A DNA stretch of 64,000 nt from an uncultured Syntrophomonadaceae bacterium (GTDB lineage Bacteria > Bacillota > Dethiobacteria > DTU022). Both the position numbers and the translations under genes were made by a program. Below are positions 1 to 64,000 of the stretch, piece by piece. The number at the start of each line of letters is the position of its first letter. Within the stretch, counting starts at the first letter, position 1. The notes below the pieces were generated by a model. That model did no database searches. It worked only from the letters and a program-made list of their open reading frames with translations, and was not told where the DNA came from. The stretch lies in NCBI GenBank assembly GCA_964492615.1, contig CAZBKZ010000002.1, positions 1,323-65,322 on the forward strand, in the 5' to 3' direction.

Positions 1-1
1 C

Positions 2-373
2 CATCCCTGGATTTTTACTGATGTCACTAACGGAATGCCTGCAGCTAATAATGAAGTATTTGGCCCTGTATGCTGTCTTATCAGGGCAGCTAACGATGAA
101 GAAGCTTTGCAGATCGCCAACAATTCTGAATATGGATTAAGCGGTTCTATTTTTACAGGCGATATCTTTTATGGCATACAGAAGGCGCGGTGTTTCAAAA
201 CAGGTATGGTTCATGTTAACGATCAGTCGATAAATGATGAACCCCAGGTTATGTTTGGCGGAGAAAAGGCTTCTGGTCTGGGCAGGTTCAATGCGCAATG
301 GGTAGTTGACAAGTTTACAACCGAACAATGGGTCAGTGTGCAATATAAAAACAGGGAGTATAACATTAATTAA
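2..373 (+). CDS. Aldehyde dehydrogenase family protein, C-terminal fragment. The gene starts upstream of the window.
   Basis: The frame is open from base 2. The motif EVFGPV and a C-terminal ALDH-like sequence are present. It ends at TAA 371-373. Confidence 0.8.
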   Translation, partial: HPWIFTDVTNGMPAANNEVFGPVCCLIRAANDEEALQIANNSEYGLSGSIFTGDIFYGIQKARCFKTGMVHVNDQSINDEPQVMFGGEKASGLGRFNAQWVVDKFTTEQWVSVQYKNREYNIN

Positions 374-837
374 CAAATTGATACTTTATTAAACTTATGG
401 TTATTCTGTATTGTTTTGTCGACCATGATTAAACTTTTGCATAAAAGCATGTCTGCTGCCGGCTTTGGATTGATCTGCCAATTATGTTTTATTTTATAGC
501 GATACTATGTTATTGTATAGGCTAAATACTTGACGTAATATTTTAAAGCAACTATTATAACCTCGACGACAGTGCCTGCTTGACCCTCTTTTAACTTAAT
601 TACCCGGTAAGGTCGATAAAATCTTTTAACTTGCACTTTACCAAAGGTGCATTTATTTACACGGGTTGGCAAATACCTTTTATTTAGAAAGGTCTTCTAG
701 CCTTGTATACTGTGTCGATAATAAAAATGCTAATATCATCTGGCTGTTTTGGATGATCTATCCAGGCTTTAATTACAGCGAATATTTGATTTGCATTATA
801 AACAATTTTACACAACGGTTTGCCGACTGTCCTGATA

Positions 838-1899
838 TTACTTTGCTTGGCTGACCAGCATTACTTTCGATGGCGCTATGTGAAGGCGTAATCTTTCTGA
901 TCTGTTAAGAGATGCTCCATATGTTTTTGGCACTCTGATCTGCAGGCGGGAGTCCCCGTTGCCACCTCCGGGAGTCGTAAGCATGACCACGGTCGAAGTA
1001 ACGTCATCAATAACCTGGTTAATCATGCAAGTAATGTTGTTGCTAACTACTCCGTTGGCAAAGACCAGGTCATCTTCTTTTACCACGACATGTGAAATGC
1101 AGGTTGGTACCACATTGTTTGTGCTTAACCTTGCTCCCCAGTCAATTGCATCAACGGTGTAATCGTCGATGGCCCTGGCGCGGGAGATATTTTTTAGACC
1201 AAGGATTAGGCATTCTGAAAGGGTGGAAGGAGCTTCAAAAAGATCTCTTACTGGCTTTTTTCGCTCCGCGTAACCATCGTTTAGAACACAAACGCTGTCG
1301 CTTAAGCGGTAAACTTCATCCTGCTTGTGTGAGACAAGCAAGGAAGTTCCCCCGTAAGATTCTAAAACTTCAATTAGTTCAAGCTCAAGCTGCCATCTGA
1401 GGTGTGAATCAAGGGCTGAGAACGGTTCATCCAGCATTAGCAGTTTCGGATTGTTGATCAGGATCCGCGCCAGGGCAACCCGCTGCTGTTGTCCGCCGGA
1501 TAGCTCGGCGGGACGTTTTTTCTCCTGGCCGCCAAGCTTCATCCGCTCAACCATGGCTGCGACCGCTTTTTGCCTCTTGATCCAGCCCATTTGCCTTGTA
1601 CCGCAGGCGATATTCTCTTCCACAGTCATGTTTGGAAACAAGGCATACTGCTGAAACAGGTAGCCGACCTGGCGCTTCTGGGGTGGCAGGTCGATTCCCT
1701 TATTTGAATCGAATAAAATCTGCCCGTCAAGTACAATTTTTCCCGCTGCCGGTTTTTCAATGCCCGCGATGCATTTCAAGGTCATGCTCTTGCCGCTGCC
1801 GGAGGTGCCAAGAAGGGCCATCTTTTCACGGGTGGCTTCGAAAGCCACTTCAAGGTTAAAGTTAGGCAAGGTCTTCTTAATATCTACCACCAACGCCAT
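838..1899 (-). CDS. modC: Molybdate ABC transporter ATP-binding protein with a C-terminal TOBE/Mop domain.
   Basis: Walker A GTSGSGKS, ABC signature LSGGQQQRVALAR, and a C-terminal molybdate-binding TOBE-like region. It is the last gene of the modABC operon. Confidence 0.9.
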   Translation of the reverse strand: MALVVDIKKTLPNFNLEVAFEATREKMALLGTSGSGKSMTLKCIAGIEKPAAGKIVLDGQILFDSNKGIDLPPQKRQVGYLFQQYALFPNMTVEENIACGTRQMGWIKRQKAVAAMVERMKLGGQEKKRPAELSGGQQQRVALARILINNPKLLMLDEPFSALDSHLRWQLELELIEVLESYGGTSLLVSHKQDEVYRLSDSVCVLNDGYAERKKPVRDLFEAPSTLSECLILGLKNISRARAIDDYTVDAIDWGARLSTNNVVPTCISHVVVKEDDLVFANGVVSNNITCMINQVIDDVTSTVVMLTTPGGGNGDSRLQIRVPKTYGASLNRSERLRLHIAPSKVMLVSQAK

Positions 1900-1920
1900 A
1901 AACTGAAACCCCCCTTTCGT

Positions 1921-2601
1921 TTAAACAGCATTTTTTGTCCTGATGGTCAGGTTTCTTTTTTCAAGCATGTTAACCGCCAGTAAAACTACTGCAGAAATAG
2001 CAATGTTGATTATGACCCAGCGAAGGGCCATTTCATCATTATTAATCCGCCAGTATTGATAGACGGTGGTCGCTATCGTAGCGGTATTACCCGGAATGTA
2101 GCCGGCAATCATGATCGTTGCCCCGAATTCACCAAGCGCCCTGGCGAAAGCTAAAACCGTGCCGGCCAGGATGCCCTGCCGACAGTAAGGCATGCGGATC
2201 CGCCAGAAAATAAAAGTATTTGAAAGACCTAAGGTCTGTCCAGAGTAGGCCAGGGTTTCATCAAAGGCCTCGAAAGCCCCCCGGACTGTACGATACATTA
2301 AGGGAAAGGAAATGATAACAGTGGCAAAGATGGCGCTCCACCAGACCATGACCAGCTTGATGCCGAATAGATCCTGAAAGAATATGCCGATCGGGTGGTT
2401 AGGACCAAGAATTCTGATGATCAGGTAGCCGACAACCGTGGGCGGCAGGACCAGAGGCAGGGTTAAAAATACATCCAGGAAACCCTTGATCACCTTGTTG
2501 GCTCTGGAAATGTGGTAGGCGAAAAAAATACCGAGGAAGAATACGGCTATGGTTGAGATAAGGGCGATCCTGATTGAATTAAGAAGTGGGAAAAAATCCA
2601 T
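1921..2601 (-). CDS. modB: Molybdate ABC transporter permease.
   Basis: Polytopic membrane protein with the EAA-like permease loop (AFARALGEFGATIMIAG). It lies between modA and modC. Confidence 0.9.
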   Translation of the reverse strand: MDFFPLLNSIRIALISTIAVFFLGIFFAYHISRANKVIKGFLDVFLTLPLVLPPTVVGYLIIRILGPNHPIGIFFQDLFGIKLVMVWWSAIFATVIISFPLMYRTVRGAFEAFDETLAYSGQTLGLSNTFIFWRIRMPYCRQGILAGTVLAFARALGEFGATIMIAGYIPGNTATIATTVYQYWRINNDEMALRWVIINIAISAVVLLAVNMLEKRNLTIRTKNAV

Positions 2602-2715
2602 ATGATACTCCTTATATCGCTGATTCAGTCATTTCTGTATATATTCAGCCGTGCCTGTCAGAATTATAGATCTGCTTATCCCACAGGCACAGCCGGAACA
2701 ACATGGTGCCTAAGG

Positions 2716-3600
2716 CTAACGGATCGGGGTAAAGCCGAAAGCTTCTAATAAAGCAGCCCCTTCAGGACCTGTTAAAAAGTCCAGGTAGGCTTTAGCTTCA
2801 TCAACTGCCTTACTGCTCTTCATAACTGCGGCGGGATAAATAACCTGTCCGTCGGTCATCTCCTTGGTTGCCTGATCGACTACCTCAAGATTGGCGGCCT
2901 TGGCATCGGTGGAGTAGATCACTCCGCAATCAACAAGTCCCTCTGCTACCTGGGTTGTAACCTCCTTTACCGTTGAGGCATACGTGATCACCCCGGAGGC
3001 GGCCAGGGCCACTTCATCAAGGCTGTAGTATAATAATATTTTTGAAGTATATTGACCCACGGGAACATCAATATTGCCCATGGCCATTAAAATATCGCCT
3101 TCAATAAGGCGCGTGGCCAGTTCATCAAAACTGCCAATATTGCCGGGATTGCCGCCGGGCACTGCCAAAACTACCTTGTTTTCAAGGATGTTTTTACGGG
3201 TTTCTTCAAGGACAAAATCCAATTGACCTACATTGACTGCCGGGTCTGCGCTGATGTCAAGTTCATTCATTGCTTTTTGGGCGGCGGAAATATATACGTC
3301 GCAATTGGCGCCCTCTTCAATCTGGGTTTTAAGGGTTCCTGAGGAATCGAGGTTTGTAATAATCGTAACATGCGGGTTTGCCTCCATGTAGGCCCTGTTT
3401 ATTTCTTCAATTACTTCAGTCATGGAAGCAGCGGCGAAAACAATTAGTTCAACATCCTGCGCTTCGGGAGTAGTTACTTCGGGATCGGCATCTTCTGCAA
3501 GCTTGCTGTCCCGGATTACCACTTCATTTGTGCTACAGCCGGCAATGCTGAACAGCAGAAACAGTGCCAGCAAAACATAAAAGATTTTTTTATAGTTCAT
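2716..3600 (-). CDS. modA: Molybdate-binding periplasmic lipoprotein.
   Basis: ModA-family sequence. Start chosen at ATG 3598-3600 (MNYKK...), which has a GGAGG RBS. The lipobox is LFSIAGC. The longer ORF to 3648 lacks an RBS. Confidence 0.85.
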   Translation of the reverse strand: MNYKKIFYVLLALFLLFSIAGCSTNEVVIRDSKLAEDADPEVTTPEAQDVELIVFAAASMTEVIEEINRAYMEANPHVTIITNLDSSGTLKTQIEEGANCDVYISAAQKAMNELDISADPAVNVGQLDFVLEETRKNILENKVVLAVPGGNPGNIGSFDELATRLIEGDILMAMGNIDVPVGQYTSKILLYYSLDEVALAASGVITYASTVKEVTTQVAEGLVDCGVIYSTDAKAANLEVVDQATKEMTDGQVIYPAAVMKSSKAVDEAKAYLDFLTGPEGAALLEAFGFTPIR

Positions 3601-3615
3601 TACCGAACCTCCTGC

Positions 3616-3663
3616 AATATATATTCTTGTTCGAAAATATATTCTCAAATGAGAGTATATATT
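3616..3663. promoter_or_regulatory. Candidate ModE-type operator in the divergent modA / modE-like promoter region. It carries repeated ATATAT/TATATA motifs and an imperfect inverted repeat.
   Basis: AATATATTCTC..GAGAGTATATATT imperfect palindrome, with three ATATAT blocks between the divergent starts. Confidence 0.35.
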
Positions 3664-3772
3664 AAAAATTCCTGGCTGGCAATAATTAATTTGAAAAAAT
3701 TATTATTCATTGTTATGATCCAGTTAGGATATTGCATGTATTTTAGCTAAAATTATCTGTAGAGGTTGGAAA

Positions 3773-4129
3773 ATGTTGAATAAAATGCACCCAAAAACCA
3801 GGTTAACCATCTATAATGATTACAAGCCGGCAGCAAGGGGTTTCGGGCGCGGAATAGTCATGCTCCTGGATAATATAGAGAATACAGGATCTATTAAAAA
3901 AGCTGCCCGGACCATGGGAATGGCTTATTCAAAAGCTTGGAAGATGTTGACAGAGGTTGAGAAGGAATTTGGTATTAATCTGCTCAAGCGAGACGGGCAC
4001 AGGGGATCAACTTTAAGCCCGCAAGCCAAGCTGTTGCTTGATGCATATAAAAGTGCCTTGAAAGAGGTTGATGAAACCACCGAAAGCGCCTTTAAAAAAC
4101 ACTTTAAGGATCTGCGTTTTGATAGATAA
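3773..4129 (+). CDS. ModE N-terminal-domain-like winged-HTH regulator. It is short and has no Mop/TOBE domains.
   Basis: GSIKKAARTMGMAYSKAWKMLTEVE...LLKRDGHRGSTLSPQAKLL matches the ModE/LysR-type HTH domain. It is divergent from modABC. Confidence 0.75.
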   Translation: MLNKMHPKTRLTIYNDYKPAARGFGRGIVMLLDNIENTGSIKKAARTMGMAYSKAWKMLTEVEKEFGINLLKRDGHRGSTLSPQAKLLLDAYKSALKEVDETTESAFKKHFKDLRFDR

Positions 4130-4230
4130 GGATGATCGTTATTAAACCTGTAAAATCTGCTTGCTTTATTAGCTTTTCTAATCCTGCATAATGAATAATT
4201 ATATCTGACCGCATAAACAATGAAAGGTCT

Positions 4231-4256
4231 CTGCTATGTCAATATTGACATAGCAG
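4231..4256. promoter_or_regulatory. Perfect 26-bp palindrome CTGCTATGTCAATATTGACATAGCAG. It is either an operator or a terminator hairpin.
   Basis: Perfect inverted repeat about 100 nt downstream of the modE-like stop and about 780 nt upstream of the mop start. The downstream T-tract is weak. Confidence 0.5.
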
Positions 4257-5034
4257 CTATTATATGTTTTAATTGTTACGATTATAGATGTTTATTAAAC
4301 ACCTTGTAGGGTGAACTGTTGCTTGTTGGCCTGCCTGGTATTAATTAAAGCATAAAGAAGCAATGCAATAAGCTGCGAGTAACTAAATAAAAGAACGGTC
4401 ACTGCTAAACTGTGAAACATTCGAACTTCAGTTGCTTAAGCTGTTAGCTATGAACCGGAGATTTTGTGGTGTGGGATGAAACATCTAATTCTCCCGTTTC
4501 GGAAAGGGTGTTTAGTTTGTGGCCTAATATTGTTTCGTTTCAACTTGCGAAATTATTCACATGATACTCCTGTTGAAGGTTTTTACCTTTCGCAGGAGTT
4601 CTTGTTTTTATAAGGTATTTTGCTAAATCTTAACAGGGAGATTAGATCCTCTGAAAACATATTTCACAGTTGTTGGAAATATACATCAGGTGATTGTATG
4701 CTACAAACTGTGCTTAATTGCTCTCCAGGGTAACAGCCTTCATCTTGCTGATATGGAAGTGAGTAATAAAGCCGGCCAGGATAAAAGTTGGTGAGATGGC
4801 TAATTTTGCTGACAGAATCTGGTCAGAAAATTTCAGTTGCCTTTACTCTGTGAGCATGATGTTCAGCTGTTACGTATCTGACTAAGGGCTGGTTGTTTGG
4901 AGGAGCAGCCGGTATTTTTGATTTTGATTACAGTAAAGCTGTTTGGTTTAGTCCGGTTCTTTTTCTTGGAGAGGAGGAGATTGAACAAGTTATAAAGGCG
5001 ATGCAGTCACTAATTTAGGCGAGGAGATGAAAAA

Positions 5035-7752
5035 GTGCTAAAAAAAGTTATAACGGTAAATGGATTGGAAAGAACCCTAATTGTTGAGCCGGAAAGAAGT
5101 TTGGCAAGTGTTCTCAGGGAACAGCTTTTACTGACAGGCTGTAAAGTCGGTTGCAACCAGGGTCAGTGCGGGTGCTGTTCAGTGGTTCTTGATGGCGAGG
5201 TTGTCCGTTCCTGCGTAACGAAGATGAAGCGGGTACCTGATTATGCTGAAATTTGGACCATTGAGGGGATCGGAACCGCCCAAAACCTGCATCCCTTGCA
5301 GGTGGCCTGGATGGCCTATGGTTGTGCCCAGTGTGGTTTTTGCAGTCCGGGCTTTATCATGTCGGCCAAGGTTTTACTGGAGAAGAACCCCGATCCGACC
5401 AGGGAGGAAGTTAGAGACTGGTTCCAGAAAAACCGCAATGCCTGCCGTTGTACCGGTTACAAGCCGCTTGTTGATGCAGTGATGGCGGCGGCCAAGGTTC
5501 TGCGGGGCGAAATGCACAAGGAAGAGCTGCTCTACAAACCGGTGGGCAACAAAATTTACGGCACTAATTACCACCGTCCTTCGGCGATGCAAAAAGTTAC
5601 CGGAACCTGGGACTACGGCGCCGATGTAGCCTTGCAGATGCCCTCTGACACCCTGCGTCTGGCCCTGGTGCAGGCCGAAGTTTCACATGCAAACATCAAG
5701 GGTATTGATACATCTGAAGCGGAAAAGATGCCCGGTGTTTATCAGGTTATCACCCACAAGGATGTAAAAGGTAATAACCGGATTAATGGTATGGTTACTT
5801 TCCCCTCAAACAAGGGAGATGGTTGGGATCGCCCCATCCTTTGTGATGAAAAAGTTTTTCAATACGGTGACACCATTGCCATAGTTGCCGCCGATACGGT
5901 TGAGCATGCCAGGGCGGCAGCCAAAGAAGTTAAAGTGGATCTGGAAGTTTTACCTGCCTATATGAGCGCACCGGCGGCCATGGAGTCCGATGCTATAGAG
6001 ATTCACCCTGGAACTCCAAATGTTTATTTTGAGCAGGGTGTTGAAAAGGGAGAAGACCCGAAACCCTTCATGGAGAACAGCGATCTTGTAACTGTAGAGG
6101 TTAGCACGATCTGCAGCCGTCAGCCTCATCTAATGTTGGAACCAGACTGTGGTTCTGCCTATTTTGATGAAGAAGGACGGTTAACCATCCACTCCAAGAG
6201 TATCGGTATTTACCTGCACCGCGATATGATTTACGAAGGGCTGGGCATTGAGCCAGAAAATCTACGTATTGTGGCCAATCCCACCGGCGGCACCTTTGGG
6301 TATAAATTCTGCCCCACCAACGAAGCTTTACTCGGTGTGGCATGCATGGCTACCGGAAAACCAGTCTCTCTTGTATTTGACATGCACCAGACCATTACCT
6401 ATACCGGAAAACGCTCTCCCGGCTTTGTAACTTGCAAATTGGCTGCAGATAAGGAAGGTAAACTGTTGGCGATGGAGTCAGATTGGACCATTGATCATGG
6501 CCCGTACTCAGAATTTGGAGATCTACTGACCTTGCGCCTCGCTCAGTTTATAGGGGCCGGTTATGATATCCCCAATATTAAGGGTAAAGGACGCACAGTT
6601 TGTACTAATCACGCCTGGGGAGCCCCCTTCAGAGCCTACGGCTCACCGCAGTCTTTCCTGGCTTCTGAAACGGCAATGGATGAGTTGGCGGAAAAACTGG
6701 GCATGGACCCCTTCGACCTGCGCTTTAAAAACATCTATCGTCCCGGAGCGACCACACCGTCACAGCAGGTGCCGGATGTTTACTGTTTTGAGGATATGTT
6801 TAACAAGCTTAGGCCTCACTGGGAAGAAGCGAAAAAACGCTGCAGCGACTTTAACAAACTCGGAAAAAAACGTGGTGTTGGGCTTTCCCTTGGCATTTAC
6901 GGTTGCGGCACCGACGGCCCCGATACCTCGGAAATATTTGTGGAACTGACAAAAGAAGGGGTTACCGTTGGCAGCACCTGGGAAGATCATGGGCAAGGGG
7001 CAGATATCGGCACCTTGACCCATGCCCACGAAACCTTGCGTCAGGCAGGAATCAAGCCGGAGCAGATCAGACTGGTCATGAACGATATGGCCCTTTCACC
7101 CGATAGCGGCCCCTCAGGCGGGAGCCGGCAAAACCTGGTGACCGGTAATGCACTCAGGGTTGGCAGTGAAAGACTCATTGAAGCGATGCGTAAGGAGGAC
7201 GGAACATTCCGCACCTATGACGAGATGGTTGCAGAAAATATACCGCTACGTTATGAGGGTAAGTGGACTGCAAGCATGTGCACCATGTGTGATGCTGAAA
7301 AAGGGCAGGGGGATCCTTTTGCCGGATATGTTTACGAACTCTTTATGCCCGAGGTGGAAGTTGACCTTGAATCGGGCAAGGCAAAAGTGGTTAAGTTTAC
7401 CACGGTTGTAGACTGCGGCACCATTTCGAACAAGAGTGCAGTAGACGGCCAAATCTACGGAGGGTTGGCCCAGGGCATAGGTCTGGCTCTTTCCGAGGAC
7501 TTTGACGATTTGGAAGTTCACACTAACCTCCTGAAATGCGGACTTCCCTATATTAAGGATGTTCCCGATGACATGGAGATCATTTACAATGTTGAGCCGC
7601 GCCCCCATGGGCCTTATGGCGCTTCCGGAGTCGGTGAAGGCCCGTTGACCGCACCTCACCCGGCTATACTTAACGCAATCTATAATGCCTGCGGTGTCAG
7701 GATTTATGATATTCCAGCACTCCCGGAAAAGATTAAAGCCAAGCTTAAATAA
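5035..7752 (+). CDS. mop: Molybdopterin aldehyde oxidoreductase of the D. gigas MOP type: an N-terminal plant-type [2Fe-2S] domain fused to a xanthine-dehydrogenase-family Mo-MCD domain, with no FAD domain.
   Basis: GTG start with a GAGGAG RBS. Cys motifs CNQGQCGCCS and CAQCGFCSPGF. The a/b-hammerhead and Moco-binding regions are present. 905 aa. Confidence 0.85.
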   Translation: MLKKVITVNGLERTLIVEPERSLASVLREQLLLTGCKVGCNQGQCGCCSVVLDGEVVRSCVTKMKRVPDYAEIWTIEGIGTAQNLHPLQVAWMAYGCAQCGFCSPGFIMSAKVLLEKNPDPTREEVRDWFQKNRNACRCTGYKPLVDAVMAAAKVLRGEMHKEELLYKPVGNKIYGTNYHRPSAMQKVTGTWDYGADVALQMPSDTLRLALVQAEVSHANIKGIDTSEAEKMPGVYQVITHKDVKGNNRINGMVTFPSNKGDGWDRPILCDEKVFQYGDTIAIVAADTVEHARAAAKEVKVDLEVLPAYMSAPAAMESDAIEIHPGTPNVYFEQGVEKGEDPKPFMENSDLVTVEVSTICSRQPHLMLEPDCGSAYFDEEGRLTIHSKSIGIYLHRDMIYEGLGIEPENLRIVANPTGGTFGYKFCPTNEALLGVACMATGKPVSLVFDMHQTITYTGKRSPGFVTCKLAADKEGKLLAMESDWTIDHGPYSEFGDLLTLRLAQFIGAGYDIPNIKGKGRTVCTNHAWGAPFRAYGSPQSFLASETAMDELAEKLGMDPFDLRFKNIYRPGATTPSQQVPDVYCFEDMFNKLRPHWEEAKKRCSDFNKLGKKRGVGLSLGIYGCGTDGPDTSEIFVELTKEGVTVGSTWEDHGQGADIGTLTHAHETLRQAGIKPEQIRLVMNDMALSPDSGPSGGSRQNLVTGNALRVGSERLIEAMRKEDGTFRTYDEMVAENIPLRYEGKWTASMCTMCDAEKGQGDPFAGYVYELFMPEVEVDLESGKAKVVKFTTVVDCGTISNKSAVDGQIYGGLAQGIGLALSEDFDDLEVHTNLLKCGLPYIKDVPDDMEIIYNVEPRPHGPYGASGVGEGPLTAPHPAILNAIYNACGVRIYDIPALPEKIKAKLK

Positions 7753-7782
7753 AAGGTCGGTTTTGTGGGTTCACCTTGAGGA

Positions 7783-7810
7783 GAACTGTCGTATCTTGTG
7801 GCGACAGTTC
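7783..7810 (+). promoter_or_regulatory. Stem-loop GAACTGTCG-N10-CGACAGTTC between mop and the downstream oxidoreductase gene.
   Basis: Perfect 9-bp inverted repeat. There is no U-tract, so it is either a weak terminator/attenuator or an operator. Confidence 0.35.
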
Positions 7811-7863
7811 GCTTCAACCGCTATCATCATGCAACATAGACCGATTCAAAGGGAGAGCTCAGG

Positions 7864-10210
7864 ATGGATCATAATTATTTGCACGAGGTAGAGGCTAAAT
7901 GCACACAGGATCAGCAGCCAGGATGTGTGGCAGGTTGTCCTGTCCATGTTGACATTCCAGCATTGATTGCAGCTGTAAAAAAAAGGCGATTACTCGAAAG
8001 GTTTTGCCGTATTTAGAAAACATGTACCATTTCCCGGGATCATCAGCCATATTTGCAACCAGCCCTGTCAACTATCGTGCAAAAGGTCTGAGATAGATCA
8101 TCCTGTTGCAATTAATATCATGGAGCGGGTTTGTGTGCTGACTGGGGATGGCAGTTTGTCGGAAAGGTCGGGCGCCCTGCCGGTGAAAGAACGCAACAAA
8201 AAAGCAGCTGTTATCGGAGCCGGTTTAAGCGGCCTTACTGTTGCATGGGAGTTGGTAAAAAAGGGTTACCCTGTAACCATCTTCGAGCTTTCAGAACAGC
8301 CTGGAGGAAAAATTTTAAAAGAATCTGAAGAACGAATGCCGCGTCATATTATTGAAAAAGATTTTGCCCCGCTAATCAACAACTCCATGCTTGAAACCTG
8401 TTGGGGCTCCGGGGTTGGTGTCAGCGGCGGGATGGTTAACTTTGCCGATCTCCTTGCCCGTTATGATGCCATTTACCTAGGTACAGGTTCAAACTACGCG
8501 CTTCCTGCAGGGGTGGATCTCACCTTTGATGAGCAGGGGTTCCCCAGTCATGATCCAAAAACCCTGGCAACGGCAATTGACAAGGTCTTCATCGGCGGCA
8601 GCCTAATCCTGGAGAGCGAGAAAAGATCACCCATTGAATCAGTTAGCCATGGTAAAATAGCTGCTCTTTCTATTGACCGTTTCCTGCAGGGCGTATCACT
8701 GACTGCAGGGCGCTCACGAGAAGGGGCTTATGAAACCCTACTCTATACATCACTTAAAGGCATTTCCCCTGAACCTGTATATATTGAAGATCGACCGGGA
8801 GAATTACCAAATTCGGAACAAACTTTACAGGAGGCAAATCGCTGCCTTTTATGTACCTGCCTTGAATGTGTAAAGGCCTGCCCCTACCTGGAGCATTATG
8901 GGTCATACCCGAAAAAGTATGTCAGGGAGATTCACAATAACCTGATTATCATTAAAGGTGGGCGTGGCGCAAATGAAAAGATCAATAGCTGCAGTCTCTG
9001 CGGTTTATGTGCCGAAGTTTGTCCTGGCAATTTAGACATGGGCGAGTTTTGTTTCAAAGCCCGGAAGAAGATGGTCGAGACTGGCAAAATGCCCCCTTCA
9101 GCGCACGATTTTGCCTTGCAGGATATGGCATTCAGCACAAGTGAGCTGGTTGCCCTGCATAGGCACCAACCGGGTTTTAGCAAGAGCAGGGCCCTGTTTT
9201 TTCCCGGTTGCCAGTTAAGTGCTTCATCTCCACATTATGTAGGAAGGCTTTATACTTACCTGAGGGAAAAAATTGATGGTGGAGTTGGTTTGAGTCTCAG
9301 TTGCTGCGGCGCGCCTGCCCAATGGGCGGGCAGGGAAGACCTTTTTAATGAAAATATTGATTTACTGAAAAAAAACTGGACCGCATTAGGCAACCCGGCC
9401 ATTATTACCGGCTGCCCGACCTGCTTCAGTGTTTTCAGAAAGGTGTTGCCCGATCTGGATTGTGAGACAATCTGGACAGTTCTTGACCGGGTTGGCCTGC
9501 CAGAAAACAGCGGTGCCGGGGTTAAGATGAAAAAACTGGCTGTTCACGATGCCTGCACCACAAGGTACGACAAACCTCTGCAAAATAGTATTCGTAACAT
9601 TTTACTTGCTCTTGGGCACCAGGTACAAGAGCTTGAAAACAGCCGGGAGACAACAACCTGTTGTGGTTATGGCGGTTTGATGAGTTATGTTAACCGTGAG
9701 GTTGCCCGTAAAGTGGTTGAAAAGCGTATCGCCGAAAACCCTGAAGATTACCTGGCATACTGTGCCATCTGCCGCGACCATTTTGCGGCCCGGGGCAAAA
9801 GAACTTACCACCTTCTTGATCTCATTTTTGGCAGTTCTGACCACGACCTTGCAGGCGATCAAGGCCCTGGTTTTTCAAAACGCCAGGAAAACCGCTACCG
9901 CTGCAAGAAGAGCCTCTTAAAAAAAGTCTGGGGTGAAGAGATTCAAACCAGGGAGCCTGGCTTTGAACTGGCCATCAGCGCCGCCGTGCGCAGCAGCATG
10001 GAGGAGAGGATGATTCTTACCGGTGATATAATCGAAGTGATCAGTCATGCCCGCAGCAGTGGAAATGTAATGGAAAATACTGAAACAGGGACCATGGTCG
10101 CTTACTATAAACACCGCAACGTTACCTACTGGGTTGAATTCACCGTGGAAAACGAAAGTATCTATCACATTCAAAAAGCGTACAGCCACCGCCTAGTAAT
10201 TAAGGGGTAA
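7864..10210 (+). pseudogene. GltD-like NAD(P)H:FAD oxidoreductase fused to 2x[4Fe-4S] ferredoxin and HdrD/GlpC-like 2xCCG domains. It is interrupted by a +1 frameshift in an A8 tract at 7977-7984.
   Basis: ATG 7864 has a GGGAGAG RBS and encodes MDHNYLHEVEAKCTQDQQPGCVAGCPVHVDIP, the GltD N-terminal Fe-S motif. Removing one A joins it in-frame to ICNQPCQLSC...AVIGAGLSGL and so to ORF 8120..10210. Two CCG motifs are present (SCCGAP, TCCGYGG). Confidence 0.7.
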
Positions 10211-10221
10211 AGGAGAACCAA

Positions 10222-10416
10222 ATGAGTGAAACCAGTAAAATATTATGCAGCCGCTGCGGTATTTACTTGACCATGGGCACGGTTACCCTTACCTACCTGG
10301 AGGCCAGTTTCCCGGCTGAACTTTACAAGTGCGCTAAATGCGGCCTGGTCTACATCCCCGAGGATTTGGCTCTGGGCAAGATGGCGCAGGTAGAGAAAAC
10401 ACTGGAAGACAAGTAA
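10222..10416 (+). CDS. Small zinc-ribbon protein (CxxC-N24-CxxC).
   Basis: 64 aa with an AGGAGA RBS. Two CxxC pairs. Confidence 0.6.
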   Translation: MSETSKILCSRCGIYLTMGTVTLTYLEASFPAELYKCAKCGLVYIPEDLALGKMAQVEKTLEDK

Positions 10417-10448
10417 ACCAGCGGTATGTTTTAGGAGGTTAAAAGAAA

Positions 10449-10748
10449 ATGGTTAATAGAAAAACCGGGCCTGATCCGGAGGAAGAGCGCGCTGAAGTAA
10501 TCGAGGCTGACACTGTCACTATTGAAGTAGTTGACAAGACAACAGGCTGCCTTTATCGCCGACAGGTTCCCCTGTGTTATCACGAAAATAGCAACGGAAT
10601 CATACTAAAGGGCGAAAATCTTGAAGGGAAAAGTGCGGTTCTCGCGTTGCTGTCCGACCAAGCTCTTGCTAAATACAGTGACTTGATCGGGATGGGGCCG
10701 GATGCACCTACGCATCATAGTACTGAGAAAAAAAAGAGCAAAAGTTGA
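10449..10748 (+). CDS. Hypothetical protein.
   Basis: GGAGG RBS. No recognisable domain. Confidence 0.5.
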   Translation: MVNRKTGPDPEEERAEVIEADTVTIEVVDKTTGCLYRRQVPLCYHENSNGIILKGENLEGKSAVLALLSDQALAKYSDLIGMGPDAPTHHSTEKKKSKS

Positions 10749-10928
10749 ATGCATGCTAAAAATGAAATCCCACGACGCAGGAAAACCAGGTTATATATGA
10801 AAATGGTTTTATTTATTTAGTTGCCTTTGAAAACCATCAGTCCGGGAGGTATAGTTGTAACCGGTCAGTTTGATTGGTTTAATCATATTAATAAAAATGT
10901 GCTGTAATTATGGATGGAGGTATCGGTC

Positions 10929-11336
10929 ATGAATATTACAAAACGGGTAAATGAATTACTTTTACAAGGTCACTGCTGCAGCCAGATCATCATGAAAATG
11001 GGATTAGACAAAATGCAAAAAGAAAATGAAGATCTGGTAATCGCGATGAAAGGGTTGTCCCAGGGTATGTATGCCGGGACTGTCTGCGGTACTCTTTCTG
11101 CCGCTTCCTGCCTGCTCTTTCTCCTCTCAGTGAGCATGGGGCAAGATATGAGCACGGAACTGACTGGTTGGTTCGAAAAAGAGTTCGGAGTAATCGATTG
11201 TCCCGAATTGCTGGGCGATGACCCTGTTGGAGCAAGCTTGAGCCTCTGTCCGGAAATCATTCAGCGAACCTTTGCCGAAGTCCTCGAAGTAGCAGAACGT
11301 TATAATCTTTCCTGGGTGGAAATAACGAATGGGTGA
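10929..11336 (+). CDS. C_GCAxxG_C_C family putative redox-active protein.
   Basis: Cys pattern GHCCSQ / VCGTLSAASC / DCP / LCP. Start chosen at the ATG with a GGAGG RBS; the upstream ATG lies inside the RBS. Confidence 0.6.
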   Translation: MNITKRVNELLLQGHCCSQIIMKMGLDKMQKENEDLVIAMKGLSQGMYAGTVCGTLSAASCLLFLLSVSMGQDMSTELTGWFEKEFGVIDCPELLGDDPVGASLSLCPEIIQRTFAEVLEVAERYNLSWVEITNG

Positions 11337-11431
11337 TTGATATTTCAATAAATCCGACTATTTCCTGAGTGCAAACATTTTGTTTGGCACTGGGGTTACA
11401 GCTTCATTGATATGAGGAGGTTACTTTAATA

Positions 11432-12703
11432 GTGCTTGAAAAAACATCGCTTGATCGATGGGTTGCAGAAAAGATTGGTCTTCAGGATGAGGATAGCCTG
11501 ACCCCCCGGAAAATCTTGGCTTACCAGGATGTGATGCTTAAGAAACTGTTAGCCTATGTCAGTGTTAAAAGCCCTTTTTACAGGGAGCTCTATCGTAATG
11601 TTGATACTTCAGTTATTTCAGGCCTTGATGATCTATCCAGGTTACCCATGGTAGATGCGGGAGATCTTGTTGAACATAGCAGCCGGATGGTTTGTGTGTC
11701 ACAGAAGGAAATCAGCAGAATCGTTACCCTGGAGACAACAGGAACTACCGGTTCGCCTAAAAGAGTCTATTTTACTAACGAAGATCAGGAATTGACTATA
11801 GATTTTTTTCACCGGGGCATGCTTAACCTGATTGGCCCTTCAGACCACTTGCTGATTTTACTGCCCTGGGAAAGACCGGGAAGTGTAGGTGACCTGTTGC
11901 AAAAAGGTGTCAGGCGTATTGGCGCCGAGGTTACCTGTTACGGATTGGTGGATAGCCCTGAAAGCGTTGTAAACACAATTATTGCAAGAGGAATAACCAG
12001 CCTGGTTGGTGTACCGGTGCAGATTTTGTCCTTGGTTTATGCTCCCGGTGCAGAAAAAGTTAACCTGGCCGCTGTGCTGTTGAGTACCGATTATGTGGCT
12101 GGCAGCTTGGCCGGTAAGATCGGACTCCGGTTTGGTTGCCCGGTTTTTGAACATTATGGGATGACCGAAACCGGGCTTGGCGGTGCGGTTTCCTGCCGGG
12201 CGTTCCAGGGGTATCACCCCCGGGCCGCTGACCTGGTTTTTGAAATAATCGATCCAAATAGCGGGGAGCTTCTTGAAACAGGAGAAACCGGAGAAATCGT
12301 GGTTACTACCCTTACCCGTCAGGGAATGCCTTTCATTCGTTATAGAACCGGCGACAAGGGGCGTTTTCTGGCAAAACCCTGTCCCTGCGGTTCTGTTCTG
12401 CCCAGGCTTGATAAAGTTAAAGGCCGTTATTCTGAAGATGTAACTATGGGGGGGCAAACTGTTAACCTGGCTAATCTTGATGAACTTTTGTTTGCATTGG
12501 ATGGAGTTATAGATTACCAGGCCGAGGTGAAAAACAATAAAGGCAAAGAGTGGATCAAGGTGAATCTTTTGGTAGCCGATAACATTTTTAATATACCCGA
12601 GCACTTATCTTATGATGGCATAGATATCTACATTGATTGTGAAATAATTACCTTAAATGAAGCACCGGTTTACAGGAAAAGAAAATTTGTTAATACTAAT
12701 TAA
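11432..12703 (+). CDS. Phenylacetate-CoA ligase (PaaK) / F390-synthetase-family adenylate-forming enzyme.
   Basis: GTG start with a GAGGAGG RBS. P-loop-like TTGTTGSPKR and a PaaK-like C-terminal domain. Confidence 0.7.
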   Translation: MLEKTSLDRWVAEKIGLQDEDSLTPRKILAYQDVMLKKLLAYVSVKSPFYRELYRNVDTSVISGLDDLSRLPMVDAGDLVEHSSRMVCVSQKEISRIVTLETTGTTGSPKRVYFTNEDQELTIDFFHRGMLNLIGPSDHLLILLPWERPGSVGDLLQKGVRRIGAEVTCYGLVDSPESVVNTIIARGITSLVGVPVQILSLVYAPGAEKVNLAAVLLSTDYVAGSLAGKIGLRFGCPVFEHYGMTETGLGGAVSCRAFQGYHPRAADLVFEIIDPNSGELLETGETGEIVVTTLTRQGMPFIRYRTGDKGRFLAKPCPCGSVLPRLDKVKGRYSEDVTMGGQTVNLANLDELLFALDGVIDYQAEVKNNKGKEWIKVNLLVADNIFNIPEHLSYDGIDIYIDCEIITLNEAPVYRKRKFVNTN

Positions 12704-12741
12704 ATTATAGGTGAGTTTTGTAGCATTTCCTTATGACATTA

Positions 12742-12770
12742 TTGACATAATGATGGCATTGTGTTATATT
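12742..12770 (+). promoter_or_regulatory. Candidate sigma-A promoter upstream of fdhA: TTGACA-N17-TATATT with an extended -10 TGT.
   Basis: Near-consensus hexamers in an AT-rich intergenic region, about 240 nt upstream of fdhA. Confidence 0.4.
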
Positions 12771-13009
12771 TCAAAAGGTTGTTTATTGCTTTTTTTTATT
12801 GCCATTATGTCATAAACTGCATAGTGCTTATAAGAGCGTGGTAGCATAACTGTATTTAAGAAACAATTACCATAGATATTTTTATTCAAAGAAATAAGAC
12901 TTTAAATTTTTTTTTACTTAACTTAGCAGTATGCGGTTTTTGCCTCACATTTTTATTGAAGGCGAGGTTATAATTCCAGCCTATATTTAACAACAAAGGA
13001 GGAACGGTA

Positions 13010-16000
13010 TTGAAACGAAGGGATTTTCTTAAACTTACCGGAGTAACTGGCGCAGGCTTGCTCCTTACCGACCTTGGGTTTAACGCAGCGCCGGTTGAAG
13101 CCGCATCTCAAACGATCAGAATTCACAATTCAGAAGAATTTTATTCTGTTTGTACTTTTTGTTCTTGCGGCTGCGGGATGATTTGTAGCGTTAAAGATGG
13201 GAAAATGATTAACCTTGAAGGTGACCCTGATCATATCGTCAGTGAGGGGGCCCTCTGCAGTAAGGGGGCAGCTATGGCGGTAATGCCCAACTCTGATCAA
13301 CGGATCAGGAACCCTCTCTACAGGGCGCCGCGCAGCAACAAGTGGGAAGAAATCAGCTGGGAAGAAGCTATCGACAAGGTTGCCAGGAAATTTGTTGAAA
13401 CCAGGGACGATTACTGGATCAGCGATGAGACTATTGACGGTACCACTTATAAGGTTAACCGCTGCGACGCAGTTAGCTTCATGGGCGGAGCTCAAAACAA
13501 TACAGAGGAATCATATCTCCTTTCTAAGATGTCGAGAATTCTGGGCGCCGTGTATGTAGAGCACCAGGCCAGGGTCTGACACAGTCCCACGGTCGCCAGT
13601 TTAGGCGCCTCATTAGGACGTGGAGCTATGACCAATCACTGGGTTGATTTAAAAAATGCCAAGGTCTTCCTGATCCAGGGTAGCAATGCTGCCGAGAATC
13701 ACCCCATGGCAGTAAAATGGATGCTGGAAGCAAAGAAAAAAGGGGCAATCATTATTCATGTCGACCCCCGTTACACCAGGACCTCATCCATTGCCGATAT
13801 TCATGCCCAGATTCGTCCGGGTGCGGATATCGCATTTCTAAATTCAATTATTAACTACATTATTACCAATAACCTTTATGATGAAGACTTTGTTATTAAC
13901 CATACCAATGCGCTATTGATTGCCAACGAAGAATTCGATTACCAGGACGGCCTTTTTTCGGGCTATAATGACGGTAAATTCAGTTACACCAACCTTTCCT
14001 GGGGTTATACCCTTGATGAAGAAAGCAAGCCTATTAAGGCGGAAAGTCTCGATGATCCTCGCTCTGTCTTCAGCAAAGCCAAGGAATTCTTCAAGCGCTA
14101 TGATTTTAAGGTGGCTTCCGATATCTGCGGGGTTCCCGAGGAAAAGATCAAGCTAATTGCCGATACCCTGGTTAACAATAAGCCTGGAACAATCTGCTAC
14201 GCCCTGGGGATGACCCAGCATACTACCGGCGTTCAGGGGATTCGTTCTTTCGGTATTCTCCAAATGCTCTTAGGGAACCTGGGCAAGCCGGGCAGCGGTG
14301 TTAACGCCATGCGTGGTGAGCCCAATGTGCAGGGAGCAACCGATATGGCCATGTTGTTCCATATCATTCCCGGGTACCTGGCTGTTCCCAACCACGATGT
14401 CGTGGATCTTGATACTTGGACTTCGCGGACCGGTACTTTTCGCCGGACTTTTATGACCAGTATTCTCAAAGCGTGGTTTGGTGACCACGCCCAACCGGAA
14501 AATGATTTTTGTTTTAATTGGTTACCGAAAAAGAACGGGCGTGAAAACTACTCACTCTTCAGGATCTTTGAGACAGCCCTTGATAAAAAGATGAAGTTTC
14601 TCTATATCATGGGTCAGAACCCCATGGTTACCAACCCTAACCTGAACCTGGTGCACGAATCACTGGGCAACCTGGATATGCTGGTTTCTGTTGACCTCTT
14701 TATGACCGAAACCGCCGCTTTCTGGGAAAAACCGGGTGTGGATCCGAGTACGCTTGATACGGAGGTAATTTTCCTCCCTGCGGCCTCTTTCCTCGAAAAA
14801 GAAGGAACCCTGGTTAATTCAGGGCGGATGGTTCAGTGGCGCTATACCGGGATTAAACCGGTCGGCAATTCAAAAACCGACCTGGAGATCATTGATTTGC
14901 TTTTTAACCGCATCCGCGAGCTTTACCAGGGTTCAAGCGACAGCAAGGATGAGCCCATTTTAAAGGCCAACTGGAACTACGAAGCAGAAGATTCTCCCTC
15001 TTTCTCAGAGGAAGTATTGAAGGAAATCAACGGTTACAATCTGGCCACCGGTGAACTCTTAAAAGGGATTGGCGAACTTAAGCCTGACGGAACCACTGCC
15101 GCGGGGAACTGGCTGTATGCCGGAATCTTCGCCAACAACCAGAACCATTCCAAGCGCAAGGATAACATTAACGATCCCGGCGGCCTTGGCATCTATCCCG
15201 GCTTTGCCTGGACCTGGCCCGGAAACTGTCACGTCTTATATAATCGTGCGTCTTGTGATGCTGAAGGTAAGCCTTATGATGAAGCCAATAAGTGTATCTG
15301 GTGGGATGAGGAAAAGGGTATGTGGACCGGGTATGACACTCCCGACGTGCCGAACAGGAACGACGGACCCGATACACCCAACGGCAAAAGACCCTTCCGG
15401 ATGGCCGGGGAAGGTCTCGCCCGTATTCTTGCCGGGCCCTACCAGGATCCCTTTGCCAATCAGCTTCTGCCCAGGGATTCATCAAGCGTCCCTGCCGACG
15501 GCCCGCTTCCGGAGCACTATGAACCCTTTGAGAGCCCTACAGAAAACGTTTTGCATCCCAACGTCCCAGTCAACCCCTGTGTTAAGTATCCCCGAATTCC
15601 GGATAAGCAGCCAATCGGTACGGCAGCGGATTACCCCTACGTTCTCTGTACATCAAGCATGGCAGAGCACTGGTGTGCCGGGACTCAAACCCGTAACATG
15701 CCCTGGTTAAACGAACTGCAGCCAGAAACATTTATTGAAATACCGAAAAACCTGGCTGCCGAAAAGGGCATCAAGAATGGTGACTGGGTAAAAGTCTGGT
15801 CTGCCCGGGGCGAAGTTGAGGCCAAGGCCCAGGTAACCCACCGTATCCATCCCCTTAAAATTAACGGCAAGGAGGTTGATGTGGTCTGGATGCCGTATAA
15901 CTGGGGATACAAGGGCCTTAGTCAGGCTGCCAGCACAAACTATGTGACTATTGATGCAGGCGATCCGAATACCTGGATCCAGGAAACAAAGTGTTGTCTG

Positions 16001-16021
16001 GTAAACCTGGATAAGGCTTAA
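13010..16021 (+). CDS. fdhA: Formate dehydrogenase catalytic (alpha) subunit. It is a selenoprotein (in-frame UGA = Sec at 13577-13579) with a Tat signal.
   Basis: Twin-arginine signal MKRRDFLKLTGV. Fe-S motif CTFCSCGCGM. Track ORFs 13010..13579 and 13628..16021 are in the same frame and are joined by HQARV-U-HSPTVASLG, the classic Sec motif. The molybdopterin domains follow. Confidence 0.9.
13591..13609 (+). ncRNA. Bacterial SECIS upper stem-loop for fdhA (cis-acting mRNA element).
   Basis: Hairpin GGUCGCC-AGUUUA-GGCGCC with a bulged U. It begins exactly 11 nt 3' of the UGA, the spacing seen in E. coli fdhF. A GU is present in the apical loop. Confidence 0.55.
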
Positions 16022-16142
16022 TCGATTATTGTAGCGCAAATTAAGAACCACTGGTTCTGGATGCTGAAGAATATAAACCCGTTAGCCTGCCGACAGCAGG
16101 CTCACGTGAAGCACACCTAAAACTACTCAAAGGCGGTTTAAA

Positions 16143-17021
16143 ATGAGCAACCAGGAATGGAGCAGCTTTGATAAATGGCTTAAAGAGCATCCTTATTTAA
16201 ATGAAATAGGAAGCTTCCACAGAGTTTTGTCAAAAGCTATTGAGGGTTTTGATAAAGAGCAATTCAGTAAAGATTTGCCGGTATCTGACTTAGAAGAAAT
16301 AAAGCAGGGATACAGTAAGGGTGTACCCTTGCTCAGCTCTTTAACGGAGATCAATATGGTTACTGGAATAGCAGGCAGCCTGTTTAAAAAAATAGTTAAT
16401 GCTCTGCTTGAGGCCGATTTACCTTCTAAAACGCTAGAACAGGTTAAAGCCCTTAGAGGTTATATTGAAAAGGTTCCTGATCTTCCAAGAAGGTTAATAA
16501 GGCTGGTTATTAAGGGCAGTAGTGATTCGAAACCTGAAGAGCTTGAATCTGTTTTTAACGATGTAAACGAAGGGTTTGTTAATTTTCTGGCCTGGTCCTC
16601 CTTATCTGCAATCCTTGAGCCTTTGAGAGAAGTAACTGGTGAGTTGCTGGAAGAGAAACCCTGGAGGAAGGGTTACTGTCCTTTGTGTGGGCATTTGCCG
16701 GCGATGGGCCAGCTAATAAGAACAAAAAGAGGGCGGGAACGGGAATTGATCTGCGGATGCTGCAAAATGAAATGGACCTATCGGCGCATTGGCTGTCCCT
16801 ACTGCGGAAACGAAAATGTCAATACGCTGAAACTGATTGAATTTGTTGAAATGCCCGAAATGCGCCTGGATACATGTGAAGAGTGCAAGGCTTATGTAAA
16901 GACATACATAAATCAGGGTAATGAACAGGTTGCCCTCGCAGATTGGTCTACCTTACACCTTGATCTTATCGGAAAAAATAAAGGATTTCAGAGGGTTGAT
17001 GAGTTTTTCTATGAACTTTAA
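16143..17021 (+). CDS. fdhE: Formate dehydrogenase accessory protein FdhE.
   Basis: Four CxxC pairs (CPLCGH, CGCC, CPYCGN, CEEC), typical of FdhE. Confidence 0.85.
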   Translation: MSNQEWSSFDKWLKEHPYLNEIGSFHRVLSKAIEGFDKEQFSKDLPVSDLEEIKQGYSKGVPLLSSLTEINMVTGIAGSLFKKIVNALLEADLPSKTLEQVKALRGYIEKVPDLPRRLIRLVIKGSSDSKPEELESVFNDVNEGFVNFLAWSSLSAILEPLREVTGELLEEKPWRKGYCPLCGHLPAMGQLIRTKRGRERELICGCCKMKWTYRRIGCPYCGNENVNTLKLIEFVEMPEMRLDTCEECKAYVKTYINQGNEQVALADWSTLHLDLIGKNKGFQRVDEFFYEL

Positions 17022-18210
17022 TCAAAATATATATTTGGATAATGCTGCTACTGGCTTTCCTAGGCCTGCAATCGTAACCGATTCAGTTAGTTGCTGGATG
17101 CTCGAAGAAGGCGGTTCTCCCGGTCGCGGTCATCATTTTCTGTCTCGCCGGGCCGGTGATCAGGTGTCAAAGATTCGCCGGCAGGTAGCCCGTTTTTTTG
17201 GGGTTAATGAAGAGTTCAGGGTTGCTTTTACCTTTGGTGCAACTGATGCATTGAACATGGCGATTAAAGGAATCCTGCGAAAGGACGATCACGTTATTAT
17301 CTCTGGAATGGAGCATAATTCTGTACTACGGCCTCTGCGCCATCTGGAAGCTGAAGGTTTAATCAGTATTGATGTTATATCCTGTAATGAAGAAGGCTAT
17401 CTGGTTGAAAATTTAATTTGGGAAGCCTTTCATGAAAAAACAAAATTAATAGTTATTAACCACGCTTCAAATGTAACAGGCAGTATACAGGCTGTTGCTG
17501 AGATAGGGGCGGAAATCCGTCGTCGGGGAGCATATTTGCTGCTTGATGCAGCCCAGTCAACTGGAAATATTCCGATCAAAATTGGTGAACTGAATGCTGA
17601 TATGATAGTTTTTGCCGGGCACAAGGGGCTTTTTGCCCTCCCTGGGGTAGGCGGTATGATTATTGGTGAGCGGATCAATCAACTAAATACATGGCGACAG
17701 GGAGGAACCGGCTATAATTCAAAATCGGAGACTCAGCCACTTAATTGGCCGGAAGCATTTGAAGCCGGAACAATGAATATGCCAGGTATAATATCACTTG
17801 GTAAAGGGATAGAATATATTGAGGAACAAGGCCTGGAAGCAATTGCAAGCCAGAAGATGGCTCATCTAAAATACCTGTGGGATACCTTATCGGAAATTGA
17901 AGGAATAAAGTTATACGGACCTAATCCGGAAAAGCCCAGGGTAGCGGTTCTCTCATTAAATATAACAGACTGGGAACCTGACGATGTTGCAGAAATATTG
18001 CAGCATAACTATAAGGTTCAGGTTCGTTCCGGGCTGCACTGTGCGCCGCTGGCCCATAATACCCTGGGTACAATGCCCAATGGTTCAGTCAGAATCAGTC
18101 CCGGGTATTTTACTAAGCAGGAAGACCTGGATACGGTTGTGCAGGCGATTAAGAATATGGCTTTAAGCAGAGTCGGCTGGAATCTTTTCAATGAAGCCCC
18201 GGCTAATTAA
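17011..18210 (+). CDS. Class-V aminotransferase: a group-II cysteine desulfurase or selenocysteine lyase (SufS/CsdA-like).
   Basis: PLP-binding Lys in FAGHKGL. Active-site RSGLHCAPLAH. Overlaps the fdhE 3' end. Alternative ATG at 16999. Confidence 0.8.
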   Translation: MNFNQNIYLDNAATGFPRPAIVTDSVSCWMLEEGGSPGRGHHFLSRRAGDQVSKIRRQVARFFGVNEEFRVAFTFGATDALNMAIKGILRKDDHVIISGMEHNSVLRPLRHLEAEGLISIDVISCNEEGYLVENLIWEAFHEKTKLIVINHASNVTGSIQAVAEIGAEIRRRGAYLLLDAAQSTGNIPIKIGELNADMIVFAGHKGLFALPGVGGMIIGERINQLNTWRQGGTGYNSKSETQPLNWPEAFEAGTMNMPGIISLGKGIEYIEEQGLEAIASQKMAHLKYLWDTLSEIEGIKLYGPNPEKPRVAVLSLNITDWEPDDVAEILQHNYKVQVRSGLHCAPLAHNTLGTMPNGSVRISPGYFTKQEDLDTVVQAIKNMALSRVGWNLFNEAPAN

Positions 18211-18345
18211 TTTGGGGTTTTGAACCGGGGAACAGGGCTTTGCGGAGATATTGTATCTTGTCAGGTGGTGATTTTACAGATCTGCTAGTCTTAGTATTGC
18301 CATATGCTGGTATAAACCAAGTAAAGTAAATGGTGGTGATAATTA

Positions 18346-19713
18346 GTGACATTAACATTTGATAGAGGGGTATTTCTGCCCCATTATAAGGAATCAACTG
18401 AAAATGAGCCTATAGAATCAATTTCTATGCCGGAAGAGATTGTAATGCCAATGAGTCAGCATGTCGGGGCACCATGTAACCCTACCGTCAGCGTTGGCGA
18501 TCAAGTGAATATTGGGCAGAAAATCGGAGAAAGCCTTACCATGATTAGCGCGCCAATTCATTCAAGTGTGGATGGTGTTGTAACATCTATCGAACTGCGA
18601 CCATATTTTACCGGAAGTAAGGTTAACAGTGTTGTTATCAAGCCTGATGAAAATCAAAGTGATTTTAATAAAAAGGAAAATGATATCGGTAAGTTGGATC
18701 GGGAAAAAATTGTAGAGATGATCAAAGAAGCGGGAATTGTAGGTATGGGAGGAGCTGCCTTCCCTACCCATGTTAAGCTGAACCCGCCAAAAGAGATTGA
18801 CCGGGTTATTATTAACGCCTGTGAATGTGAACCTTACTTAACATGCGATCATAGGATGCTTGTCGAGATGACTGAAAAGTGTGTAGAAGGAGCTAAAATA
18901 ATTGCAAAAGTTGTCGGGGCTCGTCAGATAATATTTGGCATTGAAACCAACAAGCCTGATGCGGCAGAAAAAATTAGCAGCACTATTTTTAAGGATGATG
19001 ATATTTCCGTTGCTATGCTCGATGTTAAGTACCCGCAGGGCGCCGAGAAACAGTTAATAAAAGCAACGGTTAATCGTGAAGTTCCACCCGGGAAGCTACC
19101 TTTTGAGGTAGGGGTTGTTGTTCACAATGTAGCTACCTGTATTGCCATCTATGAAGCAGTCCGGTATGAAAAGCCTCTTTATGAGAGAGTTTTAACTGTT
19201 ACTGGCGACGGAATTGCCAAATCTGCAAATGTTAAAGCCCTGATTGGCACACCAATTGGACATATTATCCATGAGTGTGGAGGGTTTAAAGGTATTGTCA
19301 GTGGTGAAGTGAAAATTGATACCAGCGATGTCCGTTATCCTGTATATGCTCCGCCGGAAGCCAAGGCCAAGGTTATTATGGGTGGACCCATGACCGGTTT
19401 TGCCCAGCAGAGCCTTGATGTCCCTATAGTGAAAGGGACGGGAGGCATCCTGATCTTCACTCCGGAGATGATTAATGCCAGTGAATACCTGGCCTGTGTT
19501 CGCTGTTCCAACTGTGTTCAGCACTGCCCGATGGGGCTTTATCCAAACTATATAGGGACATATGCCGAAACAGGACGCTACAACCATTCAATCGATTGGG
19601 GAGCTTTAGATTGCTTTGAGTGTGGTGTCTGTGTGTATGTTTGCCCATCGAACAGGCCCATCGTCAGGTTTGTCAGGGAAGTGAAACAGTTTGCGGCGCG
19701 AAAAGCGGATTAA
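18346..19713 (+). CDS. RnfC-like Fe-S flavoprotein (RnfC_N barrel, NuoF-like nucleotide/FMN fold, 2x[4Fe-4S]).
   Basis: PMSQHVGAPCNPTVSVGDQV (RnfC N-terminus). GMGGAAFPTHVKL. CVRCSNCVQHCP and CFECGVCVYVCP. GTG start. Confidence 0.75.
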   Translation: MTLTFDRGVFLPHYKESTENEPIESISMPEEIVMPMSQHVGAPCNPTVSVGDQVNIGQKIGESLTMISAPIHSSVDGVVTSIELRPYFTGSKVNSVVIKPDENQSDFNKKENDIGKLDREKIVEMIKEAGIVGMGGAAFPTHVKLNPPKEIDRVIINACECEPYLTCDHRMLVEMTEKCVEGAKIIAKVVGARQIIFGIETNKPDAAEKISSTIFKDDDISVAMLDVKYPQGAEKQLIKATVNREVPPGKLPFEVGVVVHNVATCIAIYEAVRYEKPLYERVLTVTGDGIAKSANVKALIGTPIGHIIHECGGFKGIVSGEVKIDTSDVRYPVYAPPEAKAKVIMGGPMTGFAQQSLDVPIVKGTGGILIFTPEMINASEYLACVRCSNCVQHCPMGLYPNYIGTYAETGRYNHSIDWGALDCFECGVCVYVCPSNRPIVRFVREVKQFAARKAD

Positions 19714-19772
19714 TACTTGAGAACTTTTAAGCGCAGCTAAGATAAAAGAATACAAAGGAGGGATTTTCTAAG

Positions 19773-20768
19773 GTGAATAATCAGCTCAGGTTAACGGTAA
19801 CACCATCTCCGCACCTGCATTCAAAAGAATCAGTATCGAATGCAATGCGCGATGTATTTATTGCATTAATTCCGATCACTCTTGTATCTGTCTATATATA
19901 CAAGTCATATGCTCTCCTGTTGATCGGTGTTTGCCTGGCCATGGCGGCATTGACGGAATTGCTTTTCCGTAAAATCAGGAGACAACGAGCTACGCTAAAC
20001 GACGGAAGCGCCATGGTTACCGGTCTGTTGGTCGCGCTATGTTTTTCACCTGGTACAGCCTGGTGGACGGCAGCACTCGCAGTGTTCATCGGTATTGGCC
20101 TGGCCAAGGAGTTGATGGGTGGCTTGGGATGGAATCGTTATAACCCTGCATTATTCGGACGCCTTTCAGTTATTCTGCTGATACCGATATTCCACCAGGT
20201 TACATATGTTTTTTCTCCTCTTAAGCAGGATTTCGGCAGTGTTGATGTTTTAACACAAGCTACTCCATTGGCCCTGATGATCCAGGGTTCAGGTTATCCT
20301 AGCTTGCTCCAGATGTTTTTAGCCCACCAGGGCGGTTCGCTCGGTGAGACATCTGCGCTGGCGCTCTTAATCGGTGGCCTCTACTTGCTTTACAAGAAAC
20401 ATATAACCTGGCATACGCCTTTATCGGTTATTGCCGCAGTGGTGGTAATGGCCCTGCTTTTTGGAACAAACTTACTTGGCGCCGGGGCACCGCTTTATCA
20501 CCTATTAGGCGGAGGAGTATTATTGGGGGCTTTCTTCATGGCAACCGACTGGGTAACCAGCCCTATTACTCCTACAGGCAAAATTATTTTTGGGGCATCT
20601 ATTGGGATCCTCTTAATGGTTTTCCGCCTCTTTCTTGCGCCAACTGAAGGGATGGCATTTTCTATTCTAATAATGAACGCATTTGTCCCATTAATTGACC
20701 GTTATACTAAGCGGCTAAAGTTTGGCGAGATTAAAAAATCTGCTACTGAAACTGTTATGGGAACGTAG
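19773..20768 (+). CDS. RnfD/NqrB-family integral membrane protein with a covalent-FMN threonine motif.
   Basis: Polytopic membrane protein. DVLTQATPLA matches the RnfD/NqrB FMN-attachment motif (xTGATPL). AAGGAGGG RBS and a GTG start. Confidence 0.75.
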   Translation: MNNQLRLTVTPSPHLHSKESVSNAMRDVFIALIPITLVSVYIYKSYALLLIGVCLAMAALTELLFRKIRRQRATLNDGSAMVTGLLVALCFSPGTAWWTAALAVFIGIGLAKELMGGLGWNRYNPALFGRLSVILLIPIFHQVTYVFSPLKQDFGSVDVLTQATPLALMIQGSGYPSLLQMFLAHQGGSLGETSALALLIGGLYLLYKKHITWHTPLSVIAAVVVMALLFGTNLLGAGAPLYHLLGGGVLLGAFFMATDWVTSPITPTGKIIFGASIGILLMVFRLFLAPTEGMAFSILIMNAFVPLIDRYTKRLKFGEIKKSATETVMGT

Positions 20769-20780
20769 GGGGGGTAAACC

Positions 20781-21569
20781 ATGACAAAATCAATGTTAAT
20801 AGACATTTCCAAGTGTATGGGTTGTCGCGGCTGCCAGGTAGCCTGCAAGCAGTGGAACCAACTGCCAGCTGAAAATACCCGTAATACAGGGACTTATGAA
20901 AACCCACCTCGTTTTTCTGCTCATACATGGACTAAAATTGGTTTCCAGGAATATACAACTGAAGAAGGAATGGACACCTGGATTTTTACCAAACTGGGAT
21001 GTATGCATTGCAGTGATGCAGCTTGCATAAAAGCCTGCCCGGCAGGTGCAATAAGTCATACTGAATTTGGCACGGTTAGAATTGATGAAAAGAGGTGTAT
21101 CGGGTGTAACTACTGCATAGCCAACTGTACATTTAATGTAGTTGGATTTGATCAGGCAGCAAATCTGGCTAAAAAATGCACCTTTTGTTATGATCGAATC
21201 TCTGCCGGTGAAATACCGGCCTGTGCCAAGACTTGTCCAACCGGGGCAATCATGTACGGTGATCGTAGTGATATGATCAGTTTAGCACAGGAGCGTTTAG
21301 CTGAACTGAAAAGAGGTGCTTTCCCCCGGGCTGAAATTTATGGGCTTAAAGAACTGGACGGTTTGGGCATGATGTACATTTTGCCTGAAGGTAAAAGTAG
21401 TGCAATGGCAAAATATGCTCTTCCGGAGAACCCGAGAGTGCCGCTTTCAACTGAAGTTTGGAATTACATCTTCAAACCTGTTCGGATCATCCTGGTTGCT
21501 GCACTTGGTTTTGCTTTATGGATTAACCGGAGTGAATCGAAAAAGGAACAAACAGAAAAGAGCGCTTAG
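20781..21569 (+). CDS. fdhB: Formate dehydrogenase iron-sulfur (beta) subunit with four [4Fe-4S] clusters and a C-terminal membrane anchor.
   Basis: Four ferredoxin-like Cys clusters. The C-terminal hydrophobic helix is IILVAALGFALWI. GGGGGGG RBS. Confidence 0.85.
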   Translation: MTKSMLIDISKCMGCRGCQVACKQWNQLPAENTRNTGTYENPPRFSAHTWTKIGFQEYTTEEGMDTWIFTKLGCMHCSDAACIKACPAGAISHTEFGTVRIDEKRCIGCNYCIANCTFNVVGFDQAANLAKKCTFCYDRISAGEIPACAKTCPTGAIMYGDRSDMISLAQERLAELKRGAFPRAEIYGLKELDGLGMMYILPEGKSSAMAKYALPENPRVPLSTEVWNYIFKPVRIILVAALGFALWINRSESKKEQTEKSA

Positions 21570-21719
21570 AAAACCTTAGTGTGGGCAATAGCCCCGGGGT
21601 TTTGTTCAATAATATGTTATGCAACTAATATTTTCTGTTTATGAAGAAATATTAGTTGATCGGTTGCTGCACCGTTCAACTTTTATTTGATTAACTGCAT
21701 CAGTTAATCCATCTCAATT

Positions 21720-21746
21720 GGCGGGGTGATAACCCCGCCCCTTTTT
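21720..21746 (+). terminator. Rho-independent terminator ending the fdh operon.
   Basis: GGCGGGG-TGATAA-CCCCGCC followed by CTTTTT. Confidence 0.75.
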
Positions 21747-21779
21747 AAAAATATCGTTCGGCAAAAATGAGGGATAACT

Positions 21780-23018
21780 TTGATACCTTATGAAAAAGCT
21801 AAAGAATTATTAATGAACAGCAGAGTAATTGAAAATCATAGAAATGCAGTAGAATCGCTACATCTTTGGGAAGCAGGAGGAAGGATCCTTGCCGAGGACA
21901 TAATCGCGGGTGAAGATGTTCCTCCCTTCGACCGTTCGCCGGTTGACGGTTATGCTGTTATTGCTTCTGATACGGTTGCCGCTGCTGAAGAAGATCCTGT
22001 TATTCTTGAAGTAACTGGCTCAATTGCAGCAGGCACAACTTCCGAATACAGACTCAGCCCAGGGACGGCAATAAAAATATTTACCGGTGCGCCTTTGCCA
22101 GAGTATGCAAACTGTATAGTTAAGACAGAAGATGTTTTTGAAAGTTTTTTTGTTGATGAAAAGGAGTTTATCAAGCTAACGCACCCTGTTGCCAGTGGAG
22201 AGGTAATTGCTTTTAAAGGGGAGGATATTCAATGCGGAGAGACCATGCTTTTAAAAGGGTCAATAATTAATCCTGCCTGTATAGGAATACTGGCGACTTT
22301 AGGTGTAAGCACGGTTCCTGTTTTTAAAAAACCTTTGATAGGAATCTTTTCTACGGGAGATGAGCTTGTCAACGTAGAAAACCAGTTAAAACATGGTCAA
22401 TTAAGAGCATCAAATATATATACTCTTTCAGAAATTATAAGGTTATCAGGTTGCGAACCAGTCAACCTGGGCGTAATTAAAGATTCAATTGATGATATAT
22501 TAAGTGTATATTGCACTGCGCTAAAACTCGATCTGCCTGTAATAATTTCAACAGGAGGGACAGCTTCGGGTGATAAGGATTTGATCAAAGAAGCAATGAT
22601 TAAACTAGGCTCATCCCGATTATTTAATAAAGTAGCCATCAGGCCTGGAGCTCCGGTTGTTGCCTCTGAAATGGAAGAGCGATTATTGATAGGGCTTTCT
22701 GGAAATCCCTCAGGTTCGACTGTGGGAGCATTGACCCTGTTGATGCCGTTTATTTCTAAGATGGCTGGTAGGATTAAAGAATTGGATCGAGTCAGGGCAA
22801 TATTAAAAGGCTCAATATTTAGGCATGGTGGTTTACGGGCATTTCTTTGGGGTAACTGTTGTTACGACAAGGATATCTATCAGGTGGAAGCTAATAATAA
22901 CCAGTTCTGTGGAGCTGTAAGAAGCTTTGCTTCCAGTAATTGCCTGATAGATGTGCCGGCCGGAAAGGTTAACCTTTCTACTGGCGATTCGGTTGAAATA
23001 TTAAGGTTTTCTGTGTAG
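21780..23018 (+). CDS. moeA: Molybdopterin molybdenumtransferase MoeA (paralog 1).
   Basis: PPFDRSPVDGYAV motif and MoeA domain order. TTG start with a GAGGGA RBS. Confidence 0.85.
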   Translation: MIPYEKAKELLMNSRVIENHRNAVESLHLWEAGGRILAEDIIAGEDVPPFDRSPVDGYAVIASDTVAAAEEDPVILEVTGSIAAGTTSEYRLSPGTAIKIFTGAPLPEYANCIVKTEDVFESFFVDEKEFIKLTHPVASGEVIAFKGEDIQCGETMLLKGSIINPACIGILATLGVSTVPVFKKPLIGIFSTGDELVNVENQLKHGQLRASNIYTLSEIIRLSGCEPVNLGVIKDSIDDILSVYCTALKLDLPVIISTGGTASGDKDLIKEAMIKLGSSRLFNKVAIRPGAPVVASEMEERLLIGLSGNPSGSTVGALTLLMPFISKMAGRIKELDRVRAILKGSIFRHGGLRAFLWGNCCYDKDIYQVEANNNQFCGAVRSFASSNCLIDVPAGKVNLSTGDSVEILRFSV

Positions 23019-23129
23019 AGCTTAATTCAATTTGAAATAACTCAAACAGTAATTTTTCTAATCAAAACCCTGAAGAAATAATGCTAATCCTCAGAGAACA
23101 AAGGGTTAGCATTAGTAGCAGTATTTGCG

Positions 23130-23507
23130 TTACTTAATCGGTATATCATTAAAATGCTTCTCGTATAGTTGGTCTACGGCATTAATAGATTCTTCCTTAA
23201 AAGCTATGTATGCTCTCACCAGTTTTCTTGCGGTATCTGTTAGCTCTGAACCACTTTGCGATCCTCCGATATGTTTATCAATTAATTTAAATCCCAAGGT
23301 TTTTTCAGTAGCAGTTATTTTCCCCCATGCTGCCCGGTAAGACATGCCAAGTTTTGCAGCAGCCTTATTAATCGATCCGCATTCTTCGATTGCCTGAAAT
23401 AAGGCCAGTCGTCCTCCTCCGAAAATAACCTGTTTGTTGTATTCAATCCAGATTTTACACCTGGGCTGCAGCGATAGCTTTTTAACTATTTTCTTTTTAT
23501 CTTCCAA
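23130..23507 (-). CDS. Second ModE N-terminal-like winged-HTH regulator with no Mop domains.
   Basis: GSINKAAAKLGMSYRAAWGKITATEKTLGFKLI is homologous to the HTH in 3773..4129. Confidence 0.7.
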   Translation of the reverse strand: MEDKKKIVKKLSLQPRCKIWIEYNKQVIFGGGRLALFQAIEECGSINKAAAKLGMSYRAAWGKITATEKTLGFKLIDKHIGGSQSGSELTDTARKLVRAYIAFKEESINAVDQLYEKHFNDIPIK

Positions 23508-23662
23508 ACCAATCCACCTCCGGTATAGTAATTCTCTAATAATAGTTTATATCCTTCTCCGTCATATCTACTGTTTTAGATAAGTTTAGGGCTTGGTAAT
23601 TACTTAATAATATGGAATAATTAAAATCATGTTAATAAGCGTTAATTAAGGAGGGTACACTA

Positions 23663-23824
23663 TTGAGAACACCTGTACTGACGAGGAAAGGTTTACGACA
23701 AAAGAAAAGAATAGTAAAAACTAATAGTTCTGGCAGTAATGCAGGTTCTTGCCGGGGGGTTAAATACCCTTGTACTTATCGTTGCAAGAAATGTATATTT
23801 GATACAATGTATTGTGGTAAGTGA
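23663..23824 (+). CDS. Unannotated 53-aa cysteine-rich mini-protein (five Cys in the C-terminal 25 aa).
   Basis: Consensus RBS AAGGAGGG, then 7 nt, then TTG. Sequence MRTPVLTRKGLRQKKRIVKTNSSGSNAGSCRGVKYPCTYRCKKCIFDTMYCGK. It is below the ORF-track size cutoff. Confidence 0.4.
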   Translation: MRTPVLTRKGLRQKKRIVKTNSSGSNAGSCRGVKYPCTYRCKKCIFDTMYCGK

Positions 23825-23857
23825 GGAGGGAAAATTTTTAAGGTCATTATGTCTATC

Positions 23858-23886
23858 TTGACATAATGTAAATTTTTCATTATAAT
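23858..23886 (+). promoter_or_regulatory. Perfect consensus sigma-A promoter TTGACA-N17-TATAAT upstream of moeA paralog 2.
   Basis: Exact consensus hexamers with a 17-nt spacer, about 80 nt upstream of the moeA2 start. Confidence 0.6.
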
Positions 23887-23968
23887 TTATTGACCCTTTA
23901 ATTATTTTACTATAATTAAGAAAATTAACAATATAATATTATATTCATGATTAATAATACAATAATAA

Positions 23969-25270
23969 ATGCCGGAGGTGTTATCACTGGAAGAGAATAT
24001 TTTGAATCCGCAAGTTACCTCTGAAAACCTGGTATCTACAGTTTTCCCGGAAAAAGTTGAATCACCCATAAGTCTTGAGTTTGCCCAGGAACTGCTTATA
24101 CAGCATACAAAAGCTATAGGTTTTGAAAGTATCAGTATTAGTTCAGCCTTAAACCGGGTTCTTCATGAAGACATTATCGCACCTTTAAATATTCCACCGT
24201 TTAACCGATCTCCACTGGATGGTTTTGTCCTTCGGGCAGCGGACATCGCAAAGGCTTCGCCTGCCAACCCGGTCTACATTGAGGTTAACCAGAACATTCC
24301 GGCCGGCAGCCCCAGTCAGAAGGAGGTTGGGGAAAACCAGGCAGCCAGGATCATGACGGGAGCCCCGATACCTTCCGGAGCAGATGTGATAATAAAGATT
24401 GAAGATGTTAATTATTCAGGTAATCATGTGGAGGTTACAAAGGCATTATCGCCATTTGAAAATGTTTGTTTTGCCGGAGAGGATATTGAGCAGGGCGAAG
24501 CAGTTCTTTGCGGGGGAGAGTATATTTGTCCGGCAGGAATTGGAATCCTTGCAGCGTTGGGCATTGACGTTGTAGATGTAAATAGCATACCCCGGGTGGC
24601 GATTATCGGTACCGGTGATGAGTTGATTTCTGTTCAAGATGAATTAAGGCCGGGTAAAATTTATGACAGTAATACGTTTTCCCTTGCTTCATATGTTCAA
24701 CAAATAGGTGCTTGCCCGGTGTTTGCCGGTACTGTTACAGATGATACAGAATTAATAGCTGTTAAAATACTGGAAAACCTTAAACAAGCGGATATGGTTA
24801 TAACTACCGGTGGGGTTTCAGTCGGTGATAGTGATCTGGTTTGTAATGCTCTCCGCTCAATTGGCGCTAGTATATTGTTTCATCGTATTGATATGCGTCC
24901 CGGAACTCCTGCCTTGGGAGCTGAGAAAGATGGCAAGTTGATAATTTGCCTTTCCGGAAATAAGGCGGCAGCCTTTGTTACTTTTCAGCTATTGGCACGT
25001 CCGGCCATAGCATCTCTGATGGGGATAAAAGCTTGCTGCCCTCCTGTGGTAACAGCTGTGTTGGGCGAGCATTATCGTAAAACAAGTGGGCAGCGTAATC
25101 TGTTACGGGGACAGTTGTCCTTTGATGATTGTATGTTGAAGGTTAATATTGCCGGGAAACAAAATCCTGGGATAATCAGATCAACCTTGAACTGCAATGC
25201 TTTAATTGATGTCCCTGCAAATTTCGGACCTTTGAATGCTGGTACGCGGGTTAGTATATTTTTATTGTAG
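23969..25270 (+). CDS. moeA: Molybdopterin molybdenumtransferase MoeA (paralog 2).
   Basis: PPFNRSPLDGFVLRAADI motif. MoeA domain order. Confidence 0.85.
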   Translation: MPEVLSLEENILNPQVTSENLVSTVFPEKVESPISLEFAQELLIQHTKAIGFESISISSALNRVLHEDIIAPLNIPPFNRSPLDGFVLRAADIAKASPANPVYIEVNQNIPAGSPSQKEVGENQAARIMTGAPIPSGADVIIKIEDVNYSGNHVEVTKALSPFENVCFAGEDIEQGEAVLCGGEYICPAGIGILAALGIDVVDVNSIPRVAIIGTGDELISVQDELRPGKIYDSNTFSLASYVQQIGACPVFAGTVTDDTELIAVKILENLKQADMVITTGGVSVGDSDLVCNALRSIGASILFHRIDMRPGTPALGAEKDGKLIICLSGNKAAAFVTFQLLARPAIASLMGIKACCPPVVTAVLGEHYRKTSGQRNLLRGQLSFDDCMLKVNIAGKQNPGIIRSTLNCNALIDVPANFGPLNAGTRVSIFLL

Positions 25271-25438
25271 TAATTATGCCTTGTTTGGAATAGGTTATTC
25301 GACGAGCTTGATTACTTTCAACTAAGCAGCACTCCGGCAGTTACTTTACGCTAACAATAATGCATTAGTATTGTTTTTTATTTTTTTATTTTCAGAGGTA
25401 TTGTGCGGTTGGCCGGGGTAAAATGAATTGCCTGATGT

Positions 25439-25882
25439 TCATAAAGTAGCGGGTGATTCATTCACTTCGAGCCAGTAACTGGCAAGCATTTTTAACACTT
25501 CAGCTGAACGGTTGAAATCGATCGGCTTGCGGACATAGCTGTTTGCGCCCAGTCTGTAACATTCCAGCAAATCTCTTTCTTCCACGGAGGAGGTCAACAC
25601 AACCACCGGAATGAGACTGGTTGCTTCATTGCTGCGAATTTCTTTCAGGACTTCTGTGCCGTCCATTCGCGGTAGTTTTAAATCGAGGAGAATCAGCCCT
25701 ATCTCAGGATTCAGGGGATCCCTGACGAGGTGCTGATCTTTTTTGAAAAGAAAATTAATTGCTTCCACACCATCGTTAGCCACTTCGATAGGGTTGTTGA
25801 TCTGGTTTTTCCTAAAAGCACGGATGGTTAATTCCACATCATCAGGGTTATCTTCAACCAGTAAAATTGCCCTTTTATTCAA
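25439..25882 (-). CDS. Stand-alone CheY-like response-regulator receiver domain.
   Basis: Phospho-acceptor region LILLDLKLPRMDG. TTG start with a GGGGAGAGG RBS. Confidence 0.8.
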   Translation of the reverse strand: MNKRAILLVEDNPDDVELTIRAFRKNQINNPIEVANDGVEAINFLFKKDQHLVRDPLNPEIGLILLDLKLPRMDGTEVLKEIRSNEATSLIPVVVLTSSVEERDLLECYRLGANSYVRKPIDFNRSAEVLKMLASYWLEVNESPATL

Positions 25883-26123
25883 GGTGTAAACCTCTCCCCG
25901 GCCATAGTAATTTCAATAATTGTTAACTTCCCTATATAAGTTTAAAATCCTCTAATACGGGTAAAAAAATTTAAATAAATCAGATTATGGAGGATGAGCG
26001 CAAATCCTGAAGAATATATATACTGAAATATTGTTACTTCCACGGTATTTTCCGATCATCAGTGTAATAAATTTAACTATTTGAATGTTAGGTAAAAGAT
26101 CAGGTGGAAAGGGAATTGTGCCC

Positions 26124-28319
26124 ATGATTGGTCTTCTGAAAAGGTTCAGGAAGAGTAACTGGCACCTCAAACTACTGTTAATTCTTTTCCCTGTTCTTTT
26201 CCTGTTTGTGTTCGTCTACAGGTTTTTAATAATCCCGACCTTCGAAGAAGATATCTACAGTGAAAAAATGCTGCAGACTGCCGAAATGGTCAACATCGGC
26301 CTCTCCATACTGGATCATTTTTACCAGCTGGAACAGCAGGGAGTTTTAAGCCGGTCAGAAGCCCAGAAGGAAGCAGCTGAACTGATTCGCGGTATTAATT
26401 ACGGTGAAGAAAAACTCGATTATTTCTGGATAAACACATATGATAATCTGATGATTGTGCACCCGTTTAGGAAAGATTTTGAGGGGCGGGTGCTCTCTGA
26501 TTCTGATGATCCTGACGATATTTATACCTATGAGCTTTTCCAGCGGTTTATTGCTCTCTGCCGGGAGCAGGGTGCCGGGCATATTACTTATTACTGGCAG
26601 TATTACGACGAGCAGGATCGCTTGGAAGAAAAGCTTTCATACGTTGCCTCCTTTGAACCCTGGGATTGGATTATCGGGACAGGAGTATACCTTGTTGATC
26701 TGGAAATGCTGATCAGTCAGAGGAGTAATATCGCTTCATTATTCATTTTGCTGCTTGGGGTGGCGGTTATAGCCACATTATATTATTACTCGAAAAGTAG
26801 GGTTACTGAAAAAGAATTGCTTGAAAGCGAAGAAAAATACAGGATAATAGCAGAAAACACTGCTGATACAATTACTATTCTTGATCTGGATCTGAAATAC
26901 GTTTATATCAGCCCTTCAATATATAAGCTGCAGGGTTATACAGTAGAAGAGGCAATGAACCGCAACCTTGAGCAAACCCTCACTCCGGATTCACTGCAGA
27001 TTGCCCTCAATACTTTTCTTGAAGAAATGAGTCAAATAAATGAGGACCCTGCTAAACCGGACAAAACAGTACAGCTTGTGCTTGAGGAATATAAAAAAGA
27101 TGGTTCCACAATCTGGGTGGACAATTCGTTGTCGCTGCTCAGGAATGAACAAGGCCAACCTATAGCTATTTTGTCGGTTGCCAGAGATATAACTGAAAGA
27201 AAGAAACAGGAAGAATCTTTGCGCAGAGAACAAAATGAAAAATCGCTTATCCTCGATAACCTGGCAGAAAGGGTCACCTATCTTGATTGTGATATGAGGA
27301 TAGTATGGGCAAACCAGGCGGTTATGCTGCAGGAAGGTAAAAGCCTGGATTCATATATAGGAGAAAAGTGTTACAAAGTATGGCACGGCTACGATGAACC
27401 CTGCAGCGGTTGCCCGATAGTAAAAGCTTTGCAAACCGGCGAAGTGTCTGAAGGTGTGGTTGTTTATCCGGATGATCGATTCTGGAAAATGACCGGTTCG
27501 CCAGTCTATGACAAATCGGGCAGGATTACCGGCGTCCTTGATACAGCGCTGGAGATCAGTGACCTCAAAAAAGCGGAAAGAGAGCTTAAAAACTTGAATG
27601 AAGAGCTTGAAGCCCGAGTTCGCGAAAGAACGGAAGAGCTGATCCGGGCTAACAAGGAGCTGGCGGCTTTTACTTATTCAGTCTCACATGATTTACGTTC
27701 TCCATTGAGAGGAATTAGCGGTTTTACAGAGGCTGTTCTCGAAGATTACGGAGAGAGGCTTAACCGGCAGGGCCGTGATTATCTTGAACGTGTTTTAAAG
27801 GCAACTGCCCGCATGAACGAACTGATCGATGATCTTTTAAAACTTTCAAGGGTAACCAGGCAGGAAATTCATAACAATAAGGTTGATTTAAGCGCAATGG
27901 TTGTTGCTTATAGTACTTATTTGCAAGAGGAGGAGCCGGATCGCAAGGTGGAATTCAGGATACAGCCCGGCTGCACTGTTACCGGCGATGCTGCCCTGCT
28001 GCGCATTGCCCTGGAAAATCTGATTAACAATGCCTGGAAGTACACGGGAAAAATGGAACAGCCCCAGATCGAGTTTGGTCAGTACGAGGAAAACGGTAAA
28101 AATATATGTTATGTGAAAGACAACGGTGTGGGTTTTAACATGGCCTATAGAGAAAAAATATTTAATGCATTTCATCGACTGCATACTCCTGCAGAATATC
28201 CCGGCACCGGAGTTGGGTTAAGTATAGTCCAGCGTATTGTTGAACGTCATGGGGGAGAGATCTGGGCTGTTTCTGAAGAAGGAAAAGGCGCTGTTTTTTA
28301 TTTTTCAATACCTTCCTGA
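26124..28319 (+). CDS. Sensor histidine kinase with an extracytoplasmic Cache-like domain, a TM helix, PAS domains, and HisKA plus HATPase.
   Basis: H-box SHDLRSPL. N, G1 and G2 boxes are present (NAWKY, DNGVG, GTGVGL). An alternative upstream ATG at 26085 has no RBS. Confidence 0.8.
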   Translation: MIGLLKRFRKSNWHLKLLLILFPVLFLFVFVYRFLIIPTFEEDIYSEKMLQTAEMVNIGLSILDHFYQLEQQGVLSRSEAQKEAAELIRGINYGEEKLDYFWINTYDNLMIVHPFRKDFEGRVLSDSDDPDDIYTYELFQRFIALCREQGAGHITYYWQYYDEQDRLEEKLSYVASFEPWDWIIGTGVYLVDLEMLISQRSNIASLFILLLGVAVIATLYYYSKSRVTEKELLESEEKYRIIAENTADTITILDLDLKYVYISPSIYKLQGYTVEEAMNRNLEQTLTPDSLQIALNTFLEEMSQINEDPAKPDKTVQLVLEEYKKDGSTIWVDNSLSLLRNEQGQPIAILSVARDITERKKQEESLRREQNEKSLILDNLAERVTYLDCDMRIVWANQAVMLQEGKSLDSYIGEKCYKVWHGYDEPCSGCPIVKALQTGEVSEGVVVYPDDRFWKMTGSPVYDKSGRITGVLDTALEISDLKKAERELKNLNEELEARVRERTEELIRANKELAAFTYSVSHDLRSPLRGISGFTEAVLEDYGERLNRQGRDYLERVLKATARMNELIDDLLKLSRVTRQEIHNNKVDLSAMVVAYSTYLQEEEPDRKVEFRIQPGCTVTGDAALLRIALENLINNAWKYTGKMEQPQIEFGQYEENGKNICYVKDNGVGFNMAYREKIFNAFHRLHTPAEYPGTGVGLSIVQRIVERHGGEIWAVSEEGKGAVFYFSIPS

Positions 28320-28391
28320 TTATTATGGTTCCACTACATCCGGTGGTATGGTAAAATTTGCTTATGCCTGATTACAGGGAGGAGCGCATTA

Positions 28392-29414
28392 ATGATAGAT
28401 TTACGCAGTGATACGGTAACCAAGCCTACTGAAGCCATGCGCCATGCAATGGCTATAGCAGAAGTGGGAGATGATGTTTATGGTGAAGACCCCTCGATAA
28501 ACCGCCTCCAGGAGTTGGCTGCAGAAATGATGGGCAAGGAAGCGGCGCTTTTTGTTCCCAGTGGAACGATGGGAAACCAGCTGGCGGTTTTGGCCCATAC
28601 CCGTCCCGGTACAGAAATAATTCTCGAGGCAGATTCGCATATATATTATTATGAAGCGGCGGCAGCCTCGGTTTTTGCAGGAGTTCAGCCTCGCCCGCTG
28701 CCGGGTGAGAGGGGCGTTCTGTCAGCCGATCTTGTTGAGTGGGCCATACGTCAGGACGATATTCACCTGCCGCCAACGTCTTTAATATGTATGGAAAACA
28801 CCCATAACCGGGCCGGGGGTACAGTGGTGCCCCTGGAAGATATGCGGGCAGTATATCAGGTTGCCCGGCGGCACCAGATTCCGGTGCACCTTGACGGAGC
28901 AAGAATTTTTAACGCATCAATTGCTTCAGGGATAGCAGTGAAAGAATTAACTGCCTGTACTACATCGGTGCAATTCTGCCTGTCGAAAGGCCTGGGAGCC
29001 CCTGTTGGCTCACTTTTGGCCGGGCCGGAAGAGTTTATAGAAAAAGCCAGAAGATGGCGCAAAAGAATGGGTGGCGGCATGCGTCAGGCAGGAATAGTTG
29101 CCGCAGCAGGGATCGTAGCCCTTGAAACGATGGTTGACCGTTTGTCCGAAGACCATGAAAATGCCCGCATTCTTGCTGATGGCTTGGCCGGAATGGAGGG
29201 TATCGATTTTAACCCGAATGATGTTGATACGAATATAGTTATAGTTAAGCCGACAAAAATGTCAATAAGGCAGCTGGGAGATGAACTGGAGAAAAGAGGC
29301 ATCCTTACTGTTGTTATTGAACCTGATCGAATCCGCTTTACTACCAGCCTGGAGGTTAACAGGACGGATATTGAAAAAACCATTGCAGCTGTTCAGGAGA
29401 TTCTCAAAACCTGA
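28392..29414 (+). CDS. ltaE: Low-specificity L-threonine aldolase.
   Basis: N-terminal DLRSDTVTKPT and the fold-type-I PLP enzyme pattern. Confidence 0.8.
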   Translation: MIDLRSDTVTKPTEAMRHAMAIAEVGDDVYGEDPSINRLQELAAEMMGKEAALFVPSGTMGNQLAVLAHTRPGTEIILEADSHIYYYEAAAASVFAGVQPRPLPGERGVLSADLVEWAIRQDDIHLPPTSLICMENTHNRAGGTVVPLEDMRAVYQVARRHQIPVHLDGARIFNASIASGIAVKELTACTTSVQFCLSKGLGAPVGSLLAGPEEFIEKARRWRKRMGGGMRQAGIVAAAGIVALETMVDRLSEDHENARILADGLAGMEGIDFNPNDVDTNIVIVKPTKMSIRQLGDELEKRGILTVVIEPDRIRFTTSLEVNRTDIEKTIAAVQEILKT

Positions 29415-29666
29415 GAATAGGGTTAATACTTTATTCTTATATTTAAGATTCTTTAATGCTATTTTGCAAAGTTGAGAACCGCTTTTGGAAACACTCTGTT
29501 TTATAGACCTGTTTTAGCTTGTAATAATAACTTTTTGCGGGGTTCTGAAGAATTTACCTGTTGGCATATTAATTGCTCTTATTTCGCTATGGAGGAATAG
29601 TAATTTCTTTTCGTGAAAGGGTTTTTATGCGTTATTATTATAAACTGAGAGGAGCAGTTGAGTATT

Positions 29667-31019
29667 ATGGACCAGTATAAAGAAGCGATGGATTATGCCG
29701 GTCGCTGGCTGGGAATCATCAATTGTGAAGAGCTCGATGAATCGACAGCCCAGCAGATTTCTAAAGAGACGGTTGATAATTTTGTCAATCACTTTAACAA
29801 GGGTTGGGTAGACTATCGTAAGTCGGTTACAGAGGCCGGTGATTATGCAGGCACGGAATGGCGGGGACATGGTATTTATTATTATGATGTCTTTGGCCAG
29901 GAATATATCGACTGCCTGGGTGGTTACGGCGCACTTGACCTTGGCTGGTCGCATCCTGAAGTGGTTGAGGCTGTCCGGGCTCAGGCAGGAAAATCAGGTA
30001 TTCCAAGCCAGGAACTGATGGATCCTCTACGGGGCGTGCTGGCCAGGTTACTGGCCCAAATTACTCCGGGTGATATTGACCATTCATTTTTTGTCAATAG
30101 CGGCACTGAAACTATCGAAGGAGCACTGAAAATAGCCAAGCTATATACCGGCAAGCACAATTTTATCTCCACTGTATCTGCCTTTCATGGAAAAACCCTC
30201 GGTTCACTGAGTGTTATGGGTAAAAAAGACTACCGCGAAGCCCTTCAGCCTTTTGGCGGTCAAACTTTTTATGTTCCCTTCGGGGATGCGGAGGCTCTTG
30301 AAAAACAGCTTGAAATTTGTGCAAAAGTAGGTATTGATATCGCTGCATTTATAGCTGAGCCGATTCAGGGAGAAGCAGGAGCAATAGTCCCTCCCGATCA
30401 TTATTGGCCGAAAGTCAGAGAAATATGCAGTCGCTATGAAATACTGCTTATTTGTGATGAAGTGCAAACCGGTATGGGTAGAACCGGAAAACTCTGGGGA
30501 GTTGAGCACTGGGATATTGTCCCTGATATACTGTGTGTGGCTAAATCACTAGGCGGAGGGCTGATGCCGATGGGAGCCTTCATGGGTAGCGGCAGAATAT
30601 GGAGCGCTTTTGAAGATCCAAACCCCTTTATACATACAACAACAACTGGGGGCAATCCAATGGCATGCGCGGCAGCAATAGCTGCTATTAATGTAACCCT
30701 GCGCGACAAACTACCTGAAAAAGCTGCCGAGCTGGGCGATTATTTTATAGGCAAACTGAATGAATTTGCAGAAAAGTATCCTCAGGTATATAAAGGGATT
30801 ACCGGTAAAGGACTTCTAATCGGGCAGCACTTCCAAGCTCCCGAAATTGGTTACCAGGTGGCTGCCGGGCTGTTTAAAAGGAAAGTCCTGGTAGCAGGAA
30901 CTCTGATCAGCGCCAATACTGTTCGCTTTGAACCGGCCCTGATTATCACCCGCGAACAAATTGATGAAGTGCTTAATCGCCTTGATGATGTATTGCAGGA
31001 AGTGATAAAAAAACTTTAA
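29667..31019 (+). CDS. Class-III PLP-dependent aminotransferase (omega-aminotransferase family).
   Basis: Class-III signatures including the DEVQTGMGRTG motif. ATG 29667 preferred over TTG 29658 on RBS spacing. Confidence 0.8.
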   Translation: MDQYKEAMDYAGRWLGIINCEELDESTAQQISKETVDNFVNHFNKGWVDYRKSVTEAGDYAGTEWRGHGIYYYDVFGQEYIDCLGGYGALDLGWSHPEVVEAVRAQAGKSGIPSQELMDPLRGVLARLLAQITPGDIDHSFFVNSGTETIEGALKIAKLYTGKHNFISTVSAFHGKTLGSLSVMGKKDYREALQPFGGQTFYVPFGDAEALEKQLEICAKVGIDIAAFIAEPIQGEAGAIVPPDHYWPKVREICSRYEILLICDEVQTGMGRTGKLWGVEHWDIVPDILCVAKSLGGGLMPMGAFMGSGRIWSAFEDPNPFIHTTTTGGNPMACAAAIAAINVTLRDKLPEKAAELGDYFIGKLNEFAEKYPQVYKGITGKGLLIGQHFQAPEIGYQVAAGLFKRKVLVAGTLISANTVRFEPALIITREQIDEVLNRLDDVLQEVIKKL

Positions 31020-31064
31020 ACGGCAGTAATCAAGTTTTATATATTTATATTAAAACTGCGTAAA

Positions 31065-31087
31065 GGCCGGCTAAATAGCCGGTCTTT
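31065..31087 (+). terminator. Rho-independent terminator after the aminotransferase gene.
   Basis: GGCCGGCT-AAAT-AGCCGGTC followed by TTT. Confidence 0.5.
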
Positions 31088-31160
31088 ACACAGTCACTTT
31101 AAAGGGGTTTGCTTTATCCTGTCGAATTTATTTTTATAACCCGAATCCTGGGGGAACTAA

Positions 31161-32699
31161 ATGTATTTTAATCCGTATGTTATACCCTACATAATAGCCT
31201 GGGTCATTCTTCTTATGCTGGCCGGGCAGGCATGGCAATACAGGAATAACCGGGCAGCTGTTCCATTTGTGGCACTGGCGCTTACCTGTGCTTTTTATGC
31301 TTTTTTTTATGCCCTGGAGCTATCATCGGCAGAAATTAATATAATTATGTTTTGGATAAAAATAGAATATATCTTTATATTGTTGATTCCACCCCTGTTG
31401 ATTCATTTCACTATAACTTATACAGGATGGAAGGTCGGCTTTAAAAAAACTATTTTCATCACCATGCTTGCTTTTTCCCTGCTTATATATGTTCTAATGT
31501 TGACAAACCAGTATCACGGGTTGATCTACAGTAGAATCGGGCTTGATATGAACGGGCCCTTTCCAATGATATCTTTTGAAAAGGGTATATTCTATTGGAT
31601 AAACACCATATATATTTCAACTGCAGTCCTGGCCGGTAATGTCCTTTTCCTAATCATGTTAATCAATGCCAACAGGGTTTATCGGGGGACGATAGCCCTG
31701 ATGGTTTTAGGCTCTTTTTTGCCCTGGAGCGGTTATATTTATTACCAGGTACAGTTACTACCCTGGAACCTTGATACTACTCCATTATTTATTTCTGCCA
31801 GTGCACTACTGTTTTTTTTCGGAATGTTTCGCTATCGCCTCTTTGATCTAACTCCTGTCGCCAGGACAAGGCTTTTCGAGGATCTCCCTGATGGAGTTCT
31901 TATCATTGATAACAATCTCAATATCACTGACCTGAATAATGCAGCAGCAGTTTTATTCAAAGGGGATAACCAAATGGTGGGCAGACCGGCAGCCGAAATA
32001 CTGAAAGAATGGCCGGGAATGCTGAAGATGATCGGCTCTGCTTCTGACCGGGTTGATTTTGAACTGAGTATGGAGAATGGAGACGAAAAAAAATGGTTCA
32101 GGATTGATATCATACCTTTAAAAGAAAAGCACAGGTCGGTTTACGGCCAGATGGTGATTATCAGCGATATAAGCATCCGTAAAATAACAGAAGAAAAATT
32201 ACAGCTGCTGGCTACAACCGATGAACTGACCGGACTCTGGAACCGGCGTTATTTTATTAAATGCCTGGGCGATGAATTAAAACGCATGAAAAGGCATAAC
32301 CATCCTTTTTCATTATTAATGGTCGATATTGATTATTTTAAAACGGTTAACGATATATTCGGTCACAACACGGGAGATCTCAGCTTACAATATTTATCCG
32401 GCCTGATGCGAAACCGGCTACGTGAGGTTGACCTGGTGGCCAGGTTGGGTGGAGAAGAATTCGGGATTATTTTACCTGATACTGACCTTGACAGTGCACA
32501 GGCAGTAGCGGAAAATTTAAGAAAAATTATTGCTGAAACTCCTTTTTTTCACGATGGAGATACAATTAACCTGACTGTTAGTATTGGTGTTACCGAATGT
32601 AAGCCGGACACTGCATCTGTTGAAGAGCTGCTTAAATTAGCGGATAAAGCTCTTTACTCTGCCAAAAATGAAGGCCGCAATCGCATAGTATTAATATAA
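31161..32699 (+). CDS. Membrane-anchored diguanylate cyclase: an N-terminal 7TM sensor region, then PAS, then GGDEF.
   Basis: Intact GGEEF active site (RLGGEEFGIIL). Multi-TM N-terminus. Confidence 0.8.
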   Translation: MYFNPYVIPYIIAWVILLMLAGQAWQYRNNRAAVPFVALALTCAFYAFFYALELSSAEINIIMFWIKIEYIFILLIPPLLIHFTITYTGWKVGFKKTIFITMLAFSLLIYVLMLTNQYHGLIYSRIGLDMNGPFPMISFEKGIFYWINTIYISTAVLAGNVLFLIMLINANRVYRGTIALMVLGSFLPWSGYIYYQVQLLPWNLDTTPLFISASALLFFFGMFRYRLFDLTPVARTRLFEDLPDGVLIIDNNLNITDLNNAAAVLFKGDNQMVGRPAAEILKEWPGMLKMIGSASDRVDFELSMENGDEKKWFRIDIIPLKEKHRSVYGQMVIISDISIRKITEEKLQLLATTDELTGLWNRRYFIKCLGDELKRMKRHNHPFSLLMVDIDYFKTVNDIFGHNTGDLSLQYLSGLMRNRLREVDLVARLGGEEFGIILPDTDLDSAQAVAENLRKIIAETPFFHDGDTINLTVSIGVTECKPDTASVEELLKLADKALYSAKNEGRNRIVLI

Positions 32700-32714
32700 A
32701 GGAGATACTAATTT

Positions 32715-33098
32715 ATGTCCCGGGAAGAAAAAAGTCTGGATCTGATTGCTTTGTTTCACCATGTTCTGGCAATTATCACCGGAATTACAGCATTAACTCC
32801 CATAATTCATTTTATATTCGGGGTGATGTTGCTCAATGTGGAAAGTGGTGCAGGTGATCCGGCACCAAGAGTTTTTGCCCTTATATTTATTATTTTATCT
32901 ACACTGATAATCCTGGCCGGGTGGACGCTTGCTGTTTTAATATTCATAGCCGGGAATAAAATCAGGAACAGGCAATCTTATAATTACTGCATGATAATTG
33001 CTTTTATCGAGTGTCTATTGCTTCCCCTGGGGCCTATCCTGGGTATTTATACTATTATTACTTTGAACAAGGAAGAATACATTTATCTATTTGAGTGA
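32715..33098 (+). CDS. Small integral membrane protein, hypothetical.
   Basis: Three or four predicted TM helices. AAGGAGA RBS. Confidence 0.55.
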   Translation: MSREEKSLDLIALFHHVLAIITGITALTPIIHFIFGVMLLNVESGAGDPAPRVFALIFIILSTLIILAGWTLAVLIFIAGNKIRNRQSYNYCMIIAFIECLLLPLGPILGIYTIITLNKEEYIYLFE

Positions 33099-33118
33099 GA
33101 TTGAAAGGGGTACTCCAG

Positions 33119-34303
33119 ATGAAGAGCGACCTTATTGTCAATCAGGCCAGGACTGTCCTGGATGAGGTTATTGCCTGGCGGCGGGAATTACACCGTATTC
33201 CAGAGCTTGGATTTGAGCTTTTTAAAACATCGGCTTTTATAAAAAAACAGCTCAATTGTTTAAATATACCCTGCCAGGTTATGGCAGAAACCGGCCTGGT
33301 TGCCCTGGTTGAGGGTGGAGAACCAGGGCCGACCCTGGCTTTTCGCGCTGATATGGATGCCCTGCCGATTAAAGAAGAAACCGGCCTTCCTTATGCTTCC
33401 GATAATGGGAATATGCATGCCTGCGGACATGACGCGCATGCTGCGATGCTGTTGGGGGCATCTAAAATATTAAGCGCGAACAGGGATAAAATAAAGGGCA
33501 GGGTCAAATTGATTTTCCAGCCCGGAGAAGAGGGCTATGGGGGAGCCCAGAAGATGATAGAGGAAGGCTGCCTGGAAAATCCCGGTGTAGATGCAATCTA
33601 TGGACTTCATGTCGGGCAGATATTTCCCGAAGTCGGTCTCGGGCAGGTGGGAGTTTGTTCGGGCACCATTCTGGCCGCGGCAACCGCTTTTACTGTAGAA
33701 GTTATAGGAAAAAGTACTCATGGAGCTCTTCCCCACCTGGGTGTGGACAGCATTACCACCGCGGCCGAGATGATTACATCACTGCAAAAAATCATCAGCC
33801 GTGAGATTAATCCTCTTGAAACAGCAGTGTTGACTATTGGAAAGATAGAGGGAGGGGAGGCGATAAACATCGTTACCCCCAGGGTTGAATTCAGCGGCGA
33901 TTTTAGGACAATAGACCAGGAAAACCGCCATTATATAACCGGCCGTGTAAAAGAAATATGTGCCTCTGTTGCCGCTGCAAACAGGGCTAAGGCAGAAGTA
34001 AAAATAATTGGCGGTTATCCGCCTACTGTTAATCATCCTGCTTTTGCTGAAAAAGTAACCGCAGTCGCAGAACAAGTGGTTGGCTCTAATAATGTGGTCA
34101 GTATCCTTAAACCAAATATGGGAACGGAAGATATGTCTCTATACCTTGAAAAAGTACCCGGCGCCTTTTTTATGCTGGGAACCGGTAATCCCGAACGGGG
34201 TTTTATTTATCCTCATCACAACTCCAGGTTTGATCTCGATGAGTCGGCGCTTTGGATTGGTCCGGCCATTTTCACAACCCTGGCTCTAGATTATCTGAAC
34301 TGA
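33119..34303 (+). CDS. M20D-family amidohydrolase (N-acyl-amino-acid amidohydrolase / hippuricase-like).
   Basis: M20 metal-ligand motifs (HACGHDAH, GEEGYGGAQ). ATG 33119 has an AAAGGGG RBS. Confidence 0.8.
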   Translation: MKSDLIVNQARTVLDEVIAWRRELHRIPELGFELFKTSAFIKKQLNCLNIPCQVMAETGLVALVEGGEPGPTLAFRADMDALPIKEETGLPYASDNGNMHACGHDAHAAMLLGASKILSANRDKIKGRVKLIFQPGEEGYGGAQKMIEEGCLENPGVDAIYGLHVGQIFPEVGLGQVGVCSGTILAAATAFTVEVIGKSTHGALPHLGVDSITTAAEMITSLQKIISREINPLETAVLTIGKIEGGEAINIVTPRVEFSGDFRTIDQENRHYITGRVKEICASVAAANRAKAEVKIIGGYPPTVNHPAFAEKVTAVAEQVVGSNNVVSILKPNMGTEDMSLYLEKVPGAFFMLGTGNPERGFIYPHHNSRFDLDESALWIGPAIFTTLALDYLN

Positions 34304-34339
34304 CAATATTGTAAAGAGTCAAAACAGGGGGGGATTCAC

Positions 34340-35161
34340 TTGTTAAAAGCAGATTCTTTTTTTGATACCGATAGCGAACTATTCCGTGAGTTGTTTGCTG
34401 AAACCTTATATGTTTGGGATGGCCTGGCCAATATCGGACAGTTTCTTGAAAATAATTTACAACCTAACAGTGCCGCCGTGCGAAAAGGCTCTGCCCAGAT
34501 TAGCAGGGATACCATACTTTACAGGGGGGAAATCCTTGTTGATGATTTCAGAATTGACAGCAGCGGAAAGAAAATAAAAGTTTATATGAATGATGAAATT
34601 CTGGAAGGCGCTACTGTAATTTATGCTGGTTCTTACCTGATGGATGATCATATATTTCTGGGCAGTGGAGTTGTTGTTGAACCATCGGCCCTGATCCGCG
34701 GCCCGTCCCTCATTGGTGACAATACGGAGGTAAGACATGGAGCCTATATCCGCGGGCAGGTGATTACAGGAGAGGATTGTGTTGTGGGTCATGCTACGGA
34801 AATAAAGTCTTCCGTAATGCTGGGGGGCAGTAAGGCCGGCCATTTTGCTTATATCGGCGACAGTATTCTTGGCCGGGTTAACCTGGGTGCTGGAACAAAA
34901 CTGGCCAACCTGAAAATGAGTGGAACCCCCGTGAATCTTCATGTCGATGGTAGGCTTTATCAGACCGGGTTACGCAAGTTTGGGGCGATCCTGGCAGATG
35001 GAGTTGAAACAGGATGCAACAGTGTTACCTCTCCGGGAACATTGCTCGGTAAGAATGTTATGCTTTATCCCAACGGGGCGGCCCGCGGTTTTTATCCTGC
35101 CGACACAATAATCAGGGTAAGACAAAAACATGATATGGGTCGGGTTGAAATGGATAAATGA
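34340..35161 (+). CDS. Left-handed beta-helix acetyltransferase resembling the GlmU C-terminal (GlcN-1-P N-acetyltransferase) domain. It lacks the uridyltransferase domain.
   Basis: Hexapeptide repeats. SKAGHFAYIGDSILGRVNLGAGTKLAN parallels the GlmU acetyltransferase core. TTG start with a G-rich RBS. Confidence 0.65.
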   Translation: MLKADSFFDTDSELFRELFAETLYVWDGLANIGQFLENNLQPNSAAVRKGSAQISRDTILYRGEILVDDFRIDSSGKKIKVYMNDEILEGATVIYAGSYLMDDHIFLGSGVVVEPSALIRGPSLIGDNTEVRHGAYIRGQVITGEDCVVGHATEIKSSVMLGGSKAGHFAYIGDSILGRVNLGAGTKLANLKMSGTPVNLHVDGRLYQTGLRKFGAILADGVETGCNSVTSPGTLLGKNVMLYPNGAARGFYPADTIIRVRQKHDMGRVEMDK

Positions 35162-36063
35162 ACAGCGATAATGTTGATTTGCTAAGGGAAAAAGGTCCTT
35201 TACTCGGCAAAGAGTTTGCTGTTTTGAGCGGCCTTGATATTTATCCTGCCTGGAAGTATTGCAGAGGAGCAAAAGAGATAATAAGTGTGTTGGTGGGAAA
35301 CAGATATCTTCGCCTTGATGCCAGGGTTAAGGGATATGCCCGCCTGTCACCGTCGATTATGCGCGAATTCTTAAATTACACTGTAGTTGGACTCTCTGAA
35401 CAGAAAAAAGAAATTGATGATAAAACAAAAAAACTTAATAAAGAGATAAATTCAATCAGTGCTGCAAAAATTGATCTGGCCCGCAGGACGGTGAAGAAAA
35501 TGATCGTTTCTCATCCGGAAAGTGCGCTTATTCTGGAGAAAACATGTATGACTATTGCCGGTGATGTTGTTTTTAACATGGCACACGCCGAACCGAGGCC
35601 GGAGTCATCAACAGGCGAACTGGTTAAAGGTTCCGACCTGGATATTATAGTGATCACCGATGGCTTGCCCTTTCATATAAGTAACGATCTGGATCAGATC
35701 TTTTATCATGAAAAGTATAACCTGCTAATGAATCCGGCCCTGAAAGAGGAGCTGGATTATGTAATTAAAAATGTATCTGTAATTAGCGAGCAACTGCACT
35801 TTAATAATTTCAAGAACATGGTCGCCTCAAAAATACTGGATGAAGGGCAATTTCTGTACGGGAACCCGGAACTTTTTAACCAGGTTAAATCAATGGTTGC
35901 CAAAGCCTCAATATCTTCGAAATTACTTAGTTTAACCAGGAAAGCAGAAGCAGATCGGTTACTTGCCGAGCAGACCCTGTCCGATGCCGGCCGGCTGGCA
36001 GCGGCTGATGAAGAACTTATGACATTGTTTTACACAACAGAAGAAAAAGAAGAAATATTTTAA
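35158..36063 (+). CDS. Pol-beta-superfamily nucleotidyltransferase-domain protein.
   Basis: GSDLDIIVITDG NTase motif. The start overlaps the upstream stop (ATGA), suggesting translational coupling. Confidence 0.6.
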   Translation: MNSDNVDLLREKGPLLGKEFAVLSGLDIYPAWKYCRGAKEIISVLVGNRYLRLDARVKGYARLSPSIMREFLNYTVVGLSEQKKEIDDKTKKLNKEINSISAAKIDLARRTVKKMIVSHPESALILEKTCMTIAGDVVFNMAHAEPRPESSTGELVKGSDLDIIVITDGLPFHISNDLDQIFYHEKYNLLMNPALKEELDYVIKNVSVISEQLHFNNFKNMVASKILDEGQFLYGNPELFNQVKSMVAKASISSKLLSLTRKAEADRLLAEQTLSDAGRLAAADEELMTLFYTTEEKEEIF

Positions 36064-36078
36064 AATGACAGGAGAAAT

Positions 36079-36804
36079 ATGATAATTATTACCGTTCAAA
36101 ACTACAGCGAGCTGAGTATTAAAGCAGCTGATATTGTTGCTTCCGAAATTGTGAATAATGGCCGGACAGTGCTTGGAATGGCAACAGGTTCTACTCCGGA
36201 AGGTATGTATGCAGAACTGGTTAAACGCTTCAAAAGCGGGATGATTGATTTTCGGGATGTGGTTTCATTTAACCTCGATGAATATCTTAGCCTGCCACCC
36301 GATCACAAGCAAAGTTATCATTATTACATGAAAAATAAATTCTTTAAACATATCAATATCAGGACGGAAAATGTGAATTTGCTTTCCGGATCAGCCAGGA
36401 ATCCTGAACTGGAATGCTCCAGTTACGATGCTAAAATAAAAGATGCAGGGGGAATTGACCTTCAAGTCCTTGGTATAGGTTCCAACGGACACATTGGCTT
36501 TAATGAGCCTGCTGACACACTTTCGGTTAATACTCATCTTGTTGAATTATCCCCGGATACAGTTCAGGATAACAGCCGTTTTTTTGGGACCGCCGAACAG
36601 ATTCCTGAAAGAGCCATCACAATGGGTATGGGGTCAATTATGTCTGCCAAAAAAATTGTTCTTCTTGCATCGGGAACAGGAAAAGCCAGGGCAATAAAAA
36701 ACATGTCAGGCGGGAAGGTTACGACAAAAGTACCGGCTTCATTACTTCAGCTCCATCGTGATGTTACAGTTATCGTTGACCACGCTGCAGCATCGCTGCT
36801 TTAA
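36079..36804 (+). CDS. nagB: Glucosamine-6-phosphate deaminase.
   Basis: NagB family: GMATGSTP, LDEY, GIGSNGHIGFNEP. Confidence 0.9.
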   Translation: MIIITVQNYSELSIKAADIVASEIVNNGRTVLGMATGSTPEGMYAELVKRFKSGMIDFRDVVSFNLDEYLSLPPDHKQSYHYYMKNKFFKHINIRTENVNLLSGSARNPELECSSYDAKIKDAGGIDLQVLGIGSNGHIGFNEPADTLSVNTHLVELSPDTVQDNSRFFGTAEQIPERAITMGMGSIMSAKKIVLLASGTGKARAIKNMSGGKVTTKVPASLLQLHRDVTVIVDHAAASLL

Positions 36805-36885
36805 TGTTCACCATGCCGGAGAAACACCGGCAAAAACAGGGACATCATGTTATACTGATATCAAAGATACAGTCGAGGTGAAAAA

Positions 36886-39800
36886 ATGGATTCCGGTTTC
36901 AAGTCGGGGGCGCTTGAAGTTAACCTGGCCAAGACCAGGCATAAACAGACTGAGCTGCCTCAGGAACACCAGTGGTTTGTCTCGCTTTCTTCTTCATACT
37001 GGGGGATTAATAAGCGAACGGAGGAACTATTCCGTGAATTGAATCACCCTCACCCCAATTACTCTTTTATTATTGAAAATTTGCATACTATCTGCCTTAC
37101 TGATTTATGGCTTTACAATTCGCTGAATCAATCTGAAAAAGCGCTATCATTCCTTTTAACTCTTTTTAGCGATCTGTTTGGAAAAGATTTACATGAAAGA
37201 GAACGGGAGCAGTTGATCAAAACTCTGTTCAAGTTTATAGATCGTCTTTTAAATGAAGGCAATTACCCTGAAGACATAGTCAGGCTGTCATTAAGCCTGG
37301 TCGAAAAAGAAGTGTCTGGGCATGAAGAACTTTTTATCAGGAATGCCGGTTATTTTAAAAAATACCTGGCCAGGGCAGCTGTAATCCCCGGGTTTGAGCC
37401 GACAGTTTGCAGAATGACTAAAGATATACTTTTAAAAAGCTGTGCTTATTGGGCTGAAACAACTCAAACTGAAGAGTGGTTTGCAAGTAAAACGGCCCTT
37501 TTTTCCCCGGTGTATGATAAAAAAATTGGCAGGATCGGCAAGCCTTTTTTTAAAGATCTTGAAGAAAACATAAAGAGTTCCCGGACATGGGAAGAGATCA
37601 CTTCGAACCTTTTTTTCAATGACATAGCTAACCATTTTCGTCATTTTAGTGAAGTGTTTGAACTATCCGTTGAAAAAACATATTACCTGGTATTCATTTT
37701 ACATTTGCCCGGCATGTCGCAGTTGAATAAACATTTACTCTATGACCTTAATCGGTTACTGAAAAGCGCCTTACAGGAGTTGGATGAGAAAGGTATCTTT
37801 CATTATGTGGACCTGCTCTTTTCACTTTTCGGCGAACTAAAAAACCGGCAGACGGATATTGTTCTGGATTGCCTGTTTACACTGGGCAAAGAAATAGTGG
37901 AAATTGATCACTACCGGCTAACTTCTCATTACATGCAGAGACTGATCGAATTTGGCTTTATTTATCCCGGAGCTCTGGAAGTAAATGATGAATGGGCGAT
38001 TGAAGCCAACAGTAATCACGTAAAAAACATTCGTATCTGGCTTGACCTGATCGAAACCTCTCCCTATAAATTTAAAAAACTACTTTCTGCACTGGTTGTT
38101 AATCTTAAACTGGGCGGAATTTTCATTGCCGATACCGACCTGTTCCAGCGTGATGTAACCAGGCTTTTAAATGCAGATATAAGTCCTGTCTATAAACAGG
38201 TTAAGCAGTTGGCCCGCTTTTTCCCGGTTTATTTTAATGAAATAGGGGCTGAGGGAAAACTGCGTGATGTAAGTACTTATATCGATGAACTTACGGGACG
38301 CAAAGACCGTTTAATTCATTTTGTCCGCAAGCAGATTCACAGTGAAAGTAATAATACCCATATTGAGCTGGTCAGGAAAGTAGCTGTCTTCTGGTTTAAC
38401 GGGGATAAAAAAATGCTTAAAAAAATTATTCCTCCCGATGTATTTGTTTCTCTTGAGTTGGATACTGCTTATTTCAGGGGAGTAAACAACCTGATGACTG
38501 CTGCCTGCCGGCATTTTGCCCTCAAGGCCGAAGAATTACTGCTGTTAGATGAAGAACAAATCGATTCCTTTATCAATCAAAGGACAGCTGCAACTGAAAG
38601 GGATAAAAAGCGTTTCATTTTACTGGTTCAATTATACCAGCTGCTGCTTGAAAAATATTCGTTTGAGTCACGTGATATCAGTGGTTTGTTGATGAAAAGC
38701 CGTTTCTTCGGCGAAGAAGAGATCGAACAATTGATTGGTAAAATTAATCATAAGCTATATCGTGAAGCATTGGAACAGATCTTTGGATTCATGAAGGTGC
38801 TTAAGGATGTAATACTCGATAAAACTACAACGGAGGCGGTTGAGACTATTTATTACAAGCGCCATATCGCTGCCGGCATACCCTCTATGTATGGGCAGTA
38901 TAAAGAACCAAAATTTGAAGCGCTCGGCTTAATGTACAGGCTCGAACAGTTAGCTTCACGGCAGTTTGAAATGATCCTGGAAGAAATAAAGCTGGAATAC
39001 ATATCAGCGAAAACACTCAATAGCGTCTATGAGACCCTGGTACTTTTCAAGGAAGGGTTGGAACTTGACGGCATGGTAAACCAGAATTTTAATTCAACCC
39101 TGGAAATGTTTCGTTACAGTCTTACTTCAACCAGTGTTACCCTCGGTCAGTTTATGAACATATTTCGCTTTATGGCTCAACATATAAAGGAATTGATCAA
39201 TGAATATTTTATAAGGGTTTACGATGAAACAATCAATGTAGTCATTCCTCAGGTTTATAGTGCTGATAGGGAAACTGTGGCAAGGGAGTCTGAAATGTTC
39301 TATCGCGTTATTCTTTCTTCAGCATTTCTGGTCAGGGAACTGGATCAATTTATCGCCGGTTCGCTGAGTATGATCAATAATATGCTGGAGAATTACTCGG
39401 AAGCGCATATCCATAACATGATGAGTTATAATCCCGATCTTGCGATAAGCTCTTTAAACAGAGACACGGAAATAATGGATAACCAGGTTTTCCTGGGAGC
39501 CAAAGCTTACTATCTAAAAAAGCTGATCAAATACGGTTTTCCCATCCCTCCCGGTTTTGTCTTAACCACAGAGGTCTATCGTCATAAAGAAACTATCTTT
39601 GAACATCCCTACATGAATTATGAACTTGAATTGATGCTTGATGAGAACCTGACTGAACTGGAAAAACAAACCGGGCTTAAATTTGGCAGTACTGAAAAGC
39701 CGATGCTTCTATCGGTTCGCTCTGGAACGGCAATTTCAATGCCTGGTGCAATGAGCACTTTTTTAAATATTGGTATGAACGATCAGGTGGCAGAGGCTCT

Positions 39801-40950
39801 TGCCAGGAAGCCTTCGACTGCCTGGATGGGTTGGGATTCATACCGGCGGTTTATTCAAAGCTGGGGAATGTCCCATGGTGTTGATCGTGATTGTTTTGAT
39901 GAGGTTATGACCATGATCAAAGCTAAATACGGAGTTGACCGTAAGTCGAACTTCAGTGCGGTTCAGATGAAAGAGCTGGCCCTGGAATACAAGCAGGTGT
40001 TAAGTGGTCATGGAATCCCAGTAGTTAATGACCCCCGGGAACAATTGCGGCAGGCAATAGATAATGTATTTAACTCCTGGTCTTCCGGGCGGGCAGTTGC
40101 TTACCGCAAACATCTCCAGATTGCCGACCAGTGGGGCACCGCAGTTTTAGTGCAGAAAATGGTTATGGGCAATCGCTCGAAACATTCCGGTTCCGGGGTG
40201 GTCTTCACCCATAATCCCAAGTTGAAAAAACCGGGTATCAATCTTTACGGTGATTTCACCCTTTGCAGCCAGGGTGAAGATATCGTTGCCGGTTTGGTTT
40301 ATCCCCTTCCTGTTTCCGAGAGCCAGCGTAACAGTGATGAGAAAAATAAAGATATATCGCTGGAAAAGGCTTTCCCCGCTATCTTTAAACGTTTAAGATC
40401 GATAGCTGTAGAGTTGATAGAGAAACATAGTTTTAATAACCAGGAGATTGAATTTACCTTTGAATCTGAACACCCTGAAGATCTATATATTTTGCAGATC
40501 AGGGAACAGAACATCGTGCAGCCGGAAAAAATGGCAGTTTTTAGCGATTCTGGCGGTGATATGAAAATAATTGGTAAGGGAATAGGTGTGGGGGGTGGCT
40601 GCATGAGTGGAGTGGTTGCTTTTGACATGGCAGATCTGGATGACAATCTGAAAAAATGTCCAGGGGAAAAACAAATTCTGATCAGGCCTGACACTGTGCC
40701 CGACGATATTCAGATGATCTTTAAATGTGATGGATTAGTGACCAGCAGGGGAGGTGTAACGTCTCATGCTGCCGTGGCAGCAGAAAAGCTGGGAAAAGTA
40801 TGTATAGTCAGCTGTAAAGATCTGACCGTTGATGAGCGAAAAAAACAGGGTGAATTCAATGGTTTTGTGATCAGGCCGGGCGACGCAATATCGATTGATG
40901 GTAACTGGGGTGGTATTTATGCTGGTAGTTACCCCGTTGAATACATATAA
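36886..40950 (+). CDS. Large (1354 aa) PEP-utilising-enzyme-family protein. It carries the PPDK-type N-terminal ATP-grasp nucleotide-binding domain and the phospho-histidine swivel domain, but no PEP/pyruvate TIM-barrel. A novel ~830-aa helical N-terminal region precedes them.
   Basis: FLGAKAYYLKKLIKYGFPIPPGF, SVRSGTAISMPGAMSTFLNIGMND and FTHNP...YGDFTLCSQGEDIVAG match the PPDK N-terminal domain. GGVTSHAAVAAEKLGKVCIV is the phospho-His motif. The protein ends 90 aa later. Confidence 0.75.
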   Translation: MDSGFKSGALEVNLAKTRHKQTELPQEHQWFVSLSSSYWGINKRTEELFRELNHPHPNYSFIIENLHTICLTDLWLYNSLNQSEKALSFLLTLFSDLFGKDLHEREREQLIKTLFKFIDRLLNEGNYPEDIVRLSLSLVEKEVSGHEELFIRNAGYFKKYLARAAVIPGFEPTVCRMTKDILLKSCAYWAETTQTEEWFASKTALFSPVYDKKIGRIGKPFFKDLEENIKSSRTWEEITSNLFFNDIANHFRHFSEVFELSVEKTYYLVFILHLPGMSQLNKHLLYDLNRLLKSALQELDEKGIFHYVDLLFSLFGELKNRQTDIVLDCLFTLGKEIVEIDHYRLTSHYMQRLIEFGFIYPGALEVNDEWAIEANSNHVKNIRIWLDLIETSPYKFKKLLSALVVNLKLGGIFIADTDLFQRDVTRLLNADISPVYKQVKQLARFFPVYFNEIGAEGKLRDVSTYIDELTGRKDRLIHFVRKQIHSESNNTHIELVRKVAVFWFNGDKKMLKKIIPPDVFVSLELDTAYFRGVNNLMTAACRHFALKAEELLLLDEEQIDSFINQRTAATERDKKRFILLVQLYQLLLEKYSFESRDISGLLMKSRFFGEEEIEQLIGKINHKLYREALEQIFGFMKVLKDVILDKTTTEAVETIYYKRHIAAGIPSMYGQYKEPKFEALGLMYRLEQLASRQFEMILEEIKLEYISAKTLNSVYETLVLFKEGLELDGMVNQNFNSTLEMFRYSLTSTSVTLGQFMNIFRFMAQHIKELINEYFIRVYDETINVVIPQVYSADRETVARESEMFYRVILSSAFLVRELDQFIAGSLSMINNMLENYSEAHIHNMMSYNPDLAISSLNRDTEIMDNQVFLGAKAYYLKKLIKYGFPIPPGFVLTTEVYRHKETIFEHPYMNYELELMLDENLTELEKQTGLKFGSTEKPMLLSVRSGTAISMPGAMSTFLNIGMNDQVAEALARKPSTAWMGWDSYRRFIQSWGMSHGVDRDCFDEVMTMIKAKYGVDRKSNFSAVQMKELALEYKQVLSGHGIPVVNDPREQLRQAIDNVFNSWSSGRAVAYRKHLQIADQWGTAVLVQKMVMGNRSKHSGSGVVFTHNPKLKKPGINLYGDFTLCSQGEDIVAGLVYPLPVSESQRNSDEKNKDISLEKAFPAIFKRLRSIAVELIEKHSFNNQEIEFTFESEHPEDLYILQIREQNIVQPEKMAVFSDSGGDMKIIGKGIGVGGGCMSGVVAFDMADLDDNLKKCPGEKQILIRPDTVPDDIQMIFKCDGLVTSRGGVTSHAAVAAEKLGKVCIVSCKDLTVDERKKQGEFNGFVIRPGDAISIDGNWGGIYAGSYPVEYI

Positions 40951-40986
40951 TAATAATCATGATAATACCTGGGAGGTGGTTGCCTG

Positions 40987-42240
40987 ATGAACGAAGTTAT
41001 GCAGAACAGAAAAAAACTAGGTATAAACGGCATTGGTCGGATTGGCAAATTAACCCTTTGGCAGCATTTAAGCAGCGGTCATTTTAATGCTTTTATCATT
41101 AACACGGGCCGTAATGTGGGCACAAAACTGGAGGATATTATTGATTACCTGCTCAAGGATTCCACCTACGGTTCACTGGATCGTTTTCTTTACGGGTATA
41201 GTGGTAGATGCGTGGAAGTGGAAATTGTCGACCGGAGCCAATCTCTATTTTCAATCGATGGGATTCCGGTTAAAATTTTAACCAGTGAGCGCAATCCCCG
41301 TGATATAAACTGGGCCAGAGAAGGGGTCCAACTGGTTGTCGAGTCGACCGGCACATTTATTGATCCGGTTGCTCCTGCCGACAAACCTGGCGGCAGCGCG
41401 AGAGGCCACCTTGAAGCAGGCGCTGAAAAAGTAATTGTAAGCGCACCTTTTAAAATTGCCGATAGTGCTCAAAAAATGCCGCCTGACAGTGCCATGTTTG
41501 TTTACGGGATTAACCACGATAAATATGATCCCTGCGAGCATCATATCCTTTCAGCTGCAAGCTGTACTACTACCGGGTTGGCCCACATGATTAAACCTTT
41601 ACTTGAAACAAGGGAAACTAAAGATATAGTTACGGCATCCATGTCAACCGTGCATGCGGCCACTAACAACCAGAACATCCTCGATAATGTGCCTAAAAAT
41701 GGCACAGATGATCTGAGGAAAAGCCGTTCAGTATTTAATAATATTATTTTGACTACCACAGGTGCAGCGAGAGCTCTTGAAGAAATACTGCCTGGCATTA
41801 AAAGTATCGGCTTTATGGCTGACTCGGTGCGTATTCCAACCAGCACTTCCTCCCTGATAATGCTTAATATCACCTTTAAAACCAGGCTCAATGAAACCGG
41901 TGAACCCCAGGTAAACCGCGACCTGATTAATGATATATATAGAAAAGCAGCCGCTGGAGCCCAGAAGAATATGGTTGTTTACAGTGACAAGCAAAATGTT
42001 TCCTCCGACCTGGCCGGTTACCCGGCGGCAGTTATTGTTGAAGGAGTTGAAACTCACACACGAACCGGGTTTATATCCCTGGACTCTGCCACCTTGAACG
42101 AATGCGGGGTTCAGGCTTCCTGCGATATCAATATACCGGTAACACATGCTAAAATTTTCGGATGGTATGATAATGAGCTGGGTAGTTATGTAAACTTTTT
42201 GAGTCGGCTTACAATATACGTTGAAAAGAACATGCCCTGA
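40987..42240 (+). CDS. Divergent glyceraldehyde-3-phosphate dehydrogenase-family protein (417 aa).
   Basis: INGIGRIG (NAD fold), catalytic SAASCTTTGLAH, STVHAAT, and WYDNELGSY. It has insertions relative to canonical GapA. Confidence 0.7.
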   Translation: MNEVMQNRKKLGINGIGRIGKLTLWQHLSSGHFNAFIINTGRNVGTKLEDIIDYLLKDSTYGSLDRFLYGYSGRCVEVEIVDRSQSLFSIDGIPVKILTSERNPRDINWAREGVQLVVESTGTFIDPVAPADKPGGSARGHLEAGAEKVIVSAPFKIADSAQKMPPDSAMFVYGINHDKYDPCEHHILSAASCTTTGLAHMIKPLLETRETKDIVTASMSTVHAATNNQNILDNVPKNGTDDLRKSRSVFNNIILTTTGAARALEEILPGIKSIGFMADSVRIPTSTSSLIMLNITFKTRLNETGEPQVNRDLINDIYRKAAAGAQKNMVVYSDKQNVSSDLAGYPAAVIVEGVETHTRTGFISLDSATLNECGVQASCDINIPVTHAKIFGWYDNELGSYVNFLSRLTIYVEKNMP

Positions 42241-42266
42241 TTATTTCAGCTGAAAGGAAATTATTA

Positions 42267-43403
42267 ATGCCGGGAAAAAGTGTACCTATTGTTTCAGTAA
42301 CTGCCTGCAGCAGGTATGATTATAAAGATCTGAAAAAAGCCTTAAATTTTTTATTTGAACCTGCCGGAGGAATAAACAACTTAGTTTCAGCAGGGCAAAA
42401 AGTACTGTTAAAGCCTAACTTGCTGGCCGCAGCTCACCCTTCTGAAGCAGTAACCACCCATCCCATGGTGATCAAAGTTATGGCAGATTTGATCAGGGAA
42501 GCCGGGGGGCAGGTTTACATTGGCGACGGTCCGGGCAGCGATGAGCAGGAATATGCCCACAGGGTGGCCGGTTATGAAAAAATCTGTGAAGAAACCGGTG
42601 CGAAATTGCTTATTTTCCGGGAGATTATAGAAAGTGTGGCTCCTAATACTCCCAGTTTAATTTTGCCCCTGGCTGCCGAACTGGAACAAGTTGACCTGGT
42701 AATTAACGCAGCCAAGTTTAAGACACATCCCCTGACCGGAATGACCGCAGCAGTAAAAAATATGTATGGTGTCGTAGCAGGTAAAAATAAAAAACGGTTT
42801 CACCTTGAACATCCTCTGCCGCTTGATTTTTCCAGGGTTTTAATTGAAGTATGCCTTGCTGCAAAACCGGCTTTTTCAATTATTGATGCAGTTGTGGCTA
42901 TGGAAGGTCTCGGCCCGCGTCGCGGTAAACCGAGGCAGGTCGGTTTGCTGCTCGGATCGGTTAATCCGTTTGCTCTTGACCATGTAATGGCTGAAATTGC
43001 CGGTTTCAGAACAGAACAGGTTACTACTTTAATGGTCGCAGAGCAGATGAATATACCCGGATCGAAATCGGAAGAAATAACAGTACACGGTTTAAATACT
43101 GATCAATGCTTTCTGAAAAATTTTGATCGGGGAGCACTGACAGAAGGCCGTGTAAATCGCTTGCTGACAAATTTACCCCTGGCCTGGTTAAGAAACATGT
43201 TGTATGCGCGCAGGCCTTATCCATACATTGACCAGGAATTTTGCACTTCTTGTGGTGAATGCCTGGAAAACTGTCCGCTCCAGATCATAACAGCGGAAGG
43301 GAAAATTCCGGAAATAGATCATTATGAATGTATTCGCTGTTACTGCTGCCAGGAGGTTTGTGCCAGCGGGGCTATTAAACTGAGCAGGAACATCATCACC
43401 TGA
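42267..43403 (+). CDS. DUF362-domain protein with a C-terminal 2x[4Fe-4S] ferredoxin.
   Basis: DUF362-like N-terminus (VLLKPNLL...GDGPG). CTSCGECLENCP and CIRCYCCQEVC. Confidence 0.7.
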   Translation: MPGKSVPIVSVTACSRYDYKDLKKALNFLFEPAGGINNLVSAGQKVLLKPNLLAAAHPSEAVTTHPMVIKVMADLIREAGGQVYIGDGPGSDEQEYAHRVAGYEKICEETGAKLLIFREIIESVAPNTPSLILPLAAELEQVDLVINAAKFKTHPLTGMTAAVKNMYGVVAGKNKKRFHLEHPLPLDFSRVLIEVCLAAKPAFSIIDAVVAMEGLGPRRGKPRQVGLLLGSVNPFALDHVMAEIAGFRTEQVTTLMVAEQMNIPGSKSEEITVHGLNTDQCFLKNFDRGALTEGRVNRLLTNLPLAWLRNMLYARRPYPYIDQEFCTSCGECLENCPLQIITAEGKIPEIDHYECIRCYCCQEVCASGAIKLSRNIIT

Positions 43404-43435
43404 TTCAAATTATGTTCAGAAAATATCAACGTTTA

Positions 43436-43966
43436 TCACTCGTTTTCATTTTCATGCTGTAGCTGAATCTGGTTCATCTGATCCCAGAGATCAGGAGGAA
43501 CCAGAATTTTTGCATTTTCTTCAGCTCTGGCAGCAGAAGCCTGCAGATGATCGGCCAAGTCAGAAAAAGCCGGTGTGCTGTATTTTTGTCCCCCGGCGGT
43601 TACTGAAAGAGTCACCAGTGAACCACCATCTACAGAATCGCCGCCGGGCCAATCGTTACTGAGGAGGCCGTTATCAAGCAGTAATAGATAAAGGTTATCT
43701 AAATCTCCCGGGCTGACAGGGAAAGACTCAACCATTGATTTTTCCCCATCTCCTGTTTTATAAGAGATTCGTCCCTCATTCCCAGGTCCAATGGTTATTA
43801 CATATGAGTATTGCATCCAGGGGTCGGGCATTATCCCAGTGGCCCAGTTAAGCTGCAGTAAAAAGTCACCCGGTCTTTCCGCGGGAGGCTGTGCGGGTGC
43901 ATCACCAGGCATCCTGCCGCATCCGCTGAGGAAAAAAAACAACAAAAAGAGGGTTACTATTCTCAT
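43436..43966 (-). CDS. Hypothetical lipoprotein.
   Basis: Signal peptide plus lipobox LSGC. AAGGAG RBS. Confidence 0.6.
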   Translation of the reverse strand: MRIVTLFLLFFFLSGCGRMPGDAPAQPPAERPGDFLLQLNWATGIMPDPWMQYSYVITIGPGNEGRISYKTGDGEKSMVESFPVSPGDLDNLYLLLLDNGLLSNDWPGGDSVDGGSLVTLSVTAGGQKYSTPAFSDLADHLQASAARAEENAKILVPPDLWDQMNQIQLQHENENE

Positions 43967-43969
43967 TTT

Positions 43970-44464
43970 TTACTCCTTGTAATCCAGCTTGAATATAATT
44001 TTATCGTCATAAATCTCTTTCAGTATAATTGTAAGGCTGCTGCCCTGGTCATTGAAATAGTAAAAAACCTGTTCCTGCCCTCTTGTAACTGACATCCTGT
44101 CCGGATCAAATGTCCAGTCAAATGAAGTGCCGCTTTCCCTGCGGGCATTCATGTAAAAATTATTTGCCCTTGAAATTTGTAAATTGCCAAATCCTGCAGC
44201 AGTCATGCCGGTTTCGCATCTTTCATACCTGGTAACCCTAAACTCGTTCATCACTGCAGGAACTTCCCGCGGCCAGTCAGCAGGCGTACTGAAAAAATCG
44301 AACAGCACCTCTTCTTCAGCAATAACAAGCCATTCATTATCATCCAGGTTATCATCGTAAATATCAGTATCTTCCGGAGGGATTGTTTGCCCCGAGCAGG
44401 CGTAGAGAGACATAATACCTACGATTAAAACAATAGGCATAATTGTTTTTCGCTTACCAAACAT
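43970..44464 (-). CDS. Hypothetical lipoprotein.
   Basis: Lipobox YACS. GGGGGAGG RBS. Confidence 0.6.
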   Translation of the reverse strand: MFGKRKTIMPIVLIVGIMSLYACSGQTIPPEDTDIYDDNLDDNEWLVIAEEEVLFDFFSTPADWPREVPAVMNEFRVTRYERCETGMTAAGFGNLQISRANNFYMNARRESGTSFDWTFDPDRMSVTRGQEQVFYYFNDQGSSLTIILKEIYDDKIIFKLDYKE

Positions 44465-44699
44465 CAGGGTGCCTCCCCCATATAGCTTTTATTATAACTA
44501 TTATAACCATATTATCTGATAATCACTATATTATTGTTTCTTTTCTCTCAACCTTATTTTATAACTATCTGCTCTGCTGACGGTCAATCAACTATCTGAT
44601 ATGTTGAAAGATATGGCGAGCATTGGAGATTAGGAAAATATATGTTATATTTGTAACATGCCTAATCACAGCATATGATAACAGTCGGAGGTGTTTTTC

Positions 44700-46295
44700 T
44701 TGAAAGTACTGGTTAGCGATCCTCTATCCAAGGAAGGGATTCAAATACTGGAGGAACATGTGGAAGTGGATGTCAAACCTGACATATCACCCGCTGATCT
44801 TGTTTCTGTAATAGGAGAATATGACGGGTTGGTTGTTCGCAGTCGCTCTAAAGTTACGGCGGAGGTAATCGAAGCCGCAGGCAACTTAAAAGTAATCGGA
44901 CGCGCCGGGGTTGGCGTTGACAATATTGATGTGGATAAAGCCACTGAAAAAGGGATTATTGTCTTGAATGCTCCGCACGGCAACACCATCTCAACAGCAG
45001 AACACGCTATTGCAATGCTGACATCACTGGCCCGCAATATTGCCGGGGCGAGCTGTTCAGTTAAGAAAGGTGAATGGAATCGTTCCTCGTTTACCGGGGT
45101 AGAGCTAAACAAAAAAACTCTAGGTATAATTGGGTTGGGACGTATCGGCAGTGAAGTTGCCCGACGAACCAGGGCTATGGGCATGAAAATTATTGCTTAT
45201 GATCCTTACGTGACAGCCGAACAGTCTGAAAAACTGGGAGTGGAGAAGGTGTCATTTGAGGAGCTTATCGGAAATGCAGATTTTATTACACTGCATTTGC
45301 CGATGAGTTCAAATACCCGCCACCTTATCGGAGAAAAAGAATTCAACATGATGAAAACGGGAGTCAGGATCATTAACTGTGCCCGCGGGGGACTGGTTGA
45401 TGAAAATGCTCTCTGCCGGGCAATCAAGGAGGGTAAAGTCGCCGGTGCTGCCCTCGACGTTTTTGAAAAAGAGCCTCCTGCGGGTTGTGAGTTTTTAGAT
45501 TTTGACAATGTAATCGTAACCCCCCACCTTGGAGCACTGACCAGGGAAGCCCAGACCAATGTTGCGCTCCAGGTTGCCGAACAGGTAGTTAAAGCCCTTC
45601 AGGGAGAGCCAATTGTTTCTGCAGTAAATGTGCCGGCCTTGATGCCTGAAGCTAAAGCTGCCCTGGAACCTTACCTGCCTTTGATGAAGGTTATGGGAAG
45701 CTATTACCTGCAAATGTTTGGCGGCCAGGTTGATGAAATTGAGCTGATTTACAGTGGCGAGGCATCAACTTTGCATCTTGCTCCACTGACAATATCCTGC
45801 CTGATCGGGTTTCTCAGGCATATCGTCGGTGATGGAGTAAACTGGGTAAATGCTCATTACATAGCTAAAGCCAGAGGAATCGATGTCAGAGAAGTATCGA
45901 CCACAGAGGTTAAAAATTACAGCACCCTGATTAAGATGATAGGGCGTTCGGGCCAGGAAGAACACCTGATCTCTGGCACCCTGCTTAATAATGAAATGCG
46001 TCTGGTCAGGATTGATGATTTCAGGATTGAAATAGTTCCATCCAAGTATACCCTGATGACTACTCACCATGATCGCCCCGGGGTAGTAGGGAAGCTGGGA
46101 ACCCTTCTGGGTGGTAAAGAAGTTAATATTGCTTCGATGCAGCTCGGCCGTAAGGCGGCTGGCGGAGAAGCGATGATGGCTCTACAGGTTGATAATGATA
46201 TAAATGAAGAAACTATGGAAAAGATAAGAGATCTGGATCTTTTCGATACGGCACAGTTTGTGGTAATCGAGAATAGTATCCCCGGAGTGAAATAA
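44700..46295 (+). CDS. serA: D-3-phosphoglycerate dehydrogenase with a C-terminal ACT domain.
   Basis: MKVLVSDP start (TTG 44700, GGAGG RBS at 8 nt). 2-hydroxyacid dehydrogenase motifs GLGRIG. Confidence 0.85.
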   Translation: MKVLVSDPLSKEGIQILEEHVEVDVKPDISPADLVSVIGEYDGLVVRSRSKVTAEVIEAAGNLKVIGRAGVGVDNIDVDKATEKGIIVLNAPHGNTISTAEHAIAMLTSLARNIAGASCSVKKGEWNRSSFTGVELNKKTLGIIGLGRIGSEVARRTRAMGMKIIAYDPYVTAEQSEKLGVEKVSFEELIGNADFITLHLPMSSNTRHLIGEKEFNMMKTGVRIINCARGGLVDENALCRAIKEGKVAGAALDVFEKEPPAGCEFLDFDNVIVTPHLGALTREAQTNVALQVAEQVVKALQGEPIVSAVNVPALMPEAKAALEPYLPLMKVMGSYYLQMFGGQVDEIELIYSGEASTLHLAPLTISCLIGFLRHIVGDGVNWVNAHYIAKARGIDVREVSTTEVKNYSTLIKMIGRSGQEEHLISGTLLNNEMRLVRIDDFRIEIVPSKYTLMTTHHDRPGVVGKLGTLLGGKEVNIASMQLGRKAAGGEAMMALQVDNDINEETMEKIRDLDLFDTAQFVVIENSIPGVK

Positions 46296-46316
46296 AATTT
46301 TAAAGGAGAGGTTAAC

Positions 46317-46565
46317 ATGGTAAAAGTTTATGCTTTAAGTACCTGTCCCTGGTGCAAGAAGGTGAAGAAATTTCTTGATGATAAAGATGTTAAGTATGAC
46401 TTTATTGATGTAGATCTTGCCCAGGGGGATGAGCAGCGAAAAGCACTTGAGGAAGTAGAAAAACTAACCGGTTCCAGGTCTTTTCCGGTTACTGTAATTG
46501 ATGATCAGGTAATCAGGGGTTATAAAGAGGATGAAATGATAGAGGCGTTGAAGAATGAAAAATAA
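46317..46565 (+). CDS. Glutaredoxin-like small redox protein (CPWC active site).
   Basis: STCPWCKKVKKFL in a thioredoxin fold. 82 aa. Confidence 0.75.
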   Translation: MVKVYALSTCPWCKKVKKFLDDKDVKYDFIDVDLAQGDEQRKALEEVEKLTGSRSFPVTVIDDQVIRGYKEDEMIEALKNEK

Positions 46566-46929
46566 AATTTTCTGTGAGGTTTGCAGAGTCTCCTTTCTTC
46601 ACCGGGACAAGGTAGAAAAAGGACAGATTGTGATCTGTACTGTTTGCGGTGCTGAACTGGAAATAACCGAAACCGAACCGGAAATTAAAGCAGCCCGACC
46701 AAATTGGGAACCTGAGAAAGAAATTCGGGCCAGAGTAGAAAACTATGCCCATCTGCGCGATTATACTTTTAACGAAGATAAAGAAATGATTATTGAAGGG
46801 TTGATTGGCAAAAACAAGCTTTATGGCAATTTTTATTGTCCCTGCCGGTTCGAGAATATTCCGGAAAATATCTGCCCCTGCCTTGAAACCCGTATGAACG
46901 AAGTAAAGAAAATCGGCCACTGTTACTGA
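46555..46929 (+). CDS. Ferredoxin:thioredoxin-reductase catalytic-subunit-like protein with an N-terminal rubredoxin/zinc-ribbon domain.
   Basis: N-terminal CEVC...CTVC. C-terminal YCPCRF...CPCLE...GHCY, the FTR CPC/CHC-type pattern. It overlaps the upstream glutaredoxin-like gene. Confidence 0.65.
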   Translation: MKNKIFCEVCRVSFLHRDKVEKGQIVICTVCGAELEITETEPEIKAARPNWEPEKEIRARVENYAHLRDYTFNEDKEMIIEGLIGKNKLYGNFYCPCRFENIPENICPCLETRMNEVKKIGHCY

Positions 46930-46945
46930 AACCTTTTTCATCTCA

Positions 46946-46964
46946 AGGGGTGAGGATCACCCCT
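46946..46964 (+). promoter_or_regulatory. Hairpin AGGGGTGA-GGA-TCACCCCT. It may be an attenuator or weak terminator.
   Basis: Perfect 8-bp stem. Only a TT tail follows. Confidence 0.35.
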
Positions 46965-46998
46965 TTCAGCGGGAACCAAGAAGCGAGGTAATCATAAC

Positions 46999-47940
46999 AT
47001 GAAATTGGATTTTGTTCGCGGGCATATGGGTGGTAATTTAATTATTCTTTTACGCGGTGATCAGGTTCCGCTTGGTTATGAACTTGAAACAGCGGTTAAA
47101 CTGATGGGTCCTAATTACCTGTATGCGCATGAAGCGGGTATACTTTATCCTGCCGGACAGCCGGGCCAGATAGAAGTGAAAATTGCAGAACCGACAGTTC
47201 CCTGTTTTATCAGTGCCTGTGGAGGTTTTACCCAGGTGTTGGGAGCTGCTCTTGTTGAGACCCCACTTGGAGATTTATTTGGTCTTGACCGGGAGACATC
47301 ACCGGTCGAAGTCCTTTTACATACTGATTGTGGGCCGACCGTTATCAGCATCGAGAGAAACAGTGGTAAAGCAAAAAGAATTAAAACAGGCATGAAGTGC
47401 TTTGTGGAAGAGTGCTACGAACGCGGTGTGGAAAAAATGGTTATCAGCAACCTGGAGTTGCTCCGGGCCGGTAAGTTCCTGATTATTAATGCAGACCTTT
47501 TTCGTCAATTTTTACCTGAAGCAGATTTTAATGGTTGGAACGCTAAAACCCGCCGGGCGATGGTAGAAATACAGGATCAGTTTATGAAAACTACCGGAGA
47601 GGTTGAACCGAACGTAGCTGTCTATGACTGGCACCCTGAACACAGGGGGAATTTGAGAGTTGTCTTCCCCCATTATGTCCGGGACGATTATTTTGAACCC
47701 TCTTGCGGAACCGGTTCAGTAGCTCTTGGTCTGGCTCTTTTGGCAGCGGGTGAGCTTGAAACTGCTAAAATGCCGGATAATGACTGGTATGTTCTGGAGA
47801 TTGAGTCGGGTGGCGGGAACGAACTTGGCGGTCCCGAACTAACCAGGTTGGAAATGAAGATAAGCGGCAGCAAAGTAAAATCTGCTGTTTTTTCGCATAG
47901 CAGGGTAGAAATAACATCAATTGGAGAAGCCAGATTATAA
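46999..47940 (+). CDS. Proline racemase / hydroxyproline epimerase-family protein (tentative).
   Basis: FEPSCGTGSVALG resembles the second catalytic Cys motif (DRSPCGTGTSA). The first is SACGGF. Confidence 0.45.
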   Translation: MKLDFVRGHMGGNLIILLRGDQVPLGYELETAVKLMGPNYLYAHEAGILYPAGQPGQIEVKIAEPTVPCFISACGGFTQVLGAALVETPLGDLFGLDRETSPVEVLLHTDCGPTVISIERNSGKAKRIKTGMKCFVEECYERGVEKMVISNLELLRAGKFLIINADLFRQFLPEADFNGWNAKTRRAMVEIQDQFMKTTGEVEPNVAVYDWHPEHRGNLRVVFPHYVRDDYFEPSCGTGSVALGLALLAAGELETAKMPDNDWYVLEIESGGGNELGGPELTRLEMKISGSKVKSAVFSHSRVEITSIGEARL

Positions 47941-47978
47941 TCTGCTGTATTTTAAAAATATTAACAAACCACGACTGA

Positions 47979-48002
47979 AGCCCGGCTCCCGGCCGGGCTT
48001 TT
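47979..48002 (+). terminator. Rho-independent terminator.
   Basis: AGCCCGGC-TCCCG-GCCGGGCT followed by TTT. Confidence 0.75.
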
Positions 48003-48108
48003 ACTGTCCGCTTGCAGGGAGAAAAAATTTTAATAAAATTAAAATCGATCAGACTTTTTTACAGATTCGGTGTATTAATATATGGATGGCTAAACAGGTG
48101 GTGCTAAG

Positions 48109-48603
48109 TTGCAAGAGATACTGAAGGATATGGTAGAAAAATACAGCGATAAAATATACCGCCTGGCATTACGTTACACGGGGGATCGCGAACAGGCCAG
48201 GGATATAACCCAGGATACGTTCCTTCGCGCTTACAAAAAACTGGATAAGTTTGATCGCTCTAAGAGTGCCGGCCCATGGCTTTTTAAAATAGCAACCAAC
48301 CTTTGTCGTAACTGGCTGCGTGATAACAGGGAGGTTCCGGTGGAAAGCCTGGATGAATTCAATATGAGAGCGGAAAACAGCCCTGAGTCAATTGTAATCA
48401 GGCAGGAAAATGACCGTGAGTTGGCTGAGGCCCTTGATCGCCTGCCAATTATGTATCGGGAAGTAATACTTATGAAACATGCAGCCGATATGAGTTATGC
48501 AGATATTGCTGATGTTCTCGGACTTAAACTGAGCCTGGTTAAAAACAGGCTTTACCGGGGCAGGATGCTGCTCAGAGACCTGTTGGAGAAGGAGAGTGTA
48601 TAA
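48109..48603 (+). CDS. ECF-type sigma-70 family RNA polymerase sigma factor.
   Basis: Region 2 (IYRLALRYTGDREQARDITQDTFLRAY) and region 4 are present. TTG start with an AGGTGG RBS. Confidence 0.85.
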   Translation: MQEILKDMVEKYSDKIYRLALRYTGDREQARDITQDTFLRAYKKLDKFDRSKSAGPWLFKIATNLCRNWLRDNREVPVESLDEFNMRAENSPESIVIRQENDRELAEALDRLPIMYREVILMKHAADMSYADIADVLGLKLSLVKNRLYRGRMLLRDLLEKESV

Positions 48604-48606
48604 AAA

Positions 48607-49086
48607 ATGAAAAACTGCCCGGATATAATCACTATACAGTCCTTTCTCGATGGAGAAGAGAGTGACGAGCAATTAATAAAACATTTGCGAACCTGCCCGG
48701 TTTGCCTTGCTGCCCGCATCAATCTTGAAAAAACAATTAGCCTGGCGGAATGCTTGAACAGTCCTGCTGTTCTGCCAGAAGATTTTTTTGAATGCTTAAC
48801 CGAAAGAATCCAGCCAAAACCTTTCCCAGCGATCCTTGTTTCAGCGGTAATCTTTTTACTGGCCATCTTTTCTGCTTACTTGCTGAACCCGGGGTATCTT
48901 CAATGGTGGCTCTCGGTAGGCATAATCAACCAGTTTGGTTATATTATGGATGTATTTATAGATTTTCTATATTTCAGCCATTATATCGGGCCTTCCGGGT
49001 TGATTGCAGGGCTTGTTTTTCTGGTGGTTGTGGAAGTATTAATTCTAAACAAGTTAAGAAATGTGGAGGGACAAAGAAATGCATAA
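48607..49086 (+). CDS. Anti-sigma factor (zinc-binding HxxxCxxC, single TM).
   Basis: HLRTCPVCLAA motif and a TM helix. It immediately follows the sigma factor gene. Confidence 0.75.
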   Translation: MKNCPDIITIQSFLDGEESDEQLIKHLRTCPVCLAARINLEKTISLAECLNSPAVLPEDFFECLTERIQPKPFPAILVSAVIFLLAIFSAYLLNPGYLQWWLSVGIINQFGYIMDVFIDFLYFSHYIGPSGLIAGLVFLVVVEVLILNKLRNVEGQRNA

Positions 49087-50446
49087 TAAAGGATTAGTAA
49101 AATATTATTTAATAGCTGTTATCATGGTTTTATCCTGCCTGCTGCTTGCGCTTCCGGTTACAGCCCAGGAAGGTTCTGTAATCAATGAAGATATAAATAA
49201 GACAGCGGGTGACCTGGAAATACCCGGTGGAACAACTGTTAACGGTGATGTAGCCCTGAATGTGGGGAACCTTAAAGTCTTGGGTATTATCAACGGCAAT
49301 GTAAATAATAATATGGGCCAGGTTACCGTGGATGGCGATGTGAATGGCGATGTTGAAACCAACATGGGCCAGGTTCTGGTTAACGGCAACGTGAGTGGTA
49401 ATGTAAAAACTCGCATGGGAGAAATTATCATTAATGGCTCTGTTGGCGGTAATCTTGAATCTGACCTTGGTGAGGCAGGGGTTAGCGGTTCGGTTGGTGG
49501 TGATGTTTATTCCGGTTTTGGCGAACTGCGTATTACTGGTTTAGTAGCCGGTAATGTAAGCAGTAATGGCGGTAAAATCATTATCGATGGTATTGTCGAA
49601 GGAGATGTCACCCTTGATCAGGGAGTGATTGAACTCGGTCCCAACGCTGTAGTAACCGGTAAAGTATATGTTAGACGCGGAATGATAGAAAAGGCAGACC
49701 ATGCAATGATCGGCTCCGTTGAAATTGGGGAGGAGATGCTGTTTGAAGAGAGCGACAGGATTGAAACAGGTTCCGGTTATCACTTTGAAGGCCTTGATGA
49801 CAGTGAACATATTATAGAAACAGTATCCTCCAGAATTGTTGAAGAAGTTAGAAGAGGTCTGGATGATCTACCCTTCATTCCAGGTTTTAACTGGGATTGG
49901 AGTTTAAAACATAATCCATTTATGAATTTTTATGGGAATACAGCCCGGGGCATTATTAATATGCTGATCATGTTCGCTCTTGCTGCGCTTACTCACACAC
50001 TTTTCCCGAAGAACGTTAAAGCGGCTGGTGCAGCGGTTACAACAAAACCAGGACCGGTTGCAGGCTGGGGTTTGCTCGCTCTTATCCTCGCCGTGCCCCT
50101 GATGTTTGTACTGGTTTTAACAATCATCGGGATACCTCTGGTGGTTGTTGAAGTAATTCTTCTGGCGGCTGCAGGGATACTCGGTTACACGGGTATCACT
50201 TATCTGCTGGGCGGCAAGATCATTGATGCCGCATCTTCAAAGCCTGCCAATCCACTTGGGTCAATTGCCCTTGGGGTGCTGATACTTGGGTTTGTTGGCA
50301 TGGTTCCCATCATTGGTGGACTGGTTACGGTAGTTATCTATATATTTGCTATCGGAACTGCCCTGGTAACACGCTTTGGAACAAAACATCCCGAAGACGA
50401 GGCAGTAACTTTTGTTGAGCAGCCTGAGGAGACAGAGAAACAGTAG
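49079..50446 (+). CDS. Membrane-anchored bactofilin-like (polymer-forming cytoskeletal / DUF583) repeat protein.
   Basis: N-terminal signal/TM. Tandem G(D/N)V.G.V repeats. C-terminal multi-TM region. ATG 49079 has a GGAGGG RBS. Confidence 0.7.
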   Translation: MHNKGLVKYYLIAVIMVLSCLLLALPVTAQEGSVINEDINKTAGDLEIPGGTTVNGDVALNVGNLKVLGIINGNVNNNMGQVTVDGDVNGDVETNMGQVLVNGNVSGNVKTRMGEIIINGSVGGNLESDLGEAGVSGSVGGDVYSGFGELRITGLVAGNVSSNGGKIIIDGIVEGDVTLDQGVIELGPNAVVTGKVYVRRGMIEKADHAMIGSVEIGEEMLFEESDRIETGSGYHFEGLDDSEHIIETVSSRIVEEVRRGLDDLPFIPGFNWDWSLKHNPFMNFYGNTARGIINMLIMFALAALTHTLFPKNVKAAGAAVTTKPGPVAGWGLLALILAVPLMFVLVLTIIGIPLVVVEVILLAAAGILGYTGITYLLGGKIIDAASSKPANPLGSIALGVLILGFVGMVPIIGGLVTVVIYIFAIGTALVTRFGTKHPEDEAVTFVEQPEETEKQ

Positions 50447-51913
50447 TTAGTCTATCTCCAGTATTGAAAGCAGGTGGTCTTCCAGGGCTTTACGGGTGAT
50501 CACCTGCTTGAATTTAATCTCTTTTTTGCCAAGTTTACTCAGGTTCTCCGGCGCATCAATCCCGGTTAGTTTGACCAGTTCATCAAGGATGGTCAGTTCT
50601 GATTTTTGTTTTACCGCGTCAGGGCCTTTGAGAGCCTTCATAACACTGCCTGCAAACTTAAAAGGGCTAGCCGTGGAAAGTATTATACTGGGCCGATTGT
50701 CGGCTGTATCTGCAATATAACTGTCCAGTACTGCTTTGCCTACGGCAGTGTGGGTATCAACCAGGTATTTATAATCCCTGTAAACGGATTTAATAGTGGA
50801 TAGGGTTTTTTTATCACCTGCAAAACCGGCGTAGAAAAGTTGACCAAGTTTTTCATGAGTCTGTTGGTCTACCCTGTAAGAACCTTTTTCCCTGAGTTGA
50901 TTCATCCAAAAAGATATTTTTTCTGGATCGTGGCTGTTTAGTTCGAATAAAAGCCTTTCTAAATTGCTTGAAATCAGGATATCCATCGAAGGAGAAAGGG
51001 TCAGGCTTAAACGACGGTTACTGTCGTAAATGCCGGTATTAATGAAATCAGAAAGTATATTATTCTGGTTGGAAGCGCAGATCAGCTTGTTAACGGGCAA
51101 GCCCAGGCGCCGGGCATAATAACCGGCCAGGATGTTGCCAAAGTTTCCTGTAGGGACTACATAGTTAACCGCTTCTCCAGCCCGGATCTGTTTATTATCG
51201 ACAAGGGACAGGTATGCCTGAAAGTAATATACTAACTGGGGCAGCAGTCGGCCCCAGTTGATCGAATTTGCAGAGGTGAGCTGGAAGCCATGGCTGGCCA
51301 GGTGTGACGCCAGTTTGCTATTGCTAAAGATTTCCTTGACTCCCCGCTGGGTATCATCAAAATTACCCGTCACAGCTGTAACTGATACGTTGCTTCCTTC
51401 CTGGGTTACCATCTGTAGCTTTTGGATTTCACTGACCCCGTTATCCGGGTAAAAGACAACTATCTTTATTCCGGGGATGTCGCGAAAACCCTCAAGGGCT
51501 GATTTTCCCGTATCTCCGGATGTAGCTGTCAGGATTACCAGCTCATCTTTATAGCCGGTATTGTCGAGCGCAGTTTTCAGCAGGTGAGGCAGAACCTGCA
51601 GGGCTATATCCTTGAATGCCGATGTCGGGCCGTGCCATAGCTCCAGTATGAAGAGGTTTTCAGATAACTTCTGCAGGGGGGTGACCAGTTTATGATCGAA
51701 GTTTCCCGAACTATAAGCTTTCTGTAAGGCGTTTTTTATTTCTATATCTCTGAAACCGGAGAGAAAGGGTTTAAAAATTTTGAAGGCCAGTTCAGGATAA
51801 TCATGAGCGGGCATTTTTTCAATATTCAGTGATAAATCACTTTCAGAGGGGACAAAAAGCCCGCTGTCGGGGGCCAGGCCCCTGATTATCGCTTCAGCTG
51901 CGTTGATTTTCAT
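50447..51913 (-). CDS. thrC: Threonine synthase (long form).
   Basis: PLP-Lys motif HGPTSAFKD. N-terminal MKINAAEAIIRGLAPDSGLFVP. Start set at the internal ATG with an AGGGG RBS; the track ORF extends 10 codons further to a TTG. Confidence 0.85.
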   Translation of the reverse strand: MKINAAEAIIRGLAPDSGLFVPSESDLSLNIEKMPAHDYPELAFKIFKPFLSGFRDIEIKNALQKAYSSGNFDHKLVTPLQKLSENLFILELWHGPTSAFKDIALQVLPHLLKTALDNTGYKDELVILTATSGDTGKSALEGFRDIPGIKIVVFYPDNGVSEIQKLQMVTQEGSNVSVTAVTGNFDDTQRGVKEIFSNSKLASHLASHGFQLTSANSINWGRLLPQLVYYFQAYLSLVDNKQIRAGEAVNYVVPTGNFGNILAGYYARRLGLPVNKLICASNQNNILSDFINTGIYDSNRRLSLTLSPSMDILISSNLERLLFELNSHDPEKISFWMNQLREKGSYRVDQQTHEKLGQLFYAGFAGDKKTLSTIKSVYRDYKYLVDTHTAVGKAVLDSYIADTADNRPSIILSTASPFKFAGSVMKALKGPDAVKQKSELTILDELVKLTGIDAPENLSKLGKKEIKFKQVITRKALEDHLLSILEID

Positions 51914-52151
51914 TTTGTAACCCCTGGTGCTATAGTATTGCAATGAAGATACCTCCCTCGATTAATTTTTTTGATTATATCAAATTAAACAACTTGCTGC
52001 TTGTGGATTGTTCGCATAAAATGGTTAGTGTCGGCATTTTCCTGTGGCAGGCCTGGTCAATAAATACCGGGTTATGCTTTTCCCGGCAGATGTTGAACCG
52101 TTCAGGAGACAGGTAAAATCGCCATATTCCAGTAAGGGGTGTGAACAGAAA

Positions 52152-53366
52152 GTGAAATATTTAGTGATTCTGGGAGACGGTATGTCCGATTATCCCAATG
52201 ATCTATTCGGGGGCAAAACCGCTCTTCAATTCGCCCGCACGCCAAATCTTGATCGTATTGCTGCTGAAGGTGAGATTGGCCTGGTTAAAACAATTCCGAA
52301 GGGTTTGCCGCCGGGTAGCGATACAGCAAATCTTTCCGTAATCGGTTATGATCCGAACCTTTATTATACAGGAAGATCACCATTTGAAGCGGCCAGCCTT
52401 GGTATTGAACTGCTGCCTGAAGATGTTTCCTTCCGCTGCAACCTGGTCACCCTGTCGGGCGAAAACAGTTACAGGGATAAAAGCATGGTTGATTATGCTG
52501 CAGGCGAGATATCAACAGCTGAAGCCGGAGAGTTAATCCAGTCAATTGCAGCTGCGCTGGAAACAGAAATGATCAAGTTCTACAGGGGGTTTCGCTACCG
52601 TCACATTATGGTTTGGCGGGGAATAGCGGACCAATGGAACTTAACCCCGCCTCATGATATCAGCGGGCGGGCAATAGGCAAGTATCTTCCAGCCGGTGTC
52701 AAAGCAGATCAGCTGACCGATATTATGGAGAAAAGCAGTGTAATCCTTTCTGAACATCCGGTTAACCTGAAAAGATTTGAGAAGGGGCTTAATCCGGCTA
52801 ACTCGATCTGGATCTGGGGTAATGGACGCAGGCCTTTGCTACCTTCATTCAAAAAAGTTTACGGTTTAAATGGTGCGGTTATTTCTGCTGTTGATTTAAT
52901 CAAGGGCCTGGGAATTCTTGCCGGATTGGATAGTATAAATGTTGATGGCGCAACCGGCGATATTGATACTAACTATGAAGGCAAGGTATCGGCTGCCCTG
53001 TCAGCATTAAAAGGCGGGCATGATTTTGTTTACTTGCACGTTGAGGCTCCTGATGAATGTTCTCATCGCTTTGAAGCGGGAAACAAGGTCAGGGCAATTG
53101 AGCTGATTGATGAAAAAGTAGTCCAGCCTTTATGGAGTGACCTGGAGAAGAACGGCATAGAGTTTTCCCTATTGCTTGCTGCAGATCACGCCACACCTCT
53201 TTCTCTTGGAACGCACACGGATGATCCGGTTCCCTATGCTATTTATCGGAGCAACAAGTCCGGAAAAGTTGGAAAATTTAGGTATGATGAAAAAAGTGCA
53301 TCCGAGAGCGGGATTTGTTTTGAAGAAGGCTATAAACTGATGAAACATTTTTTACAGCAGGAATAA
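52152..53366 (+). CDS. Cofactor-independent phosphoglycerate mutase, archaeal type (ApgM-like). This family is proposed as a non-orthologous homoserine kinase.
   Basis: VKYLVILGDGMSDYP metalloenzyme N-terminus. GTG 52152 has an AAGGGGTG RBS. Divergent from thrC. Confidence 0.75.
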   Translation: MKYLVILGDGMSDYPNDLFGGKTALQFARTPNLDRIAAEGEIGLVKTIPKGLPPGSDTANLSVIGYDPNLYYTGRSPFEAASLGIELLPEDVSFRCNLVTLSGENSYRDKSMVDYAAGEISTAEAGELIQSIAAALETEMIKFYRGFRYRHIMVWRGIADQWNLTPPHDISGRAIGKYLPAGVKADQLTDIMEKSSVILSEHPVNLKRFEKGLNPANSIWIWGNGRRPLLPSFKKVYGLNGAVISAVDLIKGLGILAGLDSINVDGATGDIDTNYEGKVSAALSALKGGHDFVYLHVEAPDECSHRFEAGNKVRAIELIDEKVVQPLWSDLEKNGIEFSLLLAADHATPLSLGTHTDDPVPYAIYRSNKSGKVGKFRYDEKSASESGICFEEGYKLMKHFLQQE

Positions 53367-53452
53367 ACTAAACTGGCAAGAAGATATAAGCTATGAAATG
53401 AAGAAATATTTAGTTTGATCAAAACAGATTAAATTTCCGGAGGGAAAACTAT

Positions 53453-55369
53453 ATGGCAGAAAACCTAACTCGTAAAATATTGAAACAGCATCTTGTGGAG
53501 GGAAAACTGGAAAAAGGTGAAGAGGTAGGCATTCGTATTGATCAAACCTTAACCCAGGACGCTACAGGGACGATGGCCTACCTGCAATTTGAAGCAATGG
53601 GTATAGATAAGGTTAAAACTGAAATGTCTGTAAGTTATGTTGACCACAACACCCTGCAAAATGGTTTTGAAAATGCAGATGATCATCGCTATCTGCAAAC
53701 AGCAGCAGCACGATACGGGGCCTGGTTTTCCAGGCCTGGTAACGGGATTTGCCACCAGGTGCACCTGGAACGTTTTGGTATTCCCGGTAAAACCCTGCTC
53801 GGATCAGATAGCCACACTCCTACAGCAGGTGGTATTGGTATGCTTGGTATTGGCGCCGGAGGCCTCGATGTAGCTGTTGCCATGGGCGGGGGGCCTTTCT
53901 ATTTAACCATGCCTGAAGTGCTTAAAGTAAACCTGGAAGGAACCCTGTCTCCCTGGGTGGGTGCCAAGGATATCATTCTTGAAGTTCTGCGCCGTTTGTC
54001 GGTGAAAGGCGGGGTGGGTAAAATAATTGAGTACGGGGGACCGGGTGTTACTACTTTAACCGTTCCTGAAAGGGCAACTATAACAAACATGGGCGCTGAA
54101 CTGGGAGCAACCTCTTCTCTTTTTCCCAGTGACGAAATGACCCGCAAATACATGATCAGCCAGGGCAGAGAGAAAGATTGGCTACCCCTGGAGGCAGATG
54201 ACGGAGCCTTATATGATGAAAAAATTACTGTTGATCTGGACAAACTTGTCCCTATGGTTGCCCTTCCCCACAGCCCTGATAATGTAAAAGCTGTCTGTGA
54301 ACTTGATAAAATTAAGGTTGATCAGGTTGCCGTGGGCAGCTGTACCAACAGTTCTTATCAGGACTTATACCTGTTTGCCGAGCTGCTGAAAGGAAAGGTT
54401 GTTCATCCGCATGTCAGCCTGGTTGTTGCTCCGGGATCACGGCAGGTTTATATGAGCCTGGCCCGGGATGGAATTATAGAAACCCTGATTTCTTCCGGGG
54501 CTCGTATTCTGGAGACAGCATGTGGCCCCTGTATAGGAATGGGACAGGCTCCACCTTCCGGTGGGGTATCTGTAAGAACATTTAACCGCAATTTTACCGG
54601 TCGCAGTGGGACTGCTGACGCCAGTGTTTACCTGGCCGGGCCGGCGGTTGCTGCGGCAGCAGCACTGCAGGGATATTTAATAGACCCCAGGGAATTGGGT
54701 GAATACCCGGTTATCCCCGAGATGCCTGATCCGGCCATTGACGATCGAATGATTATATCTCCACCTGCAGACGGAAAAGATATAGAAGTTATCAGGGGGC
54801 CGAATATTAAACCGATTCCGGTTAATACACCTTTGCCCGATAAATTCACCCTTAAGGTATTGCTCCACCTGGGCGATAATATTACTACGGACCACATTTT
54901 GCCCGGGGGGTCGAAAGTTCTTCCGCTGCGTTCAAATATTGAGGCCCTTAGTGAATATACTTTTTCTGCTTTGGACGAAAGTTTTACCGAACGGGCAAAA
55001 CAATCAGGGGGCGGCATTGTTGTTGCCGGGGATAATTATGGCCAGGGTTCAAGCCGGGAGCACGCTGCTCTTGCTCCGATGCACCTGGGACTAAAGGCAG
55101 TTTTGGCCAAATCGTTTGCCCGTATTCACAGGGCTAATCTGGTTAATTTTGGCATTTTACCGCTTATTTTTTGCAGTGATGATGAATATAATAGCCTGTC
55201 TGCAGGAGATGAGCTGGTTATAGAAGAACCGGGAGAACAGCTGAAGAGCGAGGTTGTAATAATTAAGAACATCAGTAAAAACAGGGAAATCAAGGCCAGG
55301 CACGGTCTTTCGCCAAGGCAGCTGGATTTGATTAAGGCCGGGGGGTTGCTTAATTATACCAGTAAGTAA
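53453..55369 (+). CDS. Aconitase-family hydratase (fused LeuC-like plus LeuD-like swivel domains); putative aconitate hydratase.
   Basis: QDATGTMA, SYVDHN, the Fe-S Cys ligands, and C-terminal GDNYGQGSSREHAALAP. Confidence 0.8.
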   Translation: MAENLTRKILKQHLVEGKLEKGEEVGIRIDQTLTQDATGTMAYLQFEAMGIDKVKTEMSVSYVDHNTLQNGFENADDHRYLQTAAARYGAWFSRPGNGICHQVHLERFGIPGKTLLGSDSHTPTAGGIGMLGIGAGGLDVAVAMGGGPFYLTMPEVLKVNLEGTLSPWVGAKDIILEVLRRLSVKGGVGKIIEYGGPGVTTLTVPERATITNMGAELGATSSLFPSDEMTRKYMISQGREKDWLPLEADDGALYDEKITVDLDKLVPMVALPHSPDNVKAVCELDKIKVDQVAVGSCTNSSYQDLYLFAELLKGKVVHPHVSLVVAPGSRQVYMSLARDGIIETLISSGARILETACGPCIGMGQAPPSGGVSVRTFNRNFTGRSGTADASVYLAGPAVAAAAALQGYLIDPRELGEYPVIPEMPDPAIDDRMIISPPADGKDIEVIRGPNIKPIPVNTPLPDKFTLKVLLHLGDNITTDHILPGGSKVLPLRSNIEALSEYTFSALDESFTERAKQSGGGIVVAGDNYGQGSSREHAALAPMHLGLKAVLAKSFARIHRANLVNFGILPLIFCSDDEYNSLSAGDELVIEEPGEQLKSEVVIIKNISKNREIKARHGLSPRQLDLIKAGGLLNYTSK

Positions 55370-55430
55370 TAACGATTTTTCAGCCACCAGGCGAACAATT
55401 AAACCAGAATAAACAAAAGGTGGTTTAAAA

Positions 55431-57056
55431 ATGAGTTCAAACGGCAGGGTAGGCGGAATTAAGGCAGTAACAGCTCAGATTGCGGAAAATGAAGCAAAAA
55501 TAAGGTCAATGTTGCAGGAACTGTTTATTCTTTTACGCTTAAGCGGTTCGATTAGCGACAGTTCGGACAACATACTACTTGACCAGCTCCAGGAGTTTGA
55601 GAGGTACCTGGAAAAAGCCAGAGGCGATATAAATAATATCTATGGTAATGCAGACAGGCTAATTGATGATTCCAAAGAACTGGACCGGGTTGTTGGTGAA
55701 ACTATTGCCAAAACCCGGTCCATTGTTGATAGTGTGGAAGCCACCGGCAGTTCAATGAATTATATGCAGGGTTCGTTCCAGGAAATGGTCGATCTGTTTT
55801 CCGGGGTAAAGGAGGCTTCTCTCGAAGTTATCAAAGGTGTTTCAAGTATAGAGGCAATAGCTTCGCAGACTAATCTTCTGGCTTTAAATGCTGCAATTGA
55901 AGCGGCACAGGCCGGGGTCCACGGCAAGGGCTTTGCAGTGGTGGCCGAGGAAGTAAAAAAACTTGCTGATGCCAGCAGTTCAATTACAAAGGATATTGTC
56001 GGACTGCTTGAGAACCTTGAGGAACGGATGACCATGGCTGAATCGGCAATGGCTGCTTTTCAGGAAAAACATGGAGAAGTTACAGAAAATATTAAAAAAG
56101 AGGACGAAGATATCAGGTATACCCTTGACAGCCTTACAGGAGTAAGTGAGTCCCTGCAGAATGTAACAGGACTGGTTGAAGCCCAGTCGCAGTCAACTAA
56201 AGAAGTAATCGGACATATTTCATCTGCAGCAAAAAATGTGGATAAAGTAATTGAAGAGTCGAAGAAGGTTGATATTACAACAGAGGAAATCAACAGCGGG
56301 GCAACAAAGCTGAATAAGGTTATAACCAGCCAGTTTGAAGATGTGATGGATTTAAAAAAAGTAGTTTTTTCAGCCACTCCTTTTCTTAAACGAAAAGACC
56401 TGGTAATTGCCCATGATGATGCCTTTCCTCCATGGGTTTTTGTCAAGGAAGGTAACTCAAGCGGGATCAGTGTTGATATTTTTCGTTTGATCACGGAGCG
56501 GCTCGGTATGAAAGGTTTATTCGTTGGAGCAACCTGGAGCTCGGTATTTCCCATGCTGACAGAGAGGCGATTTGATTTGATTCTGAACGCAGGTTGGCCG
56601 AATCCCTATTTTGACTCTTTTCCCATTATTGCATCTGAAGCTTATGTTCAATTTGAGCCTGTTATCTTCAGAAAAGAAGCCGCTCGGGAAGAAAAGGTAG
56701 CATTAAAAGATTTACGAGGCAAAAAAGTAGGAGTGCAGAGAGCAGGGCTGGGTGCGGGATTACTCAAGGAAGCAGGCGCCCTGGTAAATGAATATGACAG
56801 TGATGCATTCAGTTTTCTCGACCATTTCTGGGGTAAAACCGATTATGTAGTTGCTGAAAAGATGGTTGGAACCAGGCTCAACCGGGAGTATTTCCAAAAT
56901 AATATCAAAGTAGTCAGTGAACCGATCGAAAAGATGGAAGTAGTCTGCCTGGCACATGAAAAAAATTCCAGGCTAATTGCCAAAATCAATGATGAAATTA
57001 TTAATATGAAAAACTCTTCTACAATAAATGATATAAAGGCGGCTTTTATTAATTGA
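55431..57056 (+). CDS. Soluble protein with an MCP signalling domain, fused to a C-terminal PBPb / SBP_bac_3-like solute-binding domain.
   Basis: Highly conserved MCP core [36 protein letters not shown]. No TM helices. The C-terminal ~230 aa resemble periplasmic amino-acid-binding proteins. Confidence 0.7.
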
Positions 57057-57092
57057 GGTAAAGTAATATAAATACCTGATTATGAAACGAGA

Positions 57093-57464
57093 TCAATATG
57101 CTGCTGCAATAGCGCAGGCATAGGGCGGTTCATGACTCATTGAAATCGATATGCCGTTAATATGCTTTTCTCGAGCCATTTGTGCTGTTATCCCCTTTAG
57201 TTTCACCTGCGGTTGTCTCCCGCCGGGAGCGAGCACTTCAATCTCGTTTAGGGCAGCCGGCCCTATGCCACAGCCTATAGCTTTCAGAACCGCCTCCTTG
57301 GCTGCAAAAGCAGCTGCCAGGGTTTCAATTTTTGATCCCCTGGCTGTAAAGAGCTCTTTTTCCCGTATTGATAAAACCCTGTCTAAAAAACGCTGGGGAT
57401 ATCTGGTAATAATTCTTTCAATTCTTGTTATATTAACAATATCAACCCCAACCCTGATGGCCAT
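57093..57464 (-). CDS. acpS: Holo-[acyl-carrier-protein] synthase.
   Basis: MAIRVGVDIV N-terminus, EAVLKA motif. 124 aa. Confidence 0.85.
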   Translation of the reverse strand: MAIRVGVDIVNITRIERIITRYPQRFLDRVLSIREKELFTARGSKIETLAAAFAAKEAVLKAIGCGIGPAALNEIEVLAPGGRQPQVKLKGITAQMAREKHINGISISMSHEPPYACAIAAAY

Positions 57465-57663
57465 CACAAACCGCTCCCCTGAGGAATCTTTATAAGCCTT
57501 AATTTGGCAACTCCATTATAACACTATGCCTTCTCAAAAATAATCTGTCTGAATGAATATTGCATTTTAAATTATCCAAATACCTTGCTTTTTTACCCTG
57601 ATTGTGATAATCTTTGGACAATATAGTGCTCCACAGCGGGGCAATTTAGGAGGTAAGTGTTTT

Positions 57664-57861
57664 ATGCAAGGTAAGGTTAAATGGTTTAATCCTGAAAAAG
57701 GGTATGGTTTTATTGAAGTCGAGGAAGGAAAAGATGTATTTGTTCATTACTCGGAAATTCAGGAAGAAGGTTTTAAAACTCTGGAAGAGGGACAGGAAGT
57801 TGAATTTGAGATTGTTGAGGGAAACCGTGGACCACAGGCAGCCAATGTAGTAAAAATTTAA
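57664..57861 (+). CDS. cspA: Cold-shock protein (CspA family).
   Basis: [20 protein letters not shown]1 motif and [11 protein letters not shown]2. GGAGG RBS. The track ORF starts 20 codons upstream without support. Confidence 0.9.
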
Positions 57862-58044
57862 GTTTATCATCTGTGTAATAGCATATTACCCGTAAAACTT
57901 ACAACCGGCTTCAAGCCGGTTTTTATTATTCCATTTTTCAGAGATAGTTTCTTCTGGTAGTTGACATTTGTCGAACACGGTGCTATTCTTTTTCTGGGAT
58001 ATCCGAGTTGTTTGGTCGGAATTGATAGAGAGGGAAATTAAATC

Positions 58045-58488
58045 ATGAAATTATCCGCCAGGGTTGAATATGGTGTCAGGGCAATGGCTGTGCTGGCTGT
58101 TCAATATCCGGCCGGTCCGATATCATTACGCGAGGTCGCTGAAAGGGAAAATATTTCTGTAAAATTTCTTGAACAAATATTTCCCGACTTGCGCAAGGCG
58201 AACCTGGTTATAAGCCTGCGTGGATCACGCGGTGGTTACGCCCTGTCTCTTTCACCCGGCGAGATTAGAGTTGGCGATATTGTCAGGGCTGTAGAGGGGC
58301 CGATAACCCCGGTAAACTGCCTTGATGAAGATCACAAAGGCCCCTGTCTACACGATAGGAGCGCCTGCTTAACCAGGCAGGTTTGGAAAAAACTGCGTGA
58401 CAGGATAAATGATTTTTTAGACGAGGTAACTTTGGTTGAGCTGATTGAGACAAAACAGGTAGCACAGATAAATGGTGGGGAGGTTTAA
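58045..58488 (+). CDS. iscR: Rrf2-family transcriptional regulator (IscR-like, with three Cys cluster ligands).
   Basis: Rrf2 HTH (ISLREVAERENISVKFLEQI). Cys residues in CLDEDHKGPCLHDRSAC. Confidence 0.8.
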   Translation: MKLSARVEYGVRAMAVLAVQYPAGPISLREVAERENISVKFLEQIFPDLRKANLVISLRGSRGGYALSLSPGEIRVGDIVRAVEGPITPVNCLDEDHKGPCLHDRSACLTRQVWKKLRDRINDFLDEVTLVELIETKQVAQINGGEV

Positions 58489-58491
58489 AGG

Positions 58492-59661
58492 TTGAAAGAA
58501 CGACAGGTTTACATGGATCATGGTGCGACAACCCCGCTGAGGGATGAGGCCCTGGAGGCAATGCTTCCGTTTTTGCAGGAGCATTACGGTAACCCTTCCA
58601 GCCTGCACGCTCCGGGCCGTTTAGTGCGTAAAGAGGTAGAAAAAGCCCGGGAGAAAATTGCAGGGGCTTTTAATGCAGATAAAGATGAGATTTATTTCAC
58701 ATCGGGGGGGACTGAATCTAATAATATAGCCCTACGGGGAGCTGCAGCTGTAAGAGCTGTTCCCGGCCACATCATAACCTCTGCTATTGAACATCATGCT
58801 GTTTTTGATGTATGCCGTGACCTTGAAAAAGCCGGCCACCAGGTAACATACCTGCCGGTTGACAGCTATGGCAGGGTCGATCCGGAAGATCTCAGAAGAG
58901 AAATCAGGCCGGACACCTTTATAATATCTGTTATGGCGGCTAATAATGAGATTGGCACCCTTCAGCCTCTGGAAGCTATTGGGAAAATTGCAGCGGAACA
59001 TGAAATACTCTTCCACACAGATGCAGTGCAGGCAGTTGGCCAACTGCCTCTCGATCCAGGCAGGCTCAGTATCGATCTTTTATCTCTCTCTGCGCATAAG
59101 TTTAACGGACCAAAAGGTATTGGCGCACTGTATATTCGCAGGGGGGTAGTAGTATCGCCGGTATACCAGGGAGGCGGGCAGGAAAAATCAATCAGGCCCG
59201 GCACCGAGAATGTTCCAGGTATTATCGGTATGGCCAGAGCTCTGGGACTGGCTGTTTCAGAAATGGAACAGAAAAAAGAAAAGCTTTCCAGGCTCAGGGA
59301 TCGCCTGATCAATGGGCTGCTGCAGATTGATCAGGTGCGTTTAAATGGTCATCCCGTGGATCGATTACCCGGCAATGTTAATGTCAGTTTTCAGCATATT
59401 GAAGGGGAATCAATTTTGCTCAGTCTTGATCTGCAGGGTGTGGCTGCTTCAAGCGGTTCAGCCTGTTCTTCCGGAACGGCTGAGCCTTCACATGTTCTAT
59501 CGGCGCTTGGTCTGGATCATCATACCGCGCATGGTTCGATTCGCTTCAGCCTTGGCCGGGGGAATGAAGATGCAGATATTGACTACGTATTAAAGATTAT
59601 GCCGGCAATAGTCGATAAACTTCGTCGTATTTCGCCAACGTATAAACCGGAGGCGGTTTAA
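58492..59661 (+). CDS. nifS: Cysteine desulfurase (class I NifS/IscS).
   Basis: PLP-Lys SAHKFNGPKG. Active-site loop SSGSACSSG. TTG start with a GGAGG RBS. Confidence 0.9.
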   Translation: MKERQVYMDHGATTPLRDEALEAMLPFLQEHYGNPSSLHAPGRLVRKEVEKAREKIAGAFNADKDEIYFTSGGTESNNIALRGAAAVRAVPGHIITSAIEHHAVFDVCRDLEKAGHQVTYLPVDSYGRVDPEDLRREIRPDTFIISVMAANNEIGTLQPLEAIGKIAAEHEILFHTDAVQAVGQLPLDPGRLSIDLLSLSAHKFNGPKGIGALYIRRGVVVSPVYQGGGQEKSIRPGTENVPGIIGMARALGLAVSEMEQKKEKLSRLRDRLINGLLQIDQVRLNGHPVDRLPGNVNVSFQHIEGESILLSLDLQGVAASSGSACSSGTAEPSHVLSALGLDHHTAHGSIRFSLGRGNEDADIDYVLKIMPAIVDKLRRISPTYKPEAV

Positions 59662-59679
59662 TGAAAGGAGATAGAATAG

Positions 59680-60051
59680 ATGTATAACGAAAAGGTTGTG
59701 GATCATTTCAGCAATCCGCGCAATGTGGGTGAGCTGGAAAACCCAGATGCAATTGGCGAAACCGGTAGTTTTAAATGCGGTGATACGATGAAAATTTATC
59801 TGAAAGTAGAAAAGGGAATTATCAAAGATGTCCGTTTCCAGACTTACGGTTGCGGAGCGGCTATTGCAAGCAGCAGTATGCTGACCGAAATGGCTAAAGG
59901 TAAAACCCTTGATGAGGCATTAAAAATAACCAACCAGGATGTGGCTGACGAGCTTGGAGGTTTGCCTCCCCTGAAACTGCACTGCTCAAACCTGGCTGCT
60001 GATGCCCTGCGCAATGCTATCGATAATTACAAGGAAAAAAAGTTTGCATAG
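59680..60051 (+). CDS. nifU: Fe-S cluster assembly scaffold (NifU/IscU N-terminal-domain type).
   Basis: Conserved Cys in GSFKCGD, YGCGAAIAS and LHCSNLAADAL. Confidence 0.85.
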   Translation: MYNEKVVDHFSNPRNVGELENPDAIGETGSFKCGDTMKIYLKVEKGIIKDVRFQTYGCGAAIASSSMLTEMAKGKTLDEALKITNQDVADELGGLPPLKLHCSNLAADALRNAIDNYKEKKFA

Positions 60052-60159
60052 AAATTACCTGGTAGTTGGTTTTGTGTTATTGAGCTGGTCGCAGGCTTGA
60101 GTCTGCTCCTCGATTAGAATTGCCTTTTAGAATTTCTTGCAGGAAATGCTCCAATTAAC

Positions 60160-60188
60160 TTGACAACCCTCCTGGATGATGATATTTT
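60160..60188 (+). promoter_or_regulatory. hrcA-operon promoter: TTGACA-N17-TATTTT.
   Basis: Consensus -35 and a weak -10, immediately upstream of CIRCE. Confidence 0.5.
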
Positions 60189-60198
60189 TTATGTAGCT

Positions 60199-60225
60199 TT
60201 AGCACTCTATTGCATAGAGTGCTAA
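60199..60225 (+). promoter_or_regulatory. CIRCE operator (HrcA binding site): TTAGCACTC-N9-GAGTGCTAA.
   Basis: Perfect match to the CIRCE consensus. The inverted repeat extends to AGCTTTAGCACTC/GAGTGCTAAAGCT. Confidence 0.95.
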
Positions 60226-60249
60226 AGCTTGGTTACAGGGGGATTGAAT

Positions 60250-61284
60250 ATGAGCGCAACATTAAGCGAACGTAAAAAGTATATTCTCAGGGCGGTTGTG
60301 GTTAACTACATCAATACTGCCGAGCCTGTAGGGTCAAGAACTGTTGCCCGCTCGTACAAAATGGGTTTGAGCTCGGCTACAATACGAAACGAAATGGCTG
60401 ATCTGGAGGAAATGGGCTACCTGATCCAGCCTCATACTTCGGCAGGCAGAATTCCCTCTCAGAAGGGCTATCGTTATTATGTCGACAACCTGATGGACCT
60501 GGATGATCTCAGTGATGATGAAGCGTTGGCTTTAAACAGCTCATTAAGCACGGAAAAAATGCGTGAAATTGAACAGATTATCTTTAACTCGGCCAAGGTG
60601 CTCTCTTCTGCCACTAACCAGACTTCACTAATTATGGGGCCGCAGTTTAAAAAAAGCGCCTTCAGGCAGATGAGAATTCTGCCACTTGATGAAAATCGCG
60701 GACTGGTTGTCCTAATTACCGACACCGGTTTCATTAAGAACAAGGTTATTGATATGAAGCAGCAATTGAGTCAGGCTGAGTTGCAGCAGGTTGTTTCCTA
60801 TCTTAACCAGAAACTTTACGGACTGACCATAGATCAGGTTACTACATCGTTAATTAATGAACTGAAACGCGACCTTTTCCGCAGGCTGGAAATACTTGAA
60901 CAGGCATTTATTCTTTTAGAAGAAAGTTTGAAAGAGGAGAAGCAGATTCGTGTATTCCTCGGGGGCACAACCAATATTCTCAATCAACCCGAGTTTAAGG
61001 ATGTAGACAAGATTAGACGGATGCTTAACCTGTTTGAGCAGGAACCGTTACTCTTTAAAATACTTGAGGAAAGTTCAAGTGAAGATGATATAGTAATTAG
61101 GATTGGCGGAGAGAACGAATTTATAGATATCAAAGAATGCACTCTTATTACAGGTACTTACAAGATTCATGATAAAAGTATCGGTACCCTGGGTGTGCTT
61201 GGCCCGACCAGGATGGATTATGGGAGGGTAATCAGTGTGATGAGACGCTTGGTCGATCACCTGAACCAATCACTCAGTTCCTGA
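60250..61284 (+). CDS. hrcA: Heat-inducible transcription repressor HrcA.
   Basis: MSATLSERKKYILRAVV N-terminus and HrcA family. ATG 60250 has a GGGGGA RBS. Confidence 0.9.
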   Translation: MSATLSERKKYILRAVVVNYINTAEPVGSRTVARSYKMGLSSATIRNEMADLEEMGYLIQPHTSAGRIPSQKGYRYYVDNLMDLDDLSDDEALALNSSLSTEKMREIEQIIFNSAKVLSSATNQTSLIMGPQFKKSAFRQMRILPLDENRGLVVLITDTGFIKNKVIDMKQQLSQAELQQVVSYLNQKLYGLTIDQVTTSLINELKRDLFRRLEILEQAFILLEESLKEEKQIRVFLGGTTNILNQPEFKDVDKIRRMLNLFEQEPLLFKILEESSSEDDIVIRIGGENEFIDIKECTLITGTYKIHDKSIGTLGVLGPTRMDYGRVISVMRRLVDHLNQSLSS

Positions 61285-61320
61285 GCCGACTGAATAATTA
61301 AGAAGCAGGTGATAATCGCG

Positions 61321-61932
61321 ATGACTGCAGGAAAGAAAAAGGAAAGCATGGATCAAGTAACATCCGAAGATATAAAGGAGAAAAAGATTAATGATGAAGA
61401 CCTGCATGGTGAATGTAAAGAGATAGAGCAGAAAGAAGCGGTTGAGCCGGATGGCGGTGAAGAAAAAACAGAATTGCAGATGGCAGAAGAGCTCTGGCAG
61501 AAAGAAAAAGAAGAACTGTTGGACAACCTGAAGCGCAAGCAGGCTGACATTGACAACCTGCGCAGGATCAGCAGGCTTGAGCAGGCCGAAGCACGGGAAT
61601 ATGCCCTGCACCAGTTTTTATGCAAACTGTTGCCGGTTTTAGACAATATTGAAAGAGGAATTGAGTCGGCCCGTGAGGCAGATGATGTTCCACCGGCTTT
61701 TGTTGAAGGATTGGAAATGATCCAGAGACAGCTGGTCCAGATTTTTGAGCAGGAAGAGGTTAATATTATAAATTCAGTTGGTGAAAGATTTGACCCCAAT
61801 TGCCATCATGCTGTAATGCAGGTGGAAAGTGAGGAAGTAGAACCTGGAACGATTGTTGAAGAACTGCAAAAAGGTTATCGCCATCGTCAGAGGATCCTTC
61901 GTCCCGCGATGGTAAAAGTATGCAAAGAATAG
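61321..61932 (+). CDS. grpE: Nucleotide exchange factor GrpE.
   Basis: GrpE C-terminal motifs (FDPNCHHAVMQVESEE...GYRHRQRILRPAMVKV). Confidence 0.9.
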   Translation: MTAGKKKESMDQVTSEDIKEKKINDEDLHGECKEIEQKEAVEPDGGEEKTELQMAEELWQKEKEELLDNLKRKQADIDNLRRISRLEQAEAREYALHQFLCKLLPVLDNIERGIESAREADDVPPAFVEGLEMIQRQLVQIFEQEEVNIINSVGERFDPNCHHAVMQVESEEVEPGTIVEELQKGYRHRQRILRPAMVKVCKE

Positions 61933-61965
61933 TAACTATTTAACACATTAATAGGAGGAGTTAAA

Positions 61966-63828
61966 ATGGGAAAAGTTGTAGGAATCGATTTGGGCACAAC
62001 AAACTCTGTCATAGCTGCGTTAATTGGCAGCGAGCCTGAAATTATTGCCAACGCCGAGGGTAGCAGGCTGACCCCCTCTGTAGTGGCATTTACCAAGGAT
62101 AACCAGCGCCTGGTCGGCCAGGTTGCCAAGCGGCAGGCCATTACAAATCCGGATCGCACCATCGCCTCGATTAAAAGAGAAATGGGTACCAGTCATAAAG
62201 TAAAAATTGATGATAAAGAATATACACCCCAGGAAATATCAGCAATGGTTCTGCAGAAACTTAAAGCTGACGCGGAGGCTTTTCTCGGGGAAAAAATAAC
62301 CCAGGCTGTTATTACTGTGCCTGCATATTTCACTGACAGTCAGCGCCAGGCCACCAAAGATGCAGGCACGATTGCCGGGCTTGAGGTGTTAAGGATTATC
62401 AATGAACCGACAGCGGCTGCCCTGGCCTATGGTCTTGATAAAAAGGGCGATCACAAAATTCTTGTTTTCGACCTCGGCGGAGGTACTTTTGATGTTTCAG
62501 TCCTTGAACTGGGCGATGATGTCGTGGAAGTTAAAGCAACCAGCGGTAACAATCGCCTGGGCGGAGATGATTTTGACCAGCGTGTAGTAGACTACGTTGC
62601 CGAAGAATTCAAGAAAGATCAGGGTATAGATTTGCGTACAGACCGCATGGCCCTCCAACGCTTAAGCGAAGCAGCTGAAAAAGCAAAAGTAGAGTTGTCG
62701 TCGGTAACCAGCACCGATATCAACCTGCCTTTCATCACTGCATCGCAGGATGGTCCGAAACACCTTAACGTGACCCTGACCAGGGCAAAATTTGACGAAC
62801 TGACGGCAGACCTGGTTGAGAAAACAATGGAACCGACCAGGCAGGCCATGAAAGATGCAGGGTTGAGTACTGAAGAAATAGACAGGATCATTCTTGTAGG
62901 TGGTTCAACGCGTATCCCGGCTGTACAGGATGCCATTCGTAAACTGCTGGGTAAAGAGCCTCACAAGGGTGTTAACCCCGATGAGGTTGTGGCCATGGGT
63001 GCTGCATACCAGGCTGCCGTATTAAGTGGTGAAGCCAAAGATGTTTTGCTGCTTGATGTTACCCCACTTTCCCTTGGTATCGAAACCCTGGGTGGTGTAT
63101 TCACCAAAATCATCGATCGCAACACCACCATCCCTACTGAGAAAAAACAGATTTTTTCAACCGCTGCTGATAATCAGACCAGTGTTGAAATTCATATTCT
63201 GCAGGGAGAAAGGGCTATGGCTGCTGACAACAAGACGATGGGGCGGTTTATGCTTGATGGTATCCCCCCGGCTCCACGCGGCGTTCCGCAGATTGAAGTT
63301 AGTTTTAATATTGATGCTAACGGTATTGTTAATGTTTTAGCTAAGGATCTGGCTACTAATCGTGAGCAAAAAATAACGATTACTGCTTCCAGCGGCCTGG
63401 AAAAAGACCAGATTGATGAAATGGTTAATGATGCGGAAAAGCATGCTGAAGATGACCGCAAGAGAAAAGAACTGGCCGAAGCCCGCAACCAGGGTGACAC
63501 CCTGGCATACAGCGCTGAAAAAGCCCTCAAGGATTTAGGTGATAAGGTGGATGAGGCCAAGGCTGAAGAAGTTAAGAAGGCAATTGAAGAATTGCGTGAG
63601 GCAGCCAAGGGAGAAGACCTTGAGCAGATCAAGGCTGCTACAGAAAAAATGAATAGTTTTATGCACGAGCTGTCATCCAAGCTTTACGAACAAGCTAAAA
63701 GTGAGCAGGCTGGAGCAGAAGAAGCCGGGAGTGATAATACTGCCGGTGGTAGCGACGATGAAGCTGAAAATGTTGTAGATGCAGATTATGACGTCCAGGA
63801 TGAAGAAGAAGAGCAAAAAGAAGAATAG
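61966..63828 (+). CDS. dnaK: Molecular chaperone DnaK (Hsp70).
   Basis: [17 protein letters not shown], and an acidic C-terminus. Confidence 0.95.
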
Positions 63829-63834
63829 TTTATT

Positions 63835-63852
63835 CCGGCGGTTTAGCGCCGG
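63835..63852 (+). promoter_or_regulatory. Hairpin CCGGCG-GTTTAG-CGCCGG between dnaK and dnaJ. It may be a partial terminator or mRNA-processing structure.
   Basis: 6-bp GC-rich stem with no U-tract. Confidence 0.35.
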
Positions 63853-63911
63853 GATAAATTATCACTTTATACCTGGAGACTATATTGTTTCACAAGGAAT
63901 GATTAAGTTAT

Positions 63912-64000
63912 ATGAACAAAAGAGACTACTATGAAATATTAGGTCTAAGCCGTGATGCATCGGCTGAAGAAATTAAAAAGGCTTATCGAAACCTGGCAAA
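63912..64000 (+). CDS. dnaJ: Chaperone DnaJ, N-terminal J-domain fragment. The gene continues past the window.
   Basis: [29 protein letters not shown]. Confidence 0.9.

Follow-up and report, generated by a model that had tools for sequence, protein, structure and literature searches.

What controls a gene for a molybdopterin-dependent aldehyde oxidoreductase that lies behind an exceptionally long non-coding stretch? In the window, the whole 64-kb stretch of DNA analysed here, this gene (mop, Mop type; 5035–7752, plus strand; model NF045668, 1610 bits) begins 905 nt beyond the stop codon (4129) of ModE-like-1 (3773–4129, plus strand). ModE-like-1 encodes a 118-aa protein that consists of the ModE N-terminal winged helix-turn-helix domain without a molybdate-binding domain, and it matches Pfam HTH_1, TIGR00637 (41.8 bits, under the cut-off of that model) and PDB entry 2IJL (E 2e-5). 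The GTG start codon of mop at 5035 follows a Shine–Dalgarno sequence, GAGGAG (5021–5026; the whole start region spans 5021–5037), and is the sole start in the mop frame after a stop at 5011. The intervening gap (4130–5034) is the longest seen between large open reading frames (ORFs) across the window and has a GC content of 37.5%, compared with 44.6% for the entire window. Its largest ORF on either strand is 49 aa, which bears out an earlier note on this DNA that had described a long, ORF-poor gap before mop.

When the leader was compared by blastn and nhmmer with 80 mop loci, and with the remainder of the window, only its self-match and the self-match of a palindrome within it came back. All contigs with the same genes carry the leader at 99.9–100% identity, so within-lineage covariation is absent, and no mop homologue has an identity between 81% and 100%. 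A pseudogene remnant was also considered and rejected: tblastn of 4130–5034 with the 341-aa MoeA-like protein and the ~670-aa sigma-54 activator of the relatives gave nothing at E ≤ 10.

We propose, with a probability of roughly 0.6, that the gap comprises the promoter and a ~755-nt 5′ leader of mop, with two control layers related to molybdenum or tungsten. In the transcriptional layer, the −35 box of a sigma-70 promoter sits inside a palindromic operator; a dimer of a regulator made up of the ModE N-terminal domain only, more probably the paralogue ModE-like-2, would bind this operator, occlude the −35 box and thereby repress transcription. In the RNA layer, a diverged aptamer would lie ~130 nt into the transcript, ahead of an intrinsic terminator (T1), and cofactor binding would favour termination; relatives and examples in the literature suggest such an OFF switch. 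The analysis shows the sequence features with their statistics, the conserved helices, the recurring motif and the matching design of a related locus (L172). Within this scheme we infer where transcription starts, which protein binds, whether regulation is negative, that the ligand is bound and that the diverged aptamer still switches.

The gap contains one near-consensus promoter, a sigma-70-type element on the plus strand (4245–4273) with a −35 box TTGACA (4245–4250), a 17-nt spacer, a TG (4265–4266) and a −10 box TTTAAT (4268–4273), which matches 11 of 12 consensus positions in addition to the TG. Transcription would start at about 4280, ~755 nt before the mop start codon. The remaining promoter candidates match 8–9 of 12 positions, and the one with 9 is a second register at 4236, within the palindrome described below; a weak downstream example is TTGATT-17-TTTAGT at 4924–4952. 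Neither the sigma-54 promoter pattern TGGCAC-N5-TTGCW nor a relaxed version of it occurs in the gap; relatives do have such an element (L001, L003, L006, L007, L011 and L013).

The −35 box is supplied by the right half of a perfect 26-bp palindrome, CTGCTATGTCAATATTGACATAGCAG (4231–4256). This palindrome, which the earlier note had reported correctly in both length and symmetry, is the longest within the 64 kb, and 26 bp was reached by 1 of 200 block shuffles. It corresponds to a recurring motif, cATTATGTC-N6-GACATAATg, which can also be written ATTATGTC-N6-GACATAAT. The core ATGTC-N6-GACAT, allowing at most one mismatch, has six matches in the window against 1.43 expected, a count reached in 0 of 100 shuffles. 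A matching left half is present at the exact palindromic distance at 5 of the 12 TTGACAT sites in the window. One copy, TTATGACATTATTGACATAA (12731–12750), overlaps the −35 box of a TTGACA-17-TATATT promoter upstream of a selenocysteine formate dehydrogenase alpha gene (Sec-fdhA), and another, TTATGTCTATCTTGACATAA (23847–23866), lies between ModE-like-2 and moeA, where its right half forms the −35 box of TTGACA-17-TATAAT. The top three intergenic copies are thus upstream of mop, Sec-fdhA and moeA and share a layout of box, −35, 17-nt spacer and −10; this geometry of box, −35 and −10 recurs at 12742, at 23858 and in the mobB leader of L172. A weaker copy, CTGTCCATGTTGACAT (7938–7957), is found between mop and the next gene. 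A further match at 44770 was dismissed as chance, being inside a gene that is serA-like judging by its N-terminal sequence. From this recurrence at molybdenum-related and ModE-domain genes, the palindrome appears to be one copy of a conserved, predicted operator.

Comparison of regulator loci points to a particular binder. ModE-like-2 (23130–23507, minus strand) is a 125-aa ModE-N-domain protein with 32% identity to ModE-like-1. Loci of its homologues (63–82% identity) hold 15 core motif matches per 105 kb, against one per 381 kb in the ModE-like-1 homologue loci that served as the control set, so the motif is likely to be tied to ModE-like-2. In the former loci the motif precedes fdh, moeA and mobB as well as the gene for the regulator. 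The pattern TATGTC-N6-GACATA, with up to two mismatches, had no matches in 80 metagenome loci of ModE-like-1 homologues (42–49% identity), and the sole mop locus with a ModE-like gene (L043) has no relevant palindrome. We therefore regard ModE-like-2 as more probably the binder and as a better-supported candidate than its adjacent counterpart; ModE-like-1 may nevertheless bind the site, the homologues that lack the motif being only 42–49% identical to it. The earlier proposal of a binding site for the adjacent ModE-like regulator is accordingly retained for the site, a conserved operator motif, and not specifically for the adjacent gene, since the comparative link leads to ModE-like-2.

Downstream of the promoter, the same note had suggested a riboswitch for the molybdenum or tungsten cofactor (Moco/Wco). 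A cmscan search of Rfam matched RF01055 at 4407–4526 on the plus strand over the full model (positions 1–135), with an E-value of 0.061 over 1.6 kb × 4227 families, or ~1e-5 for RF01055 alone. The score of 20.6 bits is below the gathering cut-off of 36 bits, which is an operational, database-wide threshold and not a structural feature. RF01055 has no other match in the 64 kb. A second, independent model (R2), for which 16 aptamers from related mop loci were used and the window was excluded, matched 4413–4519 over model positions 1–106 with 29.5 bits (E 3.4e-5 in 1.6 Mb; 6.8e-8 locally), compared with 58–88 bits for true members and nothing scoring in between. As a negative control, unrelated ModE-like loci totalling 381 kb yielded nothing at E ≤ 1, and R2 with filters off detected no second aptamer in the leader. 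The riboswitch suggestion is thus sustained by a significant full-length match, by R2, by helices that compensatory changes preserve and by the terminator that follows, and it falls short in the Rfam score.

The RNA is predicted to form helices P1, P2, P4 and P5 and to lack P3. Pairs are formed at 29 of 34 positions, within the range of 28–32 among members: 11 are as in the consensus, 4 are changed on one side and 14 on both sides, and 5 are broken. Near-invariant columns are kept at 23 of 34 positions and differ at 11. In the near-invariant core that was checked (CCGA, GCCUCCC and GGAAAGGA), the central CUCCC...GGAAAGG is kept, CCGA has become UCGA (likewise in L068), GCC has become UUC, and the invariant G–C pair beside CUCCC is replaced by U.U. 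The P4 loop reads AUG-AAA-CAU, with the G of the GAAA tetraloop missing, and the receptor in the P2 bulge has changed from CCUAAG/UAUGG to GCUUAAG/UAUGAA; the window aptamer therefore has neither a GNRA tetraloop on P4 nor its receptor in P2. These two elements have been lost together in some accepted members of the Moco RNA family, few in number, which makes them typical rather than obligatory (PMC2408646). The aptamers of related mop loci are all P3-less and are followed by terminators. Together, these features support, in a qualified way, the assignment of 4407–4526 to the P3-less Moco/Tuco class as a diverged member, the function of which is uncertain given the changes in the tetraloop, in its receptor and at some core positions.

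Inverted-repeat scanning and folding placed the intrinsic terminator T1 at 4566–4611 on the plus strand (ACTCCTGTTGAAGGT / TTTT / ACCTTTCGCAGGAGT, then TCTTGTTTTTAT). Its hairpin of −23 kcal/mol with a U tail lies ~40 nt past the aptamer, with fold z-scores of −3.2 to −3.7, and aptamer-to-terminator distances in the relatives are similar. T1 is probably the expression platform for this aptamer. In the relatives, the 3′ strand of P1 is canonically complementary to the 5′ arm of the terminator, but in the window this complementarity is weak; minimum-energy folds showed no clean antiterminator, and thermodynamic modelling was ambiguous. From T1 to the mop start codon there are a further ~420 nt (4612–5034), which include a second, G–U-rich terminator-like hairpin (T2; 4888–4929, plus strand; tail ATTTTTGATTTTGATT; fold z-score −2.8 for the interval 4810–4929). 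Searches with the leader sequence and with a third model (R3) found no homologue of 4612–5034. R3 describes an element conserved in the mop/moeA-like leaders of Firmicute relatives (AAAAAGGAAUACAGUGC ... GCAAAGCGCUGGUUUCUUUU ... GCGCUUUGCUUUUU); it scored 62–89 bits in 14 relatives and had no match in window positions 4100–5100 with filters off.

Several other readings of the gap have to be weighed against the two-layer scheme. The divergence of the aptamer invites the view that it is an evolutionary relic, with mop expression depending either on the operator and promoter only or on a weak promoter past T1 and T2. Its low score, the loss of near-invariant bases including the tetraloop and receptor, the weak P1–terminator complementarity, the long distance to mop and the existence of weak promoter candidates downstream would all fit. 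However, double-sided substitutions have preserved 14 pairs, with only 5 of 34 broken, a pattern that speaks for selection still acting on the fold. A strong terminator still stands at the usual distance, family members without tetraloop and receptor are known (PMC2408646), and the downstream promoter candidates reach just 8 of 12. We consider a relic possible, if on the whole unlikely. That the covariance-model match arose by chance in AT-rich non-coding DNA, the gap being a mere long spacer, would agree with a score under the curated threshold; it is made extremely improbable by two independent models that match at full length at the same position and strand, by the family E-value of ~1e-5, by the lack of a comparable false hit in ~1.2 Mb of control DNA, and by a fitting context, upstream of a molybdoenzyme gene with a terminator behind. 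The segment 4612–4930 could itself be a second, undescribed regulatory RNA with T2 as its platform, an idea compatible with the two-layer scheme, in which case the leader would respond to two inputs. T2 combines a hairpin with a T-tract and a local fold z-score of −2.8, and the mop/moeA-like leaders of relatives carry a second conserved terminator/antiterminator, in one case (L005) downstream of a Moco aptamer. Against this, the element of the relatives is absent from the window by R3 with filters off, the segment has no Rfam match and no homologue in the collected sequences, and fold z-scores are unremarkable over most of 4612–4930, so that we find a second RNA doubtful. More speculative still is a combined possibility, to which we give little credence: the aptamer may be a specificity variant for a different pterin or metal state, and/or 4612–4930 with T2 a second sensor, in a two-input device under a domain-minimal ModE-type repressor. 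The traits that bear on specificity are the lost tetraloop–receptor clamp, the U.U in place of G–C beside CUCCC and a rebuilt P1.

Two further readings concern the ends of the gap. The palindrome might be mainly the intrinsic terminator of ModE-like-1 and not a protein site, its likeness to other sites stemming from the shared −35 box; it lies 100 nt past the stop codon, and a terminator scan flags its 11-bp hairpin as terminator-like. Its T tail (CTATTATATG) is poor, though, a left half-site occurs at the exact palindromic distance at 5 of 12 TTGACAT sites, the other copies would form weak RNA hairpins and do not lie behind genes, and the motif is conserved in the relatives' regulator loci, divergent promoter regions among them. 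A role mainly as terminator is thus very unlikely. The palindrome may double as the terminator hairpin of ModE-like-1; terminator and operator roles are mutually compatible. Near mop, the purine blocks and mini-ORFs described in the earlier note are all present: a Shine–Dalgarno-like block, GGAGAGGAGGAG (4968–4979, plus strand), which no usable start codon follows at a suitable spacing; GGAGGAG at 4899–4905; and the mini-ORFs TTG AAC AAG TTA TAA (4981–4995), ATG CAG TCA CTA ATT TAG (5001–5018) and ATG AAA AAG TGC TAA (5027–5041). The attenuation by a leader peptide that had been suggested from them is not upheld. Such control could use the mini-ORFs, which are preceded by purine blocks, or a 29-codon ORF (4796–4885) that ends 3 nt before T2, but the Shine–Dalgarno spacing is wrong for every candidate (0–1 nt or ~21 nt), runs of regulatory codons are absent, no conservation is demonstrable and no alternative hairpins are tied to the ORFs. 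We regard this mechanism as hardly credible.

The two-layer scheme that we favour has known counterparts. The P3-less class of Moco RNAs has been linked to the tungsten cofactor (Tuco) (PMC2408646), and genes behind a P3-less aptamer and terminator rise under limiting tungsten (PMC11725836). As in the RF01055 Tuco class (PMC2408646; Eubacterium limosum, PMC11725836), which is also found in related mop loci, the window aptamer has P1, P2, P4 and P5 without P3 and the core CUCCC...GGAAAGG, is co-oriented upstream of a gene for a pterin-cofactor enzyme, and is followed by an intrinsic terminator as platform. It differs from that class in scoring below the Rfam cut-off, in its shortened GAAA tetraloop and altered 11-nt receptor, in U.U for the invariant G–C and UCGA for CCGA, and in its weak P1–terminator complementarity. 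These departures, with a score of 20.6 against 36 bits for RF01055 and of 29.5 against 58–88 bits for R2, speak against our explanation, as do the ~420 nt with T2 between T1 and the start codon, the near-identity of all leader copies and the absence of the motif from ModE-like-1 homologue loci. The aptamer is also farther from the start codon, at 515 nt compared with ~190–300 nt in relatives; in Syntrophomonas wolfei, a long gap follows the third aptamer (PMC2408646).

Control by ModE is combined with a Moco RNA at moaA of Escherichia coli (PMC2408646), where the moaABCDE transcript, as proposed for mop, joins a ModE-family site at the promoter with a downstream cofactor RNA (PMC2408646, PMC11672702). 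In contrast, the window regulator has a DNA-binding domain only; the box over the −35 points to repression, the opposite of the activation that ModE exerts on moaA; the window aptamer is P3-less and precedes a transcription terminator, rather than acting by sequestration of the ribosome-binding site; and the controlled gene encodes an enzyme that uses the cofactor instead of belonging to an operon for biosynthesis. The mobB leader of L172 (metagenome contig ERZ18327520 k141_72957) comes with the same order of elements: an extended palindrome that shares the core and has the −35 box TTGACA in its right half, a −10 box (TATAAT), a P3-less aptamer, a terminator and a molybdenum-related gene. There the aptamer is canonical (80 bits) and lies ~35 nt past the inferred start and 122 nt from the start codon, and both the second hairpin and the long spacer are absent. 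The two-layer design itself is therefore known, and the mop leader is an unusually diverged and stretched form of it that does not overturn current understanding. It also contains a riboswitch copy that routine annotation misses because it falls below the Rfam cut-off, and that was identified through context, an independent model and compensatory changes. It has been proposed in the literature that a molybdenum enzyme may be turned off when the tungsten cofactor is available; a P3-less aptamer, presumed to be of the tungsten-cofactor class, before an aldehyde oxidoreductase of the molybdenum type agrees with this.

The locus further offers a regulon, open to testing, for ModE proteins reduced to the DNA-binding domain, for which the mechanism of metal sensing is an open question (PMC545781), with the predicted operator cATTATGTC-N6-GACATAATg upstream of genes for formate dehydrogenase, moeA, mobB and the aldehyde oxidoreductase. 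Like the E. coli-type ModE box (ATCGNTATATA-N6-TATATANCGAT; PMC545781), this motif is a 9+6+9 inverted repeat with a T-A-T-n-T core and is found upstream of molybdenum-related genes and beside genes for ModE-domain proteins. It differs in its half-site, which is ATTATGTC (TATGTC) rather than CGnTATATA (TATATA), and in that its presumed cognate proteins lack the Mop/molybdate-binding domains. The window has, in addition, a separate pair of overlapping TATAT-rich 11-N6-11 palindromes (3616–3663; arms 3616–3626/3633–3643 and 3636–3646/3653–3663) in the divergent promoter region of modA and ModE-like-1, where they overlap the −10 box of a minus-strand promoter (3682–3654). These two are similar to the E. 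coli-type ModE box; they lie outside the mop leader and serve here as context.

The intergenic region at 4130–5034 separates the gene of a ModE-like regulator (ModE-like-1; 3773–4129, 118 amino acids (aa)) from mop, which starts with GTG at 5035 and encodes a 905-aa molybdopterin-dependent aldehyde oxidoreductase (NF045668, 1,610 bits). ModE-like-1 comprises the ModE N-terminal winged-helix domain only (HTH_1; TIGR00637 below cut-off; PDB 2IJL), and a modABC-type transporter operon lies upstream of its gene in divergent orientation. The lack of any ORF of 60 aa or more in these 905 nt was confirmed on both strands, the largest ORF being 49 aa. The gap has no detectable sequence homologue, and its origin as a decayed gene for a MoeA-like protein or a sigma-54 activator, both of which precede mop in relatives, was ruled out. 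The earlier note had proposed a molybdenum or tungsten cofactor (Moco/Wco) riboswitch, leader-peptide attenuation or a binding site for the adjacent regulator. The purine blocks resembling ribosome-binding sites and the mini-ORFs that it described are present, but the spacing between them is poor, and leader-peptide attenuation finds no support.

At its gathering thresholds, Rfam reported no family in the window. With reporting by E-value, the Moco RNA motif (RF01055) matched 4407–4526 (+) across the entire model; the score of 20.6 bits falls short of the 36-bit cut-off, and the E-value is 0.061 (1.6 kb, both strands, 4,227 families), equivalent to about 1e-5 for RF01055 alone. This is the sole RF01055 match within the 64 kb, and no second aptamer was found in the gap. 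An independent model came from 80 fetched loci encoding oxidoreductase homologues (best identity 81%). Bona fide aptamers were present in 3 of the first 14 loci (Rfam); a covariance model built from these (R1) harvested 16 aptamers, from which a further model (R2) was rebuilt with the window left out. R2 matched the window at 4413–4519 with 29.5 bits (E = 3.4e-5, 1.6 Mb searched), compared with 58–88 bits for true members; nothing besides appeared at E ≤ 1, and a 381-kb control set gave zero matches.

Aligned to the model, the window aptamer makes 29 of the 34 pairs, compared with 28–32 in the members. Relative to the consensus, 11 pairs are identical, 4 carry one-sided changes, 14 have changed on both sides yet remain paired and 5 are broken. 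P3 is absent, as it is from every aptamer in the fetched mop-homologue loci; the P3-less class has been associated with the tungsten cofactor (PMC2408646; PMC11725836). The window copy has clearly diverged: it deviates at 11 of 34 near-invariant columns, its GAAA tetraloop lacks the G, the receptor is altered and the G–C pair before CUCCC is replaced by U·U. Joint loss of tetraloop and receptor is known from a few members (Regulski et al., PMC2408646). We classify the proposed riboswitch, judging from its sequence, as a divergent member of RF01055: the match is significant and full-length, and helices, context and expression platform agree with the family, but the score stays under Rfam's threshold and tetraloop and receptor depart from the family pattern. 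We put the probability that it is a true homologue of the Moco/tungsten-cofactor family at about 0.9; that it still switches is uncertain, an even bet or slightly better.

The aptamer is followed by an intrinsic terminator (T1, 4566–4611; −23 kcal/mol plus a U tail), and relatives' aptamers are likewise followed by terminators, 20–50 nt on. In relatives, the terminator's 5′ arm and the 3′ strand of P1 are complementary (AAGGAGA/UCUCCUU), an OFF-switch arrangement; this complementarity is weak in the window, and energy minimisation of its leader gave no clean antiterminator. No element identified here accounts for the distal leader (4612–5034). Within it lie a further hairpin plus T-tract (T2, 4888–4929), a GGAGAGGAGGAG block (4968–4979) and a candidate pairing of CUUUUUC (~4957–4963) with GAAAAAG at the mop start codon; fold z-scores in this stretch were not significant. 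A similarly long gap follows the third P3-less aptamer of S. wolfei (Regulski et al., PMC2408646).

Upstream of the aptamer, the 26-bp palindrome noted earlier (4231–4256) is indeed perfect; the window holds no longer one, and just 1 in 200 shuffles attained this length. Its right half includes TTGACA (4245–4250), with TTTAAT, preceded by TG, 17 nt downstream. The gap has no near-consensus promoter besides this one (11/12) and lacks the sigma-54 promoter of relatives. The ATGTC-N6-GACAT core has six copies in the window at ≤1 mismatch, against 1.43 expected, and 0 of 100 shuffles reached six; 5 of 12 TTGACAT sites come with the corresponding left half, placed exactly as the palindrome requires. 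The three best intergenic copies, at 4234 ahead of mop (−10 TTTAAT), at 12731–12750 ahead of a selenocysteine formate dehydrogenase alpha gene (−10 TATATT) and at 23847–23866 ahead of moeA and, divergently, the gene of a second ModE-like protein (ModE-like-2; 23130–23507 (−); −10 TATAAT), have a common layout of box, −35 within the right half, 17-nt spacer and −10. A weaker copy lies at 7938–7957, between mop and the next gene, and the core copy at 44770, inside a serA-like coding region, is probably due to chance. Downstream of the moeA operator and promoter (23847–23886), a 16-bp perfect AT palindrome, AATATAATATTATATT, occupies 23930–23945, some 25 nt upstream of the moeA start as given by the longest ORF (23969).

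The proposal that the palindrome binds a ModE-like protein gains from this recurrence, but in relatives the motif tracks loci of ModE-like-2 homologues, not those of homologues of the adjacent regulator. ModE-like-2 (125 aa) has only the ModE-N domain and is 32% identical to ModE-like-1; its gene, the further operator copies and modABC define a Mo island at ~0.8–25.3 kb. Its homologues (63–82% identity) were located on nine contigs, and cATTATGTC-N6-GACATAATg occurs in eight of these loci, upstream of fdh-like genes, moeA and mobB and also of the regulator's own gene. Core matches number 15 in the 105 kb of these loci versus 1 in 381 kb across 80 loci of ModE-like-1 homologues, which are only 42–49% identical. 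From comparative genomics we infer that the palindrome represents a variant type of ModE-family operator; that a protein binds there, which one it is and whether it represses or activates are predictions of the same kind. The box is centred near −37 of a consensus promoter, a position that points to a repressor acting by occlusion. Two overlapping TATAT-rich 11-N6-11 palindromes (3616–3663) cover the −10/start region of the minus-strand modA promoter. Because these look like the Escherichia coli ModE box and unlike the ATGTC-type motif, the two paralogues may have separate boxes, with 3616–3663 being the other paralogue's site. Upstream of mop, moeA-like or Sec-fdhA-like genes, the core is also present in deltaproteobacterial metagenome-assembled genomes (MAGs) of Desulfomonilaceae, Syntrophobacter-type and other lineages (L051 3649; L052 1822; L054 2559; L078 3830), a distribution suggesting an operator family shared between phyla.

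The E. coli ModE box, ATCGNTATATA-N6-TATATANCGAT (PMC545781), shares its 9+6+9 geometry and TAT-T core with the window motif. The proposed control of mop follows the logic of E. coli moaA, which has a ModE site at the promoter and a Moco RNA in the leader (PMC2408646; PMC11672702). Four features set the mop locus apart: a domain-minimal regulator, a box lying across the −35, a P3-less aptamer whose platform is a terminator, and a target that uses the cofactor as an enzyme. The same leader design is found in textbook form on metagenome contig ERZ18327520 k141_72957 (7191–7206 and 7128–7022 (−)), where the core is again part of an extended palindrome that overlaps a promoter (TTGACA-18-TATAAT); next come a P3-less aptamer of canonical type (80 bits), a terminator and mobB. 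An Anaerolineae MAG carries tandem P3-less aptamers (3464–3575 and 3687–3798) directly ahead of mop. The mop locus offers a riboswitch copy missed so far, a specific prediction of the regulon of ModE-N-only regulators, and a Mo-type enzyme gene on which a presumed switch of the W-cofactor class could be tested.

The mop leaders of relatives contain a different conserved element, found in [moeA-like]-mop operons of diverse Firmicutes (L001 3761–3853; L002 2796–2882; L003 2769–2862; L005 2811–2900; L006 2771–2859; L007 2750–2846; L008 2677–2764; L009 3789–3879; L012 2763–2845; L013 3807–3894; L014 3811–3897; L016 2774–2864; L028 2284–2377 and 5715–5807; L030 104–195). It consists of AAAAAGGAAUACAGUGC, a variable hairpin and GCAAAGCGCUGGUUUCUUUU..GCGCUUUGCUUUUU, and forms two mutually exclusive helices, each ~90% paired: a terminator with some covariation, and a long-range helix of the 5′ box with the terminator's 5′ arm and loop. 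No Rfam family covers this element, which is possibly an attenuator or riboswitch of an undescribed kind. The element lies downstream of a Moco aptamer in L005 and of a sigma-54 promoter in at least L001, L003, L006, L007 and L013. In these five, repeated GTGTTACC...GGTAACAC palindromes upstream of the sigma-54 promoters (L001 ~3524–3583; L003 ~2528–2587; L006 ~2464–2517; L007 ~2502–2551; L013 ~3590–3656) are probably sites of the adjacent sigma-54 activator. The terminator/antiterminator element of these 14 relatives is absent from the window gap, as is the sigma-54/activator scheme from the window.

Elsewhere in the window, a bacterial SECIS element (13574–13632 (+); RF01989, 49.4 bits, under the cut-off of 63, E = 2.5e-8) sits at the junction of ORFs 13010–13579 and 13628–16021, which together are the selenocysteine formate dehydrogenase alpha subunit, with UGA read through. 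A sigma-54-type promoter, TGGCATATTAATTGCT, is present at 29562–29577 (+), ~80 nt upstream of a putrescine-aminotransferase-like gene (29658–31019). A partial match to the cspA 5′-UTR thermoregulator (57730–57808 (+); RF01766, 33 bits, below cut-off, E = 7.5e-5) was detected in the gap that precedes ORF 58045–58488.

Follow-up and report, generated by a model that had tools for sequence, protein, structure and literature searches.

The region from 5035 to 10416 of the window, by which is meant the whole stretch of 64,000 nucleotides that was analysed, places a gene for a molybdenum aldehyde oxidoreductase immediately ahead of a gene for a flavin, Fe-S and CCG fusion protein, and this raises the question of whether the fusion is the dedicated electron acceptor of the molybdenum enzyme and, if so, where it would deliver the electrons. 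On balance, we lean towards reading the region as a copy of a conserved and co-inherited redox module in which the fusion, hereafter the partner, would act as the flavin relay of the aldehyde oxidoreductase (MOP) to an acceptor at its CCG sites, a copy that is probably inactive here. The features of the module are as follows:

5035-7752, + strand: gene for a MOP-type molybdopterin (MCD) aldehyde oxidoreductase by Pfam and NCBIfam (NF045668); GTG start, 905 aa, intact
7864-10210, + strand: gene for a DVU_1558-family flavo/Fe-S/CCG protein (NF045663); 781 aa once repaired, +1 frameshift
7977-7984, + strand: A8 homopolymer with a 1-nt insertion, after which the zero frame stops at TAG 8013-8015
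10222-10416, + strand: gene for a DVU_1557-family four-cysteine (CxxC...CPxCG) mini-protein; 64 aa, Pfam DUF7479, NF045645 at 93.9 bits

The product of 5035-7752 is a MOP-type aldehyde oxidoreductase, for which an MCD cofactor and aldehyde oxidation are predicted. Its Pfam domains (Fer2, Fer2_2, Ald_Xan_dh_C, MoCoBD_1 and MoCoBD_2) stand, within one chain, for two [2Fe-2S] domains, the a/b hammerhead and two Moco-binding domains, and the same search over the whole protein found no FAD domain. The protein scores 1609.9 bits against NF045668, 'molybdopterin-dependent aldehyde oxidoreductase' (cut-off 1100), and aligns end to end with the crystallised D. gigas MOP (1sij/1vlb; 1277 bits to 1sij_A, 61.5% identity), with the catalytic Glu of GVGE kept. 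D. gigas MOP is 907 aa long and has the same domain order, likewise without an FAD domain, and the D. gigas architecture assigned to the enzyme in the preliminary description is thereby borne out.

The pairing of the molybdenum enzyme with the partner is not accidental. The preliminary description had proposed a co-occurrence check on the pair, and the two genes proved to be almost always together: among the species-genome loci anchored on the fusion and with enough upstream DNA, 69/70 have the Mo enzyme gene immediately before it on the same strand (median gap 176 bp), and among 60 metagenome loci anchored on the Mo enzyme, 58 have the fusion immediately after it. The DUF7479 mini-protein directly follows the fusion in every locus (133/133), the loci examined for synteny span at least eight phyla, and the divergence of the Mo enzyme is correlated with that of the fusion (Spearman 0.76, n = 129). 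Within one locus (L052) the trio of Mo enzyme, fusion and DUF7479 has been duplicated as a unit and has diverged, and in two others (L080 and L158) the fusion and DUF7479 form one ORF; taken together, these arrangements point to the trio as one functional unit. The mini-protein, described earlier as a Zn-ribbon protein and matched here, with its four cysteines, to the 'DVU_1557 family redox protein' model, is probably a subunit or a detachable C-terminal domain of the partner. D. gigas has the cluster too, and start and stop codons overlap there: its MOP gene is followed by those for the fusion, DUF7479, the methyltransferase, C_GCAxxG, the radical SAM protein and the ligase, in a complete and intact cluster in which an additional nitroreductase gene separates MOP from the fusion. 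The window differs from D. gigas by its frameshifted fusion gene and by the absence of genes for the methyltransferase, the radical SAM protein, XdhC and the phosphatase.

In most genomes the trio stands at the head of a larger cluster, which comprises a SAM methyltransferase, a C_GCAxxG_C_C protein, the radical SAM protein TrsS and an AMP-dependent ligase and, on the side of Moco maturation, XdhC, a MocA-like transferase and a cysteine desulfurase. The source for the TrsS neighbourhood is reportedly Haft & Tolstoy 2025. In the window, the mini-protein gene is followed by:

10449-10748, + strand: gene for 'p99', a 99-aa cluster-associated protein that is conserved, with homologues at variable positions in 63 related loci
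10914-11336, + strand: gene for a DVU_1555-like C_GCAxxG_C_C protein; PF09719 at E 7e-17, NF045669 at 95 bits, just under the cut-off of 103
11432-12703, + strand: gene for a DVU_1553-family AMP-dependent ligase (PaaK / F390-synthetase-like); NF045666 at 426.6 bits, cut-off 300

No Pfam or NCBIfam family matched p99. Decay of p99, considered on account of a lost conserved C-terminal Cys, was rejected given that the intact relatives L005 and L006 have the same loss, which is therefore lineage-specific. A hidden selenoprotein in L019 was likewise set aside: the apparent in-frame stop lies between two small ORFs, one for a Zn-ribbon protein and the other for a p99 homologue that begins at a start codon of its own, and does not encode Sec.

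The neighbourhood contains Moco maturation genes and biosynthetic-looking genes (radical SAM, methyltransferase, ligase, phosphatase), and the role of the partner could accordingly lie in maturation or in another pathway; the alternative that best survives is that the fusion and mini-protein work for the cluster's maturation or biosynthetic pathway and are not the catalytic electron acceptor of MOP. They might pass electrons to the radical SAM enzyme, or mobilise S or Se reductively for cofactor assembly, with MOP as the beneficiary or as a low-potential electron source. Co-location with the XdhC-family 'AOR maturation factor', the DVU_1551 NTP transferase, the cysteine desulfurase and TrsS is conserved, the nearest relatives carry DsrC-like and cysteine desulfurase genes upstream, and in L083 a rhodanese precedes a block of fusion, DUF7479, C_GCAxxG, TrsS and ligase without an adjacent Mo enzyme; moreover, CCG proteins such as DsrK work on protein-bound sulfur. 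Nevertheless, we consider this unlikely, though deserving of some weight, for three reasons: first, the tightest linkage in the cluster runs from Mo enzyme through fusion to DUF7479, whereas elsewhere in the cluster both gene order and gene content are variable. Second, in L052 the trio alone is duplicated within the stretch covered, the remaining cluster genes having no second copy there. Third, the crystal structures of D. gigas MOP reportedly contain ordinary MCD and [2Fe-2S] and no unusual cofactor for which such a pathway would be needed.

The partner gene is longer than at first supposed, and it is broken. It does not start at 8120, and the apparent gap at 7753-8119 is coding: an ATG at 7864 opens MDHNYLHEVEAKCTQDQQPGCVAGCPVHVDIPALIAAVKK, from which a +1 shift within the A8 run at 7977-7984 leads into GDYSKGFAVF...INIMERVCVL and joins the 696-aa ORF. 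Deletion of one A gives a 781-aa protein that covers positions 2-758 of the 759 in the NF045663 model at 957.8 bits (cut-off 530), so that the real partner gene is 7864-10210 with a frameshift, and the N-terminal Fer4_20 domain had been missed. The repaired protein thus matches over its full length the family 'pyridine nucleotide-disulfide oxidoreductase/dicluster-binding protein' (diclust_near_Sec; D. vulgaris DVU_1558), and the order of DVU_1558 and DVU_1557 genes is as in the window, but the allele in the window is split by the 1-nt insertion and departs from the uninterrupted reading frame of an NF045663 member. This family is curated by name only. The insertion splits Fer4_20, the first Fe-S domain of the partner.

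The frameshift is a real mutation, as backed by three observations. The A8 run is identical in four separately assembled JGI metagenomes (one sample series and presumably one sequencing technology), about 50 other homopolymer runs of 6-8 nt, among them one A8 in the partner gene itself, lie within intact ORFs of the window, and the partner homologues of relatives have A5 or A7 at the site with the frame kept, the shift occurring in none of them. A general homopolymer sequencing error is unlikely in light of the first two. Could the frameshift nonetheless fail to inactivate the gene, either as an artefact of sequencing or assembly at A8 or through transcriptional slippage or +1 ribosomal frameshifting on A-AAA-AAA-AGG? 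Beyond the shift the frame runs on for 743 codons without a break, at 79% identity to the closest intact relative, and a tRNA-Lys that moves by +1 from AAA to AAA reads exactly the conserved VKKGDY. RNA polymerase is well known to slip on A-runs, and the four assemblies share their sample series. Against this stand the agreement of these assemblies, the unbroken ORFs around the other runs, the in-frame relatives, and the erosion seen in neighbouring genes too; eight A's are also fewer than in the runs usually reported for efficient slippage. Furthermore, at 11.9 per 1000, AGG is used more than any other Arg codon in this DNA, which leaves no hungry-codon stimulus at the shift site, and a programmed Ty1-like +1 ribosomal frameshift at AAA-AGG-C was rejected on this ground and on that of the relatives. 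A non-inactivating frameshift is thus judged improbable.

Two features were identified upstream of the Mo enzyme, the second of which is a sign of erosion of the locus:

4407-4526, + strand: Moco-riboswitch-like element; RF01055 at 20.6 bits (gathering score 36), E 0.013-0.038, P3 stem missing
4869-5027, + strand: remnant of a cysteine-desulfurase-family gene (3' end); tblastn 29/75 identical, 22-aa internal gap, in-frame stop

The nearest relatives, L005 and L006, have an intact cysteine desulfurase gene directly upstream of the Mo enzyme and a methyltransferase gene that is missing from the cluster of the window, and none of TrsS, XdhC, the MocA-like transferase and the CobC-like phosphatase was found within the whole 64 kb. 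With a score under the gathering threshold and without P3, the element at 4407-4526 is at most a weak Moco riboswitch candidate; a search of the whole window at Rfam gathering thresholds returned no matches and a relaxed search this sub-threshold one only. In L019 and L009, copies above threshold precede the cluster. The Mo enzyme and partner genes are 111 bp apart in the window, and no promoter-like or terminator-like site was found in the interval, a layout in keeping with an operon. The insertion in the partner and the loss of accessory genes suggest that the module is probably inactive or leaky in this organism, the latter by low-level expression through slippage. Given that the Mo enzyme is intact beside a broken partner, it is not strictly dependent on the partner and here may fall back on general carriers, for example flavodoxin or ferredoxin.

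The domains of the repaired partner are, in order, a Fer4_20 Fe-S domain, an FAD Rossmann domain, two [4Fe-4S] ferredoxin-like motifs, two CCG motifs and a C-terminal domain of about 125 aa. Fer4_20 (PF14691, E 5e-22) has its seven cysteines conserved, and the predicted FAD Rossmann domain carries GxGxxG as VIGAGLSGL, with a NAD_binding_8 match at residues 116-155 and a pLDDT of about 90. The ferredoxin-like cysteines are C327, C330, C332, C335 and C339 together with C376, C379, C382 and C386; both CCG motifs are complete and of the HdrB/HdrD type, C-X(n)-CC-X(n)-CxxC, the first formed by C449, C480-C481, C517 and C520 and the second by C564, C599-C600, C633 and C636. All the Fe-S and CCG cysteines are invariant in 26/26 sequences, and the ferredoxin and HdrD-type CCG domains described earlier are thus confirmed. 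The FAD domain is weakly conserved in family members from Desulfovibrionaceae, which weighs against the proposed role of the partner. In predicted structure, the N-terminal half resembles NfnB, GltD and DPD and the C-terminal half the CCG protein EtfD (9ojn). A structure search of the C-terminal domain gave no PDB match at E <= 0.001; its best matches, RelE/BrnT-like toxin folds, were weak (E 0.012, TM 0.43) and are given no weight.

Comparison with NfnB, GltD and dihydropyrimidine dehydrogenase (4ylf_B, 5jca_L, 2vdc_G, 1gt8) indicates a common unit of seven-cysteine Fe-S domain and FAD Rossmann domain in both sequence and predicted fold, but in the partner the NADPH domain is absent, the flavin-binding G-D motif has changed from GD to GS, and an HdrC/HdrB-like half is joined on at the C-terminus. 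Residues 10-211 align with 36-237 of T. maritima NfnB (4ylf_B) and residues 205-276 with 391-461, and the alignment offers no counterpart to the NADPH Rossmann domain between them (NfnB ~238-390, about 150 residues). The earlier label of a GltD-like NAD(P)H:flavin module therefore stands for the Fe-S and FAD domains and falls for the NAD(P)H domain. That the partner would couple aldehyde oxidation to NAD(P)+ reduction, as had also been proposed, is highly improbable: its N-terminal half is homologous to GltD, NfnB and DPD and relatives are labelled 'glutamate synthase (NADPH) small chain' or 'NAD(P)-binding protein', but the two motifs that flank the missing domain are merely 20-33 residues apart in 26/26 family members, and the predicted structure has a single GxGxxG motif and a single Rossmann fold, so that the family is without an NAD(P)H-binding domain and the coupling is not supported.

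The C-terminal half, with two [4Fe-4S] followed by two CCG, is organised as in HdrD/HdrBC-type proteins (heterodisulfide reductase, DsrK, TfrB, EtfD 9ojn, LdhH); unlike these, the partner is soluble, fused to a flavin unit and without a membrane or haem b domain. We infer a physical partnership in which the second protein would supply in trans the FAD domain of the xanthine-oxidase family that MOP lacks. Aldehyde would be oxidised at Mo and the electrons would flow through the two [2Fe-2S] clusters to the [4Fe-4S]/FAD unit of the partner, whose flavin, in a unit without an NAD(P)H site, would serve as a relay and not as a pyridine-nucleotide dehydrogenase. From the flavin, two further [4Fe-4S] clusters would lead to the pair of HdrB/HdrD-type CCG sites, where a disulfide-type or similar oxidised acceptor, a small protein or small molecule, would be reduced in place of NAD(P)+. 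A disulfide-type acceptor, in line with the thiol/disulfide option of the preliminary description, is plausible from the two complete motifs and would suit their invariant cysteines. It counts against this that enzymes with reactions other than disulfide reduction have CCG domains too (EtfD, lactate-utilisation proteins, GlpC). The hosts of the partner are bacteria, which are not known to make the methanogen cofactors CoM and CoB. What weighs against the partnership is that D. gigas MOP was reportedly purified and crystallised without this partner and that flavodoxin can accept its electrons. The proposed relay has a likeness in flavodoxin, also a flavin supplied in trans to an FAD-less enzyme of the xanthine-oxidase family, which takes MOP electrons in vitro (Barata et al. 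1993) and for which there is a docking model (Krippahl et al. 2006), both according to PMC6274584; however, flavodoxin is a general carrier encoded elsewhere, whereas the partner is encoded by the adjoining gene and co-inherited with the Mo enzyme.

A bolder and rather doubtful reading is that the DVU_1558-type protein is an analogue of HdrABC in one polypeptide, with a GltD/NfnB-type flavin as its basis, and that its complex with MOP is a new kind of flavin-based electron-bifurcating or electron-gating enzyme driven by aldehyde oxidation. The FAD would then sit at a three-way junction of the MOP [2Fe-2S], the N-terminal [4Fe-4S] pair, leading to ferredoxin, and the C-terminal [4Fe-4S]/CCG branch, leading to a disulfide; the complex might also be a dedicated supply of low-potential reductant for the TrsS radical SAM pathway. 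Should this be true, it would provide the textbook D. gigas MOP with the physiological partner that has long been missing.

The module belongs to families that NCBIfam curates already (DVU_1559/1558/1557) and is, as a kind, functionally uncharacterised. In the literature covered, DVU1551-DVU1559 turned up in proteomics tables only, and neither a functional or experimental study of the partner nor a paper on an HdrD-like protein together with an aldehyde oxidoreductase was found; the pairing may have been published all the same. The window itself is less significant, its partner being broken and its cluster reduced, and the persistence of the Mo enzyme without the partner bears on whether catalysis needs the partner. 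For the family, NAD(P)+ coupling, in itself a plausible chemistry, drops out with the missing NADPH domain. Structurally, the xanthine-oxidase family has its archetype in D. gigas MOP, and in the literature found the acceptor of this enzyme is flavodoxin, on the strength of in-vitro reconstitution (PMC6274584). Given that the partner is encoded beside MOP-type genes in about 98% of loci, across many phyla and in D. gigas too, it is a concrete candidate for the physiological partner.

The Mo enzyme of the window is encoded directly ahead of a flavo/Fe-S/CCG fusion protein of the DVU_1558 family, its putative partner, and genes for two small proteins follow.

Features of the cluster in the window
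4869-5027, +, relic of a cysteine-desulfurase-family gene (C-terminal end), directly upstream of the Mo enzyme gene
5035-7752, +, Mo enzyme, 905 aa, from the ORF listing and domain search
8120-10210, +, partner ORF as listed, 696 aa
10222-10416, +, DUF7479 mini-protein, 64 aa, CxxC...CxxC (Pfam DUF7479; NF045645, 'DVU_1557 family redox protein')
10449-10748, +, p99, 99 aa, of a conserved small-protein family

A domain search of the full 905-aa Mo enzyme identified two [2Fe-2S] domains, a hammerhead domain and both Moco-binding domains, and no FAD domain. Against NCBIfam NF045668 ('molybdopterin-dependent aldehyde oxidoreductase', cut-off 1100) the protein reaches 1609.9 bits, and its alignment with the D. 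gigas aldehyde oxidoreductase MOP, known from crystals (1sij/1vlb), spans both proteins in full (1277 bits, 61.5% identity) with the catalytic Glu conserved, so the FAD-free D. gigas architecture proposed in the preliminary description is borne out. For MOP itself, PMC6274584 names flavodoxin as the acceptor, which rests on reconstitution in vitro and on docking.

The pairing of Mo enzyme and fusion is genuine and far from random, and holds for the archetypal D. gigas enzyme too. A scan of species-representative genomes with the partner-family alignment gave 583 loci or more; the 80 best of them fall in Bacillota and Negativicutes, Spirochaetota, Nitrospirota, Chloroflexota, Acidobacteriota, Desulfobacterota, Myxococcota and Proteobacteria. 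Among the loci that have more than 3.1 kb upstream, a MOP-type gene lies directly upstream of the fusion on the same strand in 69 of 70, at a median distance of 176 bp; the single exception is a second fusion copy in Sporomusa sp. KB1 (L083), which has a rhodanese gene on its 5' side. In the reverse direction, a metagenome scan anchored on the Mo enzyme found the fusion directly downstream in 58 of the 60 loci whose downstream flank measured at least 1.5 kb, and in one of the two exceptions it lies farther downstream, past an insertion. Phylogenetic co-occurrence, the check put forward for this gene pair at the outset, is thus found from both ends. How far the Mo enzyme has diverged correlates with how far the fusion has (Spearman 0.76, n = 129), which is consistent with co-inheritance and is no proof of interaction. 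The expected Zn-ribbon mini-protein is equally constant: DUF7479 directly follows the fusion in 133/133 loci, and the two form a single ORF in L080 and L158 (845 and 895 aa). In a further locus, L052, the whole trio of Mo enzyme, fusion and DUF7479 occurs in two tandem diverged copies (6356-12528 and 13390-18907), the second being 44%, 31% and 40% identical to the respective window proteins. This linkage, the single ORFs, the trio copies and the correlated divergence, together with the D. gigas cluster, are evidence for one unit. The L083 copy, which lies about 37 kb away from the other Sporomusa copy (L022), comprises fusion, DUF7479, C_GCAxxG, TrsS and ligase genes with no adjacent Mo enzyme; farther upstream, beyond the rhodanese gene, are an ArsM-like methyltransferase/DUF2703 fusion gene and a plasmid-type Rep gene.

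The fusion protein begins with a GltD/NfnB/DPD-type Fe-S domain, in which seven Cys are conserved. There follow an FAD-type Rossmann domain (VIGAGLSGL), a ferredoxin-like 2x[4Fe-4S] domain, two CCG domains each with a complete C...CC...CxxC motif and, at the C-terminus, a conserved domain of about 125 aa. The ferredoxin and HdrD-type CCG domains ascribed to it are therefore present. The NAD(P)H:flavin module is only partly so, as it lacks the domain with which GltD and NfnB bind NAD(P)H: in alignment with T. maritima NfnB, partner residues 10-211 correspond to NfnB 36-237 and 205-276 to 391-461, leaving no counterpart of NfnB residues ~238-390, and the flanking FAD-domain motifs are only 20-33 residues apart in 26 family members. 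In the predicted structure (mean pLDDT 78), the N-terminal half matches NfnB, StnC, GltD and DPD, and the C-terminal half the CCG protein EtfD. The C-terminal domain (window 9827-10207; invariant W, VTYW.E and Y.HR) gave no significant PDB relative and no family in fold and family searches. Its best predicted fold matches are weak, to RelE/BrnT/MqsR-like toxins (E 0.012-0.35); that MqsR pairs with a Zn-ribbon partner is a curious, unsupported parallel to DUF7479.

In the window, the gene for this protein is broken. The preliminary description took it as the ORF at 8120-10210, which exists; the true start is ATG 7864 and a frameshift had been missed, so that the 367-bp stretch separating the first two ORFs is coding sequence, not intergenic. 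From this ATG, preceded by a good ribosome-binding site, the frame reads MDHNYLHEVEAKCTQDQQPGCVAGCPVHVDIPALIAAVKK, and a +1 shift within an A8 run (7977-7984) leads to GDYSKGFAVFRKHVPFPGIISHICNQPCQLSCKR...INIMERVCVL and into the 696-aa ORF. With one A deleted, the product is a 781-aa protein whose match to NF045663 covers model positions 2-758 of 759 (957.8 bits, cut-off 530) and which now includes a Fer4_20 Fe-S domain. The other family members retrieved are all unbroken, at about 760-815 aa, and in the nearest relatives, at 79% and 76% identity, the run is A5 or A7 and the frame is kept. The insertion appears to be a real mutation for two reasons: first, the metagenome assemblies of the four JGI samples 3300033170, 3300033173, 3300033174 and 3300033176 all carry this A8, in sequence otherwise identical to the window. 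Second, the window has about 50 further homopolymers (6-8 nt) within intact ORFs, one of them a second A8 in the partner gene. Given that the break falls between both cysteine groups of the first Fe-S domain, the two separate products are probably non-functional. Low-level rescue through transcriptional slippage on the A8 is possible. A programmed +1 shift, for which the AGG codon would have to be slow, would restore the exact conserved sequence and was rejected, AGG being the commonest Arg codon here and no relative sharing the shift.

The D. gigas locus (L088) shows the wider cluster, in the order MOP, nitroreductase, fusion, DUF7479, methyltransferase, C_GCAxxG_C_C, radical SAM, AMP-dependent ligase, XdhC, histidine phosphatase and HEAT-repeat, with start and stop codons overlapping in many of its genes. 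Its nitroreductase-family gene between MOP and fusion (12800-13414) was noticed in no other locus, without a dedicated search. Nearly all cluster genes have dedicated NCBIfam models.

NCBIfam models of the cluster
NF045668, Mo enzyme
NF045663, flavo/Fe-S/CCG fusion
NF045645, DVU_1557 family mini-protein
NF045667, DVU_1556 family methyltransferase
NF045669, DVU_1555 family C-GCAxxG-C-C protein
NF045646, radical SAM (seleno)protein TrsS
NF045666, DVU_1553 family ligase
NF045664, XdhC-family 'aldehyde oxidoreductase maturation factor'
NF045665, DVU_1551 family NTP transferase

TrsS is credited to Haft & Tolstoy 2025 (mSystems 10:e0141724) in a 2026 review. Literature searches turned up no experimental study of DVU_1551 to DVU_1558, only 'unknown function' entries in proteomics tables. 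Since the neighbourhood is already curated, the window cluster is a damaged, newly found example of a known, uncharacterised system. The p99 family matches no Pfam or NCBIfam model; its homologues (consensus IEA..VTVEV.D..TG..FRR.LP..Y.ET.NG..L.GE.LDG) occur in 63 related loci at variable positions (e.g. L019 13330-13614, L007 17426-17863), in human-gut metagenome loci often just 5' of the Mo enzyme.

Further losses surround the frameshift. The closest relatives, L005 and L006, have a methyltransferase gene between p99 and C_GCAxxG that is missing from the window, and DsrC-like and cysteine desulfurase genes 5' of the Mo enzyme, of which the window retains only the desulfurase 3' relic. This relic matches the intact L005 gene at 29/75 residues; it has an in-frame stop and, internally, a gap of 22 aa. 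The supposedly 'non-coding' 900 bp of 4130-5034 are thus in part a deletion scar. TrsS, XdhC, MocA-like transferase and CobC-like phosphatase genes are absent from the whole 64-kb window. The missing genes, the relic and the frameshift suggest that the accessory system is being lost, with the Mo enzyme kept intact. In L005 and L006, positions 1-2716 encode a second Mo protein of the xanthine-dehydrogenase family (its C-terminal part), the DsrC-like protein and the cysteine desulfurase, which hints at a connection between sulfur trafficking and the cluster. A Moco riboswitch-like element (4407-4526, +) lacks the P3 stem and scores 20.6 bits, below the gathering score of 36; above-threshold riboswitches lie a few kb 5' of the cluster in two of six relatives scanned (L019 3289-3403, 60.6 bits; L009 3370-3491, 51.9 bits). 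The surroundings form a molybdenum 'island' (838-4129 and 21780-25270) that comprises a ModE-N-type HTH regulator (3773-4129), two MoeA paralogues downstream of the cluster and, on the minus strand, genes for a modABC-like transporter. At 13010-16021 (+) is encoded a formate dehydrogenase alpha subunit whose signal sequence is of the twin-arginine type; given the in-frame position of TGA 13577-13579 in EHQARV*HSPTV, this is likely a selenocysteine codon and the two listed ORFs one gene. RnfC- and RnfD-like genes lie at 18346-20768.

The fusion and Zn-ribbon subunit may provide the flavin/Fe-S relay absent from MOP: electrons would leave the [2Fe-2S] clusters of MOP for the FAD and [4Fe-4S] clusters of the fusion and pass to its HdrB/HdrD-like CCG site, which would reduce a disulfide-type acceptor, not NAD(P)+. 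Of the two acceptors first suggested, aldehyde:NAD(P)+ coupling fails, the fusion having no NAD(P)H-binding domain, and the disulfide-type acceptor survives as the candidate suggested by the domain content. The main rival, that fusion and mini-protein serve a maturation or biosynthetic pathway of the remaining cluster genes, with MOP as beneficiary or low-potential electron source, is less probable; it draws on the variable accessory genes, the L083 copy and a window Mo enzyme that is intact although its partner is broken. Under the relay reading, the main value of the cluster, a moderate one, is a concrete candidate for the physiological partner of MOP.

Follow-up and report, generated by a model that had tools for sequence, protein, structure and literature searches.

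Runs of a single base that set or break a reading frame are known from several kinds of gene. In the contingency loci of host-adapted pathogens a polymorphism in tract length switches an open reading frame on or off, and the genes concerned are typically of the surface or restriction-modification class. Elsewhere, a run of A lies at the point where the single open reading frame (ORF) of relatives changes frame, as in tssM1 of Citrobacter rodentium (A11) and in dnaX of Thermus and certain IS elements (A9/A8), and slippage on the run can restore the frame (PMC4256274, PMC1088944). Comparative genomics puts the usual slippage threshold at nine A or T (PMC1088944); in E. coli reporters, none of the poly(A) runs examined was detectably rescued by deletion through the host RNA polymerase (PMC6260861); and robust ribosome sliding is seen only at A11, while A9-A10 show little (PMC4363877). 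In +1 frameshifting of the prfB type and of the Ty1 (CUU-AGG-C) type it is the P-site tRNA that re-pairs in the new frame.

The gene described here lies in a window of 64 kb (64,000 nucleotides, the whole stretch of DNA that was analysed) and is divided by a run of eight A. It would encode a member of the NF045663 family, found in gene clusters of the DVU_1553-DVU_1559 type; a literature search for a biochemical or functional study of the family or of the DVU1553-1559 cluster found none. Our preferred reading, which we hold to be probable, is that the run is a young A7 to A8 frameshift polymorphism in a conserved, single-ORF redox gene whose intact parent allele still segregates in the population beside the broken one.

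Reading frames and the restored protein

The tract, read directly from the window, consists of the bases AAAAAAAA. From ATG 7864 the zero frame proceeds as GCT GTA AAA AAA AGG CGA and reaches a TAG at 8014-8016; the resulting ORF comprises 40 native residues, including C13, C21 and C25, followed by ten out-of-frame residues (RRLLERFCRI), and has been called by a gene caller on one Logan contig (L049, 414-566; P0124). With one A deleted, the sequence becomes ...AAVKKGDYSKGFAVFRKHVPFPGIISHICNQPCQLSCKR... and no stop intervenes before the downstream ORF, giving 781 aa in all; read in the +1 frame, the stretch that starts at the A-run and passes through ATG 8120 meets no stop until the one ending at 10210. 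A GGAG motif at 8122-8125 stands 9 nt ahead of GTG 8135, and ATG 8120 is without an obvious Shine-Dalgarno sequence. The sequence and its translation thus bear out an earlier note on this DNA, which had placed an A8 run at 7977-7984, given the peptide strings around it, found the frame from ATG 7864 to close after 50 codons (the stop ends at 8016) and proposed that deleting a single A joins the N-terminal segment to ORF 8120..10210. This break is the sole disrupted long ORF seen at a homopolymer within the 64 kb; the remaining coding A/T runs of at least eight bases in the window are all in frame.

Table 1. Features of the interrupted gene and its immediate surroundings, in window coordinates.
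Feature	Position	Strand	Details
Molybdopterin-dependent aldehyde oxidoreductase, upstream partner, intact	5035..7752	+	905 aa; NF045668, 1609.9 bits
GGGAG, Shine-Dalgarno-like	7851..7855	+	read directly; 8 nt upstream of ATG 7864
Whole gene as read with A7	7864..10210	+	781-aa NF045663-family Fe-S flavoprotein
ORF open in the A8 allele	7864..8016	+	50 aa, ends TAG
A8 tract, one-base insertion site	7977..7984	+	intact allele A7: GTA AAA AAA GGC, V-K-K-G
Orphaned +1-frame segment	7985..8119	+	residues 41-85 of the full protein; without its own start codon
Downstream ORF	8120..10210	+	696 aa from ATG 8120, 691 aa from GTG 8135 (call of JGI and others)
DVU_1557-family small redox protein (DUF7479)	10222..10416	+	Pfam, NF045645; 12 nt after the stop
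Haplotype-marking SNP	12721	.	T in the window and A8 contigs; C in both A7 contigs

That the restored ORF is more than chance follows from its match to NCBIfam NF045663 ('pyridine nucleotide-disulfide oxidoreductase/dicluster-binding protein', model name diclust_near_Sec), which extends over residues 3-780 and covers positions 2-758 of the 759 in the model, with a score of 957.8 bits where the cut-off is 530. The score belongs to the translation with one A deleted; the A8 DNA as it stands encodes fragments only. Among the top 120 homologues, 119 span at least 98% (98-100%) of the restored protein, and the sole short one is the window gene's own 691-aa truncated call. The domain order is Fer4_20, Rossmann, Fer4_17, two CCG domains and then a conserved C-terminal domain, with Pfam matches at residues 11-90, 113-158, 326-391 and 444-524 and a second CCG stretch. 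The principal claim of the earlier note, that an extra A splits one GltD-like/HdrD-like fusion gene, holds.

The Fer4_20 match at residues 11-90 spans the break, and in an alignment of 18 sequences invariant cysteines fall on both sides of it: three precede it (C13, C21, C25) and three follow (C64, C68, C72), the latter encoded within 7985-8119. One cluster-binding domain is therefore cut in two by the frameshift. A designed two-gene arrangement is not credible.

Alleles, orthologues and the surrounding locus

The A8 tract recurs across assemblies. Records of the 691-aa truncated product come from 9 JGI and 18 NCBI/Logan/ENA contigs, and A8 is present in all nine contigs that were read directly (L001-L004 and L045-L049, from JGI, ENA and Logan assemblies), which are 99.97-100% identical to the window; these collections may re-assemble the same read sets, making independent samples fewer than contigs, and all allele assignments are the assembly consensus on contigs. 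IMG samples 3300033169-78 derive from an anaerobic digester in Wageningen (PMC10159854, table). Four other homopolymers of 8-9 bases (at 9368, 10728, 12790 and 12907) are invariant across all compared contigs. One of them, at 9368-9375 (+), is a second A8 run in the same gene, in frame (CTG AAA AAA AAC) in every contig, and might be regarded as another potential slippage hotspot that has stayed unmutated.

A look-up by exact sequence retrieved the restored 781-aa protein itself from a public collection (P0121), where it is encoded on two contigs, L043 (ENA ERZ27252305 k141_60005) and L044 (JGI 3300033175 Ga0334890_1008648), sample 3300033175 being part of the same digester series as the A8 samples. 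Both contigs carry A7, and over the 10.9 kb and 7.2 kb compared with the window they differ from it by one missing A and the SNP at 12721, and by nothing else. Along the whole gene the A7 and A8 alleles show no amino-acid differences, and neither secondary stops nor secondary indels are present. The population therefore contains a frame-switching tract polymorphism on a near-identical genome, A8 in nine contigs and A7 in two. Among the A8 contigs, three extend across both sites (L001, L003 and L045) and have T at 12721, and A7 has been seen only with 12721C; a further contig that starts at 8401, downstream of the tract (L050), has T. Two near-identical haplotypes thus co-exist, an intact one (A7 with 12721C) and a frameshifted one (A8 with 12721T). 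Most assemblies of the series have A8 as their consensus, and one sample, possibly two, has A7. Other microdiversity in this near-clonal population consists of G>A at 7128 (L002 and L047) and G>A at 6565 (L046); a C>A at 10843 lies 5 nt from the end of contig L048 and is possibly an end artefact.

The closest orthologues are 79% and 76% identical to the restored protein. At the tract one of them (L005) reads ATT AAA AAG GGC, an A5 run, and the other (L006) ATA AAA AAA CAG, an A7 run; both are in frame within a single ORF. That note had also set against its own reading the combination of A8 confirmed by independent reads and two separate genes in orthologues; A8 is indeed borne out by independent assemblies, but in the orthologues a single gene occupies the position. 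In more distant orthologues the run of A at this site is three or shorter. With the closest orthologues in frame and the distant runs this short, the in-frame A7 is ancestral in this lineage and A8 a derived one-base insertion. The insertion is young. Values of dN/dS between the window gene and the orthologues are 0.13 and 0.11, against 0.124 between the two intact orthologues, and branch lengths relative to L005 and L006 give no acceleration in the window lineage; as a test for relaxed selection, these comparisons are uninformative beyond 'recent'. Scans of metagenome and genome contigs with the restored protein, for closer species with which to date the insertion, gave only relatives of 46% identity or less, and the scan of GTDB species-representative genomes gave no orthologue of the frameshifted gene above 45%.

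The neighbourhood is that of the NF045663 family, with a molybdopterin aldehyde oxidoreductase and a DVU_1557-family protein adjoining the gene, and the order of these three genes (aldehyde oxidoreductase, Fe-S flavoprotein, DVU_1557-family protein) is kept in the two closest relatives, L005 and L006. The gene at 10222..10416 is probably co-transcribed with the frameshifted gene. It is followed by a 99-aa gene, a gene for a C_GCAxxG_C_C protein and a DVU_1553-family CoA ligase. The C_GCAxxG_C_C protein (10914-11336, +) scores 95 bits against NF045669 (the DVU_1555 family), below the 103-bit cut-off. The model name diclust_near_Sec hints at a selenoprotein link, and no selenoprotein was identified within this cluster; the TGA stop of the 99-aa gene was considered as a concealed selenocysteine codon and set aside, the read-through being short and unremarkable.

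Several departures from the related loci were observed around the gene. Just 5' of the aldehyde oxidoreductase, 4866-5030 (+) encodes a C-terminal remnant of some 55 residues of a class-V aminotransferase, at 39-40% identity, and the rest of the gap of about 900 bp (4130-5034) has no ORF longer than 50 aa; the counterpart in L005 and L006 holds an intact aminotransferase gene of 379-386 aa and a DsrC-like gene, and the latter has no match anywhere in the 64-kb window. The 4130-5034 locus has undergone truncation or rearrangement. Between the 99-aa and C_GCAxxG_C_C genes the relatives carry a SAM methyltransferase of 233-252 aa (L005 7985-8686, L006 7895-8653), and in the window this gene is absent and just a 165-bp gap is left (10749-10913). 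The aminotransferase remnant and the missing DsrC-like and methyltransferase genes may be read as further signs of erosion of the locus relative to L005 and L006.

Further downstream, the formate dehydrogenase alpha subunit (13010-16021, +) appears split into ORFs of 189 aa and 797 aa by an in-frame TGA at 13577-13579; the context is the classical EHQARV-U-HSPTVASLG, and this TGA is therefore a selenocysteine codon and not a frameshift. An FdhE-like ORF (16143-17021, +) runs some 100 nt past the start listed for a cysteine desulfurase/SclA-like selenocysteine lyase ORF (16921-18210, +), whose family match begins only at residue 37, and the true start of the latter is therefore probably later. 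An RnfC gene follows at 18346. The DnaK encoded at 61966-63828 (+) has its best named relatives, labelled 'MAG: Bacillota bacterium', at 88-90% identity, and another relative reaches 95%.

Origin and consequences of the A8 allele

In explaining the interrupted gene we need to account both for the wide recurrence of A8 and for the existence of an intact copy. Homopolymers are classic sites of error, and one sample does assemble as A7, which might suggest that A7 is true everywhere and that A8 is a fault of sequencing or assembly. This reading, one of those raised in the earlier note, is rejected, and we give it very little probability: A8 stands in nine of nine contigs from three assembly sources and several samples, and the A7 contigs bear a distinct linked SNP that marks them as a different haplotype and not a corrected version. 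The other A8, T8 and T9 runs are all in frame and invariant, and a systematic homopolymer artefact is therefore very unlikely. No more credible is a functional two-gene layout, in which a small N-terminal Fe-S peptide would act beside a separate 691-696-aa enzyme. The GGAG ahead of GTG 8135 and the readiness of gene callers to call the 691-aa protein could be taken in its favour, but there are no split homologues among the top 120, the 50-aa ORF ends in ten out-of-frame residues, and the 45 codons between the two ORFs, which would go untranslated, hold three invariant cysteines of the same domain. A third possibility is that full-length protein is made from A8 DNA by functional recoding, either because RNA polymerase drops one A (or adds two) or because the ribosome shifts +1 as tRNA-Lys moves from AAA to AAA and continues with GGC. 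On A AAA AAA A the tRNA-Lys would re-pair perfectly in the +1 frame, giving V-K-K-G-D-Y; the broken allele is the dominant one; poly-A-interrupted genes rescued by slippage are known, such as tssM1 with its A11 (PMC4256274); and some IS elements appear to use A8 productively, and human apoB yields about a tenth of full-length product from an A8 (PMC1088944). Yet a run of eight lies under the usual slippage threshold of nine (PMC1088944, PMC6260861), a figure that is indicative only, as polymerases vary by species. The tract site is not conserved in orthologues, and an intact allele co-exists. Of the six arginine codons, the AGG of the A site is used most often (25.8% of Arg, 11.7 per thousand) and is not a hungry codon, and a hungry-codon +1 frameshift (AAA-AGG) is accordingly ruled out by codon usage. 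The 20 nt upstream of the tract contain no GGAGG-like Shine-Dalgarno motif, the RNA on either side shows no excess of folding stability over shuffled sequence (z = +1.5 downstream, -0.23 upstream), and an Rfam search of the whole 64-kb window gave no match. The programmed +1 frameshift suggested in the earlier note, lacking a conserved site, a slow A-site codon and a stimulator, and with an intact allele alongside, is thus unsupported, and functional recoding in any form is distinctly improbable. Some full-length protein, about 1% or less, could plausibly leak through incidentally, as a by-product and not by a programmed mechanism.

The main rival is phase variation, a minority possibility with weak support: elevated-rate replication slippage would make the tract a contingency switch, ON at A7 and OFF at A8, used by the population. 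Both tract lengths do occur within one near-clonal population and one sample series, and the alleles are otherwise identical within the gene. The tract is, however, short (7-8 bases) and unconserved, being A5 in one of the two closest orthologues and at most three in distant ones; nearby runs of equal or greater length are invariant; and the product is a cytoplasmic redox enzyme, outside the class typical of contingency loci. A7 occurs with a SNP 4.7 kb away that is absent from all three A8 contigs covering 12721, and although the sample is small, this linkage of tract length to the SNP is better fitted by two stable haplotypes than by rapid switching. We therefore think it unlikely that A7/A8 constitutes a heritable, reversible switch or a slippage-dependent attenuator of an aldehyde-oxidoreductase-linked enzyme in a free-living digester Firmicute. 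Were it to do so, the OFF or low state would be the one favoured under most reactor conditions, and core redox metabolism, in place of surface structures, would be the target of phase variation or recoding.

A young frameshift polymorphism remains the reading that best fits the whole of these observations. The earlier note had listed recent pseudogenisation among its possibilities, and this, or at least a hypomorphic frameshift allele, is the best supported, P0121 being identical to the restored ORF residue for residue; the ORF is disrupted when set against the intact orthologues and the intact allele of its own species, as in a null allele. We propose that, in a near-clonal population of an uncultured Bacillota bacterium sampled through an anaerobic-digester series, the A7 tract (GTA AAA AAA GGC) gained one A, probably by slipped-strand mispairing during replication. 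On the A8 allele, ribosomes starting at ATG 7864 would terminate after 50 codons and leave untranslated the next 45, with their three invariant cluster-binding cysteines. Normal synthesis of the full-length enzyme would be lost, and the splitting of the cysteine ligands would imply loss or strong reduction of function. Two residual products may be envisaged: a small amount of full-length protein leaking through incidental slippage of RNA polymerase or ribosome, and a 691-696-aa protein without the N-terminal Fe-S domain, initiated internally at ATG 8120 or GTG 8135. A scan of 7600-8300 for an internal promoter found none. The stretch of untranslated mRNA may, through polarity, also lower the expression of the tightly spaced downstream genes.

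The predominance of the broken allele suggests that the NF045663 enzyme is dispensable in the digester, or costly or otherwise disadvantageous there; alternatively, the dominance of A8 could be tolerated since some full-length protein is still made, or could reflect adaptive switching. This gives a slight hint as to what an uncharacterised, widespread gene cluster associated with aldehyde oxidoreductase may do. For annotation, the public calls of 50 aa and 691 aa should be seen as fragments of one gene, for which P0121 supplies the intact sequence. The event is of a known kind and of modest ecological interest, and opens no new mechanism, but it offers a clean case from nature of a homopolymer frameshift found at a stage when both alleles still segregate in a bioreactor population.

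Comparison with known systems

By sequence, the N-terminal third of the restored protein resembles the Fe-S and flavin modules of NfnB, GltD and dihydropyrimidine dehydrogenase, for which structures have been solved, and the neighbouring genes match the sister models of the DVU_1553-DVU_1559-type cluster (aldehyde oxidoreductase, DVU_1557-family protein and DVU_1553-family CoA ligase). What sets the window copy apart from the NF045663 family is its interruption by a frameshift at codon 40/41, together with the absence or reduction to a remnant of the upstream DsrC-like and aminotransferase genes and the downstream methyltransferase gene of the nearest relatives.

The interruption itself has likenesses to each of the three systems with which we began, and differs from each. 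With tssM1, dnaX and the IS elements it shares an A-run at the point where the relatives' single ORF changes frame, and slippage could in principle restore that frame here as well (PMC4256274, PMC1088944); however, the run has only eight bases, a one-base deletion and not an insertion is needed, the run is unconserved, and an uninterrupted allele co-exists. As in +1 frameshifting of the prfB and Ty1 types, the P-site tRNA could re-pair, and AGG is the zero-frame A-site codon, but AGG is the commonest arginine codon here, and neither an upstream Shine-Dalgarno-like stimulator nor conservation accompanies it. There is also a resemblance to the contingency loci of host-adapted pathogens, in which a polymorphism like that between A7 and A8 likewise switches an ORF on and off; yet the present tract is short and lineage-specific, it lies in a metabolic enzyme, and its length is linked, in the few contigs that bear on the question, to a flanking SNP.

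Follow-up and report, generated by a model that had tools for sequence, protein, structure and literature searches.

We find that a secreted, selenium-containing formate dehydrogenase (FDH) is encoded together with only two of the six components of the Rnf ion pump, RnfC and RnfD, in place of the usual cytochrome b membrane anchor, and that the same pairing recurs in dozens of other anaerobic Bacillota genomes. This suggests that the encoded system probably passes electrons across the membrane between extracytoplasmic formate/CO2 and cytoplasmic NAD(H), although it has not been characterized to date. The arrangement itself is not entirely unknown: RnfC/D next to an FDH were noted in passing in unFirm_1 (Frank et al. 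2016, PMC5080403), and a 2025 preprint (10.1101/2025.07.15.664484) names an "FdhAH-RnfCD complex". In contrast, we found no description of the related versions coupled to hydrogenases and Psr-like enzymes that are reported below.

The gene cluster and its encoded proteins

The analyzed window is a 64-kb stretch of DNA from an uncultured Syntrophomonadaceae bacterium, in which positions 13010-21746 hold a single promoter-to-terminator unit comprising fdhA, fdhE, a cysteine desulfurase gene, rnfC, rnfD and fdhB. The observation made in the preliminary description is confirmed, with all six open reading frames (ORFs) lying where it had placed them. The features of the region are as follows:

12742..12770 (+), promoter-like site upstream of fdhA (TTGACA-17-TATATT, with an extended -10 TG)
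13010..16021 (+), fdhA, Tat-exported, selenocysteine-containing catalytic subunit of the FDH-N type, with the UGA (Sec) codon at 13577-13579
16143..17021 (+), fdhE-like FDH maturation protein, CxxC-rich
16999..18210 (+), class-V aminotransferase, a cysteine desulfurase or SclA-like selenocysteine lyase (the ORF is open from 16921)
18346..19713 (+), rnfC, cytoplasmic FMN/NAD(H)-binding subunit with two [4Fe-4S] clusters
19773..20768 (+), rnfD, polytopic membrane flavoprotein
20781..21569 (+), fdhB, FdnH-type subunit with four [4Fe-4S] clusters and a C-terminal transmembrane (TM) helix
21720..21746 (+), intrinsic-terminator-like hairpin that ends the operon
21780..23018 (+), moeA, molybdopterin molybdotransferase, an adjacent accessory gene lying after the terminator

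The promoter-like site shows 11 of 12 consensus matches, although this is a consensus match only and not proof of function, and the strong terminator-like hairpin has an 8-bp stem with 7 G-C pairs followed by a T-run. The MoeA protein contains the MoeA_N, MoCF_biosynth and MoeA_C domains, and a second moeA lies at 23969-25270.

The FdhA protein contains the Molybdop_Fe4S4, Molybdopterin and Molydop_binding domains and an N-terminal KRRDFLK Tat motif, and its in-frame TGA lies in the classic HQARV-U-HSPTVASLG context, with the part after the UGA scoring 853 bits against the FDH-N alpha profile TIGR01553. A hairpin lies 3' of the UGA, but its stability is not significant on its own. The fdhE-like product gave only weak hits to FdhE_central/FdhE_C and TIGR01562, but the same family sits next to fdhA in 29 related loci. 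The class-V aminotransferase scores 423 bits against TIGR01977, above the cutoff of that profile; it is absent from the closest type-(a) relatives, such as the related locus L014, and represents an insertion specific to the lineage of the window rather than a part of the conserved core. The FdhB protein has 16 cysteines arranged as four 4Fe-4S motifs and scores 221 bits against E. coli FdnH (1kqf_B). It has no signal peptide of its own and is presumably exported with FdhA, and its C-terminal signature, namely W-x-x-I-F-K-P-V-R followed by the TM helix and ALWINRSES, is shared with the FeS partners of other RnfCD loci.

The RnfC protein contains the RnfC_N and Complex1_51K domains, the latter covering profile positions 1-150 of 150, and two CxxCxxCxxxCP motifs. 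It scores 490 bits against TIGR01945 and 381 bits against C. tetanomorphum RnfC (7zc6_C), while its residues about 315-339 form an insert not seen in the solved RnfCs. The RnfD protein scores 332 bits against PF03116, 280 bits against TIGR01946, and 229 and 228 bits against the RnfD chains of 7zc6 and 9eri, respectively. The motifs GMGGAAFPTHVKL and DVLTQATPL singled out in the preliminary description are both present. T164 of RnfD aligns with the FMN-bearing T156 of A. woodii RnfD, and N124 and D259 are the riboflavin ligands; the three cofactor residues are conserved in 58 of 58 clade members. Thus, the possibility that RnfD had lost its capacity to attach FMN, which had been named in advance as grounds for rejecting the proposal, is not borne out. 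The same holds for the two other such conditions, namely additional Rnf subunits close by and a cytochrome b anchor. Pfam scans of essentially every sizeable ORF in the 64 kb recovered no RnfA/B/E/G, ApbE, cytochrome b or NrfD, and no other rnf genes lie in the window or within about 10 kb in 90 related loci, with RnfG seeds giving no tblastn hit in these 90 loci or in the window.

Conserved linkage and exchange of the catalytic partner

The 79 best RnfD relatives from species-representative genomes (52-70% identity) form one tight clade apart from canonical RnfD. Among 50%-identity representatives the score drops from 386 to 241 bits, the clade is monophyletic in a neighbor-joining tree, and it is marked by the signature residues W120, R122, L288, T291 and R314. 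About 45 of these relatives sit next to fdhAB, and none has rnfG/E/A/B nearby. The linkage is seen in three different gene orders, namely fdhA-fdhE-rnfC-rnfD-fdhB, rnfC-rnfD-fdhA-fdhB and fdhA-fdhB-rnfC-rnfD, and the association is far beyond chance. In 81 related loci the only conserved neighbors are RnfC, the FeS subunit, FdhA and FdhE. Of 21 loci with at least 8 kb on both sides, 17 have an FDH, 1 a hydrogenase, 1 a Psr-like enzyme, 1 the FeS subunit only, and 1 none of these.

The same rnfC-rnfD-FeS trio is also coupled to Tat-exported [NiFe] hydrogenases (5 loci) and to Psr/Phs-like molybdoenzymes (6 loci), and some genomes carry several RnfCD paralogs, each beside a different Tat-exported enzyme. 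The trio is contiguous in many loci, while the catalytic subunit is exchangeable. Pairwise-distance correlations show that the FeS subunit co-varies with RnfD (0.85) at least as strongly as RnfC does (0.78), whereas FdhA correlates with the others at only 0.45-0.56, though this statistic is confounded by shared phylogeny. Some genomes have the rnfC-rnfD-fdhB trio with no fdhA within 10 kb (loci L019 and L089), and one locus (L007) has rnfCD alone. No RnfD-FeS gene fusion was found. The flavin transferase ApbE, needed to attach FMN to RnfD, is also absent from the flanks of related loci; it was not sought elsewhere in the genome. Proteins of such systems were detected in published metaproteomes: RnfC and the adjacent FDH were both detected for unFirm_1, in an incomplete genome in which only RnfC and RnfD were found (PMC5080403), and an FdhAH-RnfCD with expressed proteins is reported in Natronincolaceae JAAZJW01_1, which also has a complete Rnf.

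A proposed quinone-independent electron path across the membrane

The above observations suggest that FdhA, FdhB, RnfD and RnfC form one membrane-bound enzyme, an NAD(H)-linked formate dehydrogenase/CO2 reductase that needs no quinone, a reading to which we assign a probability of roughly 0.7. In this view, FdhA (with Sec and Mo/W-bisPGD) and FdhB would be exported together by the Tat system and sit on the outer face of the cytoplasmic membrane, held by the C-terminal helix of FdhB, which would dock on RnfD instead of on a cytochrome b (FdnI). Electrons would pass between the membrane-proximal cluster of FdhB and the FMN covalently bound to RnfD T164 in the outward-facing pocket, and continue to the riboflavin held by N124/D259 in the inward-facing pocket, then to the two [4Fe-4S] clusters of RnfC, to its FMN, and finally to NAD+/NADH. 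This corresponds to the RnfD-RnfC half of the U-shaped Rnf pathway, with the FdnH-like subunit taking the place of RnfG as the outside partner. Support for such a path comes from the cryo-EM structure of A. woodii Rnf (Kumar et al. 2025, PMC11889175), in which RnfD carries a covalent FMN on T156 in the periplasm-facing pocket and a riboflavin held by N123/D249, "routes electrons across the membrane" to RnfC (FMN, NADH and two [4Fe-4S]), and is not involved in Na+ transport. The gene content, cofactor ligands, conserved linkage, distinct clade and co-variation are shown by our analysis, whereas the physical formation of a complex, NAD(H) as the partner, electrogenicity and direction are inferred. 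No biochemical or structural evidence exists that FdhB contacts RnfD, and no multimer model was computed.

The energetics are likewise inferred. As only half of the U is used, each electron would cross the membrane and the reaction would be electrogenic. The CO2/formate (about -430 mV) and NAD+/NADH (-320 mV) couples differ by only about 0.1 V, and the enzyme should therefore run near equilibrium. Formate oxidation would add to the membrane potential when formate is high or the outside is alkaline, but with NAD+ as acceptor the driving force is too small to push two charges against a full membrane potential at neutral pH, making this direction energetically tight. Conversely, NADH-driven CO2 reduction to external formate would be pulled by the membrane potential, a form of reverse electron transport as needed by syntrophs, and the system may well run towards formate production.

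The interpretation offered in the preliminary description, namely that Tat-exported FdhAB uses RnfD plus a cytoplasmic RnfC in place of a cytochrome b or NrfD anchor, is supported by these results. However, its designation of the module as formate-oxidizing is not established, since thermodynamics make NADH-driven, membrane-potential-assisted formate production at least as likely; ferredoxin, which it had offered as an alternative acceptor, is an unlikely partner because RnfB is absent; and the architecture, which it did not recognize as a described complex, had been briefly noted in the two reports cited above.

Of the alternatives, the one that survives best, though unlikely, is that the same complex also pumps ions, with electron transfer between the two RnfD flavins driving Na+ or H+ through RnfD itself as in the NqrB/RnfD channel model, so that it would be a Na+-translocating formate:NAD+ oxidoreductase rather than a passive electron wire. 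A 2025 review of Rnf/Nqr (PMC12174285) describes an unresolved debate, with Vitt 2022 and Hau 2023 placing the ion path, the F338/F342 gate and a Na+ site in NqrB/RnfD. The RnfD of the window has L251 and F255 at the gate positions, like canonical RnfDs, many carriers are soda-lake haloalkaliphiles, and about 15 loci have an Mrp Na+/H+ antiporter a few kb away. Against this, Kumar et al. 2025 found no Na+ and a dry interior in RnfD and assign pumping to RnfA/E, which are absent here, as are RnfB and RnfG, the conformational drivers proposed for the RnfD model. Furthermore, the formate-NAD+ redox span is already insufficient for the electrogenic electron transfer alone and leaves nothing for extra pumping in the forward direction.

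It is still less likely that FdhAB and RnfCD are functionally independent, with FdhAB tethered only by the FdhB helix and donating electrons to an extracellular or periplasmic carrier (cytochromes, direct interspecies transfer, or menaquinone directly), and RnfCD serving an unknown cytoplasm-to-outside redox task. The trio-only and rnfCD-only loci and the lack of direct contact evidence would allow this, but the FeS subunit co-varies with RnfD more tightly than with its own catalytic subunit, the trio persists while the catalytic subunit is exchanged, and no cytochrome or other carrier gene is conserved nearby. Finally, the possibility that rnfC and rnfD are a split-off part of a normal six-subunit Rnf, co-regulated with an FdhAB that hands electrons to some other acceptor, is the least likely: although the window covers only 64 kb of the genome, some carriers have a complete rnf operon elsewhere (Natronincolaceae JAAZJW01_1, and "Ca. 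Contubernalis", whose paper reports a full Rnf alongside a Tat-exported FDH, the RnfCD linkage not having been examined there), and "Ca. Syntrophonatronum" encodes RnfC, RnfD and two RnfG, genomes with a full rnfCDGEAB already have their own RnfC/D, so that the FDH-linked pair is an extra paralog; the linked RnfDs form a separate tight clade; the linkage survives three gene-order rearrangements and partner swaps; only RnfC and RnfD were found in the incomplete unFirm_1 genome; and FdhAB would otherwise have no membrane partner at all.

Relationship to previously described systems

E. coli formate dehydrogenase-N (FdnGHI; PDB: 1KQF) shares with the present system a Tat-exported, selenocysteine-containing catalytic subunit of the Mo-bisPGD type, an FdnH-type FeS subunit with four [4Fe-4S] clusters and a C-terminal membrane helix, an FdhE-type maturation gene, and a redox-loop geometry in which formate is oxidized on the outside while the acceptor is reduced on the inside. 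It differs in that the system described here has no FdnI di-heme cytochrome b and no quinone site, its membrane subunit is a flavoprotein, and a cytoplasmic NAD(H)-binding subunit is added; the acceptor potential would be about -320 mV rather than about -75 mV, making the energetics near equilibrium instead of strongly downhill. With respect to the Rnf complex (RnfCDGEAB; PDB: 7ZC6, 9ERI, 8AHX), RnfC and RnfD are bona fide family members that retain all cofactor ligands, and the RnfD-to-RnfC arm of the electron path is presumably identical. However, RnfA and RnfE (the membrane [2Fe-2S] cluster and the Na+ path of Kumar 2025), RnfG, and RnfB (the ferredoxin site) are missing, and electrons would cross the membrane once rather than following a U-turn.

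The FdhAH-RnfCD of Natronincolaceae JAAZJW01_1 and the truncated Rnf of unFirm_1 show the same gene architecture, and the host type, anaerobic-digester Bacillota, appears similar. The preprint also assumes NADH as the donor for formate production. These papers give one or a few sentences each, without sequence analysis of cofactor sites, phylogeny, a survey of distribution, biochemistry, or a link to the hydrogenase or Psr versions. The externally oriented FDH with cytochrome b and menaquinone of syntrophs such as Syntrophomonas wolfei (the reverse quinone loop) has the same proposed physiological role, in which the membrane potential pushes electrons outward to reduce CO2 to formate for interspecies transfer; that system draws electrons from menaquinol through a cytochrome b, whereas here they would come from NADH through flavins. 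In the related loci with hydrogenases or Psr/Phs-like enzymes, a Tat-exported catalytic subunit plus a HybA/PsrB-type four-cluster FeS subunit is attached to a membrane module, as in hydrogenase-2 (HybOABC) and polysulfide/thiosulfate reductase (PsrABC/PhsABC), but the quinone-reactive membrane subunit (HybB, PsrC; NrfD family) is replaced by RnfD plus RnfC.

Organization of the operon and its genomic surroundings

A listing and translation of the open reading frames reproduced exactly the gene map given in the preliminary description, and its observation that a Tat-exported formate dehydrogenase (FDH) is encoded with RnfC- and RnfD-like proteins and without a cytochrome b subunit is confirmed. 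The unit comprises the following features:

12742-12770: near-consensus promoter-like site
13010-16021: fdhA, two in-frame ORFs joined by a TGA at 13577-13579
16143-17021: weak FdhE homologue
16999-18210 (gene call): class-V aminotransferase of the cysteine desulfurase / SclA type
18346-19713: rnfC
19773-20768: rnfD
20781-21569: fdhB
21720-21746: strong hairpin followed by a T-run

The TGA codon of fdhA lies in the context ...EHQARV-U-HSPTVASLGASLGRGAMTNHW, which is the canonical selenocysteine context of FDH-N, and the N-terminus (MKRRDFLKLTG...) is a twin-arginine signal. Profile searches against Pfam and NCBIfam recovered the Molybdop_Fe4S4, Molybdopterin and Molydop_binding domains, and the part after the UGA matched TIGR01553 (FDH-N alpha) with 853 bits (cutoff 814). 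A SECIS-like hairpin is present after the UGA, but as it is no more stable than shuffled sequences (z = -1.3), the assignment of selenocysteine rests on the conserved protein context. FdhB has 16 Cys in four [4Fe-4S] motifs and a hydrophobic C-terminal transmembrane helix, and scores 221 bits to E. coli FdnH (1kqf_B), although its score of 235 bits to TIGR01582 is below the equivalog cutoff of that model (334). The Tat-exported alpha subunit, with Sec and of the Mo-bisPGD type, and the beta subunit of an FDH-N type enzyme are therefore both present, whereas the gamma subunit, a di-haem cytochrome b (FdnI) with a quinone site, is not: no cytochrome b or NrfD-type gene was found in the operon or the window, and none is conserved in related loci. 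A search for hidden small membrane genes between the genes of the operon yielded nothing credible, only a 29-codon ORF at 18240-18329. A scan of the whole window against Rfam, aimed for example at a Moco riboswitch in the 240-nt leader, returned no hits.

Pfam searches with essentially every sizeable ORF of the 64 kb also detected no RnfA/E, RnfB, RnfG/FMN_bind or ApbE. The neighbors instead include a molybdate-type ABC transporter, a Mo-hydroxylase, an HdrA/CCG-like protein, two moeA genes, regulators and housekeeping genes. The region upstream of the operon (838-12703) contains a molybdate/tungstate-type ABC transporter (838-3648, minus strand), a Mo-hydroxylase / aldehyde oxidoreductase with 2Fe-2S domains (5035-7752), an HdrA-like flavoprotein fused to FeS and CCG domains (8120-10210), DUF7479 and a C_GCAxxG_C_C protein, and an AMP-binding (CoA-ligase-like) protein. 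This could be a second redox module, but it is not conserved next to rnfCD elsewhere. Downstream (21780-25270), two moeA paralogs (36% identical) flank a short, divergently oriented LysR-type HTH ORF (23130-23507, 125 aa), which apparently consists of the DNA-binding domain only, and a perfect -35/-10 promoter-like site at 23858-23886 precedes the second moeA. The cysteine desulfurase / selenocysteine-lyase-like gene of the operon (TIGR01977; 322 bits to the SclA model, below its cutoff) is inserted between fdhE and rnfC only in the lineage of the window, and may serve sulfuration of the Mo/W cofactor or selenium recycling for the Sec enzyme. A second, IscS-type desulfurase, with NifU and an Rrf2 regulator, lies at 58045-60051. 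At 36886-40950, a 1354-aa protein has PPDK_N and PEP-utilizer domains only in its last roughly 450 residues, leaving a roughly 900-residue unannotated N-terminal region, and is followed by a divergent GAPDH-like protein (417 aa) and a DUF362 FeS protein.

Cofactor sites of RnfC and RnfD and their association with FDH

RnfD matches PF03116 over profile positions 2-296 of 296 with 332 bits (cutoff 27.7) and TIGR01946 with 280 bits (cutoff 207), and aligns end to end with the solved RnfD proteins of C. tetanomorphum and A. woodii (229 and 228 bits). RnfC matches TIGR01945 with 490 bits (cutoff 246), contains RnfC_N, a complete Nuo51-type FMN/NADH domain (Complex1_51K, positions 1-150 of 150) and two CxxCxxCxxxCP [4Fe-4S] motifs, and scores 381 bits (7zc6_C) and 354 bits to the RnfC proteins of the same two organisms. 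A roughly 24-residue insert (KGIVSGEVKIDTSDVRYPVYAPPEAKAKV; window 19288-19362, RnfC residues about 315-339) lies between the SLBB-like region and the FeS domain. It is absent from the solved RnfCs, and the shorter RnfCs of relatives at 60-67% identity suggest that they lack it too.

The cryo-EM study of the A. woodii complex (PMC11889175) places an FMN covalently bound to T156 of RnfD in a pocket open to the periplasm, a riboflavin held by N123 and D249 in a pocket open to the cytoplasm, and FMN, NADH and two [4Fe-4S] clusters in RnfC. Loss of the capacity for FMN attachment, together with grouping with unrelated transporters, had been named in advance as grounds for rejecting the proposal. 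In the alignment, however, the protein of the window has T164 (in the motif TQATPL, of the [S/T]-x-A-T type), N124 and D259 at these positions, and all three residues are invariant in 29 relatives, in 58 of 58 members of the wider clade and in 17 of 17 canonical sequences. The RnfD-RnfC half of the Rnf electron path therefore appears intact. Flavinylation itself, which needs the ApbE/Ftp flavin transferase, was not assayed; apbE is absent from the window and from the flanks of related loci, and as whole genomes were not searched this observation decides neither for nor against a transferase elsewhere in the genome. The loop preceding the FMN threonine is longer in the window than in the two solved clostridial RnfDs and was considered as a docking feature, but loop length is just as variable among canonical representatives and the idea was abandoned. 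No structure prediction was made, as the sequence matches to solved RnfC, RnfD and FdnH are already full-length, and the FdhB-RnfD interface was not modeled.

An exact-match search showed the same operon in several metagenome assemblies. The best RnfD among species-representative genomes is only 70% identical. A 70%-identical RnfD (P0011) sits in a different arrangement, rnfC-rnfD-fdhA(Sec)-fdhB, between unrelated housekeeping genes. A scan of one genome per species (GTDB) with an RnfD alignment returned 79 loci at 52-70% identity (related loci are numbered below with the prefix L), and tblastn searches with the proteins of the window showed fdhA/fdhB next to rnfC-rnfD in about 45 of them, in three gene orders: (a) fdhA-fdhE-rnfC-rnfD-fdhB, as in the window; (b) rnfC-rnfD-fdhA-fdhB; and (c) fdhA-fdhB-rnfC-rnfD. 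Order (c) includes the cultured Anoxynatronum buryatiense and A. sibiricum, as well as Tindallia, Alkaliphilus and Halobacteroidaceae MAGs. Of the 21 loci with at least 8 kb on both sides, 17 have FDH, 1 has a hydrogenase, 1 has a Psr-like enzyme, 1 has only the FeS subunit and 1 has nothing. The last of these (L007:8627-11793, GCA_900198705.1) is the only full-flank locus with rnfC-rnfD and no FeS or catalytic partner; a roughly 790-bp stretch with no called gene follows its rnfD, and the surroundings include BrxL-like and helicase genes. The same assembly accession also holds a locus from a different lineage (L089), so it may be a multi-organism assembly.

It had also been stated beforehand that further Rnf subunits just outside the operon would overturn the proposal. 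An unbiased all-against-all clustering of every ORF in 81 loci found only RnfC, the FeS subunit, FdhA and FdhE as conserved neighbors, so that no other Rnf subunit is conserved within about 10 kb, and four RnfG (FMN_bind) seeds gave no tblastn hit in 90 loci plus the window. The six-subunit composition of the Rnf complex, with RnfA/E (membrane 2Fe-2S), RnfG (FMN) and RnfB (ferredoxin site), is thus not found here, although the rest of the genome was not covered.

A distinct RnfD clade and its enzyme partners

In a search of 1.84 billion 50%-identity representatives, one full-length representative scores 386 bits (57% identity) and the next full-length one scores 241 bits (43%). The FDH-linked RnfDs are thus one compact family, set apart from all other RnfDs. 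A neighbor-joining tree places every FDH-, hydrogenase- and Psr-linked RnfD in one clade apart from canonical sequences, and the clade is marked by the signature residues W120, R122, L288, T291 and R314. A search for informative gene fusions showed that long RnfD homologs among the 50%-identity representatives are either RnfD-RnfG (FMN_bind) fusions, with up to four FMN_bind repeats (P0156, P0193, P0222, P0230), or canonical-type homologs with N-terminal extensions of 130-315 residues that have no Pfam match (P0135, P0136, P0141, P0191, P0205), and none is fused to an FeS domain.

Two results point to RnfC-RnfD-FeS as the co-evolving unit, with the catalytic subunit being exchangeable. First, across 37 complete operons the FdhA of the window is 65-68% identical to type (a) FdhAs but only 40-44% identical to those of types (b) and (c), while RnfC, RnfD and FdhB stay at 42-71% across all types. 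Second, pairwise-distance matrices correlate at 0.85 for RnfD-FeS, 0.80 for RnfC-FeS and 0.78 for RnfC-RnfD, whereas FdhA correlates with any of them at only 0.45-0.56; this comparison is internal and is not corrected for phylogeny. Consistent with a module, rnfC-rnfD-fdhB is contiguous in the window and stands alone in some genomes, namely L019 and the very abundant P0061 lineage (L089; found in 206 collection blocks). The trio of L089 (8589-11853) occupies the same syntenic site, with a sigma factor and HAD phosphatase upstream and transpeptidase, YceG, RuvX, IreB and AlaS downstream, that holds rnfC-rnfD-fdhA-fdhB in L008 (8628-14912). Where the catalytic subunit of the trio-only genomes is encoded is not known. 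All the FeS partners share the C-terminal motif W-x-x-I-F-K-P-x-R, followed by a TM helix and then ALW-x-N-[KR]-x-ES.

In five loci (L010, L011, L013, L015 and L032; e.g. L013:2542-11007) the trio is followed directly by a [NiFe(Se)] hydrogenase small subunit (TIGR00391, 289 bits), a large subunit (NF033181, 718 bits), the maturation protease, and ORFs with the sizes and order of hyp maturation genes, of which only the 219-aa one was inspected and looks like HypB. The FeS protein and the small subunit carry Tat signals, and the arrangement looks like a hydrogenase wired to RnfCD instead of to HybB or a cytochrome b. MAG288 carries two such clusters (L011 and L013). In six further loci (L037:8645-14841 from a Dethiobacter MAG, and L073, L074, L076, L079 and L082) rnfCD is joined to a TorD-like chaperone, a Tat-signal PhsA/Psr-like molybdoenzyme (NF012032, 387 bits) and its FeS subunit. 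In L079 this cluster lies in tandem with a second fdhE-fdhA-fdhB-rnfC unit, and in L071 a Psr-like cluster lies just upstream of fdhAB-rnfCD. Single MAGs carry several RnfCD paralogs with different partners, for example CAYTER01 (hydrogenase in L032, FDH in L085) and CAZVLE01 (FDH in L054, Psr in L082). The hydrogenase- and Psr-linked RnfDs are nested inside the FDH-linked clade, so partner switching happened repeatedly.

These observations leave room for a broader reading, which we consider about as likely as not (probability roughly 0.5), in which the conserved unit is not FDH plus RnfCD but a three-gene module of RnfC, RnfD and an FdnH-like four-cluster FeS protein with a C-terminal helix. 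In this view, the module would be a general, quinone-independent membrane adaptor in anaerobic Bacillota (Dethiobacteria, Natronincolaceae, 'Syntrophomonadaceae' MAGs and Halobacteroidaceae), wiring interchangeable Tat-exported enzymes directly to the cytoplasmic NAD(H) pool by single-pass electrogenic electron transfer. The enzymes seen so far are two FDH lineages, [NiFe(Se)] hydrogenase and a Psr/Phs-type molybdoenzyme.

Earlier records, inferred mechanism and possible ion coupling

Adjacency of rnfC and rnfD to a Tat-exported fdhA/fdhB without other rnf genes, as seen in the window and in about 45 related loci, is not wholly unprecedented, having been noted in 2016 (Frank et al., PMC5080403) and named in a 2025 preprint (10.1101/2025.07.15.664484). 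Full-text searches, which did not extend to subscription-only literature, found only these two mentions. Other papers did not make the connection. Timmers et al. 2018 (PMC6295475) saw only RnfC, RnfD and RnfG in 'Ca. Syntrophonatronum' and read them as an Rnf pump, the 'Ca. Contubernalis' paper describes a Tat-FDH with a helix-anchored beta subunit and no stated membrane partner, and the 2025 Rnf/Nqr review (PMC12174285) does not mention RnfCD-only systems. No description of the hydrogenase and Psr versions was found, and no paper in the library searched contains both RnfD and HybA. The arrangement is therefore noticed but uncharacterized, while the cofactor-site analysis, the separate clade, the breadth of distribution, the view of the trio as a module, and the hydrogenase and Psr versions appear to be new within the searchable literature. 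The system falls outside the Rnf complex as defined by six subunits and outside FDH-N as defined by FdnI, and is a hybrid of modules from both.

The interpretation offered in the preliminary description, a formate-oxidizing module passing electrons across the membrane to NAD+ or ferredoxin, is supported with the qualifications that it has precedents, that its direction and ion coupling are unknown, and that ferredoxin is an unlikely partner because RnfB is absent. It is established that FdnGH-type enzymes are exported by Tat, with the last cluster of the beta subunit feeding the membrane subunit, and that electrons in Rnf pass from RnfG-FMN to RnfD-FMN, RnfD-riboflavin, the RnfC clusters, RnfC-FMN and finally NAD+ (PMC11889175); what follows for the present system is inference. 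Neither a physical complex nor formate:NAD+ / NADH:CO2 oxidoreductase activity was assayed. We infer that the FdnH-like subunit replaces RnfG as the outside partner of RnfD. The enzyme would then be a formate:NAD+ oxidoreductase whose electrons cross the membrane once, whereas the canonical U-shaped path is electroneutral for the electron. Moving two electrons inward, with H+ released outside and consumed inside, would build membrane potential, and the reverse reaction would consume it. With textbook potentials (CO2/formate about -430 mV, NAD+/NADH -320 mV), about 20 kJ/mol is available, which is less than the roughly 30 kJ needed to move two charges against 150 mV. At neutral pH and normal membrane potential the enzyme should therefore sit near equilibrium or run towards formate, while at high external pH, as in the soda lakes from which many carriers come, or at high formate, oxidation becomes favorable, so that the direction is open.

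If the complex works as inferred, it represents a third way to anchor periplasmic FDH-N-type enzymes, and apparently hydrogenases and Psr-type reductases too, beside the known cytochrome b and NrfD-type quinone-reactive subunits, and one that would connect them to NAD(H) without any quinone. It would give syntrophic acetate and fatty-acid oxidizers, and soda-lake anaerobes, a simple route to exchange formate or H2 with partners while gaining or spending membrane potential, which bears on how these organisms live near the thermodynamic limit. It would also affect how 'incomplete Rnf' annotations in MAGs should be read, as these are currently scored as missing or as a ferredoxin:NAD+ pump (PMC6295475). 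Cultured carriers such as A. buryatiense and A. sibiricum make experiments feasible. The finding is of considerable interest for the bioenergetics of anaerobes and for the debate on the Rnf/Nqr mechanism, tempered by the prior mentions and by the lack of any experimental evidence.

As a natural minimal RnfC-RnfD system without RnfA/E/G/B, it would further make directly testable the disputed question of whether RnfD/NqrB itself translocates ions. The field is split between an RnfD/NqrB path and an RnfA/E path (PMC12174285), and whether RnfD additionally moves ions here was not established. The RnfD of the window has the same residues as canonical RnfDs, L251 and F255, at the proposed gate. A multisubunit Mrp/Mnh Na+/H+ antiporter operon lies 3-10 kb downstream of rnfD in about 15 loci (L043:13840-20958, L061:15178-20945 and about 14 others), mostly from soda-lake lineages and often on the opposite strand, which could reflect lineage synteny or a functional link to Na+ handling.
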